The position numbers were made by a program, and so were the translations under genes. A stretch of 53,817 bases of DNA, filler included, from Sphacelaria rigidula (taxonomy: Eukaryota), in the NCBI GenBank assembly GCA_964200075.2. It is 5 parts of 5 records of this genome, joined end to end, with 100 filler letters (N's around TTAATTAATTAA, not from the genome) between each part and the next. Parts side by side here need not be neighbours in the genome. Positions count along the whole stretch, not along the records: positions 21,569 to 32,252 come from CAXNAA020006087.1; 4 more parts are not named here. One strand, written 5' to 3'. Shown piece by piece: positions 1 through 53,817 of the stretch. Position 1 is the first letter of the stretch. The number at the start of each line of letters is the position of its first letter. The notes below the pieces were generated by a model, which worked only from the letters and a program-made list of their open reading frames with translations, made no database searches and was not told the origin of the DNA.

Positions 1-466
1 AGCCTCTTTTTTTGTTCAACTAAATACCCCCCCCCCCTATCGTAGGATGATTCCTCTGTGCGCTGTAGAACACGTTGCTGAAAACTGGACGATGTTTCCA
101 TCACAGCCACTGTTCTCTGATACACACATGCCATCGTGCAGCAAGGACGGTGCTGCGGCATTAACAAATTTACCCGCAACTCGGGGGGGGGTGCTATTCA
201 TCGTCGATATACCGGACATGTGCGCCTGTGCGTGCGCGACGACAAGAGCGTGCCACACGCCAGTTGGGGGGATGTATGAGAGATCACACACTTGTGGAGA
301 CCTGCTTGTCATGAGGAGTGAAAAGCGATACCTATGGTGGTGACCTAACTGTTGCTGACGGGGCGCATGGGGGTGCCTCCATGCTGCAACCTCGAGCACC
401 CACCCACCCGCTGCGTGTGTCGCGGTAACTTTCGAGAACTCTGATGTCAGGAGGCCATTCAATTAC

Positions 467-724
467 GGGTCGGACGAAATAATAAATCGTCTGGAAATTA
501 CTTGATTTTAGTGAGATTGATTCGTACCGCATGAATCAATCCCTAGGCTTTGTTCTCAGCGTTGCAACCCAGGCACGCGCAGCCCAGGCACGTGGAATGA
601 CGCAAAAATTGCGTGGAGGCCTGTTTGACCACCGGCAAACTGTTTTCTCTTACTTTGATGAGCAATCAGGCCTGAAACATTGCGGATTTGGTGATTCGAA
701 CCGGAGATGATTCGTCCGAACCGT
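467..724 (+). repeat. Dispersed ~250-bp repeat, copy 1
   Basis: Aligns by eye to 50051-50255 (+) and 42608-42832 (-); shared core cagcgttgcaacccaggcacgcgcagcccaggcacgtggaat. Confidence 0.85.
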
Positions 725-1117
725 GCTTCGCAAGGAATAAGAGTGCTCCATGATCAACGACCTGTCGTGGCATTCGAAACCAACGCCATGCATTTTTTTG
801 TGCTAAAAAGCTTTTGCTTTTATCCATGTCCTAGAACTAGGGCGGAAGGAGCTACGGGCAGCAGAATTGACCAATGATTGTATTAATGGTTACCCACGGG
901 TAGTAAAGAACAGGCTGCCAGGCCCATACCCCCGCTTTTCATTTTCGGCCCTCCGGGGGGGGGGGGGGGGGGGGGGGGGGGTGGGAAAGCGAGAGGCATA
1001 TTGTTAAACTGATGTGAACTGTTTCCACACCAACACACAAGACGAGCCACTTGCGATGATTCAGTTGTGGGGTGGCCACAGAGATTACTTGCCAGACCCC
1101 CTGCCCTCCCTAGCGGG

Positions 1118-1227
1118 TAGACTTCTATTTATCATGCTAGCACGCTTTTGGGAGAATTCGTTGATCTTGAAAATATTGTGGGCTCGCTAATAATTAAAAC
1201 CGTGCTAGCAAAATAAGTAAAAGCCTA
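1118..1227. mobile_element. 110-bp hAT-type MITE nested in the 786-2000 element
   Basis: TIRs tagacttctatttatcatgctagcacg / cgtgctagcaaaataagtaaaagccta; 8-bp TSD CTAGCGGG (1110-1117) / CTAGCCGG (1228-1235); same termini as the 37297-38997 element. Confidence 0.8.
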
Positions 1228-1507
1228 CTAGCCGGTCGATGTATTTCTTCACCCTGATAAACAACCTTCTGCTGGTTAACATGCGAGGCGAGTTGAAAGC
1301 TTCTTTTGGTTGCTCTATAGCGACAAGATGCAACACGTACGGCCATTCGATTGTGATGCATGCAATGCGTTGCGTCACCTTTACGATCGAATGTGACACG
1401 GCAGTATGTCTTGCTTGCCTGAAGGCATAGATGCAAAGGGAACAAGGCCGAACAATGATTGTTATCGCAGTTTGTCGTATGTAGTTGATGTAGCTGATCA
1501 GAACAAT

Positions 1508-1750
1508 CTAAAGGTAACTTGCCTTCCCTACTGTTAGGTCAAGTGAAGTGACTCAGCTACTGCAAGATCAAATGACTGGTTCACGCATACTTAGCTTAAG
1601 TACGTTACCTCAGCTAGTCTAGATCAAGTAACGTGATTCACCTACTGTAGTCTCGATCAAGTAGCTTGCCTCAGCTGATCTAAGATAAAGTAGCTTGGCT
1701 CACCTATGATACTCAGTTCCAGTAACTTACATTCCCCACTACTGGATCAA
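1508..1750. repeat. Degenerate ~28-bp tandem repeat (about 8 units)
   Basis: Units resemble tagatcaagtaacgtgattcacctactg / cgatcaagtagcttgcctcagctgatc. Confidence 0.7.
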
Positions 1751-2529
1751 GCGCCTCGTTTTGTATGGTAGTGTGGAAACAGTTTATATAGGACTTAGTA
1801 TGCCTCTCCCTTTCCTCCCCTCCCCCCCCCGGAGGGCCGGAAATGAAGAACGGGGGTATGGGCCTGGCAGCCTGTTTTTTACTACCCTTGGGTAAAAATT
1901 AAAATAACCACTGGTCAACCCTCCCGCCCGCAGCTCCTTCCGCCCTCGTTCCAGGACATGGACAGAAACAAAATACTTTTAGCACAAATTAATTGCATGG
2001 GTTATACGGCAGCCAAGTATTTCCCATCCCCCAGGTAGTGATCAAAGTGGTTCAACGACCCCACCATACATCCGCTTAAAACCTCGGTGCATTGCTGAGC
2101 AGCACAAAACAACTTTGTATCCCCCCACTGGCCTACCGGTCGAGTCTTCACTTTTTGTTTTTCATGGCTGTGTGTCTCGCGGTACTCAATGCTTACTCCA
2201 TTGAATGACATAAATGTAATCGAGTAGGAATTCGCCTCACACGAGAGTCAAATACCGTGCACAACACACTAAAATTAAGTACTCGCCATCCGATACATTA
2301 CACTGGAGTGTGTTCTATTATGGAATACATGGCCCAAGTAGCTAACTAGCTCCCCCTGCCCAATCCCTGTCTCCCGTCCCCGTCTAGTTTACTTCTACAA
2401 GCTCGGGGATGATGTTTCTTCGTTTTTTGCCGGGTACCCATTGCTCTTAATGAAAAATCCCTCTCCGATTTGAGTAAAAGGCGGCGTCTCGTGTAGTACA
2501 CACAAGTGTTCCCGTGGCTATTACGAGTG

Positions 2530-4950
2530 CTAGAGATCAGTCGGAGCGCTGCTGCTCTCGTCGGAGGATTGTGACAGAGCCATCCGAGCTAAGGGCTCAA
2601 AAGTACTGCCATGAGCGAAAGACTTCGATGGTGCCCCGAAAAAGCTCGACGTTCTCGATCGCATTGACGACTGTCGTTTACTCCAGTCCACACTTCCGGA
2701 AATCACACTGGACGGTCGGGACTCGGAACGAGAATTTCTATCCACGTTATCGACAACGGTGGGGCGTCGGGGTATCGAGTGCTGGTTCTCAGTGGCGTTC
2801 TCGACAACGCTTGGTCGTCGCCACACCCTTGTGCTCCGGTGCGACGGTGTTTCGGACGGCCGCTGAGGCGACGAGGGCTCGAACGTAGGCGAACCCGCAC
2901 CATTTTCCATCAGGTGCGCTGTTCGGCTCCATGCTACTCTGTTGTTGTTGTTGTCGTCGTCGTTGCACCCATCGTAGTCGACGGTGTCGGTGCGGTGCTT
3001 GTGGCACGTCTTTCTGCCACACACCGCTGCATCCGTGGACGTAGACTGTCGATTGCTCTTGGCCCACAAGTGCTCGTAAAACGTGGTCGCGATGCCGGGG
3101 GTCGATTTTTCACCTGCAGAGGCTGCACCGTCGCTTCTCGCTGCCCCGTTCGAGTAGTTCGCCTCTTGCGTGCTGTCCGTGTGCTTGGGCGTGTGCTCTT
3201 GTCCGTCGGATCTTCTAGTGAAGTCAGTCCGGGCATTTCGGTCGTTGTAATGGGAAACCAACAGCGTGGAACTATGCCCGATCTCATGGACGGATCTGGC
3301 GTTCGCTTCCGACACGGTCCGATGCCCAGAGCTACCACCGGAAGCCGGGGTAGCCGAATGTTGCTCCAAGTGTACGAACTTATCGGCCGCTCTTACTCTA
3401 CGATCACTAGCTGCATTCGGCCCTTGTATATCCCTCGAGATGGTCTCGGGAGCGCATAGTCGCTCCGTCAAAGCGGTGAGCTGTTGCCGGTCCATTGAAG
3501 TATTCTTTTGTTGGGTTATTGAAGAACTATTCTCTTGTCCAACAACATTCAGACTCCCTTCTGTCGCACTCGGCTCGGCCGCAGCCATGACCGCTTCCGG
3601 AGACAAGCACGAACAGGAAACCGGAGCAGAAGGCTTTCTGTGGGGGGGCGGGTAATGTAAGGGTTGTCTTGTATCATGAAGTCCCCCGTCGACACCACCA
3701 TCAGCTAGCCGTCGGTTGGTATCTATGCACTCGCTACCTTCTTCACAGAATGGGAGCACCCTCCAACCACGTGAGAAGGCATCGCCGACTACAAAAATGT
3801 GGTCTTGCAGAAGAAGCTCCTTCTGTTGCCCCAGGTATGGTGAGGGCTCCTGGATCTTCAGGCCAGGTTTCACCAACATTCTCCGACGTAGTTTAGCTTC
3901 AACAGCCGATTCGTGGTACTGTACGGGACCATTCCCAGGTTGTTCCTCCTCACGCACTTGGTGGTACCTCGGAGAACTGCCGCTATGATCTGGCTCGCTC
4001 GACATCACCAGCTCCTGTGCACCACTCTCACCGCTGACGCCATACCCTTCGCCGTCAGCTGAAGCCTTCGTACACATTATATTTCCAATATCTTCGCCGT
4101 TACCCTCCGGGTCGTCCTTTTTAGGTCGGTAGCACAAAAAAGGGCGAGAGAATAAAGCAGATATCAAAATGTCAAGGTGTAACTATTTCGCCAACAAAGC
4201 ACACACAATCAGTTACATCGGCCTCATGCTCCTGCACCGCACTTTCCCCCCCTATTCTTGCTACAAGCATGTACGCCTTCGCCCCCCTGTCCCCCCGCCT
4301 CACCATCATCCATGGACCAAATTGAAGGTGTAACCTTTGAAGCGGTGCTATCGGCTTCAACCAATCACATACCTCCGAGGTATTCCTGGCAGCGGCGGCA
4401 GTTAGGAAGGGAAAGACATCCCCTCTCCTTCGTCGTGGGGAAGGGGGTCTGGTGCAAGTCGTCTCTATAGGTTCACCGCCGATGCTACTTACCTCACTAT
4501 AGCCATGGGTGGGAAGTGTTTCACCAAAATATCCACCAGTATCACCATCAGTATCGCTTTCAGCGCCGTCAATACCGATTTTCGCCAGGGAATAGATGTT
4601 ATTGCCCAAGGGAGGTAGCATGGTGCCCCGACTCATAGCTGTCTGAAAAATTCTGTTGGTGCTTCCGTTTCGATACGGGGGCTTGAGAGGGCGTGGCTCC
4701 TCAACACCGCCATGTAGTCGCCGTCGAACGTACTTCTTCATTGCGCTGAGTGATTCAGGCGATGCTGTCCATCTGCGCCTTCGCCCAGCGAAACGTAATG
4801 TAGTGTCATCACAGTGCCTTGAGCGCTGTACGGAGTGACATCGAGAGTTGAGGTGTAACCCCCTCCCGTCACCCCCGTCGCCGTTGTCGACCGCTGATGT
4901 TCTCTCCTGGACGTTCTTCAGTTCATGTGTTTGCTGCTGTTGCTGCTGCT

Positions 4951-4981
<31 letters not shown>

Positions 4982-4998
4982 TTGTTGTTGCAGCAACA

Positions 4999-5046
<48 letters not shown>

Positions 5047-8000
5047 TCCTGCTCGCAGAAATAGTGGCAGCGGCCTCTGCCATGATTCTCTTCGACCACA
5101 ACTCCCGAACGGGGGCACCCTGGAACCGAAGACCCGCTGCTGCCTCGCTTTTGCCTTCTTCGGGAACACCACCCTCCTCTCCGAGTAAAATGTCTTGTCG
5201 GCTGGTAGTCTCCATCCCCTGTCCTGCGTCGCCCTTACAAGGCCAGTGCCGCGGCGGAGTACGTGCAGTCATCGCTTCCTCAAGATTTTCTCGCGCATAT
5301 GGATTCATTAACGACGCAGATGGAGAGACCATTGTCGCTCCTTCGCCGCGAAGACTCACGCCGTTATCGAAGAATTTAGTATGAGCGGAGAAGCGAAGCG
5401 AGGACCAAAGCGTCGTGATGATCGGAGGTACTTCGGGTGGTGGCGGCATCTGCAGGAGTGCTTGGTGCAAGGGTAGACGCTGATGGTGGGGGCCAGTCGT
5501 ATTCACATAACTAAACCTGATGCTGTGAGGGGTGGCGGCAGTCAGCAGGGTCTGCGGAAAGCTGGCGAGCTCGGCGTCAATCTCTCGAGCAACCGCGTCC
5601 GATGTTGGCATCGTTAAGGGGCGAGAAGCGGGCGAGGAATCGGCCGCTTTGAGACAAATCGCGAAGGAGTCGCCAAGCGCCACCTGTCTTGCGAAACAGG
5701 ACGAGTGTCGGGTACAACCGCACGTGGGCCGGGATGAACTTCAGCTAGACGTTCGGTACTTGAGAAAATACGGAGAAATGGGGACAATGGCGTAGGCTCG
5801 GCTGCGTGAAGCTGCTCTATCAACTCGACGAGCGTACGCATATGCACATATGTTTATGATACATGAATCGAACGAGAGCCGTTCAGCACCACATCGAGTG
5901 GGGTGGGATTCTGCATGAGCCACCCGCTATATTCTGACGGTTGCGTTTTCAGCCGGTGAGTTGAATCGTGAAGCGTACACCATCGTGCATGCATTTGCCT
6001 GCTGGACTCCAAACTTAGACATGAAGGTCGAAACTCGTGGGGTCGCAGGTGCGGGGTTGGTGGGGGATATTCCAAGGCGTCCTCTCGAGTTGCAGCCCCA
6101 GACCAGCAAGACGCCGGTACTTGTCACGGCCGCCGACGTTTCTGCCCCTGCGGCCACCTTTACGACGTCCTGGGTTTCGAGACAAATCGACAGAGGGCAG
6201 CACCCGAGAATGATGGAGCAGTGTCGTGCGATGTCTATTGCGGGACAAAGTAGATCTGTAACGCGCTATTTGACCCATTAGCAGTCCACATCCACTGCTC
6301 AACGTCCCCGTGGCTCAACGATAAACCGAGCGATTTGTCCTCTTCCCGCACAGTATCCTTCGTATTCCGGTCGTTTCAAACGACGGACCTCGTTTCATTC
6401 ACTTGGCATTGGCGCTTCTATCTCCGCCCCCAGAAATATATTAAAAAAAAAACATTTTTGAATGAGTTACGGTTGCGGTCCACCTGCTGCACTTCACACT
6501 CCACCTCAGTGTGTCACCACGGTACCCGAAACGACCAAAAATATTGCGATGACCCAAGAGCAGCAAAATCACATCTACAGTGTCGGGGGGGGCTATGCCT
6601 GCGGCAAACTGCATGGAACAAGCCGCAGTAGTGGTTCTCGAGGGTGCACATTTTCCACATACCTATGAAACGGAAAGTTCAACGGCCATGAAAAACAGGT
6701 TGTGCAACTTCACGGGGGGGGGGAAGACATAAAATGTGCAAGGAGTCATGCAAACGCGGCGTTTTCGGGAGAAAAAAAGTAGCCCTGTTTTTTCATCGCC
6801 TAGAACGGGCCTTAGGAGTCTAGCTGAGATCAGTAGATGATTGAATCTTTTCTGTGGACCAAAATGAACGTATGCCTGAAAAAAATGTTGAAGCGAGAAT
6901 TGGGGGTCACGATTATCTTTTTACATGGTGTTCAGCCAAGGCCTTCACGCGGGCGGGATGCTTCCGGCTGGTGTAGTCTCCTAGCCCCAGTTGCCCCCAT
7001 CGATTGCCACCCCATGCCCACACCAGCCTGTAACGTAACCCATGAGTGGTGGGTCATCAATAAAGATCAGCGCAAAGGAATCCAAGGATTCAGGCGGAGG
7101 TGGGACAAAGCGACCGTTGATGCGCGTGCAGGCGTTCACGCGGGAAAAGCTACCTGCTTGCTCGCGGTGGAACTACCATGTCGAGTAATGCCGACGAAAT
7201 GACACGAGCTGAACCACGGGCGGTCACGCTACGCACAATCTGGAGTGCCGACATGAGGGTTCTAGACAGAGGCTTTCCTATTGAAAGAAACACCAAAATC
7301 CGACTCACAACGAAGCAGGCTGTGCGAAAATCGTGGTGAGTCGTAGCTGCTTTGATACACGGCGCGATGCGCCGGTGCCTCTGCTTCAAGCACCGCGCAT
7401 ACCTGTGCCTTTCGCGCGATCATACTCACGAACGTACCTACTACTCGGTTGTGCTTATATCGGACGTGAGCTGGAGGTCGTTACTTACAAGCGATTCCTT
7501 CAACTACCTGTTCGGCGCCAACGCGAGCGTGTGAAAGCCGCCGCACGCCACCCGCGTCCCTTCCGCACGCGCCCCAGAACCCCCCCATTCCACGCGCCCG
7601 AAGCCGTCGCCACCTTGCCCGGCCCCGCCCACCCAGCGGTCTCCACCGTAACATTGCCTGATATTTGTCGTCGACGACCGTCCGTCCACATTGTTTCTAG
7701 GCGTTCCCGAACTCCGACGTCCACGAAAACGCGCGTCACAGCCGCCTCGGCTGCCACCGCCGCAAACACAAAACACATGACGCTCGGCGGCGTATCTGGT
7801 ACGACGAGCACAACCTTGACGAATATTGCATCTAGTGTCTTCGGTGCAGCTTTCCATGGCGGTACATGTCACGCGACGCGAAGATTGCAGATCCTCGTCT
7901 TTTCCGGGCAGCCGTTGCCTGCTGTTCTCGCTGCGTAAAGCCCGTTTTGCTTCTGCTGCGTCTGCACCCAGAGGGGTGCCAAGGGTCGCGGCCGACATTC

Positions 8001-10421
8001 CACAACAAAATTCCCCATGAAAGAAGTGATTGTGGGCCGGACTGGCGCTTCTGCAGCGTATCCTGCGTGAGCTCCGGCCTACCTCCGGGTCGCGCCTGCG
8101 GCTGCGTGTTGCAGAGCTACCTTTTCTGCCTGAGTGTTGCTTTAGCGGTGGTGATTGTAAACTTCGGCCCAACTGGCCGCTCAGGTTACAGCCGGAGGTG
8201 TATACCGCGCCGAATTTGTCCACGACCGCGGAGTGACGAGCCCCGCAGGATATCTGCGCTTTGGGTCGGACCGGTCCGGACCAGATCGGGGAAGAGGAGA
8301 AGAAGTCGGGGTAGAATATAGTAAATATCGTTGTACCTCCATGTTTGCAAAATAAATTTCACAGCGTTTATAGCTGTATTTGGGTTACGCGGTGTTCTGG
8401 TGGGACGTACATATTTTCGTTCGCATTCATTGAAATTCGGGTACATCGCCCGCTGCGGTTCGGTACATATTACGACGCACATGCGAAGTATCGTCTGATG
8501 TCGGCGGACGTTTCACAGGAACTGGAAGGAGCAGCGTGAGGGCGCCACTATCAACTCCCGCAGAGCTCTGTGGAGCCAGGAAAACATTCTCGCCTACGGC
8601 GCGAACGGCCGCTGCCAGGTGCGTTCTTCATGACCACTGCATGACGTACATGACTGCTGTGGGATCGATTACCGGGGTTATGGCACCGAACGGGGAGCTA
8701 TACCTTATTTTTGGAAAGGGGATTCTGGGCCTTCACTCCATAAGGTCTTGAAAAACTGTAGTATATGATACAGCTGTTGCCGATCATGTGACACACTTTG
8801 CTCAGATACGACGGATGTGTGAGCGTAAACAAAGAACATACGATCGAAATACGACACAATGACATTTTATACTGAAATCTGTACATTTTCCCGTCGGAAC
8901 TGCAAAGTTACTATGATCGTTTGATAATTTCTCCTTTTTATCTTCCGTACTCATGCACTGATTCACGCTCCTGCGCCGGTGACATGGCGATCCTATGGTA
9001 CCGCGTGACAAATATATAACGGTAAAGTGAAAAATCATGATGTTCTGATAATACAAATAGCGCTTATTTCAGTATTATTTTCGAAAGCGGCGTTGTGTGA
9101 CAACGCAGATCCTGCTGGACTGCTGAGTGATGCTACGGTAGGGATCGCACTTTTTCAGCGGAAAAGTTTTCCGGGGCTGCTCGGGGTGTTGGACGGGTCA
9201 TTTTTTGTGAATCGGCATCATTCTACTTGAAAAAGACCGAAAATGATACCGTAGAATGATGCCGATTCACGAAAAGGTCCCTGCGTGTGAATACCATGTT
9301 TCTGGAAGTCCGGCTCCCGGAGATTTGGATTACGCAGTAAGCCCCATATATTTGTGCGCCTACAAGGAGAGCCCCAGAAGCAAAAAGCGCAACCCCTACC
9401 GTAGCATTGCTCTGCTCTACTACATGATAGGCGACAGTACCATACACACCACTCCCTACGAGAGATCCTGACCGCCGCTCGCCGACAACCAGGTGTACGG
9501 TACTATAATGTGAGTACAACTGAATGCACCCACCCATCAAACGTTTAAAGCCGCCCACTCTCATCACTGTCATGTCCCACAAAAGTGGGCGCCATTGTCT
9601 GCGTCGTCTGCTGGCACCGTGCTTACTATCTACTGTCTGCGGTCCGGAGCACCTGTCTAGCCGTTGCTTGAGCGTTTTTTGCTTGTCCGTCTACAGCTGC
9701 CGCTACTGCCTCTGAATTTTCAAATACTTACCGTACAGCGTTGACCATTTTTGTGAAATTTTCAACATTTAGCGTTTTCGTGATACTAATTATTATCCAT
9801 AAACGAGAGGTGACTAATAATCCTGTGGATATGGACCATATACGACATTTTACATGCGCATGTGAGAGATCATTTGAACCTCGAGATTGCCATATGCTAT
9901 GACCGACAGGCGAATCTTCAGCCATAGGATCAGATATCGTGTATTCTTTTATGGAGTGAAGGCCTAGGCGATTCTGGAAGAACCGTCCAAACTAACTGCT
10001 CATCTTACGACCAAAACTTGAGGATATGTTTGCCGTCATTGCTGCGCATTTATTCACAATAGCAAGAGAAAATGTCGATAGTAACATGACGATTACTACC
10101 ATGATCAATAACACTCGATATCATGGCGGCATTGTTGCCATGTACATACACATAATATATCATATTTTTCTCCATTGCTGTGTACAAATTACCATCACAG
10201 TTACAGGACTGATTGCCGTGAAGGTTAATTTCTCAAACATTTTCAAAAACCCTGACGGACGTTCCCACGGAAGCAAGCAAGACGTGTACACGCAAGGCCT
10301 CTCGTGCTCCCGCGTGTGTATGAGCCGTTACCTGAACCACGGGTACCCGCGTCAGGGACATGACATTCTCCGGACGCAGTACCTTCCTGCCCTCTGGCGA
10401 TCTCCTCCCGAGCGACAGTAA
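2530..10421 (-). CDS. RCC1-repeat protein with a long low-complexity, polyQ-containing C-terminus (spliced; 5' end probably beyond the contig end)
   Basis: Proposed exons (minus): 10332-10421 (tentative), 7508-8253, 6925-7027, 5999-6169, 4373 or 4493-5683, 2530-4116. Splicing restores RCC1 blades with compatible phases: VPVVQ|ISCGARHSAVVDKFGAVYTSGCNLSGQLG; VACGGFHTLALAPNR|LVWAWGGNRWGQLGLGD...KALAEHH|DVVKVAAGAETSAAVTSTGVLLVWGCNSRGRLG...GVQQ|VALGDSFAICL. Two alternative phase-0 donors exist for the penultimate exon. Confidence 0.75.
4932..5044 (-). repeat. Coding CAG/CAA microsatellite (polyglutamine, interrupted by LLL)
   Basis: (CTG/TTG)n on the + strand; reads as Q-run-LLL-Q-run in ORF 4172..5683. 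Confidence 0.95.
9131..9406. mobile_element. Small foldback/MITE in an RCC1 intron, containing a fragment of the 44684-44885 MITE family
   Basis: Outer IR tgctacggtagggatcgcacttttt / aaaaagcgcaacccctaccgtagca; inner IR gtgaatcggcatcattctac / gtagaatgatgccgattcac. Confidence 0.65.
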
Positions 10422-10684
10422 CTGCACAATGGACGCACAGTTGGTGAGAGGCAAGGTTGGGGCTTCCGAGGCATTCTGTAGCATTAATCCATCGGCTAAA
10501 AGTACCATCCATAGCAATATACAAGAAGGAGCGGAGCACTCCTTCTTCGCTTACGTCGAGAGACATTTGAAGAAATAATGAATCGCAGCTTTTACCTAAC
10601 CCCGAAGGGGGGGGGCGTACTCAGAAGGGGGGGCGTACTCATTTGTTGCTTGCCTTAGTCATTTGACCATTGACCACGCATCCC

Positions 10685-10784
10685 NNNNNNNNNNNNNNNN
10701 NNNNNNNNNNNNNNNNNNNNNNNNNNNNTTAATTAATTAANNNNNNNNNNNNNNNNNNNNNNNNNNNNNNNNNNNNNNNNNNNN
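10685..10784. other. Artificial contig-joining spacer
   Basis: 44 N + TTAATTAATTAA + 44 N; identical to the three other spacers. Confidence 0.97.
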
Positions 10785-10795
10785 TTTTTAAGTGC

Positions 10796-10986
10796 AGGTC
10801 GAGTACAGTATACTCAATTGCGGGGTATTTTGAAAGTCGTACTTAGAGTACACAAATTGGGGGTAGGGTGTCAGGAACCGCTTTCCAGTTATATTTTGGG
10901 TACGACTCCCAACATTCTACCTTAATTTGAGTACCCCAAGAACGTCTTCCAAAATACCCCGTAATTGAGTATACTCTACTCGACCT
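10796..10986. mobile_element. Foldback MITE (~85-bp arms)
   Basis: aggtcgagtacagtatactcaattgcggggtattttg... vs ...caaaataccccgtaattgagtatactctactcgacct. Confidence 0.8.
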
Positions 10987-11618
10987 ACCCTTGGAAATTT
11001 TCTTCAGATATACTTCTTCGGGCAAGTCGACAACGAAATCCAATGTCTCGGTCGAGAGAAGTAGACAGACCCGGAACACTGTCCCGCTGATGCGACCTCT
11101 TCCCACCGCGCTACAAAGTGTAACCATGACCAGCTTCGATCGCAGTCTCGCCGTGTAGCTCCCGACCGCCATGTGTTTGGCATGTTTTGGTTGTGCTCCT
11201 CCGGGACGGCCGCCAACGGTGACTGTGTAGCTAATTGAAAGGATTTATTACTCGTGTTTGGCGGTGGTTCGGCACGGGCAAATACACACACGTGTACTTA
11301 CGGCTCTTGCTGACGAACGGGTCAGTCCTTTATAATGACGGTTCTTCCACATTTTCCTGTCGAATCGGATTTTTTCCCGCCATTTCCCCCAAAACAGTTG
11401 CTGGAAAAGTATCCCGGTGCTAGAATGTCGGAGATATCTGTTGTAGACAGTCTTGAATCAATCTATTGCCTGGCCTGGCCTGGTTGGAAAATCTGCTCTC
11501 ACATTTTCGGACATGAAGTTTTTTTCTCCGACAAATATGGAGATTTCCCGGGGGGGGGGGGGGGGGGCGCAAACAGGAAAGAACTCCGAAACCAGGATTA
11601 TACCTTACTTAGGGGGGG

Positions 11619-11655
<37 letters not shown>

Positions 11656-13995
11656 ATATGACCATGCATGCCGTAGTCATCAGACCTTTCCTGGTGGTGG
11701 TGGTTTGGGGGGGGGGGGCAAAGCTGTTGATGAGATCCCGTATGGCTTTGTGGAGACACCTATTTTGAACCAGATTTTCCGCCGATTACCCTTGACTCTG
11801 TGTGACTAACCCCCGTACACGATTTTGAGAGTTTTTGTTCGCCGATAACCCTGCGAGTTTTCGAAGGATGGTTGTTGTGGGTGTGAAATGACGATAGATG
11901 GACGAAATACATGTGCACCAGTGGAAAGAGCTTTATGGAACGGTAAGTTGTGGCCAATCGGCGTCCACGATCATTTTGCTATGGTTAGGGGGCGTCGGTT
12001 GCAGGTAGATGTTTGTGTTTCGTTTTCATTCCGTTCATCGTTCTTCTGCTGTGTGCTGACGTCTCTGTACACTCATGCATCACGTGTACAGCTGACGCGA
12101 TCACTGCTGCTGGTTGTGTCGCATTGTGACGGCAAATGTGCCGCTGGGCCAGCCAAGAATTTCTTTGGGGGGTTGAACAGTTCTGACCTGCTCATTTTTC
12201 AGGGATTAGGAACTTCAAATTTGGTGCGACATCTAAGTCATCAAAGCGCGGAAAACAGCGGATGCAAAAAAAAAAGGGAGTTGAAGCGATTCATGTTTTT
12301 TTGAAAAAATAAAATGTCATAACTTGACGAATAAAACATATTCTGGTTTCTTTCGTGAAGAGTGTTTCACTCGCGTGTAGAAGATGTTCGTAAAATTTGG
12401 GCTCCAACCTCTTGAAGTTTGGCAGGACATTCCACCTTCAAGTGTGACCCCGCTGCAGCCCGTCATCTGACTCTATATTTTTCGTTTCGCCGGCTATTGG
12501 GCGTCTCAGAAAAGGCATGTGACTCTCCACGACCCTGTGACCCCTGATAACAGGCCAAAATATTGTAGAGAATGACACCGTTCTCCGGGGTTTCGTTGTA
12601 CCCCACAGAGTGAATGTTCGACTTTCAAAGCCTCAGTCCAAGAACCGGCGTAAACATTTGCGGATGAATCAATATTAGGTCATGGGCGAGCAACAGCCCG
12701 CAGTACTTTTTTGGGTACCGCAGGTCTGAAATGTGATGGTCAAGGCAAAAATTAGATTGATATGATCGAGTCTGTACTGTCCGTACCTTTCCCGTCACGT
12801 CTGCGGGATTACGGCGTCAAGGCTGATGAACGTAGTACTGCACAGGGAGTGGTAGGAGTACGGTGGCGAAACTATAGAGCCGACGCGTGCGCTGTGCAGA
12901 CATGAGCAGTGCGCTCGAGCGGAGCTCGCCTTACTTTACTGCGCGCCGCAGAATATCGTACAGGACTATTTGCACCGTGATGCACGGTACATGAACTGTA
13001 CATACGTACCATACATACTATGAAGGTACAGACTACCGCATACTCTTCACTAACGGTACCTTGCTGTATTGTCCTACCGTATGGCACGGCTGCAGCAGCA
13101 GCCCGACCTGACACCGCCAGAACGAGACAGCGTTTGCCATTTCTCTGTTGCGCTATGACCAGCACATCTGGTTGGTAGGAGCACTCGTTTTGTGCTCGCG
13201 GGTCAGACTCGTTCTCATTTTTCCGTATTGCTTGATGTGACTCGAGCCAGACTTGTTCCTAGTTTCCAGCGTCACTCGAATGACTGGGGTAAGACTCTTT
13301 CTCATTTCTCTGGATGGATGGTGTGAGTCGAGTCATGGCTCGTCTTGCATTTTCTGAAATGACTCGCAGGATGCTAGTCCCAACGGGTCACCCGCTCGTC
13401 CCGTGAAAACTTTGTACCAAAGCCGGTTGAGAGCCGTGTGTTCTTGGCGCGGTACGGGTCAGAGATCTTAAACATCCGCATTTGTTTTTCCTTGATATTT
13501 TTTCGACTGTTCCGGAGAAATGAATATTTCTTTCTGCCGACTCTCCGAACAAGAAATTTAGTGGAAAGAAAATCCCGACCCTAGATTTTGGAGAAGTCTA
13601 CAGCCAGTCTTGAATTAATCTAGTGCCCGACCTGGTGAAGAAATCCGCTTCCACATTTTCAGTGATGGAAGAGTTTTTCTCCCGAAAAAAGTCTGAGAAC
13701 TTGAGGAAAGAAACAGCCCAGTTGATGAGACCGCTAGGGCAGTTTAGTCTCTTACGAATCTCTTCTGAATTTTAGCTGACACTCGAGTACATCACAAGAA
13801 ACATATCGCCTTCCTCAAACATGGCAAAAAGGCTGCTGCCTGGTGAGGGGCCAAACTTTCCTCGTTGCGTCGACTCCGCAGAGGATGATTTCGGGTCCCC
13901 GCTCGGGGCAAGCGCGCAGGCTGCTCCGGTGTACGGTGACGATTTTCAAGGGGTCTCCGTCTGTCGCGCCAGTGCAATCAGCGGCTAGGTGTTAT

Positions 13996-14416
13996 GATGC
14001 ACGCTGAGGTAGGTGGAGGGTGGCCATAGTTGGGAGGAGCGTGGGTACCAAGTGGAAGTGGAGGATAGCGTGCCGCGTGAGCAGCGGTCGGGCTGGTTTG
14101 TATAGGGGACGGCTATGCAACACGAGGCGGCGCGCCGCGAGAGTATCAGGAGGCTGGACGATCTCCTGGGGAGGATGGATATACAAGAGTGAATTGTGCA
14201 TGATGAGTCGCATCCACTCTAACTCTAGCATGTCCATTCTCCCCAGGAGATCGTGCGGCCTCTCGATCCTCCTACGGCGGGCAACCTCGTGTTGGACAGC
14301 CGTTTCCGATACAACTGAGTCAGACCGCTGCTGACGCGGCGCGTTATCCTCCACTTCTGCTTCGTCCCCACTCTCCTCCCAACCATGACCACCCTCCACC
14401 TACCTCAGCGTGCATC
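13996..14416. repeat. Long inverted repeat (~180-bp arms) with an extra partial arm copy at ~14446-14560
   Basis: Perfect 25-bp ends gatgcacgctgaggtaggtggaggg / ccctccacctacctcagcgtgcatc; arms diverge inward. Confidence 0.8.
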
Positions 14417-15362
14417 CAGCGAACCGCAACTTGTGCAAGCGCGATTCTCCTCAGAAGATCGTCCAGCCTCCTGAACCTCTTACGGCGCGTCGCCTCGTGT
14501 TGGACAGCTGTTCCCGACACGAACGAGTGCTGCTGCCACGCTGTGCGTTATTCTCCACTTCTCATCCTCCGCAAAATGGTCATGATCCGGTCGGTTTGGC
14601 TTGTGATTCGTGCGGTACCACGTTCAATTTTACGCGAAGTTGCTCTTGACTGCATATCTTTTGTATACTCTGAATCATACCACGGCAGGGTTTCACGAAA
14701 CACTCATCAGGTTTAGGTTGTCAAGAGCCCTTGATCTCATCCAAGACACGACTCATGGAGTATGTGAGAGCACACCACGATGAGCAATTCCAATGAGCTA
14801 GGGATATATGGAATGAGCCTAATCACGAGAATGTCCTCGGCTATGTTCTCTGCCCGTGACTCCAGGAGCCCCTCAACGATCTGGGCCCAAATGCGCAACC
14901 CCTACCGTGGCATGACTGTCCTGCAGTAGTTGATGGAAGCCTTTTCGTTCTGGGTGCGCTACGGACAAGCCAGCCCAGTCTTGATTGGACAGTATGGGGA
15001 AAGTAATGTGGGCACACTGGAGTACACAAAACAACAACAAAAACATGAAAATATTGTCGCTTGCCATGAGTACGCTTCATCCATGGAGCTACAGCATCGA
15101 CACAACACAGTTTCATTTTTCTATGCGATATCAAATACGTCAGTTATCGCATCCGTCCTGTACTTCGTCTCTGGAGTTGATTCTATTTAGCGCTCTCGCT
15201 GTTCAGCCACCACGTATCTGGACACCTGTATCGGGTGCGTGGGTCATAAGACACATATGACCTCCTCATTTGTTTATCTGAAGAGAATCCTGAGCCAGGC
15301 CATGAATCATACGCACGCCAGTACATTTCTGCCCATAGCCCCGCATTGGTCGTGTTGTACTA

Positions 15363-15768
15363 GAGATAGAAAGTACCCGGCGCGATCGTCGCATCTACCA
15401 CACCTGAACCTGACAACGAACAAACGCAACGAGAGGAGAATTGAGCTCACTCACCCTTTCTCTCTCCATCCTCTCCTTACTGTCCCCTCCTTCCGTTCCC
15501 ATCCGTGCATGCAGGGCGCGGTGTCGATGATGACGAGCTGCAAGAAAATCCGATCCGTGATTTCAGCGTTGGCATGGCCTGAAACGATGGATCGGATTTC
15601 CGGCAGGTTGTCATAACCGACGCCGCGCTCTGCGAGCACGGGGGAACGGGAGGGGATAGTGAGGAAAGGATGGAGAGAGAAGGGACGAGTGAGCTCAATG
15701 CTGCTCTCGTTGCGTTTGTTCTTTGTCAGGTTGAAGTATGTTAGATGCGACGATCGCGCTTTTATCTC
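15363..15768. mobile_element. MITE with ~130-bp TIRs
   Basis: gcgcgatcgtcgcatcta...gaacaaacgcaacgagag vs ctctcgttgcgtttgttc...tagatgcgacgatcgcgc. Confidence 0.75.
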
Positions 15769-16952
15769 TCAACGTGTCTTGTTCCCATATACACACGATA
15801 CAGGCGTTTTCGGTTGTTTATTGCCCTACCGTTAGCGTGATTCCTTTGTTATGTGCTGCTCTCGTGCGTATAGTGCAACTGGGAAGTTTATCACGTCCGT
15901 TGCAAAGCCGAAACAGCTCTGCACAGAAACCGCGGTTGAATAAATAGAGGTGGACAAGAATGCAGTGGAGTATTTTTATTGCTCTCCACGTTTAGACGGG
16001 CAAACACTCATCTCGTAGTCCATTGACACGTACTTGGTCACATTTCCCGCACGTCCTCTGACTAGCTACATGTGAAACTCTGCTGATTGTGCACTGCATC
16101 GTAGCTAACGGAGTAGATCGGACGTTCACGCTTGGAGAGAGAGTATGTATCAATATGTCGATGAGTGCTGCCCCACAGGAAGTTGTTTACCTTAGGAGCC
16201 AGGTTCAATCAGATTGGGTGCTACGTCGATCAAAATTGGCATTCTGTATTGCACTGACGAACGAAGAATGAAAAATCTAGTTTTGAATATTGTCCTTTCA
16301 CATGACCGATATGTACCTGCGTGTATCTGCCCCCCCTACGATGCGCCGCTCTCCACCCTTTGTTCGATGTGTGCTCCAGAGCCGCTGCTGCCGGTCGTCT
16401 CGGAGCAGCGGGGAAATTTCCCGTCTAGCAGTGCTACCCCCCGAGCGACTGGGGAAGGAGGGAGTCTCCCACAGGTGGGACGATGTACACTGGTGTTTGC
16501 ATCAGAGCGCGAGTGTCTGAGTGCAGCAGCTGGCGGTACCGCACAAGGGTGGCAGATGTTGGTGCGTTTCATCGCCGTGCGTTCACGTGTAGAGATAGAT
16601 CATTGGTTTATGTGGTGCATTTTTTTGATTCTCGTGAAGATATTTTCACGAACGTGCATCAGAGTCAGAGTTGACTGCGTCTATGGACAGCTGTTGTAAA
16701 AAGGTGAAGACACGATGTACCCCCAAGGCGCCCAATTCCCGAAGAACAGGCCAAGACTTGTCACCGTGAAAATCAGCACGAACAGCAGCGAAACAGTCCA
16801 AAAAACGTGGAGTATCATTCCCTTCAACCGTGCAAGCACCCCGGAGTGTGCTGCGTGCTCAGATGGATCATGCTTTCACACTATGGAAGCACACCCAACA
16901 CGGCCATCTTGAGGCAGCGAAGAGGATGGCCTAGTACAAGAGTCAACAACAT

Positions 16953-17292
16953 GTGTGGGTGTGTTGTCATTCCATTCAATCTGGACGTCGGTCTATACCT
17001 ATCGGTGTATATGGGCGCACCAGCCGGGGTCACACAGGAGGAAGGCCAACACAGGAGTTTTTTTTTCGTTGTTCTTAGTATCCCACCTTCCTTCTGCGGT
17101 GCTTGCCATCATCTTTTGTCGCAAGGGGGGTCCAGCAGTCCCCTTCGTCGACCGTTAGGTCGAATTTCGTGTACCCACGACATGGTCGTTCTCCACTGTT
17201 GGGCACTGTTTGAGAAAAATCCCAAATCGCTCCGAGACTTGAACCCACGACCCAACTGTCAGAAGGTTTCGAGGTTACCAACTGAGCCACCG
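16953..17292 (-). mobile_element. tRNA-derived SINE, full-length copy
   Basis: Minus-strand head cggtggctcagttggtaac (A box)...gggttcaagtc (B box); CA-rich tail; probable TSD caacaacat (16944-16952) / caacagcat (17293-17301); further copies at 29412-29759, 42836-43035 and 49610-49768. Confidence 0.85.
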
Positions 17293-19299
17293 CAACAGCA
17301 TATCTAATTTCTATTAAACCGATAGTGTGGAGAGCAAGTACAGTAGTGCACGGGGATGCGTTACTCCCAGCAAAGTCCACGTGTAGAACATGTTCGATCG
17401 TCACTCGAAGTTTGCATGTTGGAATCCTAAGTCTGGGGGAATGGGCACGTGTAACATCGGAAGACAAGACCTTCCCTTCCGTTTTTTTCTCGTCTGGTGA
17501 ATTTTTGCGCTAGATGCCGATGGATATTCATCGCCGAAATTTAGTAAAGTAGTCCTCATGGGCTGAAGAACAAGCTAAACGAGGACTACGATCAAGAACG
17601 GCTCCGATCGGTTTATTTATGTCATTATTGTCAAAATCTCAGGCTACAAGTCGTGAATGTAGAGTAGCAAGCTTCCAGGAGGTGTACTAATTGTTTTTTC
17701 TGGCTGAGGCCACCTCGTGCCTGCGAGGAAAATTATCTGAACAGGAGACGTGTTCGTGCAAATGGACCCATCTTGTGGTGGCTATATCTTGTATGCTCAT
17801 ATTGTGTTCACTGATGACATGCTGTGCTGCCGAATGGCCATCGACAGCCCTCCAAAAGTCTCCTGTCCATGCTCATGTGGTCACGTGCGTGTACTGGTCG
17901 CTGAGACATTTGCTTGGAGGTGAAAAGCATTGTTCAAGCCCGAGCGTGCGGATTTTTATTGTGTTTTTACGAATAATGCTGAATTCAGTTTCCAGGGTTC
18001 GAAGCCTAAAACTGTTTGTGGCGATGGCCTTGTGTGCAGTTGGCGTTTTCTCGCAGACAGTGCTCATCACCGTCTCGCTCGCGCTCAAGTCTGCGTTGCC
18101 AATTTTTATGAGTAGGGGCCCGACATCCTCAGTACCCTTGAACATCAGGAGTCGTTCGCGGGCAAGATGATAGCTCTTGTGCGTGCAGACAAAATCGCTG
18201 TCGGATGTCACGCCTCATGTATGTGTCTGCTTTGTTACGAATTTGGCGATGATCATTCCTGATGATACTGTGCCCAATGCCCGTTCTTTTTTGTCGGAGA
18301 GCTGATCGTATGCCCGTTTGGTCGGTGTAGCGAATGTTGGAAATCACTACCCCCATTCCTTTTGATGCTGTTCACGTGCATGGCGGGAGTCGATCATGCT
18401 GTTGTTGCTGTTGTTGTGTCATGTACTTGAAAAATAAATGGAAAGCCCCCACGTGTTCATGTTGTACTAGATGATTACGCGGCTGTGAACTTTGAGGAAT
18501 CATCGTCCTCTCAAGGCGGCATCGAACGTGTAACACGACCGAATGTTACCCTCTTCTTCGGTATCTGTGATTGCACACGGCAGCAGAGGAAGACCGGGAC
18601 GGTGGGGTACCAACGAGCACCGGGAATGCGGCGGGGGAGGGGGGAGGCACAATGTGCCGTTTGCGCTGCAGGCTGGCAATCGCGGGGGGGTGAGGATGCG
18701 ACAGCAAAAGTGAGAGCAAGGCCTGAGATGTGCCATTTGGCGCAGGGGATGGGGCGATTGGCCCGCCAAGCGACGATCCTCGAGCCTCGCCCGACGCCTC
18801 CACCATTGCGGAGCCGACAGGGAGACAATGTGTCTAGTGGGAGGGAGAACAGGGGGCTACAGAGCATGGGAATCATGGCACCAACTACAGCGAGCCAAGC
18901 GCGAGTAGCAGAGTTGCGTGCCGCGAACGCAGAGAAGGTGTGGGGAGAGAGGGACCCTGGCAGGGCAAGGGGCGAGCGCGGACGTCAACAGGCGGGGAGG
19001 ACAATGACCCGTGGGACACGAGTGCGAGGTGCTACCACCAGAGCGAAGGAATGCCGCGGTCAGTCGAGCCAGTCGATGAGGCCACGTTGGCGATTGTAGT
19101 ACGGATGCAGTAGGTGATGGTGGTCGTAGGGAGGGAGGATGGGAGGAGGGGGGAGGGGGGGGTGGGAGTACGTGATTCGAGGGCTAGAAGGGGGGGGACG
19201 CGGGAACAAAATATCGTCTGGTAGGCATCCGCTGCAGTTGTGATGGATGCATCTGACGCTTCTGGCATGGTGTAGCAAAAATGACGTACTGTGGCGGAT

Positions 19300-19960
19300 G
19301 TGTCTGTTGTACCTACTGTACTCGTACGAGGTGAGCGCTACAACTTTTGCCACGGGAGCTGAGGCGGTGGAAGTGTCCGTCTTCCAGGGACGCGGCGGTG
19401 ACAGCTGTGACAAAGCTGAGCGGCTGTTCTTTATCTTCTGTTGTCGGAGTAGAAGCGGTTGCCCATGGGGAAGTCTGCCATGGCAGTAGATGAGTACATA
19501 TGGCGTATATGGTGCTAGTGAATCGTGACGCTGAGTTGGAAGCGACAGTAGAACCCTAGCAGCCCGTCCCGACCTAGTACAGATGTGAGCCTTTCGCAGT
19601 GGCGAATCCTGTGGGAGTTTGTGATGGATGCCGTGCTTCTGAGTTGTCAAGTGGGTGAATGTCGGGCGTGGGATATGGCAGCAGTGTATAAAGCGATATT
19701 TTCCGATGAAGAGGCAGCGCTCGAAACTTTTTCCGCATGATTTCGACCCGGTGATATGTTTCCAAGTGTAAAGAGCTGCCCTCTCACGTAGCCTTGATAT
19801 CTACTCAAGGGCTCCCAGCTGATTTTGCTCAAAAGGCATTCGATGTATATTGTTTGCACGTTGTCTTGTCATCCACAGGTATCTGACGCACCTGAAAGTT
19901 GTATCAATCGGAACCCGATCGTATCCTAGGAGGGTAAGATTTCAAGTACCCGGTGTCGTT
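19300..19960 (-). pseudogene. Possible highly decayed Ty3/Gypsy pol fragment
   Basis: Broken minus-strand frames give QIPVDDKTT...RMPF and FIGKYRFIHCCHIPRPTFTHLT, resembling gypsy RT and RT/RNase H linker motifs. Many stops and frameshifts; resemblance judged by eye only. Confidence 0.3.
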
Positions 19961-21468
19961 GTATCACATGCATTATAGCATGATTGTATGCGGGATTATC
20001 TCGCGGTTGCGCTATGCCGTGAATGTTGATGGCGCAACAGTGCTATTGGAGGTACGTGATGAGTCACGTGGTCTCTGATCACGTACCCACAGCATCATAT
20101 CGTCCACGGTGGACATGCGCCTGAGTTTTTCTAAGCGTGCGTGTTGCGGGGAAACATAGCGCCTCAAAGTATGTAGCATTCAGTGTGGTTACTACCTAGC
20201 ATGCTGCCTCTCTGAGCTGGGTCATCTGGCCGTAGGTCCGAGCACTGGGACGGAGGTGGAAAGGAAGAGGTTAAAAATATGGGCATTCACAAGTGAATAA
20301 CTAGGCGTGTTATCATGCCATACCCCTCGTGTGTGCCAGCTTTGTAACTGATATGTTGACGTAAGGATATTGTACTTGAGGTGATCGCGTGAGTAGTAAT
20401 ACAGTACACCGTATGAGCGCACCAGGACTTCAGCCATAGCACTAGGACAACTTGAAGGGTACACAGTGGCGGTTGGACATACGCGATGATGGTGTGTTAT
20501 CAAAAAGTGTGGGTGGTCAGGGAAGCGGTCGGCAGATGTGCAACAACGCAGCAGCACTAGCGCCTCACCTGATGGTGAAACATGCACATATCTATCGTAC
20601 TTGTTCAGTGTTGAAAATGAATCCATTTCACACCTGTATACAGGTTTAGCGGTAGAATGAATTACGGTTCAGCGTGACAGCAGCGTAAGTACACGTAGAA
20701 CAGACAGTACAAATATGTATAACCGTAGGGTAAATGAATGAGAAGGTCAAACTGTTAAACTGTCAGAATAGTGAAAAGCTTGACTCGAAGAGTCTATATC
20801 ATCAAGAGTTTGTGGATGCAGAGTTCATGGTCATATAGCTGAGTCGTACGGTTCATAGTACGAAATGTGTCGTTGGGATACAACAGTTTCCCGAAATACC
20901 CGCTCGTGGCCACTCTTTATGTTCTCCACTCAATCAATTCTATCAGCTTGTTGATTTCCGCGTGAAAAAGGAACGCAGCGTTTTATTGTGTTTATTCCGC
21001 CAAGTGAAGCGCCAATTGTCAACCATCTTTCTTCTTTCATCGCACAAGCAAGTGTTGAATCAACAGTGTTCAGCCTCTGCGAACTCTGTTGTCGGAGCTG
21101 GGTTCACGTGTTGAACCGATGGTTCCTGTCGAGTTGACAGTCGAACAATGCGTTTTGTTCACAAGCCACAGCACTCCTTTCAACAGGTTTTGAGCCACGA
21201 TATGCAACTACAGTACTGAAATCTTCAGCACCAGAGAGCAGGACGTCACACCGCAGTCGTTCATCACTACAGATAGCGGCAGATGTTGAGAAACTCTTAT
21301 TACGAGCGAGGCTCGACGTCTTGTTTCCTCTCCGATTACTGCAGAAATGCTTAAATTTAAATTCCTTTTGTTCTAAGAGGTGCAAAACGTCAGATGTTTG
21401 ATTGTGAAGTTCTTACTTTGCACAGGCATCAAATACAGTGTTTTCGTGAGATTGAGAGTAGATGATAC

Positions 21469-21568
21469 NNNNNNNNNNNNNNNNNNNNNNNNNNNNNNNN
21501 NNNNNNNNNNNNTTAATTAATTAANNNNNNNNNNNNNNNNNNNNNNNNNNNNNNNNNNNNNNNNNNNN
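21469..21568. other. Artificial contig-joining spacer
   Basis: 44 N + TTAATTAATTAA + 44 N. Confidence 0.97.
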
Positions 21569-21861
21569 GTTATATGGTGGCTTGAGAATATTATGGGTGT
21601 GGTAGGGGGGGGGGGGGGTAATTCCACGGGAAAAGGGTCCATAGATGTGTCAGATAGCCCAACACACTCGCGGTGCGCTTGCATTTGGGAAAAAACGGTG
21701 TCAAGCAGCAAAAATTAAACGTCATTTTTCGGTGACGAGCGCGTTCGAACAACCGCTGCTGCTTTCAACGACGATTTGAACTCGAATTTTGTCGAAGAAA
21801 TGACCCAAAATATCCCCTCGTCCCCTCCCCCTATCGTAGGATGACTCACCATACGAATTCC

Positions 21862-21923
21862 GGTATCGCCAGGGCAGCTCGGCAACCCGCAATTACTCTA
21901 CTTGCATTACGACAAGCTCAGTG
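21862..21923 (+). pseudogene. Antisense LRR exon copy A1 (internal deletion; start approximate)
   Basis: SPGQLGN---PQLLYLHYDKLSG|gtgagt. Confidence 0.7.
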
Positions 21924-22128
21924 GTGAGTCTCTCGGACAAATTTTTTGCGCATACAATATTGCACGAAAAGCGCGCACTCTCAAACAGGTTCCACAGGTT
22001 CCATGCATGAATCCCGCCGGCGGGGTAGGCGCGTAGGCCATCCAATGTTTTCGAAAGGTGGGTGGGACTTAATTGGGACGCCTATTGCCACAAAGGTCTT
22101 AACCTGTTTGTCTACCCGTTTGCTACGG

Positions 22129-22200
22129 GTCCTGTCCCCCTGGACCTAGGGAACCTCGGGGCCCTTAAGCGACAGGCACTTTGAAATAACGAATCGAGCG
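22129..22200 (+). pseudogene. Antisense LRR exon copy A2 (72 nt; acceptor mutated; one stop)
   Basis: GPVPLDLGNLGALKRQAL*NNESSG|gt; acceptor reads CGG. Confidence 0.85.
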
Positions 22201-22349
22201 GTCTTCTCGACCACAATTTCCGAAACAGTATTCGATACCATATAATATCGGTCTTGCTAGCGCATCGGAACGTATGCCATCACATGCTCACGAAGGGTAA
22301 ACATTCGACAGTTAGTATTACTTCTTCGCCGCTGTGATGCTTTTTCCTG

Positions 22350-22422
22350 GATCCTTTCCTGAGACGCCGGGAGCTCTCAGCGAGTTGTGGACGCATTGAC
22401 TCTTGCAACACGCAGCGTTCAG
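22350..22422 (+). pseudogene. Antisense LRR exon copy A3 (73 nt; inverted paralog of S5)
   Basis: GSFPETPGALSELWTH*L/CNTQRSG|gtaact; acceptor reads CTG; both flanks align to the S5 flanks. Confidence 0.8.
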
Positions 22423-22578
22423 GTAACTTTCGTTTCAGGTGGAGGTTTGGATATCGACTTTTGTCGGCTTCGGGAGCTTGTATCCAACGTACGCACATGT
22501 CCTAGAGAAACAAGATCGTGGTTAGGATTCATCTTGAAATTTGCGCGGGAACCATATCATGTGTACGTAGTACCTCAC

Positions 22579-22650
22579 CGCTTAGCCGGTTTCCCTCAAG
22601 GTAGAGGTACTCCAGTGCTGTGAGGTTTCCAAACTCCGGCGGGATGGAAC
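22579..22650 (-). CDS. Sense LRR exon S8 (72 nt)
   Basis: GSIPPEFGNLTALEYLYLEGNRLS; tgcag| ... |gtgagg. Confidence 0.9.
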
Positions 22651-25600
22651 CTGCAGTAGCGGAAGGAGCATGTGCGATTTCAGGGGGGAAATGATCATGA
22701 TGTCTCCCTCGGTTTCTACAACATTCTTCTCACCGGCACATAGGTGAGTAGGCGGTTACGTTTTCTATAAGCGTGCAATAGGATCGGTTGATGTCACGGA
22801 TTGTTTAACTTTCATGGTGGCTCTGCTCTGCTTGTGCAGGGACCATCCCCAAGGAATTGCAAGCCTTCATTGCGCTCGAGGAGTTTCATCGTTTTGACAA
22901 CGAGCTCACTGGTGACAGGCATGGACCAACAGTGTTTTTTTTCAATTCTGAAATAACGTGTGTCCCGTCCATGCGTTGGCGGGACGCGATCTAAGGAGAT
23001 CGGAAAGCTGTTCCTCGATTTGCACTCACCGGTGAGCTTATTACTCCACAACGACAGCTCTTCCAAGGCACCAAGACTTCCAAGCTCCGCGGGAATAGAA
23101 CCTGAATGTGGCGTAGGCGAGTAGGTAATAATCATGTTTCAAAAATGGATGGTGGGATTCAATGAGGGCGCTTATTTCTACTTAGGTATCAAACCTGTCT
23201 CCCGTTAGCTACAAGTACCATCCCTCCGGAGCTAGGGAAGCTCGGGGCTCTCGAGAGACTGGCGCTTCTGAAAACGAGTTGATCGGTGAGTCTTCTCAAT
23301 TATCTTTGCCAAATAATCGTTGATTTCCATGAAAAATCCGTCCTAGCAACGCGTAGGCGAGCAGGCCACCTGATGTTCCAGACGGTCGGGTGAGACATAC
23401 GTTCTGGGTGTGAGGGAGAAACATCAACTATCTATTCCTCGCTGACACCATGTATATCTCGTTCGCTGTAGGTCCCCATCCCGCCTGAGCTGGGAAACCT
23501 CACAGCACCGGACGGCCTGGAGTTTAGAACAAGTTCAGCGGTGAGCCACTACGAATCCGTGTTACGGTTTCTCACGCAGTGTTCAGGGTACATCCCAATG
23601 ACGGTCTTATTTTCTCTTCAAAAGGTTCTCTGCCCACGCGTAAGTGGGGCACGTGTTTTCAGAAAGCTACGGACAGGACTTCCCACGCTTTGAATTTTGA
23701 ATAACAACCGTAGTCTAAGCACCTCACCAGTAAGCTGGTTATCGCTAAGCCCAAGCGTCCTAAGCTCACTGAGACCTCCCAGCTCCTCGGGGATGACTCC
23801 TGAGAAAGCAGTAAGTATAGCAGCCAAGCATCGGACAGGAGACAACTGCTTGGAAGCTCCTACACAGTGACTTCCTCTGCGTAGGTGGAACACAAGCTCC
23901 AGCAGTCAGCGATAATCAATATCTCAATGTCTGCCAAGAGAAAAACTACCTGAAAGCTGGTTATCGCTGAGCCAAAGCGTCCTCAGCTCGCTGAGAGCCG
24001 CCAGCGCCTCAGGAATGGATCCTGCAAAGAGGATCACAACGGAGATACAAATGAAATGATAACTTTTGAAATAATGACGATATTCGAGTATGCGATGGCC
24101 TACTTGCCTACGCGTAGGCACGTGGGCGAGTAGGCCATCAGATGTTCTAGAAACGTAACCACGACACGACCGATTCCTCTGCTATGACTTGCATATCTGC
24201 AGAACACACCCCGCCGTAGCTAGGCAATCTCAGCGCCTTGGAGCGCCTCAACCCCAGCAAGAACAAGTGAATGCGTGAGTACAAAAGATCAGACAATGAA
24301 TTCATATTCTTGCCACTTCAGTAAAAAAACGACCATTAATCTCGCCGACATCTAGGCAGGAAACGTGTTTTACAGAAACCTACGGACAGCACTTTTCAAG
24401 TCACCACAATCGTCGTCTGAGCATCTCACCGGTAAGCTTGTTGCTGCTGAGCCCAAGCGTCCTCAGCTCACTGAGACCTCCCAACTCCTCGGGGATGGGT
24501 CCTGCGAAAGCAGCACAACGGCCAGAAATCCGGTACGAGACAACCGCTTGCAAGCTTCGAGAACATGTCCTACCCAGTGTTATTATTTTTCGATAATATG
24601 GAGGCGGTGTTTTGGCAACTTAGGCGTGAAGAGAATCCGCACCCCGTGTCAGATGATGCCGAAACTCGGAGAATGTTTAGATTGGTTATCATAGGAAGGT
24701 GTCACAGTCACAACTGCGGCAGGGAAAGTCGCTCATGGTCCGGTCTGCATCGATACGGTGGATAATCACCGTGCGCTGATTTTTGTTTTTTCAACACCCT
24801 GCTGTCTGATGACGATTATAGTGGGTACAGTGTCAGTTGACCACGCTGACTGTGCATGGATCCTGCCGGCCTCATCATCAATCTTCGCCCAGTTATGGAT
24901 TAACGCTCGAAGAAACCCAGCAAACAAGCATCGTTTATGATCCGCTATATATGAGGGTTGGGAGGCGAACGTTTCCGCTCCAAAACGGTCGACTTTCGAA
25001 GATTAAACTCCTGTCGTGCGACCAGTGGGTAGCGCGCCGGGCCCTTGCCGGCTTACCCGGTACTGGAGGCGACATCCCGGTACAGACGGTCCCACCACTA
25101 CCGTCACGGCCGTGCAAACAGGCCGGCAGCCGGAGTGGGCGTTGCACTGGTATTCTTCTAGCATTATCGACTTCGATTATCTCCGCATTGGCTTTCCACG
25201 TGAATATTTCGGTGGTTGCCTCACTTCCACTTCGGCCATATTTTGGCGACAAGCCACGGTCTCACTGCCCAACTTTATATGGGAAATCGCTTGCAATCTA
25301 TCCTGTTACAAAACTCGTAAGTGATGCAGCTTCCTCCACATACGCAATCCGCCCGTGAGGCGAGCTTTTGATGCTGGAAGTGCACACCCCTCTTTCCTTG
25401 ATGATGTCCAGTCTTGGGCTCAGGCAATTGAAACCTCGGAATATGACAGTATCTACTAGAAGGTACATATTCTGCGGCCATCGTGCCTCCATATTATCGA
25501 AAAGGAATAGCACTGCTACCCATCTATGCCGAGGCAGAACACGAATTGAAATTAAACGAGCCTACGGGCAGGATTTTCTAGAATTTGAAACACGACCGTA

Positions 25601-27977
25601 GGCTTCGCATCTCACCGATGAGCTTGTTGTTGCTGAGCGTGAGCGTCCTCAGCTCGCTGAGACCTCCCAGGGTCGCGGGGATGGGTCCTGTGAAAGTAGC
25701 ACAGTGGCCGATCATTGGATATGACACAATCGCTCAAAAGCTCCTCAAGCACGACTACTCACCCGCGCGTGGGTAGAACATGTTTTCCAGAGAAAATAAT
25801 GTCGTAATCAGTTTGATTTCTCACCGGTAAGCTTGTTAAAGCTGAGCAAAAGCTCCCTCAGTTCGCTTAGATATCCCAGTGCCTCGGGGATGGGTCCTTC
25901 GTAAGTAGCATACGGAGACAAACAGGAAATGAGCAACGGATGAGAAGAGCGTACGATCAAAGGTCAAAGGTTCCAAAACACGTATCTCGTCGACGCGTAG
26001 GTGAGTAGGCTAGTAGGCTAGTAGGCTAAGTCAGTTCCCAGAAGCGGAGCAGGACACAACCAGTTTCCTTCGAAATTCCAACAACAGTATGCTTCAGTTT
26101 GACCTGCATGCCTGCAGTACGCCGCAATTGGAATATTTCGGTGCTTGGAGTGCCTCTACCTCAGCTATGACAACTTTAATGGTGAGTGCAGACGAGTAAT
26201 AAATGTTAGGTAGAAAAAACAGGCGGGATGGGACGCAAGCTCTGGAAGCCGGCCAGGATCATTACCTATACGTCCTCTCACGAGAAATTTACCTGTGAGC
26301 TGGTTGTTGTTGAGCCGCAGCTCCTTCAGCTGACTAAGAGCAATCAGCGCCTCAGGGATGGGGCCTGCAAATGCATCACGTCGGTACAAGATGAAAATGA
26401 TGACGTTGACATAACAAGCCCTTCGAGGCCATGTGGTCGCCTACTCCCCTACGTACGCAGGGTGTACGAGGCCACTTCATGTTCCAGAAGCGTAGGCGGG
26501 ACACTATCGATTAAATCCTCCGAATATCAACAACCATATGCGCTGCTTTGACTTGCATGTCTGCAGGGCACATCTGGCTCCAGCAAGGCAACCTCAGCGC
26601 CCTCGAGCTCCTCGACCGCAGAGCTAACGGTTTGATTGGAGTTCGAACAGCAAAATAATAATTTCGACTTTTGTATAAATGAACAAGCATTACAGTAGCA
26701 TGCCAATGGGCTACGAGCTGGGCCAGCCGAGAGTAATTGTGAATCTCGCTCAGGCGACGCACAGCGCGATATTAGGAGTTGGACGCTGAACTTTTGACAG
26801 CAGATTTTCACGATTGAAATGCAGAAGATCGCGTGAGCAGCAAAATGCAAAAAAGCAGTTATGGGCACTTGAAATTTCAGCAAAAAGAAGATAATGTTGT
26901 TAGTCCAGAAAAAAATCGAGAATCTGCAGTTGCTCAGGTGACGTATCAGTGCTTTGGGTGCAGAATGTCTACCTGAAATTTCAGCTCAAGAGTCGTCGAA
27001 TTGGGTCGTGCGTTCAACACTTTCCGTGACGCCGCTGCACCCCTATAAATCAAGTGATGGGAGACTCCAATTATGGAGATCATGAGTTCGAATTCCGACA
27101 GATTCTCTTTTTTTTTCGTCCGTACTTAAGGTTATACATTATATGCAGTACATTTTTTTTCATTTCTTTCTTCATCCAGCGGCGGTGCCGTGTGTCACCA
27201 GGTTGGTCTACACTTCAAAGTGATATGCTTACATCGGGTTCATTCGGGAAACTGGGAAAGCTGTGGTGTGAGCAACTTTCGGCCACTTCTGAGCTGGCCT
27301 AGCTCGTAGGAGTATCTCGAATGATCTTTGAAACGACAATGTCCTTATCCATATTCTTCCGTTGTAGCTCCTAGTTTTAGAACCCCCTCAATGAGAAAGA
27401 TCTGGGCCTAAATGTGCAACCGCTAACGTGGCATGTCTCATCAGAGCCCCCCGAAGTATGCGTTCCCCGAGGTCTTATTTGTATCAGAGAGTTAGTGTGA
27501 GTACAGATGGCGTGTTTAAGGAGAAGGCTACGAGACGAGATTCAAACGACTCGATAAGCTTTGGCGACTGCACCAGTCTCGCACACACCGCGTGCTTGTA
27601 CTGCGGCGACTCAACATACGAGGCGTATTCAGGCGTCGACCACTTGCAGAACGCGGGAACGTACCAAGAAGGCGACGTCGAGGCCAGTTGGAAAACTTCC
27701 AATATCATGAAATAATCGCTTTCCACCAACGAATTCCTGGGGAAGATCACGCAGATAGCAAGGGAGCAGCACGTGATGCCCATACGGTAGGTCGTAAAAT
27801 ACCTTTGAGGTTGTTGTTGCTCAGATCTAGTTCAACCACGCAGCCTTGATTATTGACTTCTACTCCGTAGGAATCCGACAGGTCTTCATTCGTGTCCCAG
27901 TTGTCGTTGCAACACCATTTAGCTCCATCGGTCGATCCATACAGGGTACGCAGTACATCACGACCCGTCGAGGCCAT
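22579..27977 (-). CDS. LRR protein with N-terminal LRR cap and eight 72-nt single-repeat exons; probably the 5' part of a brown-algal LRR-ROCO-type gene (3' part off-contig)
   Basis: Exon 1 27803-27977 plus phase-1 exons 26293-26364, 25825-25896, 25616-25687, 24430-24501, 23950-24021, 23728-23799, 23030-23101 and 22579-22650. All are AG/GT bounded, stop-free and match GxIPxxLxxLxxLxxLxLxxNxLx. No ROC/COR domain is seen in the window, so the ROCO assignment is inferred. Confidence 0.9.
22840..22911 (+). pseudogene. Antisense LRR exon copy A4 (72 nt; open frame; AG/GT intact)
   Basis: gtgcag|GTIPKELQAFIALEEFHRFDNELTG|gtgaca. Confidence 0.9.
23030..23101 (-). CDS. Sense LRR exon S7 (72 nt)
   Basis: GSIPAELGSLGALEELSLWSNKLT; ttcag| ... 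|gtgagt. Confidence 0.9.
23215..23285 (+). pseudogene. Antisense LRR exon copy A5 (71 nt; acceptor CAA)
   Basis: GTIPPELGKLGALERLALL/NELIG|gtgagt; 1-nt deletion. Confidence 0.9.
23472..23540 (+). pseudogene. Antisense LRR exon copy A6 (69 nt; frameshifted; inverted paralog of S8)
   Basis: ctgtag|GP/IPPELGNLTAPDGLEF/NKFSG|gtgagc. Confidence 0.85.
23728..23799 (-). CDS. Sense LRR exon S6 (72 nt)
   Basis: GVIPEELGGLSELRTLGLSDNQLT; ctcag| ... |gtgagg. Confidence 0.9.
23950..24021 (-). CDS. Sense LRR exon S5 (72 nt)
   Basis: GSIPEALAALSELRTLWLSDNQLS; tgcag| ... |gtagtt. Confidence 0.9.
24094..24139. other. Best-preserved palindromic cassette-junction site (putative recombination site)
   Basis: Perfect 14-bp palindrome GCCTACGCGTAGGC (24106-24119) within gatggcctacttgcctacg...cgtgggcgagtaggccatc; degenerate copies occur between nearly all LRR modules. 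Function is inferred. Confidence 0.7.
24203..24274 (+). pseudogene. Antisense LRR exon copy A7 (72 nt; two stops)
   Basis: ctgcag|xHTPP*LGNLSALERLNPSKNK*M|gtgagt. Confidence 0.9.
24430..24501 (-). CDS. Sense LRR exon S4 (72 nt)
   Basis: GPIPEELGGLSELRTLGLSSNKLT; cgcag| ... |gtgaga. Confidence 0.9.
24575..25515. mobile_element. 941-bp non-autonomous DNA transposon in the S3-S4 intron
   Basis: 31-bp TIRs (28/31 identical) starting CAGTG; 5-bp direct repeat CTACC at 24570-24574 and 25516-25520. Confidence 0.85.
25616..25687 (-). CDS. Sense LRR exon S3 (72 nt)
   Basis: GPIPATLGGLSELRTLTLSNNKLI; cacag| ... |gtgaga. Confidence 0.9.
25825..25896 (-). CDS. Sense LRR exon S2 (72 nt)
   Basis: GPIPEALGYLSELRELLLSFNKLT; cgaag| ... 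|gtgaga. Confidence 0.85.
26118..26181 (+). pseudogene. Antisense LRR exon copy A8 (64 nt; deletions)
   Basis: ctgcag|TPQLEYFG/LECLYLSYDNFNG|gtgagt. Confidence 0.75.
26293..26364 (-). CDS. Sense LRR exon S1 (72 nt)
   Basis: GPIPEALIALSQLKELRLNNNQLT; tgcag| ... |gtaaat. Confidence 0.9.
26567..26638 (+). pseudogene. Antisense LRR exon copy A9 (72 nt; donor lost)
   Basis: ctgcag|GHIWLQQGNLSALELLDRRANGLIG|gagttc. Confidence 0.85.
27803..27977 (-). CDS. LRR gene exon 1 (LRR N-cap plus first repeat)
   Basis: MASTGRDVLRTLYGSTDGAKWCCNDNWDTNEDLSDSYGVEVNNQGCVVELDLSNNNLKG; phase-1 donor AAG|gtattt. Confidence 0.9.
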
Positions 27978-29411
27978 TGTGGAGGAACCTGTGGGGGTGT
28001 AGAGAGGGTTGGAAGCATGCGGGCATGCGCCGAGATATTTGTTGGGGCAGCAAACGCAAGAGCAACGTCAAACGAAGGGGGTTTGTTCGTATTTCGGTCA
28101 GTGACAACGATATCTTCCGGGAAATCTGCACAAAATCATGGTCGGATATTTCGTGGAACGTTTCCACTGCAAGTTTCCATGCATAGGAATATTCCGCGGG
28201 AAATACATGTGACCTTCGGGGGACTGGCTTGAGGTTTGTTCCAGTCGTTGTTGCCTAGAGTTATCAACCCCCTGTCAGGTTACTTCTCTTGTTCTCCATC
28301 TTCATGCCGACATTTCTGGGCCATAGGCCCTAGCTATGATGAAAGATGAGTTGTCGAGATCATCATCGATTGTCGAACACGCTGGCGATTTATCGGCAGA
28401 CAGTGCGGATTGGTCATCCCTGCAGCGATTATTAGAGTCAAGGATCTCGTTGGTGCAGAGGGAGGTAGCGCCTCTACTGTACAGGAAGAAAAGCTGAGTT
28501 GACCCTTTGCTGAAGATCGTTAACGCATTGGAGAAACAGCGATCAGGACGTATCCAAGGCGTCGGCTGCGCGAAGTCCTTCGCACCCACGGCGCGCCAGT
28601 GGTTCGTGGGTGCGGAAGGGGTTTCATCCTTGAGCATGTTGTCATATATTATCGACGAAGATCTGGAGTATTATCCAAGCTCAGGCGGGAGATAGGTGGG
28701 GTGGTTGCCTGTGTATGTTTTTCAGCAAATTCTTCAAGTTCGATCAGCAACTGGGTGAGCGGAGTGATTGGGCATTGTACGTGCGGATTGAAGACCCGCC
28801 ATTACTGAGGTTTCAAAGAAGAAGCCTCGGAGCAGCAGTAATCTGATGGGTTTCATGCTGCTAATGTCTTGTGCGGCCGCGCACTTGGTGATATGTTTGG
28901 ATGCTGTAGGTCCTGTACTATAGAGGCTGGTCAGCGGTACATGATGGTAGTAGTGCGCGGTGCTTGTTCATTCCCAAAGCTTATCGAAGCAAGGTGGTGC
29001 ACAGCACGCTTTGATGTGCATTTGCTGGATGCGATTCGCGCGTTTCCCACTTGTGCTGAACGTCATATGGATATGCACCATGCACTTGCCACCAGACTAA
29101 TTCAGATTTATCGGAAAAAACAAATTCTGCGTGCAATGCAGTTATCCCGGCATCAAGCAGTTATTCCGGCGGGGGTAGGTCCTGAACGGTACCAGTCTGT
29201 ACTGTAGAGTGATTGACGGCCCTTGGTACGTGTGCTCATGTCCTGTTTTGGACAGAGCTGTGAACCGAAGTGCTGTTCGAGATCCGGAGCGCTGTTCGAG
29301 ATGCATCTGCCGTTTCCCGACCCACCTGTTATGACTGATGAGTATGCAGTAGTATATACAGAAAAAATGTTGGATACCGCGTTTCCTCGTCAGGCTGAGT
29401 CGTGAGAACAA

Positions 29412-29759
29412 GTGTGTGTGTGTGTGCTGTCGTCCCATCTATTCTGGACGCCGTTCTACACCTTTCGGCACATGTGGGCGCACCAGCCGAAGTCACGCAG
29501 GAGAAAGGCCAACACAGGAGTTTTTTTTTTTTTTTTAGTTCTTCACCTTCCTTATGCGATGCTTGCCTTTATAGTTCATCTGTAGAGGGGTACAGCAGGC
29601 CCTTCCCCTCGTCAACCGTCAAGTCAACTTTCTTATACCCACGACATAGTCGCTCTCCACTGTTGGGCATGGTGTGAACAAAATCCCAGATCGCTCCGAG
29701 ATTTGAACCCACGACCCAATCGTCAGAAGGTTTCGAGGTTACCAATTGAGCCACCGGGG
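29412..29759 (-). mobile_element. tRNA-derived SINE copy
   Basis: Colinear with 16953-17292; A/B boxes and (CA)n tail. Confidence 0.85.
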
Positions 29760-31897
29760 AGAGACATCATGACTCTGCGCGTGTGTCAAATATACCATTA
29801 TTTGCGGAGAAATTGCCTGTTCGCCATTGTGAGAGTACGTTGATGTCCATGTAAGGGCACTGCAATTCCGAATTTGTTTTTGTGAAGTTGCGGAGGTTGA
29901 AGACTTCAAGCGATATATCAATGTGTTGGTCATTCAATACTGCATGCTCCAGTCGAGCTTTTGCTGTGCCAGATCTGATTCTACTCTAGGATTCTCACCC
30001 AGATGATGGTAGCAGACACTACGCAAAATCAGGAGTGGTTGTTTGCTGAGGAAGCTAATTGTATGAATGAGAACCAAGTGATGCGCATGATGGCTGATAC
30101 TCTACACAACGTCGTTTCGTGTTCCCCTTGAGACTGAATTCCCATGAGAAACATGTGTAACTCAGGTGCAACCCTTAAGATGGGGGTACGTACACGTGGG
30201 GTGGTGGTTTTTGGACGGAGGGTGGCCGACGATCAAGCCAAACCTCGGACTGCACGACGCTCTCCCTTGCAATGAGTGAAGGAAGGAGGAGATGAAGCAT
30301 GTTCGTGCAGTAGCCCTTTTTCGCATCGTGTTGGCGGAGGAAGAGATGTAAGCGAAGAAATGGGGTGGTTAGGCTGTTGATGCGAGCTCGTTTGAGACGT
30401 TGGATCGCTGCTCTGACTGCCATCGTGAGAGATGGAACAGGTACAAGTAGGTTTCGCTGTGCTTGTTGTGATTTCTGACTTTCAATATTTTTTTACTGTG
30501 AGGCAATAACGAGTAGTTTGGCTCTGGGATCCTGTTATCATGAGCATCGCAGTGCGTGTCAGCTTATTTCGACGTGGTTTTCTCGCGAACGTTCAGGCGG
30601 ATCCATGTTCCAAAAAATCATGTTCCGAGACAGTGAGATGTAGAGCTTCGAAAGTGCCCATGTACTTGCACTGGTTCAACCCTCGACGCCTGTCTTGTTT
30701 ACGTTATGCAAGTTTGCGCGTGTTGGGCATGAAGAACTCACGCTGTTTATCAGGGGCAAAGTTTTCTTGTAGGGTGCTCACCAGCATGACGTACATTTGC
30801 CTGAGCCGACGTTCAAAACAGGCTGTGGTATTTGATGACACAATGAACACATGAAGGGCACATGGAAATCGCCCTGTTTTTCTTCTGAGGATTAGATTTT
30901 CGTGTTGAGAATGTTGATCGGAATCAGGGGATATGAATGAATCTTCAACTTGCGGAGAAGTGAGTCTGACATATTCTACCGTTTTTTCGTTCGTGCCTGC
31001 CTGTATTTTTTTTATTGTGGCGCCTGCGCTTACTGTGCGTCCTCGATACCCGTCATGAAACAGGGGGGGAATGAGCACTGGAATGAATTTTCCCACAAAA
31101 AGGAGCTGAAAGTTGGACCTTGATGTTCGAGCTCAGCATGTTGGCAATAGTATGATTGCAACAAGACGTGGCGTATCAATGAATTGTGCGAGCGCATACA
31201 TTTCCCGAGCAAGTGTGTTTACGCAGTAATCGTGCCCATCGGTCTACACTCTTCTCCTGGTCCTGCTTGATGCAGGGAATGGGGAGGGAACCTTCCTGAC
31301 GTACCCATGGCCACAAACACGAAATTGATTATGTTGGTTACTTCAAGAGCACAAGAACACACGCACTCACAGTGCTAACGACTCCATCTTTGGCAATTTT
31401 CATGGCTCACCTCCCACAAATAGGGGTGATTCGAAATGAATTCAAAGATTTTCGCGCGAAGCGCGATTATCGCCGAGCGTTTCAAAATAGGCACACTCGG
31501 CAAAACCTGAGGATCCATCTGAGGATCCATCTGAAATCAGGAGAACCATGACATGGGACATGCCCTGTTTCACTGTCCGTGCTGCAGCACAAACACACTC
31601 ACGCCCTCTCTCATGTGCTGTAGCTGTCATTGCGTTGTGTGTGGTGTGTTCAGACCTTTGCGAAGACAGTTTGGTCTCCGCTGGGGGGATGTTTCGAGTT
31701 GCCTTACCCTCACCGCGTTCGTCTTCAAGTAAGGAAAATAATTTTAGTTGGGACGCAGTGCCATCTACACACCGTTGAAACCTTGATGGTCTGTTGGCTG
31801 TTTCGTCTTCCGTCACTCGAGCAAGGCGCTTGCCATACCCATCGTGCTTCTCCTGTACACACGTGGCCATTGGGCTACTCTCAACCGTCTTTCCACA

Positions 31898-32125
31898 CCC
31901 TCTAGAGGCAAAAAAGGCTCTGGAAGCGTATAATCCCTCTGGAGGCTGAAAAGTAAACCCCTCCAGAGGGATTATACGGCCGCTAAAATAGAGGAAAAAC
32001 CAACCGAAGCCTCTCAGGATGGAGGTAGATGGAGCTCCCCTCTGCCCTAGAGGGGTTATTTGCACTTTGTAGGATCCAACACAAACGTATGAAATCCCTC
32101 TGGAGGTCACTAATCCCTCTAGAGG
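31898..32125. repeat. Cluster of CCCTCT(A/G)GAGG-like palindromic motifs
   Basis: About 6-7 copies (ccctctagagg, ccctctggagg, ccctccagagg) near the contig end; probably a transposon subterminal array. Confidence 0.6.
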
Positions 32126-32252
32126 TGTTCAACCCCTGGACCGCGAACAACGTAGTCCATGTGAACCATGCATAATTTTTCACGGTTAGGACAAATTAGA
32201 ATTCATACGAGTCGACTCCTCATGACGCGCAAGCAGTCATGCTGTATAAACC

Positions 32253-32352
32253 NNNNNNNNNNNNNNNNNNNNNNNNNNNNNNNNNNNNNNNNNNNNTTAA
32301 TTAATTAANNNNNNNNNNNNNNNNNNNNNNNNNNNNNNNNNNNNNNNNNNNN
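32253..32352. other. Artificial contig-joining spacer
   Basis: 44 N + TTAATTAATTAA + 44 N. Confidence 0.97.
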
Positions 32353-33628
32353 TGATTCAATATGCCTAAATCCCGATTTCCTCTCAGGCCGCAAAAGCGC
32401 AGACTCTATCGCAGCATCACTCAGTACCAAACCTGAGCCCGTACCTGGCCTGCAAAAACTGTTCCGTTTCTGACCGGCCCGGGTTTCAAATCGCCCGTTC
32501 TCACCTCAGTTTTGAAAGCTGGACTTCCACATTAGGTGCGGAGAATGATTACGGCATAGTGAAGACGTTCTTTTCTAATGAGTGATAGGCAATAGTCAAT
32601 CTCCAGGTTTCAGTGAAAAATGTCCCTTCACTCATGAAAAACAAACTCCCTGTCCCGACGTGTTTTTCTAGTATGCCCTGTTTATTCTCCTCAACAAATT
32701 TGTAAGTCTAACTCTCTCAAAATTGAGGTGACAAAAGGCCTGCAACGTACAGATCTGCTTTCAGGCTGGCCCGGCTCAAATAATTCAGCGGTACCTTTTT
32801 CGGCTGGTAGAGCTGTGCCTCATAACTGAGTCCACTAATGCGTTTATTGTGCTTTTGGTTCGAAGTAGAGTGATATCTGGATTGTTTCCCATGGCACCGG
32901 AATTGAGTTGACATGGGTCATGACTTACTCACCCCCCGGGATAAACCCTAGCCCAGTGTTACGCCCAGCGAAATCTGCTTTGTTTCTTTTAGGGAAAAAA
33001 GGGCCTTCGCGAGGAACGGTGGAAGATGGAAAATATCCCGATTCCGCGAGGACGGTCCGCACCTACCGTGCATGCAGCAGCGGCCCAGACGGCGTCGCCA
33101 AGGCGTAACGACAAGACGCGTAGACGATGAAGGTATGTTTATATACAGACAAGCAGCCCCTCTCACGGATTGCGACGGCAACGATGCTGTATCCAACGAG
33201 TTATGGCAGAACCCGCCCAGCCTAGGTGAACACCACACCCCCTCTGAAACCTCACCTCCGGTGCTATGGGAGAGCACCGCGCTCGCGTGACACCCGTGGT
33301 GGAAACACGGAGGACGGGGTCACCATCTAGACAGAGCGATCTTTCTATTGGACAAAGACTTGCTAAAATCCATCCGTGCTGTAAATGAAGCGAGTTCGCT
33401 GAAGTTTGAAAAAAATGAAATTTGGTCCGCAGCAGTACCAGTAGACCAAGGGAAATGTACGTAGACAATGGTTAGTACTCGATTTTACTCGGTTTCAGAC
33501 TCAAGAAAGTTCCGAGAAAATTCATGGTCTGGGGCAGGTGAGCAGTGGTGAGCGGTAGACCCAGCTCGTCCAGAACGTGTTTTGGCCCAAAATCAGCTGA
33601 AAGGCGTCGATTTGAGCTCTGGCAACGC

Positions 33629-33712
33629 ACACTTTGCCTAGGGAACCCCCTTGCCCGAGGGCCCTCGGTATGCCTTGGTCGGGGTTAGGGTTAGGGTTAG
33701 CGTTAGCGTTAG
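33629..33712 (-). repeat. Dispersed repeat end capped by telomere-like TTAGGG/TTAGCG units
   Basis: Reverse complement aligns to 50484-50563 and partly to 53774-53817 (taaccc...aacccaaggc..accgag). Confidence 0.65.
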
Positions 33713-36700
33713 AATTGGCGGCATCTCAATAGTACCAACCATTGTTTACGTACATTTCGGCAGGTCGCCTCAGCAGTACATGCATGCTCTGGAGTGCCAA
33801 CTGCGGTGCCAATACGTGCACGATGCACCCCAGTCAAGCACCCCTGCTCAGCCACGTACAGCACAGTACGGGATAGTACACCTCAGTTCTCGATAGTACA
33901 GTACAGTGTAGTGAAGTGCAGAGCAGCATGGAGTACTGTACATTGTGCGAAGTATAATTGTGGGTGCTGAAGCGCGTCGACTGCTAGAAACGCCGTTTGC
34001 AATGGTGGTGCCCAAGTGGCGGCTGCTTGCAAGAATCCAAAACTGCTGCCTGAGGTCGTCGGTTTTCGCGTATGTCCGTGGTTAGGTTGTCTTGAACGAT
34101 GAACATCGCTGCTATAATAGTGAGCCTATTGGCAACAGGAGCATGTTGGCGCACGTCGTGAACCTGCAGCGGATTCGAACGACACTCTACGTGGATCCAA
34201 ATCTTGGGGTTAACATGGACATATATCTGGAATTGTGACGTTGAAACTATACTACAGTACCACAAACGCATGCTGCCACCATTACATATGATGTGGAAAA
34301 ATCGCAACTCCGTGGACGTAGGCTGTCACAGAATGAGCACCGCGCGACGGCTGACGCATTGGATTTAATGCATTAAAATCCAACCCTCCACCCACGCATC
34401 CTCCGGGACATTAGCTCGCGGTAGATGTGGAGGATCCCCACGGCCCACTCACGCGATGCAGCCTCCGAACGTCTGCGTAGACGCTGGCTGGGGCAGTCAC
34501 AGCGTGACATATAACACCAAAACCGATGCCGAGGTAAGAGCGCTACGAGTCGCTTGCTGCAGGTATACCCTGGAAAGTGAAAAGTGGTGAAGGTGGGACG
34601 CTACTACTTGCTTAGCATGTGTTGCCGGTGGTGGTCCCGGCTTCTGAACACAAGCAAAGGCTCCTAGATTTTTGCATGTCGGAACTGCGCGTGAATCCAC
34701 GACCCCGACGCTCGCAATCTTGAACGGACCAAATAGCTAGCACATAGTCAAGAATTCACTGTTGTTCCATCTTCTCCTAATAGGCAGTGAAGCACTTTCG
34801 GCACTCGGGCCGCCATCCCGTCCAACACGTGCCACATCCTTCGTTGAGGCCACGTCTGAACATAAAGAATCCGGACCTACAGTACCGGTGGAACACCTCA
34901 GGAGAATCGCCGGGGGGCACGTCGGTGACGGGCGCGCAGCGCGAAATGGGCTCGGTCCCCCGTTTGACGGTAAATACGCGGCTACTGCGCTATTCATTGA
35001 CTCAGGGGCACCAGGAACAGTCGCTGGCGTGGGACTGGTGGAAAACCACGAGGTGGCGGGGGAATGTGGCGAGCGCTGCAGGGTCGGGGGTCAAGCGGGC
35101 GGGGAGGCGCGAGTCATCAACTCGCGAGCCCGTCGGCATCTCAATAACACACGGTGGAGGTTTCGCCGCTGCGCTTGACGACGAAGCGGCATCCACCCTG
35201 CGCGGAGGCGGGGGAGCTGTGGCCAGGAGACCCGTCAGGGTGGGGGCTTCAACTTCATCTTCGAAGGCGAGGAAAATACGTGCCCCGCCCAACTCCGGGA
35301 GACGCCCCCCCCCCACACATGCTCATGTATCGACGTCGTCGAGACGGAAGCGGAAATCCAGAGATCACCCGGAGATTGATAGCCTATGAGGCGCGTGGCT
35401 CCAGCAACAGAAGGCTGAATTTCAGCATAGCAAGCGGGCCAAGGAGGATCAACTTCGGGCATTAGACTCTCTCGGGACACCACCGACACCCGCATCCCCA
35501 GACCACGCCACACGAGAACCTCCTGGAGAATCGCCGGGAGAATTTTCTACACCGTCTGTGTATGGTAACAAGCGACTGGGCTCGCCATGTTCCTCGACGC
35601 CAACACCGTCTAGCGTATTCGCATCAAAATCGAAGCGCAAAAGGAAGGAGAAGGGCAGATATATTGCCAACGCCCAGGGCTACCCAGCGCCTGTTCCTGA
35701 CGCTGGAAGCTTTCCATCATGAGGTGATAGCACAGGAGCCATCCAATGCGGCTAATAGCGAGGTGAGAGGGGATAGGAAGGGGCAGACACCATCTCAAAA
35801 CGACGCTTGGCGTGAACATTATGCGCGTGATGAAAAAAGGAGGACGCCGACGATAAGGGGTAGTTCAGAAGATCCTTCTGGCAATCACGATAGCCGTAAC
35901 AGGGAGCAGTCGGCGCCGGCAGAATCATATACGGTGAGCGGCATCAGGGTGCGCGGAGGGCGGATGCGGGGCTGTGGTCATGATGTATGTGGCATCACAT
36001 TACCGCTTGTCGACGGCGAATGATACAGGTGCTCGCCTTGCCGTCAGCTACACGACCCGGCATTGCGGCTGTGCGGCGCGCACCACAAGCCGGGTCCCGG
36101 CCACGGTCGGTTGTGGTGTCATCTCGGTGCTACACAATTGGCAGAGGCTCAGCTATTTTTGGACTTGCGTGCCGATGGCAAAAGCGTGTGCCCCCCGGCG
36201 GTTCTCCAGGATTACCGACTAGTTCAGATTGCTTATGCGGCCGGTCTGATTATTTTTTGCGTTCCTTCGAGCGACACAAGCGCAACAGCGACAGGCAAAC
36301 CGCCAAATCCCGCCGTTCGCGTTGCCCCACACCCGTAACGGTGGGCTTAACTCCTGACCCCCTGCCGAGCCGCAGTTCATGGAATAAGTACACGAGAAAG
36401 TCATCGCAAGCCTTCAGTTCGGTCTACTCGTGAGGCTGGAGGATGTCCAGTCGTGGCTGACGGGAGCTAGGAACACCGCAAAGGCTCGGAGTGTGGGGGA
36501 CAACCGCACCAGAAAGCAGGCGAAAAGTAACATCCACCTGCGGTGACGTTCGGCACAGCCAACGCCAAGGTGAAAGAGGTGAGCGGGACTGAGCGTGCTA
36601 CAGGCGACGGCCGGCGCCGGTTCGTCTAAGCCGTGCCTTCGACAGTTGCATCCGATAACGCCGCGGCGGTTGATATCGAAGTTCGCGACATGAGTGCTAG

Positions 36701-37296
36701 AGCGCAAGAACTTGAGCGTCGGGCCCCACACGTCAACTGCTAGCTCGAAAATGGCCCGCCTCTAGAATCCGCGCTAAGGCGGGTTACAACTGAAGGGTCG
36801 GCGGAGGAGAAACGGGCTATGGTCACAGCGGCCGGGAAAAATTGCGGTTTGCTTGACGATCTCATGTGTCGGTGTTGGAGCGCCATCTTTGAGCCATGAA
36901 GATCCGAGCAGGTACAATATCCCACCATCAGAAGGCATGAGAAAGTGTTGATGCAATCCGAGATACAAAAGTGCAACGACTACATGGAGGGAGATGGGGG
37001 ATGATCCCCAGAGGCAACGGAATTATTGAATTATTCTGGAAAAGGGTTAGGGTGCGAAGTTTGTGGGGAAACATATGAGCAAGCGGGGTGTAATATCCAT
37101 GCTATCCGCCCTCTCTTCGCCTCATGGTCGAATTGGATGCCATGCCAACGATGCGGAGGGAGCCAGAGGTATTCAAATATTTCTTCATGCAGTTGGACTC
37201 CACGGAGGATAATTGACCGTCTTGCCGACATTAGGCGCGTGGATGAGAGAGGCGTGGCGGCGACATGTGCGGTCGCCAGCGATGAGGGGACGTTTC

Positions 37297-38287
37297 TAGG
37301 CTTCTACTCATTATGCTAGTAAGGTCACTTTTTTATGCTAGTAATCTCAACAAAAATTATGCTCGAAAAGTGGAATTTATGCTCGATTATGCTCGTAATA
37401 CCCGGCAAGGACGCCATTTTCGACCGGATACAGACCCACCGATCACCATATGCATGTTATATACATACGAAATACTACCTGCCTGCATTAGGACCCTTGA
37501 GTGCCGTATTTTCCGGTTGTCGTACACGGTGCATCAATGTATATCATTGCGCACCACATGTACGACATCTTGGTGTATCTGCCGCCCCCCCACTGCCCCA
37601 TAGATAAGACATATGGCAGGCATCCTGCTGATTCGAATATCCGTCACGATCTGGCACAACTAATGTACGTCGCGCGCATCCTGCGAAGGTCGATGCAGAT
37701 GCATCTCGTCATACTCAAAGTGACAAGTCACGACACCACATGACGTGTTCACTCGTCGTCTGTCCCATGTCGAGGAGCTCGTGTCCAAGGACAACGACAA
37801 ACGAAAAACTGACATTTAATTGATGAATGATTTTTAGATTGATTGTCTCGCATGCACCGATCCGCTTCTAATTCAGCCAAGGTCGCAAGATGGGTACAAC
37901 CCGGGAAACAAGGTGCAAAAGAGGAAACACACAAAGGGGTAGAAATTGGTGAAAATACTGGAGAAGACGAGAAGAATAAAGTAGCCGGAGAAAGTACAGA
38001 ACCAAAACACACAAAAAACAAATGGGGAGCCAAGATAAGAAATATACATACGTGGGGTTCCCACCTACCCCCCATATCCCACATTCAAACGGTCCCGAGG
38101 TTGATTGATTGACTGATTATCTCACATTAGCTGATTGCAACAATCCAGCCCGTGGCCAGGAGCAGCAAAAAAAAAAAAGAGAATAATAATAAAAATACAA
38201 AAAATAAAGAAAGGAACAGAAAAACGACAGAAGCAACGGCCTCAGAAAGGAAAGAAAGGGTGCAGCGGTGACAACAAAAAAAACACC

Positions 38288-38337
<50 letters not shown>

Positions 38338-38502
38338 ACAACCACAGCAGTAACAACAAAATAACGAAAAACACAAAGACAAACACAAGCATGAACAAAG
38401 ACAAAAAGGATGATAATCGCGCATTACGCAGCTGATTGCAACACTCCAGCTCGTAATCAGAAACAAAAAGGAGAAACATGAAATAAAAATGAAATGAAGG
38501 AA

Positions 38503-38563
<61 letters not shown>

Positions 38564-38997
38564 GAACGTAAAACTGAGATGCCCTTCATTTAAGTTCTTC
38601 GAATACATGCCAAGCAATACGCTGGTACCCTTTGCTTCGCTTCTTTACAACAGAACTGCAACGTTTCCCACTCGCCATTCACCATCCATCATCCACCATC
38701 CACCATCACCCACCACTACACCCTGCGATCGATCACACTGGCAGTTTGAATGTCTAGTTCCAAACCATACACGTATTTCAGACCCGCGGTCGATGATAGC
38801 ACGGTTTTTCGCCCAAAATATCACAGCAGGCCAGCATGTGGATCAGTATTCCCATCCCTATGGTGAAAAATTATGCTCGATTATGCTTCTGACATGGAAA
38901 TTATGCTATTTATGCTAATTGCTGAAACGCTATGCTATTTATGCTACCAAGGTGGAATTGTCCCAGAAATTATGCTAGCATGATAAGTAGAATCCCA
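37297..38997. mobile_element. Non-autonomous hAT element (1.7 kb)
   Basis: Perfect 8-bp TSD GACGTTTC (37289-37296, 38998-39005); TIRs taggcttctactcattatgctag / ctagcatgataagtagaatccca; many subterminal TTATGCT motifs; contains (CAA)n and (TAA)n tracts. Confidence 0.9.
38280..38562. repeat. (CAC)n/(CAA)n and (TAA)n microsatellites
   Basis: Direct reading of 38284-38340 and 38504-38562. Confidence 0.95.
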
Positions 38998-39554
38998 GAC
39001 GTTTCGGTTCATGTACCATGTCATCCGAAGTGATCCCAGACAGTATCCCTGGCTCAGGACATATGTGGGTGATTGGCATCTCCTGTACCACATGGCGACG
39101 GCAAAAATCAAGCGATACTGGGGAGCGGGGATAGAGCACATCGATGCTGCGCTTGGTTTAGACGGGAGTGAAGCAACGGAGGCTAGTAACTACAGGGTGG
39201 ACACCATACCATCAGCGTGTTCTTCGAAGCAATGCCGGAGCGCCACCGGTGCCGCTGGACGCCACCCCTGAAAGTCCACTTGTCACAAGGAGGGAATAAA
39301 AGCCGCGAGCAGAGAGACGGTGGAGCTGAAACGGGACAACGTTGTATTTAACCCGTCTAGCCACATATATATATCGAAAGATCTGGGAACGTGCAAACTC
39401 AGAGGTGCTCATGCAATCCGGCCAAGGCGGCGCAAAGGCAGCACAGATGCAAATGCTGCAGGTGTTTGGGGAATCGCTCTGCGGTTGCCAAGGCCGCTGC
39501 TTCTTGCCTTCGGCCTCTTCGTTAGCGACCGGCGATATTCCCACTGTTGATACC

Positions 39555-39790
39555 GACGGCGAGATCGGCGGGAAGGGCAGATCGATGGCGAACGATGGAG
39601 GGGTAGGATCGACGGCGGATGGTGGAAGGGGCGGATCCATGGCAAACGACCGAATCAGCGTTGGACGGTGGAAGGAGCGGATCCACGGCGGGTGGGGAGC
39701 GGATCCGCGGCGGTACGTGGAAGGGGCGGATAAACTGCGGGCGATGAAAGGGACGGGTCAACGGCGAACGATAGAGGGGGCGAGGCCAAT
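39555..39790. repeat. Degenerate ~24-bp tandem repeat
   Basis: Units like ggtggaaggggcggatccacggc; produces spurious long ORFs. Confidence 0.7.
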
Positions 39791-42607
39791 GGAGCGAGCA
39801 ACGCGTCGGGGGCAGCTGAATCGGATCCGGGCAGGGGTCCGACAAGTAGCACTGATGGCGACGGCGGAGTCGATGAATCCATCGGTCGCGGGTCCAATCT
39901 TTCAGCCAGAATCTGGATTAGAGATCCAGATTCCGAATGCAGCGGGTCGGAGAGAGAAGACACCGCGTCGGAAGCGGGCAATGACTATGATAATAAATTT
40001 GATTTTGGAATAAGCCTGGAGGGATGATTTTGAGGCGTTATTTCTGTACACATTCAGTGACCATGATGAGGATTTCGCGTCTCGAGGGATCTCGTACAGA
40101 ATTCTTGAGGCATTTGTTTCTGTACATGGGTTGACAGCATACGTCTGCGACATTCAAATTTGTCTTCTCCAGGACGTAGCCGTTGACCGTGCCTCGTGTA
40201 CATGGCAGTGGTGATTGGTGCATGGTGCGATGCGCCATTGGATGTATCCTGTGTATGTGGGTTGGTCTGGGGCAGACCTTGAGCGAATCGCTGATTGTGC
40301 GCGACTGGCAGTATTTCATCGCAATCGAACATTTTTGTCGACGCGAAAACATCAATCTCCGCGGAATAACGGTGAGCATCTCTGTATTTTTTAATACTGT
40401 CGAGCACTGTCAACGCGCGTGCAACGACTGTGCTTGTTGGGCGGTATCGACTCCGATCTGGCAGCCTTCGTCCTCATCCAGTGAAATCGTCACGACCAAT
40501 ATGCTAGGCATTTGAGAAGAAAGCAACGTGGACTTCAGGTCTTCATCACTCTTTCATCGACATACTTCACCCGGAACCATCTGCGCCGAACCCGATTTTC
40601 GATGTGACTACCTATCTTCCCACTCACACGTCGGTGTCATTTCCGCAGTATCACCGTGTGATGCCCAGAGGTTTTGGTCTCGCGGGCGCCAAGATCTGTC
40701 GGCAGGACGTGAGCGGGTGCACGTTGTACCTTGCGCGGCCATGGCAGAGGATGCTTCACGCGCTATCCCAGACAGCTGCGTGGACAAGGCTGCAACGTAT
40801 TTCGTACCGACGACCGACGTTGATGTTTGCATGTATGACTGCAGATTGTATGACGATAGATAATACCCCCAAGCAAATGAAAATCCTGAACGCGGCGCAA
40901 TTACCGTCTGCTCATTTCGGATACCAGCAACGATCTGACGCGCTTTTACGTCGCATTTTATATGTTGTAAAGCCCCCCACTCAGATCGCAATATCTCAAC
41001 ACATACTGCAGGTGCAGAGATAAATTAAGTTGCTCTGTGTACGAGCTAAGACACATGCCTACTCGTACCAGTCTCAAGACTGGCACCGCAGACCCCAGCC
41101 GTAAATGAAAAAAAAATAGGGCAAAGTTTAGGTAATTCACTTCAAATGTTGCACTATCCCGTGGTTCGATTGGTGCTATATTTATCTTGAACGATGGAAG
41201 CTAGCTACCTGTACCTCCCTCTTCACTTTGAGCTTTCGGTCACTCGTGCTGAGCGAGTAGTCTTCGATCGCGTGTCGGTCGGGCATTGGAAAATGACTGG
41301 CTCGTACATATTTCCTCATCTGTCCGGAAGGGCTATCCATCACCGGTCTGCGTGGTGTACTCGGTCATTTTGAGACAGACTTCAATGAGGGCACCCGTTG
41401 AGATACATACTACAGCTGCGTATCACCACCATTGCCATTCATCGCTCTTCTCACCTCTTTAGCTGTGTCGCGCCTCAATTTTGAGGTGGTGGTGAAAAAC
41501 GTGACACTCAACTGGGCGTAACACTGGAGCCCCAGTTCTGCCATAGCCTAGGTTTCATGACCCTGTTCGTTGAGGACCGGCTGGGTCCGACTGACAACAA
41601 TCGTAACCGGCCGTGCGTTTACAAACAGCGCGAGTACCGCAGCGCAAAAAACTAACAGGCCACCCGTGGCACCCGATGTAAGTGAAGCCCAGCCATGTGC
41701 ATTGTATTGTGGGGTGTCCAAATTACAAATTACAGGCGGCCACCACTTGCACAACTGACTCTTGTGTATCAGGCAAGATACAGCAGAGCACAGAGCATTA
41801 CAATGCAACAGTACAGGGCGATGCAATCGCACATCAGACTGGTCGAGTGCAATCAACACCCTACACTCTTGATATACCCTGGCTATTAAAGTACGCTAAA
41901 CCCTAACAACCATCTTTCCCGAACGCCGCTGTTCAGGTTCGAAATACCTTTGCAGCGGCGAGGGTGGTGGGGGGGGTGTTATATTCCGTTACCTGCAGAT
42001 AGTACTTGTACAGACAAGCATGAATTTTGAACGAGGACAGCAAACACTACAGACAGCACAGTACCGGACCTTGCCACAGATGGCAACAGGAGAGCCCTGC
42101 ATTTTTTTCACCATGCGCCAACACAACATAATGAGGACAAACCAAGCTGGAGTAAACTCGTTTTCCTTTCATCAGCGCAGCTAGCGAACCAAGCCAAAAC
42201 AGAGCATTTGCTGCTACCGAAGTCTTCTACATTCAACTCTGCCGTGAAAATGCGCGGGAAGTTGCAGACTTGCTTGATTCACTCATGCTCTTAGTTGATC
42301 CTACCTCTCTGTCTCGAAGCTGAGCCATGTACAGGCGAGCGCCGCCAGGGTCTTCCCCATTTATCCCGTCTATCAGACGCTCTACTTTCAGCATGATATC
42401 CTCCATCTTCCCCCCTCCCTCCCCCGTTATTCAGCTGTCAAGGGGCAGTAATACAGTCCCTGCCTGTCTTGCCGACCGCATCACTTTTTTTCTCGTTGTA
42501 TCATACGTGCCTATTTGTTGATCAAATATTTCCCCTCTCCATTCAGACTCGCCGGTCATCCCGGCGGCTCAGTTGGTATCACTGTTAGGACGAATCATCA
42601 TGACTAA

Positions 42608-42832
42608 GAATCCCCAAATTCACGATTTCTTCGGCCTGATTGCCCAAAAGGGAGACAAAAGTTGATCGCTGGTCCAAGGGGTATTCACACAACTTTTGCG
42701 CCATTCCACGTATCTGGGCTACGTGTACCTGGGTTGCAACGCCGAAATAAAGCCTAGGGATTGATTCGTCACGAGTCGAATTATCATACTAAAACCAAGT
42801 AATTCCCAGACGAATCATTTTTTGTCCGACCC
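42608..42832 (-). repeat. Dispersed ~250-bp repeat, copy 2
   Basis: Reverse complement of the 467-724 family. Confidence 0.8.
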
Positions 42833-42835
42833 TTG

Positions 42836-43035
42836 GTTGGTATGTATGTGTGTGTTGTCGTCCCATTTACTCTGGGCACCAGTCTACCCTTTCGAGATAT
42901 GTGGGTGCATCAGCCGGGGGTCACACAGGAGGAAGATCAACACGGGAGTTTTTTCTTTTTTATTTGTTTCTAGTACCCCACCTTCCTTCTGCGATGCTTG
43001 CCCTTCTTTTTTTATCGCGAGAAGTCTTCAGCCCC
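42836..43035 (-). mobile_element. SINE 3' half, cut by the contig end
   Basis: cagccgggggtcacacaggaggaagatcaacacgggag... matches the SINE body. Confidence 0.8.
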
Positions 43036-43135
43036 NNNNNNNNNNNNNNNNNNNNNNNNNNNNNNNNNNNNNNNNNNNNTTAATTAATTAANNNNNNNNN
43101 NNNNNNNNNNNNNNNNNNNNNNNNNNNNNNNNNNN
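43036..43135. other. Artificial contig-joining spacer
   Basis: 44 N + TTAATTAATTAA + 44 N. Confidence 0.97.
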
Positions 43136-43203
43136 TGGGGGGGGTGTTCCTCCCCCAAAGGGGTGGAAAGTTCAGCGGGATACTTATTTGAAGAAGACAC
43201 AAA

Positions 43204-43234
<31 letters not shown>

Positions 43235-43256
43235 ATACATATCTTCCTTGCAACAG

Positions 43257-43500
43257 AAGCAAAACCCCATTCCGGCGACAACAACGTTGGAGACTCAAAC
43301 AGCAACAACAACGGCAGCAGCAGCAGCTCGCATGGCGCACATGGCCCACGCTGGGCTAGGTGGTTGGAAACCATGTGCCCTATCGTGTGCCTCTGTGGCC
43401 CTCTGGTGCTGACGATCAAGTGTTTGACAAGGTTGATCTCGGGGCCCGTTGCGGGCGGGGTGCGCGGGCTGAGCACGCCGTGGTTTTGGGCAGCCATTGG
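43257..43500 (+). CDS. Probable internal exon of a membrane protein (possibly the N-terminal region of the ABCB gene)
   Basis: caacag| ... |gtaaga; open frame ending CPIVCLCGPLVLTIKCLTRL...STPWFWAAIG. Link to the 52270 exon is inference. Confidence 0.5.
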
Positions 43501-44683
43501 GTAAGACAGACTTTTTTTTTTCTGTTTTTTTCCTCGTCCTCCTTCTTTAATGTGATCGTTCTCCCCAACAACCATATTTTCCCCTGGCTTGCTTGCCGTA
43601 CTTAATTTTTCAATGAAAGTAAGCTCCACTACTGGGCGTCCTTTTGTTTTGTATTTTTCGGTTTATTGAAATGATTTTGTCGTCTCCGTTTAGTCCCGTC
43701 TTCGTTGTTCAAAAAGCCTCTCTCCCCGTCCCCCTCTTAGGTCAATGGTCACATAACCACGGCATGCAAGACCATCAGCACCCCCCCATCCTCTCCCTTC
43801 CCCCCTCTCCCTCTCTCCTTCTTTCCACGGAAAATAACAATATTCGGTGCTACGGTCCGATATGTAAATCAAAACAATTGAGTTGCACTTCCCCGTGCAG
43901 GGACTATCACTTCTAATCCTCGTTTTTTTTTTCCCCTAGTGTTATTTCTTCGGCATACTTGATTCATTGCTGTTGATACTGTTGTGCATCCGATCGAGAC
44001 ACTCGATGTTTCCTCTTTCTATGCGTTATTGGTGTTCAATAAGAACGGCCATGCTCCAACCGCAGATAGAGGGTACCGAGCTGTGTCGGGTGTGTCCTGG
44101 TTGGTTCCTGGAATGTAGTGTGGAGCGCACATGGGGTTTGTGCCCCATACCGCACAGCAGAGAGTCAGGAAAAAACGATACACATGCGAGCAAGGGGGTT
44201 CAGGATAGGTGGGGTTTAGGACTGAATATGCGGAAAACCCAGTGACTACCGTTTTGTAGTTGGGAAAAAATATGAAAAAAAATAATCCATTTGAAGTTGA
44301 CATCAAAATTTTTCCACAAAATCCCTTCAATTTTTTGCCATGGAGCTGTATTTTGGCGTCTCGTCCGTACGTTTTTTTTCGCGTTCAGTGCGCTAATGTA
44401 ATGTACGTGCTCATCCTTATTTCTGTTCAGGCATGTACCGTTTCGCTGAGCAGTATTTTTGGCGTGTAGGGAGGAGAAGGAGCGTATGCGGTTGGCTCCC
44501 TGAAGCTGTGCGAGGGGAAGCACCACGTGAAAGTTGTCCAGGGCACCGTGTTGGCACCACCTTGACAATATCGACAACGTGTGGTGCCGACTGCTCATCG
44601 TTTTATTATTACAACTGTTATCATTGTGTGTCGTTTTTAGTATGTACATACACATTATTATTTCCTATTTTCCTATTTATTAA

Positions 44684-44885
44684 CCTTTTTGGGACCGGAC
44701 TCCCAGAAACATGGTGTTTGCACGCAGGGACTTTTTGTGAATTGGCATAATTTTTACTTGAAAACGACCAAAGATGATACCGACTAAGAAAAAAGGACCT
44801 TTGCAACGACTAACGATGATACCGATAAACAAAAAGAACCCCTGCGTGCAAACACCATATTTCTGGGAATCCGGTCCCAAGAGGG
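44684..44885. mobile_element. piggyBac-type MITE (202 bp)
   Basis: TTAA|CCTTTTTGGGACCGGACTCCCAGAAA ... TTTCTGGGAATCCGGTCCCAAGAGGG|TTGA; ~65-bp TIRs. Confidence 0.8.
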
Positions 44886-45139
44886 TTGATAGCGTGAATG
44901 TCTCTCCGCTCCATAAATCAATCAGTACAAGCGTGTCCGGAAAATCCATACTCAATCCAAGTAAAAAATGATCCTTCCCGGGACAGTTTTTATCCCTTTA
45001 CCACCACTACTGACCACCCTGGGGGTGACTGTATATATGGACAAGCCCAACCTTGAATGCATAGACAGGACGGCCAAGGCTGCAAGGGCTAACGATGGAT
45101 TAAATACGCGTAGAGAAACAAGCGGTAGGAACTACTGCG

Positions 45140-47297
45140 CGTTCACATAAAACCCAACACAGTCAAAGGCGAACCTCAGTGACTCGGTGCCCCTGCACAC
45201 CAAAAACACACAGCTCGGGCCGTAGCTGGTCATCACCTGAGCACGTTGCGCGTGCCCTTGCTCAAATCTCTTGCAGAATTCAAAGAAAAACGATGATCGC
45301 GGCACACTCGCGCGAACGATTAGCAAGGACACCTGTCCTTCTTCAATACAGAACGAATTTACGTCAAACGAAGGCTGCCGTCTGTAGATTACGGCAAGGG
45401 TTACCGCTAATGCGCGTACTTCAGCAAAAAAATGCAACCTAATGAACCTATCTGTGTGTTTATTTGGGGCTCGGTGTGCACGTGCTTCGTTACTGTCTTG
45501 CGTCTCCTGCAGCGTACACACACCTGTCAGACACGACTGACTTGTGTCCATAAAAGCAACTAAGAACAGCGGATTCTCAAAAATGAGGTCGAAGAAAAGA
45601 TGAGGTGTAACTGAAAAGCAGTGCTTTCCCTGACCTAAAGTCGTGACCAACGACTTTCATATGGATAACCTCATCCCTCCTGACGTCTCTAAAACTATCT
45701 CGAAGGACTTTCAGGCTTCCGTTCCTCCAAAAGGTATGTGCGAAAGTAAGATTTTCGGGGCAAAAAGTGTCCCTCTTGCCGCCCCGAAATCGAGGCAAGA
45801 ATCGTGCTTTCGCCCATACACTCTTGGGGAACGGAAGGCTGGAAATCTCCCGAAATAGTTTTGGGGAGGTCAGGAGGGATGAGGCCATCCATATGAAAGT
45901 CATTTGTAACGACTTTAGGTCGGGGAATGCACTGCTTTTAAGTTGAACCTCATTGTTTCGTTCAACCCCATTTTTGAGAGTTCGCTATTTAGTATAAGTA
46001 TGGAAGTAGCAACAAGGATACCCATCCTGTACAGTATGAAATGAAGATAACTAAACTCAATGTGGAAACAGCAACGAGGATACTCAGCCTGTACACTATA
46101 AAATCAAAATATAATAGTGGAGCAAATCATGTACAGTTCATCACCCGCATGCACCACTGACGTCAGCGGTCAGCAATGACACGTTTTCTACAATACAGAA
46201 CGGATTTCCGTCTAACAAGGACTGCCGTGTCTACACTAAAGCAAGGGCTACGCTGAAACCAACGCGCGTACATCACCAAGGATAATGCAAGCTAGAATGC
46301 GCGTGAGTGGTACGTGTCTGTGCGTGTTTTTCCGGAGCTATGCGTGTACGTGTTGTGTTGGCGTGCTGTCTCTTGTTGCGTACGCACAGGTTCCAGTCAC
46401 GCACAAAATCAAGATATTAGCGGAGCAACAATCCACCGCCGTAGACTATTATGTACTGTTCATGACCCGTATGTATCACGCTTTCCCCAACATAGTTCCA
46501 CCCAACGACACGTTCTGTCTGACACAGAACGGGCTTCCGTACGAACAAGGTTGCTATGTGTACATTGTTGGCAAGGGCTACCTGCTCGAAGTACTACACA
46601 TGAGTGGTACATGTCTGTGCGTGTTTTTCTCAGGCACAAATTTAGCTCCTTTGAGGAGTCAAGATCTACATTTGATGCAAAATGACCGAAGCCGACAAGA
46701 ACCTGCCGAGGACCGTTGCATTTCAAAGACGTAGAAGCAAAATGGACTCCGAGCCATATCTGTGCATACGCGGAAAATTCAAGCTTTCAGCGGAAAGTTG
46801 TTCAGAGCACAAACGCGTCATGCAATCAATACGACCTACGACAGATGTATTGCGACCCTCCCTCCGTACTTCCTCGCAACACGCTCCCGAACGACCCAGT
46901 CTCCTTTTCGTGAAAGGGTGGTGTTGAGTATACACCAGGGGTTCGTTTTGTATTGTTGAATTTGTATACTTTCATGCGTTATCTTAGGTTCGCCGCAGGT
47001 ACGCTCCGCCTCCCGATTGATGAATATCATGACGACTCTGTATGTTGTGTGAGGGTGGAGTCGAAAATGACGTTCGTTGGACCGGAGGGTCCGCACAAAT
47101 GTCCTGTGGAAGTGGTTCCATTCTGCCGGCAAGTTCTGTTCGTAAGCCTGCGCCAGCGGTTCTACACCGATTTGAGCAAGGTCACGCGCAACATGCTCTG
47201 CTGATGAGCAGCTATAGATTGAGATTGTGTTTTTGGTTTGTGAGGGTGATGCGATCCTGAGGTTCACGGTTGATTGTGTTGAGTTTGTCTGTAAAGC
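45140..47297. mobile_element. ~2.15-kb non-autonomous element with ~140-bp diverged TIRs and internal direct repeats
   Basis: 45140-45275 is inverted relative to 47160-47297; internal ~65-bp repeats at ~45344, ~46191 and ~46521. Confidence 0.6.
45563..45990. mobile_element. Foldback MITE (~190-bp arms) nested in the 45140-47297 element
   Basis: gactttcatatggataacctcatccctcctgac vs gtcaggagggatgaggccatccatatgaaagtc, and continuing outward. Confidence 0.8.
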
Positions 47298-49045
47298 CTT
47301 TGGTTATGCCCCTGTCACCACCAATCCTTCAACTCATCATACATGCTTCGCAGGCAGGCAACCATGCTGCTTTCGTGTGCATAGATTGATTGTTTTTTGT
47401 AGATATATACTCCTCAGATAGTACAGTATCGCAAACATTGTTCCCAATACCAAATATAACGTACGGTGGGTACTGTGATAATTGTAGTGACTGCAGCGTG
47501 TCTTTTCTTGAAGCCGTGAACATGACCAACTTCACCGTCTGCATATATCTGGAACAAACTAAAACGCATTGTTCCCTAGGTTCAGCTCCGAGTTTGTTGG
47601 GTTTTGTGGTGAGCCTTTTCATGTGCCCATGTCAACCGGATATTTATGTTCCCCTTCGAGGTGTCCGGATATTCCTTTTCAAAAGGGGATTTTTGGGCAC
47701 GTTTAGGGGATTTGGGCGGGGGACTTGTGGCATCGCAGCGACCAATCAGCGATCGTGTTTCAAAAAGAGTATTCTGAAAAAGGGGAAAATCTCCTTCGGT
47801 AACAAGGGTCCTAACCGACTGGGGTTAATTACCTGATTAAATAAACTAATATTCATAATCAATGGGTTATTTTGAGAGTGTCAGCAAGGGTCTGCCGTGA
47901 GGAACTTTCCGGACACGTACCCCTCCCTCCCCTGTCGGAGGGCACTTTTCAATAATGTCATGATTTTTGTGATTTATTTCGTTGAATATTGTTGAAGAAA
48001 CTGATCAAGAAACACGGACAAAATACGAAAAGCTGGTGGGCTTTGCGACGTTCGTATATTTGCTTCTGCTCCTCGCCCGCTCTGTCACGATGACCCCGGA
48101 TGCCGGCCACGCTCACACACATGTACGCACACAAGTGCACGGTAGCGACAGCCAGTAGCCAAAGTAGCCACAATATCCCACACCTTGTCGAACTTGCTCA
48201 GGCAACTTGCTCAGGCTGCTGGTAGGTACTCGAGGCACTCGACACGGAACCGGTGCCCTGCAAGCAGTATTTCCAGACACCCTTTACCCTCGACACTGAA
48301 AACGAAAATAATATTGCCATCGACGAGGCAGAATCGGTTGTATTTCCACCTTGACTGTTGTCAACCGAGGGAGAACACTACGATGCGGAATTGCCGATGA
48401 CGTGTGCAGTACCTGCACCATGACTGACCGCGCCACTCGTGGTGTAGCGTTGCGTGTAACCCTGAGCGTACTGCTTCACTGCTGTGCTGTGTGGCGTGCG
48501 GTCTGTTGTGTGCTGCTACTGCCATGCGTGGACAATGCTGTAAGGATCTGCTGTAGCCGTGTATCTTCGACTTGCGTACGTCCATCATTCGCTCCCGCAC
48601 GCCGCAGGCACAAAGATGGCCTTACACGGCGAAACCGCCTCTGTTTATTTTCATAAATACGACTTATCATTACTTCTGTGATAGTTGGTGTGCAACCCTA
48701 ATCTGGACGAAAGTGCTTCTCGATCAGACTGAAAACTGGTAGTTGTTGGAGCAATCAAATTTCCGAAGTGATTTTTATCTATCGGCGTGTCTTGGCAAAC
48801 GTGCGGTGAAAATAATAGTAGTCTGATAAGTCGTCACCTCAACATGAGTTATCCAAGGCACGCCTTCAGGAGATATTACTGTACCTCCTGTGGGCGGCTA
48901 GATGAGAGATGGGGCGCCGTTCTACTCGGCTTGGCCCTTGTTTTTCGTCGTGTTATAAAACTTCTCGCGTCCGAGGCCTGTGCTGTTGATACCTGCAGCA
49001 CTGCTGCTACGCGCGTCAGCCGCGGCTTACCACTAATTATCATTG

Positions 49046-49096
<51 letters not shown>

Positions 49097-49097
49097 A
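49046..49097. repeat. (GTA)n microsatellite
   Basis: Direct reading. Confidence 0.95.
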
Positions 49098-49609
49098 TTC
49101 TTTGCCCCTTTCTTATTTTTTTCATTCGTTTTTTTCCTCTCTTATTTTCCGTGTCCATTGTCGTCTTGTTCCTCGTTCGGAGACAGGTGGAGCGCGGCTG
49201 CGTCTGGTGGAGAGTACCTTGTGACCACAGGTTAGTCGATATGATGGGTGGTCATTCTCCAGTGTTGTGAAAGTCTTGGATGTCTCAGTTTTTCTCTGAG
49301 ATTATACCTTATTTTGAGATACACGAGCTCGTGATTTTTGTTTCCTTGTCGTGGGGGGGAGGAGGGCGGAGGGGCAGTCATGTTCCGAAAACGGGTCACG
49401 ACCTCTCGTCCGGGGAGAATGCGACCAATGAAGATTGTTATGGAAGTCTGAAACAGTTTCTTTTTTTGAAAAAAAATTCACCACTTTCGATTGTTTTGCC
49501 GAAAAGTCATGAACGAATTTCGCCGCTTCTTGTCTTTCCTATCGTGCTGAGGAATGCATTTTTTTTTCTAATACTGCCAGTTGTTCACATCAAAGGCGGT
49601 TTTCCGGCA

Positions 49610-49768
49610 TTCGTCAGCCGTTAAGTCAAGCCCACGATATGGTCGCTCTCCGCTGCTGGGCATGATTTGGGGGGGGAAAAAAAAAAACTCCGGTCGTGTG
49701 ACTTCACCGAGATTCGAAGCCATGCCCCACCCGTCAGGAGGTTCGAGATTACCTACTTGGCCATCGGG
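49610..49768 (-). mobile_element. Diverged SINE copy (5' part)
   Basis: ggtcgctctccgctgctgggcatg ... gagattcgaagcc ... gttcgagattacc matches the SINE head. Confidence 0.65.
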
Positions 49769-50050
49769 TGGACCGGCTATAACAATCATTATCAAAAGGA
49801 ACAACACTAATAGAGACGTTCGTGAACTGTTTTCTCGAACTCGAAGGATGGTAGGATGGAAGGGAGAAAAAGCCGGTAGCGACATAAATTCCATGCTGAA
49901 AATCAAGTTTTCAGGATCAGAGCCCTATTTTGAGCCCATCGTCCTGAAGTCTGAAGTGCCGCTTCAGAAGTCAGGATGCAGCGAAGAAGAATCATCTCCG
50001 CTCTCACCAGTGCTGTCACAGCCAGTTCACAATCAACATAACAACTAGAA

Positions 50051-50255
50051 CTAGAAATAACTTGATTTTAGTATTATTCGTACGGCACGAATCAATCCTT
50101 ACGCTTTGTTTTCAGCGTTGCAACCCGGGTACGCGCAGCCTAGGCACGTGGAATGGCTCAAAAGTTGTGCTGAGCCCTGTTTGACCAGCGGTCGACTTTT
50201 TTCTCTCTTTCGATCAACCAGGCCTAATAAATCGTGGATTTGGTGATCCAGACCG
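50051..50255 (+). repeat. Dispersed ~250-bp repeat, copy 3
   Basis: Colinear with 491-724. Confidence 0.8.
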
Positions 50256-50660
50256 TGCAACATACCCTAGCAAGCAACGTGGGACATCCATCGTAGTATT
50301 CATCCTTATCGCAATGGACCGCTCACGAGGTAGCGACGCATGACATCCCACGCAGGAGACCTCCCTGCCGCCGGCATGGTATCAGCATTCGCTTGGTCGT
50401 GTTGCGCGGAATTTCGAGGCTAGTTTACCGGCGTTGGAGTACAAATATTCATGGTTGACACAATTTTTCCAACCATCGCTACCCCCTAAAAATCTTAACC
50501 CCAACCCAACGCCTACCGAGAACCCTCCGGCAAGGGCGGTACAGACATCCCCTAGGCAACGTGAGGCCTTGGTAGATCCCACAGACCATAGAGACACATC
50601 GGACTGTCAACCCTACTAAAATTCCGATTATCGCTGTACACGCTTAAATCAAGGAAATGT

Positions 50661-51511
50661 CAACCATGGCCATTTGTAGCCCAACTCCGGTAAACCCGAC
50701 TGGAATTTTCCGAGATTGTGTTCTGTAGGGTACGGGTATATTCGGAAAGGTATGAGATTTTCATACAGAACCGGATAAGAGTAAACATTTCGTGTAGATC
50801 GTACAGAATTGTCGGGGACGGGTATGTTATTCTTTCAGGACACACAGAACTGTCGGATACGGGTATGGGAAGCTTCCAAAAATCACAAAACCTGCTGGGA
50901 ACGGGTAATATCGGGGTAACTACCCCGCGTATGCAAAAAAAACGTGAAATTCAAAACAACATAGCCTCGAAATATACCGAAACCATCCTTCATTACATCA
51001 TGGTTATGCGCATAGTTGGCTATAGGTTCGGTTTTGTTTTGTTTTGTTTTCCCCCGCAAGGATGCCCCTCAGAACGGTTGGAAAGGAAATAATTTCCAAG
51101 ACTAGTTCTGCAGGGTACGGGTATTTTCGGTAGGGTATGAGATGTCTCACAGAACTTGCGTAACTGTCGGGTACCGACCTGTATGGAAGTCTTCCAGAAC
51201 TCACCTAACCTGTCGGGTACGGTACAAAGGTTGTACAGAAACCCTTGCCGGCAAACGGGTGCTGCTACAAGGGTAGAACCGTGTCCCGAGTAAGGGTAAT
51301 TAATCATTTCGTACAGATCTCGCAGAATTATCGGATACCTGTGTGGGAGGTTTACATAACTTACAGTACTGTCGGGTACCGGTGCGAGAGGCTCACAAAA
51401 CTGATAGAACTGTCGGGTAAAGGTGAAGGTGATACCGGTGGTGTAAATACTCTGGATATGGGGGGGAAATCGTACCCTTTACAGAAGACAACCTTGGAAA
51501 TTTCAATGGTT
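50661..51511. repeat. Repeat-rich element built of cagaactgtcgggtacgggtat-like units
   Basis: More than 10 degenerate copies; short possible TIR caaccat / atggttg. Confidence 0.55.
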
Positions 51512-52269
51512 GGTACGCACAAGACGTTGCCTTGGGTGCAGCCCCTTACTATCGCCACGCTCGTGTATGTTCAGCTGGAAGAAGACGGTGTGAATGATTC
51601 GTAGTCTACCGAGCAGGCGACAGTGCTGTACCTGACTGTACTGTCGCTCCGTTAGAGTTTATGGCGTCTTCCACCACCTTTCGTGGGCAGCATGGTGCAA
51701 AATTGTTACCATGCGACTTTTGCCTGTCATGTTGAAGTACTGCCGTGCTGCATGTACCGCACTGCTGTAACGTGCCGCACCGTACCATCCACTGTACTGT
51801 ATACGATACTGCAGTGCAGTGTAGTGGGATGTATGGTGTACGGTACGATACGGTACGGAGCGGAACGGCACGGCAGGGTACGGTAAAACAGTAATGTACT
51901 GTCTGTACTAAGGACTCGCTGATGTGTATTTCTCGCTGTACTGATTATTTTTTTCACGTTTTCAAACCGGATGGTTTGATCGCACATTTGGTGGGGCAAC
52001 CTGCTGCCAATTACCGCGGGTGATGAAGTAACGCCTACCCAAGTCACATCAGCTTCAATCCTCATTTTTTATTTCACAGCTTGCAATTCTGATGTTTTTC
52101 GAAGCCTTTATCCTGAAGTTTTTGCGTTCTGATCCTGGATTTTTTTTTTACTTTCCCGAAACTCTCTATTAATAAACATGATGATAATTGTAATACTGAT
52201 CCGACCGTTTCACGTTCCTCCCCCCCCCCTTTCCTTTCCATTTCTTTTTTTTGCATTTATTATTCGCAG

Positions 52270-52493
52270 GTTTTGCAAGGTGCTGCAGGCGTTTTTGGTA
52301 CCTCCATCATGCGCGAGAAAGAGGCGACTTGGAGTCCGCTCTGAACGTCGAAAGCTTCGGGGAGGATGGGAAGGGAGGCAAGCGAAACGGCCGTTACTCA
52401 GCAAAGATCGCCGATATTCTGGCTCTCTGCCAACCTGACTGGCGGCTCATCACGTGCGCGTTCGCGGCGCTTCTATTGGCCGCCACTTCTCAG
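52270..52493 (+). CDS. Exon of an ABC transporter, B subfamily (TAP/ABCB9-like half transporter), start of the core TMD
   Basis: ttcgcag| ... CAG|gtaagt; encodes ...SAKIADILALCQPDWRLITCAFAALLLAATSQ, typical of the elbow helix and TM1 of TAP-like ABCB proteins. Confidence 0.7.
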
Positions 52494-53817
52494 GTAAGTT
52501 GGCGTCCCGCTTTTTTTTTTTTTAGCAATAGACATAAGTGGGTCGACCCAAGCCTTTTTTTCAGCCGAAAGGGGATCTTGGTATAACACAGGTATCCATG
52601 TTTCCGGGAGGTTGAGAGTGGAGGATACAATTGAAAGTGAAAAGCGGCCAATGAGTGATTCTGGAGTAGCTTGCCACCGAGGCCCTTGATATCCTTGAAT
52701 AGGTGGGATATCGACGTGTAGCTGTAAGCACACACAAGTGATGAAGGCAAAGAAAAGCGGACACGGAATGAAAAATTGGCGATGTTGAAGCGAATGATCA
52801 AACCCACTCTCAATCAGCGCTGTACTCTTAATCTCATGAAAACGTTTGCATGTACGGGCCCTCTCCGTGCTCCTCCCAAATCGATCGAATATCAATCGTG
52901 ACACAAAGGCGAGTGGACCACGGCCGAGGCAGAGCACGGTAGTAGACTTTCACGACCTTCCGAGCGCGTCTACGCACCAAACATTGCCGTTGGCGACAAG
53001 AGCTGCGCAGTAGGCCTCGTTCAGTCCGAGAACGGGGTGGGACGACCCACCGCTATGTACTAGGCTCATCCCCGACCCTCTTTTTCCCATGGTTGGACCC
53101 CTTTTTGTCAAAGTAGACCCTCTGGTGACCGCTCTCCGTCCCTCAAAACTCACCTTCCACGCCACCGCACGGTAGAACATCACGGGACCTAAGTAGAATA
53201 TTCAGTAGAGTATACCACTTGGTAGGTATTAATATTTCTGAATCGGTTTTAGTGTTCGCTGATCGCTGCCCCGCGGAACAACAATAAAGGTAGACAATGA
53301 TCTCTCCTATTTTATTGTTCTGCAGCAGTTGCAGAGACCCCAATGGACCCCCGCCAGCGACAAGAAAACCGCCCTCACGTGCAATGTGTCGGGGAAAGCA
53401 GCAACGGCCCGAAACCGTTCCGAGATTTTTCTGGTGAAAATAAGTCAAACTCTCCGTCGAGAGTAGTCACACCCCCCTGTAGCGTGTTCTTGTGTCAAAA
53501 AAAAATTAGAATCACGTACATGCATCCAGAGTATGTGGTCTTGAAAATAATATTGAGGATCACCACATACTCGCGAATGCAAATTTTCATGTTGCAGCCA
53601 CGCACTAATCTTGCATCATAGTGACGTGGACCACATACTTTCACCGGCACGCGATACTCCTCCTCGCTAGTGTGTTAGCTCTCGAGATGGCAGCTCCCAT
53701 CCTTCATCGAGGTGTGCTCACCACTCGGTCGATGACGAAATTTCTCGGAAACATCTTTTTTTTTTTATATAGCGCTAACCCTAAGCTTATATCCAACCCA
53801 AGGCTCACCGAGAACAC

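Follow-up and report, generated by a model that had tools for sequence, protein, structure and literature searches.

A conserved mid-intron block with a short palindromic centre at the cassette boundaries of a type I LRR exon array in Sphacelaria rigidula

The LRR exon array

The window analysed here is a stretch of 53,817 nucleotides (filler between its joined parts included) from the Sphacelaria rigidula assembly GCA_964200075.2, and everything observed comes from one single locus within it, an alga-like receptor gene with a type I LRR array built of 72-nt exons. Exon 1 of this gene was located by sequence reading and translation at 27803..27977 on the minus strand; it begins with the ATG at 27977, encodes an N-terminal LRR cap and ends ...NNNLK|G before a GT, leaving 1 nt of a codon in a phase compatible with the 72-nt exons. 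In the array, eight intact exons occupy the minus strand and the plus strand carries nine copies, most of them broken; this layout has been known from Ectocarpus since 2012 (available text of PMC3341825). The intact minus-strand exons are E15- (26293..26364; PIPEALIALSQLKELRLNNNQLT), E13- (25825..25896), E12- (25616..25687), E11- (24430..24501), E9- (23950..24021), E8- (23728..23799), E5- (23030..23101) and E3- (22579..22650). All eight are 72 nt long, open and bordered by AG and GT, they agree with the LRR pattern GxxPxxLxxxxxLxxLxLxxNxLx at 11-12 of 13 positions, and each consists of 2 nt, 23 codons and 1 nt, with a single intron phase across the array. As in the brown-algal type I LRR arrays of Zambounis 2012, one LRR is encoded per 72-nt exon, the introns share the phase that allows exons to be gained, lost or swapped, and antisense LRR exons lie within the introns.

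Interspersed among the minus-strand exons are the nine plus-strand cassettes, of which seven are broken; the remaining two comprise an intact one and a shortened one with an open frame. E4+ (22840..22911) is the sole plus-strand cassette with an open 72-nt frame together with AG and GT, and E7+ (23472..23540) is a 69-nt copy with an open frame that has lost the LRR consensus at its 3' end. The relics are E1+ (21852..21923), truncated on its acceptor side by a high-copy repeat; E2+ (22129..22200) and E2b+ (22351..22422), each with a stop codon and no AG acceptor; the 71-nt E6+ (23215..23285), which contains a stop codon and reads CAA where the acceptor should be; E10+ (24203..24274), with two stop codons; the 64-nt E14+ (26118..26181), whose length shifts the frame; and E16+ (26567..26638), which has no GT donor. 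The array is now fixed: the gene is made up of the eight exons on the minus strand, and the plus-strand copies are decaying within its introns. It is bounded by the repeat at 21848 and the chunk border at 21569; it ends there, and no ROC domain was detected by Pfam in the 68 ORFs of the window.

A palindromic core between the cassettes

The original prediction placed copies of a palindromic core at nearly every cassette junction and proposed the core as a recombination site. All 15 strings that it listed are present at their positions. With up to two mismatches the core CCTACGCGTAGG has seven matches in the window, against 1.15 expected (100 shuffles, largest 4); six fall in the array, among them one at 25561 that had not been predicted, and one lies outside it (35197). 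When each of the 16 inter-exon intervals was scored by its best ungapped 12-mer, six reached at least 10/12, compared with a mean of 0.04 in shuffles (max 1 in 500) and 0.06 in other intervals of the window (max 1). At least 9/12 was reached by eight intervals (shuffles 0.54, max 3), although two of these matches, at 25561 (E11/E12) and 26485 (E15/E16), lie off the predicted position. The other eight intervals, at 7-8/12, do not rise above chance as far as the core by itself is concerned, and it is therefore only with the help of flank homology that the core can be said to mark nearly every junction. The enrichment stands; the remaining sites are recognised by their flanks only, and the observation is real but overstated, being partly confirmed. 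In an unbiased count of 8-mers (up to one mismatch), TGCGTAGG ranks first with 12 of the 16 intervals, where the top count over 200 shuffles averages 8.8 and never exceeds 10. The consensus of the centre, CCTACG|CGTAGG, is a short palindrome around ACGCGT that occurs in one perfect copy; the palindromy of the core exists mostly at consensus level.

The motif lies mid-intron, and its centre is the point where oppositely oriented cassettes meet, as had been predicted; orientation switches fall there, so that longer head-to-head and tail-to-tail palindromes arise. The perfect core (24107-24118) sits at the head-to-head junction J10 of E9- and E10+ (24094..24139), where 24094-24112 pairs with 24121-24139; the long palindrome announced for this site is genuine, with a 19-bp stem, an 8-nt loop and z -5.5, and three octamers are found on its E10+ arm. 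The other head-to-head junctions are J4 between E3- and E4+ (22733..22744, CCGGCA|CATAGG; in run X4 a G at 22740 gives CGTAGG), J14 between E13- and E14+ (25990..26028, TCGACG|CGTAGG, 10/12), which continues into the octamer run of E14+ (AGTAGGCT x3.1 at 26004-26028), and J16 between E15- and E16+ (26448..26461), which reads CCTACG-TA-CGCAGG with two extra bases.

Tail-to-tail junctions are J3 between E2b+ and E3- (22485..22496, ..CCAACGTACG|CACATG), where the donor arm of E3- is short by about 11 nt next to the centre; J5 between E4+ and E5- (22968..22979, TCCATG|CGTTGG), with a DNA hairpin of z -4.0; J8 between E7+ and E8- (23633..23644, CCCACG|CGTAAG, 10/12); J11 between E10+ and E11- (24345..24356, CCGACA|TCTAGG, 8/12); and J15 between E14+ and E15- (26218..26229, centre 26223|26224), where the E15- arm is complete and the E14+ donor arm is gone (about 16 nt relative to E10+). 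Direct junctions on the plus strand are J1, from the donor side of E1+ to the acceptor side of E2+ (22017..22029, CCGGCG-G-GGTAGG, one extra base), J2 from E2+ to E2b+ (22257..22268, CTAGCG|CATCGG, 7/12) and J7 from E6+ to E7+ (23346..23357, GCAACG|CGTAGG, 10/12); on the minus strand they are J9 from E9- to E8- (23874..23885, CCTCTG|CGTAGG, 10/12), J12 from E12- to E11- (25523..25534, TCTATG|CCGAGG, 8/12) and J13 from E13- to E12- (25762..25773, CCCGCG|CGTGGG, 9/12). The half site J6 (23112..23125, plus strand) joins the E6+ arm CGTAGGCGAGTAGG (14/14) straight to the acceptor region of E5-, an exon that has no acceptor-side arm of its own and lies 10 nt from that of E6+. The direct junctions are also palindromic in consensus, with CC.ACG on the left and CGTAGG on the right. 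No consistent hairpin was found at the direct junctions (z -0.1, -2.6 and -1.8), and none at two of the tail-to-tail junctions (z +0.4 and +0.1).

Arms and their conservation

The acceptor side of the centre carries two to four tandem octamers (NGTAGGYN). Two arm types, following exon orientation, had been proposed. The acceptor-type arm CGAGTAGGCC (up to two edits) occurs in eight of the 16 acceptor-side arms and in none of the 16 donor-side arms. The donor-type arm YRGRACRTGTTTT (up to two edits) is present in only 4/16 donor arms and also in 2/16 acceptor arms (E11- and E13-); it describes a subfamily rather than an arm type. Such typing, though crude, matches exon orientation in 26 of the 32 arms, and the arms travel with the exon. 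Both exceptions that had been pointed out are real, namely the donor-like arm of E13- to the left of 25990 and the poor site between E14+ and E15-.

No intron sequence is better conserved than the acceptor-side half CGTAGGYGAGTAGG. With up to one mismatch it has seven copies in the window, every one within the array and matching the strand of the exon that it faces, and it is absent from the remaining ~49 kb. All 15 scorable acceptor arms start at one homologous position, whether the neighbour is a donor or an acceptor arm, and C, G, T, A, G and G are present in 13, 11, 11, 11, 15 and 13 of them, a conservation that is partly built in because centres were placed by their match to CGTAGG. Columns 7-14 from the centre (CGAGTAGG), which were left out of this placement, have an identity of 0.75; 97 intron windows of eight columns average 0.38 (max 0.61) and exon windows 0.64. 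Among the plus-strand cassettes the 14-mer CGTAGGYGAGTAGG is kept at 0.84 compared with 0.56 for their exons. The motif is therefore better conserved than the rest of the intron, and it also surpasses the decayed exons of the non-coding copies. The donor half-site, at 0.67 and 0.62, is barely above the intron background maximum of 0.61, and an outer motif common to both arm types is marginal, being equalled by 11 of 200 shuffles. The motif is kept equally on both strands relative to the gene, which speaks against a role in the sense-strand RNA. A recursive or decoy 5' splice site (AG|GTRAGT) was also considered and rejected, as the GT is not invariant in the 15 arms (C in 7, T in 4, other in the rest).

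Units, duplication history and stability

The units measure about 235 nt from centre to centre, with 13 of the 17 at 228-245 nt. E2b+ (22261-22495) and E9- (24114-23878) share inverted homology, 70% identical inside, whose two ends both lie no more than 2 nt from the centres. The unit tree requires at least four changes of orientation, three of which are forced by its starred branches, and it contains the mixed-orientation sister pairs E3-/E7+ (96/90) and E2b+/E9- (90/82). Much of the recurrence of the motif is due to duplication of multi-cassette blocks: a 902-nt match links E8-E11 to E12-E15, another match links E9-E10 to E15-E16, and junctions J10/J14/J16 as well as J11/J15 are related by descent. 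The cassette branches are 0.09-0.87 changes per site long, which together with the seven broken plus-strand cassettes indicates that the rearrangements are old.

The arrangement is collinear in the contigs of X1, X3 and X4 (three samples, two studies), and no ongoing rearrangement was seen in them. X4, a run labelled 'algae metagenome', shows 14 letter differences and one 9-nt gap across 2,305 nt of the array. Among the 15 of 89 joints listed, none falls at a core, in contigs that lose rare variants. At 90% likeness the array has single-copy depth (~66 in X1), in contrast to 10^3 to 3x10^5 for nearby repeats, so the motif is not a high-copy repeat. One such repeat, a high-copy transposon at 24575..25515, has split the E11- acceptor arm at J12, 9-14 nt from the centre; its 31-nt terminal inverted repeats are 90% identical, and its target duplication is CTACC (24570-24574 and 25516-25520).

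A proposed old breakpoint hotspot and its alternatives

Our favoured reading, offered tentatively, is that the motif is the conserved intron centre of a duplicated type I LRR exon-plus-intron unit and an old break-and-join hotspot that was spread by duplication, which makes it a candidate signal for the breakpoints in the unexplained LRR exon shuffling. The short palindrome would have been a preferred point of DNA breakage and rejoining in a few old inversions or inverted duplications of cassettes. The agents would probably have been general processes of replication and repair, which may have acted by fold-back priming, by template switching between strands at palindromic microhomology or by error-prone end joining; block duplication and unequal crossing-over would then have carried the junctions along the array. 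Such general processes are likelier agents than a dedicated recombinase. Several joints are imprecise: extra bases occur at J1 (+1) and J16 (+2), and J3, J6 and J15 each have one arm shortened from the centre outwards, which is consistent with error-prone joining. This imprecision could also stem from later mutation, and as indels are frequent all along the arms, the three truncations at the centre are not clearly above chance. Two further aspects bear on the mechanism. First, fold-back or template switching accounts for the palindrome but not for the conserved, non-palindromic GAGTAGG octamers, whose strong conservation points to protein recognition or another function; second, a palindrome of 12 nt is short for hairpin-driven breakage.

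It is possible, with a lower probability, that all junctions arose passively, from one ancestral mid-intron inversion followed by block duplication and homologous recombination between inverted cassettes, which could give the same junction positions by descent; something unrelated, such as a regulatory or protein-bound element or local gene conversion, would then have preserved the motif, or its conservation would be only apparent. On the one hand, multi-cassette block duplications are demonstrable, the two groups of junctions share descent, half of the 16 cores are at chance level taken alone, hairpins are not consistent across junctions and the outer motif of both arm types is marginal. On the other hand, direct junctions, which inversion does not make, are still palindromic in consensus, and the conservation of GAGTAGG above every intron window, and above the exon in decaying copies, is unlike what neutral descent predicts; its equal retention on both strands goes against a role in the sense-strand RNA as the reason for its being kept.

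Following the original prediction, the core could be the place where a dedicated site-specific recombinase crosses DNA over to invert and excise cassettes, as a programmed means of receptor variation. We consider this unlikely, and it is just as doubtful that the ~28-nt block GTGTYCCACCTACG|CGTAGGYGAGTAGG is the recognition and crossover signal of a dedicated system that flips, excises and inserts LRR cassettes in brown-algal receptors. It would fit that orientation switches occur at a palindromic centre, that the flanking block is conserved at least as well as the exons and independently of coding, and that the octamers are iterated in the acceptor arm, a layout typical of protein-binding arrays; the available text of PMC3341825 leaves the mechanism of shuffling open and restricts it to type I LRR exons. 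However, the recombinase sought for the core was not found among the 68 window ORFs of at least 120 aa, nor was a transposase; the contigs of the three samples contain no alternative arrangement, with rare variants lost from contigs; seven of the nine plus-strand cassettes are broken and the cassettes have diverged widely; and at least 10/12 is reached at 6/16 sites only. The five imprecise joints (J1, J3, J6, J15 and J16) differ from the precise products of conservative site-specific recombination, and according to the available part of PMC11378527 both somatic recombinant loci and site-specific recombinases are unreported.

Least probable, and in our judgement very doubtful, is that the centre-to-centre units are, or derive from, small non-autonomous elements (ends CGTAGG... 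and ...CCTACG, with an exon and its splice sites as cargo) that inserted preferentially at junctions of earlier copies: their ends are better kept than their interior, including the exon cargo of non-coding copies, their length is uniform, both orientations are present, a complete unit end adjoins unrelated sequence at J6, and LRR fragments inserted from other scaffolds are reported in the available text of PMC3341825, but no target-site duplication is seen, neighbouring units being joined directly at most centres, the terminal inverted repeat measures only 6-9 nt and owes its symmetry to the core itself, depth is single-copy at 90% likeness where true repeats nearby are far higher, the 14-mer is confined to the array, and in the same available text non-coding LRRs are confined to LRR-domain introns and first observations gave transposable elements no support. 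A MITE-like element with terminal inverted repeats was rejected accordingly, as neither a target duplication nor many copies (90% likeness) are found, unlike at the insertion 24575-25515.

Relation to known systems

Short sites with inverted symmetry that recur between invertible segments are familiar from loxP, FRT, hix/gix and the shufflon sfx sites, and a symmetric centre in recombinase sites would permit both inversion and excision. The sites of the array differ from these in being degenerate, with asymmetric flanking arms and imprecise joints, no recombinase in the 68 window ORFs and no alternative orientations in the contigs. The Tetrahymena rDNA palindrome and fold-back inversions in yeast and tumours are known cases in which fold-back or template switching at short inverted repeats gives inverted duplications. 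There, too, a short palindrome centres larger inverted duplications with imprecise junctions, and no dedicated enzyme is necessary; however, these are single events at a break, whereas in the array the same position recurs and adjacent non-palindromic sequence is conserved.

A close likeness is to the type I LRR genes of Ectocarpus, in which, according to the available text of PMC3341825, one LRR (GxxPxxLxxxxxLxxLxLxxN) is encoded per 72-nt exon, the introns of the LRR domain contain related LRR exons, both intact and inactivated, on the non-coding strand, and some antisense copies retain their splice sites. The Ectocarpus genes are ROCO genes with ROC-COR downstream, whereas no ROC-COR part is visible in the present array, which ends at the repeat and the chunk border. 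Targeted recombination was proposed for this two-orientation shuffling in 2012 (available text of PMC3341825), although no sequence signal was named, and neither 'palindrom' nor 'inverted' occurs in that text; in the present array the unit boundaries are marked by a conserved mid-intron block. The papers found on the shuffling of these exons do not mention a palindrome, full-text searches for such a motif gave no further result, and a signal sequence or enzyme for the shuffling is so far unreported. A conserved motif at the cassette boundary makes this open question concretely testable. If a dedicated system were true, the motif would represent the missing mechanism of the 2012 shuffling and, outside animals, a functional counterpart to recombination signal sequences; if it is a mere breakpoint hotspot, it still explains why antisense cassettes occur as whole units with their splice sites kept.

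V(D)J signals and lamprey VLR cassette assembly are cited as analogies in the available text of PMC3341825, which also gives RAG1/2 as absent from Ectocarpus. In these systems receptor diversity likewise comes from cassettes, which in lamprey are LRR cassettes, and a head-to-head palindrome results from fused signal ends in V(D)J recombination; the array differs in having no heptamer-spacer-nonamer layout and in giving no sign of somatic events. The 90-bp LRR exon arrays of Tetrahymena differ in that a LINE-like retrotransposon is implicated and that neither antisense cassettes nor a palindromic intron centre are described in the available text of PMC6564038. According to the same text they resemble the present array in forming huge families of fixed-length LRR exons with same-phase introns, shuffled as exon-plus-intron units, for which ectopic recombination was proposed.

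Cassette array and host gene

The locus lies in the third chunk of the window (21569-32252), where all 72-nt frames were scored for the LRR pattern and cassettes were found only within 21852-26638. The minus strand, which is that of the gene, holds eight intact exons (E3, E5, E8, E9, E11, E12, E13 and E15), each of 72 nt, open, with AG and GT present and an LRR pattern score of 11-12 out of 13. Nine copies are found on the plus strand, seven of them broken by stops, frameshifts or missing splice sites; E4+ is the sole intact plus-strand cassette, and the frame of E7+ is open, yet 3 nt short. Upstream of the array, exon 1 (27977-27803, minus strand) encodes an LRR N-terminal cap that starts with methionine, and its end phase is compatible with the 72-nt exons. 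The cap is 58 aa long and contains the NWDT..GV.VN motifs; a word-based search among longer proteins gave no relatives of it, which is weak evidence. Contigs of X5, a sequencing run only guessed to be RNA, have loose ends over exon 1 that resemble the start of an LRR exon absent from the array and may originate from a paralogue. In the same run, bins without cover lie over parts belonging to the plus strand only, which carries no weight as evidence.

This layout matches the one described for Ectocarpus by Zambounis et al., with one LRR per 72-nt exon and antisense relatives inside introns. The organism is presumably a brown alga. The excerpted text of PMC3341825 describes related LRR exons, intact or inactivated, within Ectocarpus introns on the non-coding strand, and leaves the mechanism of shuffling open; 'palindrom' and 'inverted' are both absent from the text of that paper. 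It also reports type II arrays and five LRR-kinase loci that have type I exons, and in none of these are the exons reshuffled. The 2024 follow-up (PMC11378527), likewise as excerpted, names no motif and treats recombinant loci and recombinases as unreported to date.

Occurrence and conservation of the junction motif

The original prediction listed 15 copies of a palindromic core between neighbouring cassettes as a candidate recombination site, and all 15 strings are present where it placed them. Matches to CCTACGCGTAGG with at most two mismatches number seven in the window against 1.15 expected, and six of the seven fall within the 4.9-kb array. The best 12-mer per interval reaches at least 10/12 in six of the 16 intervals, where 0.04-0.06 are expected (maximum 1 in 500 trials), and at least 9/12 in eight, where 0.5-0.7 are expected (maximum 3-4); in two of these eight the best match lies away from the predicted position. 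An assumption-free count of 8-mers puts TGCGTAGG at the top, with 12 of the 16 intervals, the top count in shuffled sequence having a mean of 8.8 and a maximum of 10. Since these counts are above chance, the motif is real and specific to the array. In the other eight intervals the best 12-mer scores 7-8/12, no more than chance would give for the core by itself, and the claim that nearly every junction is marked therefore holds if flank homology is counted and fails for the core by itself. Taken as a whole, the observation is partly confirmed.

Conservation was measured on 14 aligned units out of 17, with E1+, E5- and E16+ excluded as cut or without a second centre (the midpoint of the mid-intron palindrome, consensus CCTACG|CGTAGG). 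Columns 1-10 of the unit have a mean pairwise identity of 0.67, as high as in the best exon block, and other intron windows have 0.29-0.45 and the last ten columns 0.46. Because the centres had been placed by hexamer matching, columns 7-14 (CGAGTAGG) were tested apart; their identity to the leave-one-out consensus is 0.75, compared with a mean of 0.38 and a maximum of 0.61 for 97 intron windows and a mean of 0.64 for exon windows. The 14-mer scores 0.84 in the plus-strand non-coding cassettes against 0.56 for their own exons, and 0.69 against 0.73 in the minus-strand cassettes. The block has thus been kept independently of coding and on either strand relative to the gene, which argues against a role in the sense-strand RNA as well as against plain neutral descent.

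All evidence on the motif comes from one locus. Scanning of metagenomes with the protein of exon 1 returned a single unrelated locus (L001, GC 36%) without LRR cassettes. The pattern ACGCGTAGGYGAGTAGGC was found in no stretch of the viral contigs, and its nine single matches in prokaryote genomes, from bacterial and archaeal MAGs, we take as chance.

Arm anatomy and folding

Arms were stacked outward from each centre to the cassette, with both arms included for every junction. Acceptor-side arms read CGTAGG-YGAGTAGG-CC.., often followed by ATGTTCCAGAA, and their first 16 nt form two tandem octamers NGTAGGYN, which are expanded to three in E10+ (24113-24136) and to four in E14+. The latter expansion was detected by TRF as an octamer microsatellite (26004-26028, AGTAGGCT x3.1) and derives from the acceptor arm's second octamer; octamer copy number differs among cassettes. 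With at most one mismatch, CGTAGGYGAGTAGG occurs seven times in the window, all seven within the array, and every copy shares its strand with the exon that it faces on the acceptor side. Donor-side arms likewise begin CGTRGG. The longer donor extension that had been proposed describes a subfamily, found within two edits in 4 of 16 donor arms, and it is also present in 2 of 16 acceptor arms. From centre to centre, 13 of the 17 units measure 228-245 nt.

The long palindrome anticipated at junction J10 is indeed there, as a 19-bp stem (24094-24112 / 24121-24139) with an 8-nt loop and a z of -5.5. Together with J5 (z -4.0) it makes up the only centres that fold far better than shuffles; a hairpin at every centre was rejected, six other centres tested having z values of -2.6 to +0.4. 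An extended native-intron palindrome, with ACATGTT..CAGAA in both arm types, proved marginal (observed 5, reached by 11 of 200 shuffles) and was set aside, and a 5' splice-site decoy is ruled out by the key T not being conserved. A search of 21569-28100 against Rfam at E up to 1 gave no matches, so the block is not accounted for by a known RNA family.

Junction history and mechanism

The best interpretation of the block is that it forms the conserved intron centre of the cassettes and that breakage and rejoining of cassettes took place there. Each of the 15 acceptor arms that could be scored starts at one homologous position, irrespective of the sequence across the centre. Inverted homology between the units of E2b+ and E9- ends at most 2 nt from the centres on both sides, with 70% identity inside, compared with 54% and 60% beyond the two ends. 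At least four orientation changes are required on the unit tree, three of them forced by starred branches, and two of its supported sister pairs combine opposite orientations. The palindromic consensus (left CC.ACG, right CGTAGG) is carried even by direct junctions, which are not products of inversion, so that the breakpoints fall on a short palindrome that was already there. Extra bases are found at the joints of J1 (+1) and J16 (+2), and at J3, J6 and J15 one arm reaches the centre intact and the other is truncated from it by ~11, ~95 and ~16 nt, respectively. The events of breakage and rejoining at the block, old and few in number, would have been inversions or inverted duplications, and block duplication would then have copied the resulting junctions.

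As the mechanism we favour, tentatively, general processes of replication or repair acting on the short palindrome. The observation that it explains least well is the conservation of the non-palindromic octamers, which keeps models of protein recognition alive.

Over 902 nt, the block E8-E9-E10-E11 is matched by E12-E13-E14-E15, and E9-E10 likewise by E15-E16, so that J10, J14 and J16 descend from one junction, and J11 and J15 from another. Recurrence of the motif is in large part inherited, and it is conceivable, though on balance unlikely, that passive inheritance and an unrelated constraint suffice; here plain neutral descent is opposed by the coding-independent conservation on both strands. 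A dedicated recombinase appears improbable: among the 68 window ORFs of at least 120 aa, Pfam detected no recombinase or transposase, and none of the 15 joints listed, from a set with 74 more, is at a core, contigs being unable to reveal rare variants. Most doubtful is a mobile element carrying the exons; the depth of the array is single-copy, ~66 in run X1.

Contigs of X1 and X3 equal the window exactly and possibly derive from the source sample. Those of X4, from another study and labelled 'algae metagenome', are collinear over 21821-24134, with 14 letters differing and a 9-nt gap, and also over 24105-24584 and 25484-26766. Joints of 21847/8 to 26710/12, present in X1, X3 and X4 contigs, were rejected as excision of the array; their shorter side is 21-22 letters, they link two high-copy repeats, and they probably represent other repeat copies in which two repeat families are nested.

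Neighbouring repeats and sequence composition

High-copy stretches by depth (21570-21848, 24580-25650 and 26712-27375) neighbour the single-copy array. The repeat at 21570-21848 adjoins the array, and the acceptor side of E1+ is removed there. The intron between E11- and E12- holds a high-copy transposon (24575-25515), whose summed depth reaches ~4x10^4 against 66 for single copy in X1. Its terminal inverted repeats (CAGTG...) are 31 nt long, the target duplication is CTACC (5 bp), and the insertion point, at a distance of 9-14 nt from the core centre, is in the second of the GTAGG octamers. A MITE-like high-copy element (26712-27308) of summed depth up to ~3x10^5 occupies intron 1 of the gene; its two terminal inverted repeats of 16 nt (TACGAGCTGGGCCAGC / TACGAGCTAGGCCAGC) agree at 15 positions out of 16.

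The window consists of five ~10.68-kb chunks, and its linkers (10685-10784, 21469-21568, 32253-32352 and 43036-43135) are N runs around TTAATTAATTAA; being composite and not contiguous, it does not allow continuity of features across linkers to be assumed. The only Pfam family matches among the 68 ORFs are TFIIA alpha/beta (4175-5740, minus strand, E 3.7e-9) and RCC1 repeats (7507-8358, minus strand, E 5.7e-8).

Two differences in X4 fall in the motif: A>G at 22740 turns CATAGG of J4 into the canonical CGTAGG, and A>C at 23127 brings the E6+ arm closer to the consensus. The motif is therefore polymorphic, the off-consensus alleles being those of the reference. CpG depletion is absent (observed/expected 0.97 for the window, 0.92 for the array), and despite this the changes by which copies most often depart from the core are CG>CA or CG>TG.

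Follow-up and report, generated by a model that had tools for sequence, protein, structure and literature searches.

In bacterial shufflons and in Hin/Gin-type invertible segments, coding cassettes lie both ways round and their orientation sets expression. In segmental duplications, non-allelic recombination between inverted repeats reverses a segment, with the breakpoints inside the repeats. The closest described architecture is that reported from Ectocarpus by Zambounis et al. (2012; PMC3341825), with 72-nt type I LRR exons that hold one LRR each in the register G..P..L.....L..L.L..N.L. and are separated by in-phase introns; it was confirmed in four brown algae (PMC11378527). The sections of PMC3341825 cited here also describe related noncoding-strand LRR exons within the introns of LRR domains only, of which some keep conserved splice sites while others are inactivated, and propose that LRR exon shuffling may underlie adaptive-like immunity. 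The same sections cite the lamprey variable lymphocyte receptor (VLR), assembled from flanking LRR cassettes, and state that the shuffling mechanism 'was not investigated in depth'. The words 'palindrom' and 'inverted' are absent from the main texts of both papers.

Here we analysed a locus of Sphacelaria rigidula (21569-32252), the third of five N-spacer-joined pieces of about 10.7 kb each that form the window (the whole stretch of DNA analysed, 53,817 nt). Taken jointly with the history of its exon array proposed below, the locus is probably a minus-strand LRR protein gene built of 'type I LRR exons'. It is a further case of the architecture already described in brown algae in the cited sections of PMC3341825: all eight minus exons have 72 nt, the register is the same, introns are in phase, noncoding-strand copies are confined to array introns, and remodelling appears to have gone through intragenic recombination. 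The ROC-COR GTPase tandem that follows the LRRs downstream in ROCO (LRR-ROC-COR) genes had no Pfam match in the scanned ORFs of this piece; as the piece stops at 21569, about 1 kb beyond the final minus exon, such a part may lie outside it. What is new is the rebuilding of a single event (a three-cassette duplication, a two-cassette flip and a one-cassette indel), the reciprocal survival of minus-strand members and the words found at the junctions.

As in shufflons, both orientations occur here and orientation decides which cassettes are expressed. Unlike shufflons, the locus has no uniform inverted crossover site, no recombinase was found among 20 ORF translations, the off-strand cassettes are decayed, the arrangement is fixed between genotypes, and expression goes through splicing instead of fusion to a constant gene part. 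As in non-allelic recombination between inverted repeats, a segment bounded by opposed homologous sequence appears to have been turned around; unlike in segmental duplications, the repeats are cassette ends of about 50 nt and the flipped unit is an exon-cassette pair within one gene, so that a flip swaps which exon is read. As in the lamprey VLR, at least as it is cited in PMC3341825, an LRR receptor gene has a store of LRR modules next to it or within it that may act as a reservoir. Unlike the VLR so described, the germline gene is already complete (start exon plus eight spliceable exons) and appears to use ordinary splicing, and the stored copies are intronic, have their own splice sites and bear no sign of copy choice.

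Gene and exon structure

A search of the 53.8-kb window with an exon profile found copies only within 21895-26374 (59-85 bits for the minus exons, 6-33 bits for plus copies), and the LRR array extends over 21848-26711. The gene is made up of an N-terminal cap exon followed by at least eight one-repeat exons of exactly 72 nt. Exon 1 (27803..27977, minus strand) carries the start codon and an LRR N-terminal cap-like segment, with an open frame and donor GT. In the protein atlas it matched best, at score 0.95, a cluster named 'Leucine rich repeat N-terminal domain', and its match to Pfam LRR_10 (E 0.007) lay under the cut-off of that family. Transcript cover was taken from X6, the contigs of a run labelled RNA only by guess, which we treated as RNA from its exon-shaped cover; none of the listed runs is registered as RNA. 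An X6 contig of 1225 nt matches 27802-28300 and then, for 155 nt, elsewhere, so it departs from the genome exactly at the predicted exon-1 donor. The exon-1 peptide had no protein relatives among 5 candidates; the one locus that this peptide found in metagenome contigs, L001, was rejected as unrelated (36% G+C, no match to the exon or head profile).

All eight minus exons are intact (72 nt, AG/GT-flanked, open frame) and share the register G.IP..L..L..L..L.L..N.L., starting at the Gly that precedes IP. In the direction of the gene they are U16 (26293..26364; AG/GT, X6 depth 10.6 in its bin); U14 (25825..25896; acceptor AAG), U13 (25616..25687) and U12 (24430..24501), all three supported by exon profile and X6 cover; U10 (23950..24021; cassette about 23878-24117, X6 depth 22.1); U9 (23728..23799; cassette 23618-23877), supported by alignment and exon check; U6 (23030..23101), supported by exon check and with its acceptor 10 nt off the junction at 23112; and U4 (22579..22650; cassette about 22503-22745, X6 depth 37.8), the final minus exon of the piece. 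The nearest relative of U9 is U12 (score 167; 75.6% over 209 nt in self-BLAST). Intron phase is uniform: each exon, exon 1 included, ends one base inside a Gly codon, a split that corresponds to GFF phase 2 for the next exon (PMC11378527), so that any exon can be added, lost or skipped with the frame kept.

Nine further copies lie on the plus strand, seven of them inactivated, one intact-looking and one cut on its 5' side. U3 (22257..22495), of the U10 type, has its acceptor AG changed to TG, an in-frame TGA and a 1-nt insertion, and U8 (23352..23638), of the U4 type, has a frameshift within its exon part (23472-23541). U2 (22022..22209) and U7 (23110..23301) are direct duplicates of each other; U2 lacks the AG and has in-frame stops, and U7 has an exon of 71 nt with a frameshift. 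Two in-frame stops were found in U11 (24203..24274), U15 (26117..26183) is shortened to about 67 nt, and the degenerate U17 (26567..26638) has lost its donor GT and was missed by the exon profile. U5 (22840..22911) looks intact (AG, GT, 72 nt, open frame), with X6 depth 0 in its bin (22694-22918). U1 (21853..21925), recognised by profile and depth, is an open-frame LRR copy whose 5' side is cut by the boundary of a high-copy repeat.

X6 depth was 7.9-37.8 in the bins of all eight minus exons and 0-0.3 in all five bins that lie between minus exons and contain plus cassettes alone. Unspliced pieces were also present (21805-22607 at depth 7.75, covering U1-U3, and 25664-25814 at depth 2), so X6 also contains pre-mRNA or DNA. 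The pattern of cover fits ordinary splicing of a germline array. Plus-strand cassettes, lying within introns, would be spliced out and then decay.

The intron between U12 and U13 holds an inserted repeat element of 941 bp (24575..25515), with 31-nt terminal inverted repeats and CTACC on both sides. Its depth in the DNA-like run X1 was 10^3 to 3x10^4, compared with about 66 for single-copy parts, and its ORF had no Pfam match. The idea that the whole array lies inside one repeat copy was rejected as too weak (joints 21847->26709..26712 with sides of 20-25 nt); a 26-nt word of these array-end joints recurs at window positions 28-53 beside unrelated sequence. No Rfam family reached its gathering score in 21569-32252.

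Inverted and duplicated cassettes

A cassette here consists of half an intron, an exon and half an intron, and the 'cores' of the sequence-only reading are the junctions between cassettes. That reading had claimed that one cassette occurs in both orientations, and alignment bore this out. Over its whole length, U3 (its A3, 22257-22495, plus strand) aligned with the reverse-complemented U10 (its S5, 24117-23878), with identity in 167 of 242 columns (69%), and a local alignment whose input was extended by about 360-400 nt at either end stopped at these positions. In self-BLAST, 22326-22495 matched 24045-23878 (71.8% over 170 nt), and the pair has inverted-repeat arms of 77 nt (81%) and 46 nt (72%). 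All strings quoted earlier for the exon and for its acceptor and donor sides are present in the sequence. U8 (A6) and U4 ('S8') proved similarly related, with 22710->22503 matching 23412->23617 (148/216, 68.5%, score 80), and the presence of same-subfamily cassettes on both strands was likewise confirmed.

LRR codons are common to all cassettes, and this by itself would bring some similarity whichever way round they lie, a point for chance similarity or an assembly artefact. The homology of U3 and U10, however, runs through both half-introns (E 5e-18), their unit-versus-unit local score was 92 against a maximum of 24 for shuffled units (mean 16.5, sd 2.2, 300 trials), and the arrangement was reproduced by independently assembled contigs from three runs of two studies, so chance or artefact is extremely improbable.

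Both inverted alignments end within about 7 nt of junctions with one exception, the head of the cassette at 22503-22710, in which homology is gone about 35 nt before the junction at 22745; at about 70% identity, breakpoints can be placed to about 10-40 nt of junctions. Identity in 60-nt windows inside and outside the alignment ends was too noisy (shuffled maximum about 40/60), and the extents of the local alignments were used instead. A multiple alignment of the exons with 200 nt on either side was confused by overlapping neighbours and discarded.

The two pairs are adjacent and collinear: 22710->22503 followed by 22495->22259 matches 23412->23617 followed by 23878->24116. They therefore represent one inverted two-cassette block and are not independent. 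Of the core-to-core inversion proposed earlier, what holds is the position of both ends of the flipped segment, in mid-intron at junctions between cassettes; separate inversions of single cassettes do not hold. The case named as speaking against that proposal, alignments that cross the cores, comes close to what was found, as the inverted homology spans two cassettes and passes over the inner junction. The spacing at this junction is 7 nt in the left copy and 260 nt in the right copy, the difference being the extra cassette U9 (23618-23877), placed exactly at the inner junction.

The flanking cassette is duplicated in direct orientation (22022-22209, U2, and 23110-23301, U7). Identities are alike for the three pairs (U4/U8 68.5%, U3/U10 69.0%, U2/U7 70.2%), which appear to be of the same age; a direct U2/U7 duplicate at equal divergence is the trace expected from a flip within one copy of a duplicated block. 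Judged from the alignments, the best reading is a duplication of three cassettes, two of which seem to have been flipped in one copy, and with about 30% divergence the inversion event is old. By identity with U10, U3 (head 66%, tail 65%) comes closer than U16 (55%, 60%). Moreover, both U10 and U16, which lie on the minus strand, have a head-to-head plus-strand neighbour (U11 and U17, of the same subfamily, score 73). These two observations suggest that the flip took place in the left copy, which would be the derived one. The fates of the members are reciprocal: in the left copy U4 (minus) is intact and U3 (plus) broken, while in the right copy U10 (minus) is intact and U8 (plus) broken. With an intact minus and a broken plus member in each copy, a silent cassette was probably once recruited.

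The earlier claim that homology ends at the cores as a general rule is contradicted by direct duplications that run through them. In self-BLAST, 23886-24257 matched 26229-26621, and 23696-24059 matched 25584-25932.

Sequences at the cassette junctions

Seventeen junction positions were placed by eye. The sequence-only reading had put an ACGCGT centre at the cores, which as a general feature failed: ACGCGT is present at only 4 of the 17 junctions (23349, 23636, 24110 and 25993), and together with the variants GCGCGT and ACGTACG at 8/17. The word is about ten times as dense in the array (4 copies within 3.9 kb) as in the remaining ~49 kb (5 copies). Of CGTAGG the 3.9 kb of the array contain 8 copies, compared with 0.33 per kb across the whole window. 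Block ends coincide with GCGTAGG-like words, and the U2/U7 homology begins at GGxGTAGGCG in both copies. Words of the GCGTAGG type point mostly one way regardless of the strand of the cassette (CGTAGG 8 vs CCTACG 4 in the array). The motif NTGTTYY(N)VRRAV, written after inspection of the data, was found 10 times in the array, compared with 0.23 per kb elsewhere; all ten array copies face away from the nearest junction, six of them outside the sequences from which the motif was drawn. The outward motif still leaves room for a specific structure that cassette ends may have.

These features can be held against programmed site-specific inversion, in which a recombinase would flip core-to-core cassettes as in a shufflon, in somatic or germline cells, and so vary the receptor. 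Cassettes on both strands, block ends on junctions, the tenfold enrichment of ACGCGT and the presence or absence of U9 exactly at a junction would agree with it, and targeted somatic recombination is argued for in the cited sections of PMC3341825. The ACGCGT word, however, is at only 4 of 17 junctions (8 with its variants counted), GCGTAGG-type words keep mostly one orientation whichever strand the cassette is on, and a palindrome was found at only 1 of 6 junctions. Frequent flipping would prevent decay, yet seven of the nine plus cassettes are decayed; inverted copies are about 30% diverged, and the arrangement is equal in contigs of two genotypes. No Pfam recombinase family was found in 20 ORF translations (10 of them in piece 3), a scan that covers 10.7 kb around the array and that split genes escape. 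The same inverted crossover site at both ends of each segment was found neither in the sites and the profile nor in the head-tail comparison and the folding. We therefore consider programmed inversion decidedly unlikely.

The cassettes might also be small mobile modules with short terminal inverted repeats that enter junctions either way, silent when antisense and giving a new in-frame exon when sense. The outward motif lies close to both ends of some cassettes (U12, at 24365 (+) and 24555 (-); U14, at 25780 (+) and 25970 (-)), U9 is flanked by a 10/12 direct repeat (23638-23649 and 23879-23890), and just 10 nt separate the acceptor of U6 from the point where the neighbouring block starts. The repeat flanking U9, however, is a word common to most junctions, and multi-cassette blocks were duplicated whole. 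Terminal inverted repeats on every cassette were rejected, as the comparison of heads with reverse-complemented tails (mean 13.1) was no better than direct and shuffled controls (13.2 and 12.6); none of the 256 scores reached 26, and a profile made from eight 'head' motifs matched heads only and no 'tail'. Initial observations in the cited sections of PMC3341825 do not support transposable elements either. Mobile modules are thus unlikely.

A palindrome or hairpin at every core was rejected as well, since only one of six 100-nt junction windows beat its shuffles. The head-to-head junction of U10 and U11 (24094..24139, with ACGCGT at 24110-24115) is the only strongly palindromic one, self-inverted over 46 nt at 78% with arms of 36 nt, and the RNA fold of window 24063-24162 reached z -6.36 (0/200 shuffles as good). 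The other five windows had z from -0.65 to +1.65, and two short minus introns had z -1.95 and +0.12. The palindrome at 24110 arises because two homologous cassettes meet there head to head.

This hairpin could be taken to mean that antisense cassettes are kept for a role as RNA, pairing with sense exons in the pre-mRNA to steer skipping or yielding small RNAs by which the family is regulated. Complementarity of the U4 exon to the U8 pseudo-exon, 828 nt off, reaches 89% over 37 nt, and the cited sections of PMC3341825 regard reshuffled LRR exons as likely miRNA targets. But complementarity is only about 70% in most inverted pairs, the fold was no better than that of shuffles for five junction windows out of six and for one whole intron out of two, the Rfam search of the locus had no match, and the frameshifts, stops and lost splice sites of the plus copies are what neutral decay predicts. 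A retained RNA role is, on these grounds, very unlikely.

Comparison between genotypes

Contigs assembled independently from three DNA-like runs of two studies (X1, X3 and X4) were collinear with the window across 21751-24604 and 25449-26766. Over 2.3 kb, X4 and the window differ in 14 letters and one 9-nt gap; X4 is therefore a second genotype, in which the cassette order is unchanged. X1 and X3 are identical to the window and possibly come from the source sample, which makes X4 the sole independent genotype. Among the 15 of 42 joints listed, all were repeat 'skips' and none changed strand, in contig data that lose rare variants; rare somatic rearrangements may thus remain compatible with them.

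Discussion

The introns of the array hold decayed back-to-front exon copies, probably left by an old duplication and flip. The array would have grown as its repeated cassettes recombined with one another in the germline; blocks of two and three cassettes would have been duplicated in tandem several times, and at least once a two-cassette block would have been reversed within one copy of a duplicated three-cassette block. A likely step would be recombination or break repair between opposed copies of a shared 'head' of about 50 nt at the cassette ends. A cassette turned back while still intact would become a working exon.

Nothing in the junction, duplication or genotype data points to a dedicated recombination site. 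It is doubtful that the junctions, with a GCGTAGG-type word between outward ATGTTYY..RRA motifs, are the signal of dedicated cassette-moving machinery; if they were, that machinery would be the missing mechanism of LRR exon shuffling, and flips, insertions and losses of whole cassettes would all take place at these sites, perhaps also in somatic cells. An active or programmed system is not supported. The events are old, and both genotypes share one fixed arrangement.

Brown-algal LRR genes with spare exons on the wrong strand of their introns were proposed in 2012, in the cited sections of PMC3341825, as a possible recombination-based immune repertoire. The moving units at this locus appear to be whole cassettes cut in mid-intron, and its junction words are concrete candidates for genome-wide testing. 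The locus serves as a worked example of what those sections guessed, that a silent cassette lying the wrong way round can be recruited as a working exon.

Gene Structure and Surroundings of the Cassette Array

The five ~10.7 kb pieces of the window (53,817 bases) are separated by spacers of the form N44-TTAATTAATTAA-N44 at 10685-10784, 21469-21568, 32253-32352 and 43036-43135, across which features are not to be read. The window is eukaryotic DNA, with short exons bordered by AG and GT, and the LRR array lies within piece 3 (21569-32252), where 21848-26711 was split into 17 cassettes (U1-U17) of ~235 nt, each with one central LRR-exon-like segment. Eight of the 17 face the minus strand. The exon of each measures exactly 72 nt, lies between AG and GT, has an open frame reading G.IP..L..L..L..L.L..N.L. 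and is interrupted one base into a Gly codon. Of the nine plus cassettes, seven are inactivated by loss of AG or GT, in-frame stops or a length of 67-73 nt, one has an intact-looking exon (22840-22911, plus) and one exon is cut on the 5' side (21853-21925, plus). A profile of the minus exons scored 59-85 bits on the minus exons and 6-33 bits on the plus copies, and found no further match in the rest of the window. Upstream of the array there is an open start exon resembling an LRR N-terminal cap (27977-27803, minus), which has the same end phase as the array exons and a GT directly after it. Because the minus exons are intact, the plus copies are mostly broken and an in-phase start exon lies upstream on the minus strand, the gene is read from the minus strand; the plus cassettes thus lie within its introns. 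Only 10 nt separate the acceptor of minus exon U6 from the point where the adjoining duplicated block starts (23102-23112), so the exon's branch site and pyrimidine tract must fall within the head of that neighbour, read in reverse complement (the head and tail are the two ends of a cassette); even so, X6, the probable RNA run, has cover in the bin of the U6 exon.

An inserted repeat element of 941 bp (24575-25515), with 31-nt terminal inverted repeats (90%) and CTACC on either side, sits in the intron that separates two minus exons. The element is a member of a high-copy family (depth 10^3 to 3x10^4, against ~66 for single-copy parts), and its 178-aa ORF had no Pfam match. Very high-copy repeats (depth up to 2x10^5) lie beside the array at 21569-21847 and 26712-27420. 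In several contigs of single-copy depth ~21847 is joined to 26709-26712, and a 26-nt word of this joint is found again at 28-53 of the window, next to unrelated sequence. The whole array may sit inside one repeat copy, but the short side of the joint is only 20-25 nt. Two ORFs of piece 1, both on the minus strand and unrelated to the array, had weak Pfam matches: 4172-5740 to TFIIA alpha/beta (E 3.7e-9) and 7504-8358 to RCC1 repeats (E 6e-8 to 3e-10).

Inverted Pairs and the Duplicated Block

The sequence-only reading had proposed that U3 aligns end to end with the reverse complement of U10, and this was confirmed, the strings that it quoted being present. With flanks of ~360-400 nt, the best local alignment pairs 22257-22495 with 24117-23878 at 167 of 242 columns (69%), and the cassette score of 92 is far above chance (maximum of 24 in 300 trials with shuffled cassettes). 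Self-BLAST of piece 3 gave a 170-nt core (E 5e-18), and an inverted-repeat search gave two sets of arms, one 77 nt long (81%) and one 46 nt long (72%). U8 (plus) and the minus cassette U4 (~22503-22710), said to be similarly related, indeed match in 148 of 216 columns. Read in reverse complement, the left region runs from 22710 to 22503, then 7 nt, then from 22495 to 22259; its right counterpart runs from 23412 to 23617, then 260 nt, then from 23878 to 24116. This 260-nt stretch amounts to a complete additional cassette, U9, whose closest relative is U12 (score 167). The cassette left of each block is duplicated directly (U2, 22022-22209, and U7, 23110-23301; 139 of 198 columns), and the identities of the three pairs are alike (68.5% for U8/U4, 69.0% for U3/U10 and 70.2% for U2/U7). 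Beyond the block, no homology into the next neighbours was found (scores 18-22).

Judged from these alignments, the two inverted pairs are one event. In the simplest history, a block of three cassettes was duplicated, two cassettes were flipped in one copy, and one cassette was gained or lost at the inner junction; an equivalent history would place together a direct copy of one cassette and an inverted copy of two. The proposed inversion of core-to-core units, the cores being the mid-intron junctions between cassettes, is best read as a two-cassette flip ending at junctions and not as separate single-cassette events, since the pairs are adjacent and collinear. Homology that crosses a core into the next cassette comes close to a plain larger inverted duplication, yet the third cassette is in direct orientation, which favours the flip.

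A 37-nt stretch of the expressed U4 exon (22611-22647, minus) is 89% complementary to the U8 pseudo-exon (23476-23512, plus), the two lying 828 nt apart in the same pre-mRNA.

Direction of the Probable Flip and Fate of the Copies

Within the subfamily of U3, U10 and U16, the non-exon parts of U3 are nearest to those of U10 (66% and 65%, against 55% and 60% for U10 and U16). Each of the minus cassettes U10 and U16 meets a plus cassette head to head, the two plus partners belonging to one subfamily, and a direct alignment links the two-cassette blocks 23886-24257 and 26229-26621. Because U10 and U16 have this arrangement in common and U3 is nearest to U10, the arrangement predates the split of U3 and U10, and the left copy is thus the derived one. 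In the right copy, U10 (minus) is intact and U8 (plus) is frameshifted. In the left copy, the U8 homologue U4 now faces minus, is intact and is covered in X6, and the U10 homologue U3 faces plus, having lost its AG and gained a TGA and a 1-nt insertion. Whichever copy flipped, a working exon descends from a cassette of the noncoding strand, and that cassette must have been still intact when it was recruited. This one reconstructed case matches the "reservoir" idea put forward in the main text of Zambounis et al., 2012 (PMC3341825).

Sequences at the Junctions

The block ends coincide with junctions: U2/U7 homology starts at GGxGTAGGCG in both copies, with unrelated left neighbours, and the U3/U10 alignment stops at ...GCG/TGCGTA... 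on both sides. To this extent homology ends at the cores, as had been claimed, but direct duplications run across them. The array (3.9 kb) contains CGTAGG 8 times (0.33 per kb over the whole window) and ACGCGT 4 times (5 in the other ~49 kb). ACGCGT, the supposed core centre, is found at 4 of the 17 junction positions; with close variants counted, the figure rises to 8. Many cassettes share a head of ~50 nt past the junction; its profile recognises 10 places, all of them heads, and leaves the tails unmatched. The cores are not a uniform site, and inversion by a dedicated site-specific system appears very improbable. A short motif, written post hoc from the heads, was matched 10 times within the array (0.23 per kb outside), each time 8-47 nt from a junction and directed away from it; 6 of the 10 are outside its source sequences, three of these in tails. 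This outward motif fits poorly with a purely passive view, and being post hoc it is a lead only.

If the cassettes were mobile units bounded by terminal inverted repeats, heads should resemble reverse-complemented tails; their similarity is at control level. Of six junction windows that were folded, the one at 24110, where two homologous cassettes face each other by their heads, alone forms a strong palindrome (fold z -6.36), and that meeting by itself accounts for the palindrome; the other five gave z of -0.65 to +1.65, a further point against a uniform site. The initial observations given in the main text of Zambounis et al., 2012 (PMC3341825) do not support a role of transposable elements. 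We regard mobile cassettes as improbable.

Right after junction 25995, in the head of U15, there is a short tandem run of three TAGTAGGC-like units (26003-26028).

Cassette Order and Expression in Public Runs

Nine public runs contain all or part of the stretch as contigs, and the contigs of four were compared with the window: X1 and X3 (same organism), X4 (labelled algae metagenome, from a separate study) and X6. Over 21751-24604 and 25449-26766, contigs of X1, X3 and X4 are collinear with the window. X4 has 14 letter differences and one 9-nt gap in 2.3 kb, yet it is collinear, so a second genotype keeps the cassette order and orientation. Among 15 of the 42 joints in the contigs of the four runs, all were skips within or between high-copy repeats and none changed strand. 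Over the array, X4 and the window show 19 single-letter differences, with only one in a minus-strand exon (25672); ~3 would be expected by exon length, and the numbers are too small for a test.

The RNA label of X6 is a guess only. Its depth is 7.9-37.8 in the bins with each of the eight minus exons, and 0-0.3 in all five bins between minus exons that hold plus cassettes only. One X6 contig runs over 27802-28300 and continues with 155 nt from elsewhere, thus departing from the genome at the predicted donor of exon 1, which is what would be expected of a spliced minus-strand mRNA. Two unspliced pieces (21805-22607, depth 7.75; 25664-25814, depth 2) count against a pure RNA reading of X6. The former starts inside the last minus exon and crosses plus cassettes U3-U1 unspliced (minus strand, 22578 to ~21805); a long terminal exon or 3' UTR, intron retention or DNA could each explain it. 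Should it be genuine mRNA, the protein would end ~16 codons past the last LRR and antisense cassettes U3-U1 would be in the 3' UTR. miRNAs targeting reshuffled LRR exons are mentioned in the main text of Zambounis et al., 2012 (PMC3341825); an RNA-level role of the antisense copies seems to us very improbable.

Mechanism and Comparison with Known Arrays

Ordinary germline recombination is the probable reading of this locus. Heads in opposite orientation mark the two ends of the two-cassette segment, and the flip would have arisen through recombination or break repair between them; the array may have grown as cassettes underwent unequal exchange. Neither the array nor the compared contigs yielded evidence of an inversion system that is active or programmed; the observation of the sequence-only reading is upheld, and its interpretation is supported in part.

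Ectocarpus has 72-nt "type I" LRR exons in exactly the same register, and its LRR domains are recombination hot spots, according to the main text of Zambounis et al., 2012 (PMC3341825), where the shuffling mechanism "was not investigated in depth". The main text of PMC11378527 confirms the exon structure in four brown algae and notes that reports of somatic recombinants or of recombinases are lacking. "Palindrom" and "inverted" are absent from the main texts of both papers, and the literature search, which covered papers without their supplements, found no published work on junction sequences. The present locus shows all the sequence-level features that define a type I array. It belongs to this already described LRR-exon architecture, to which the reconstruction adds detail: the whole cassette, cut in mid-intron, is the unit of movement, and a cassette that had been silent became a working exon.
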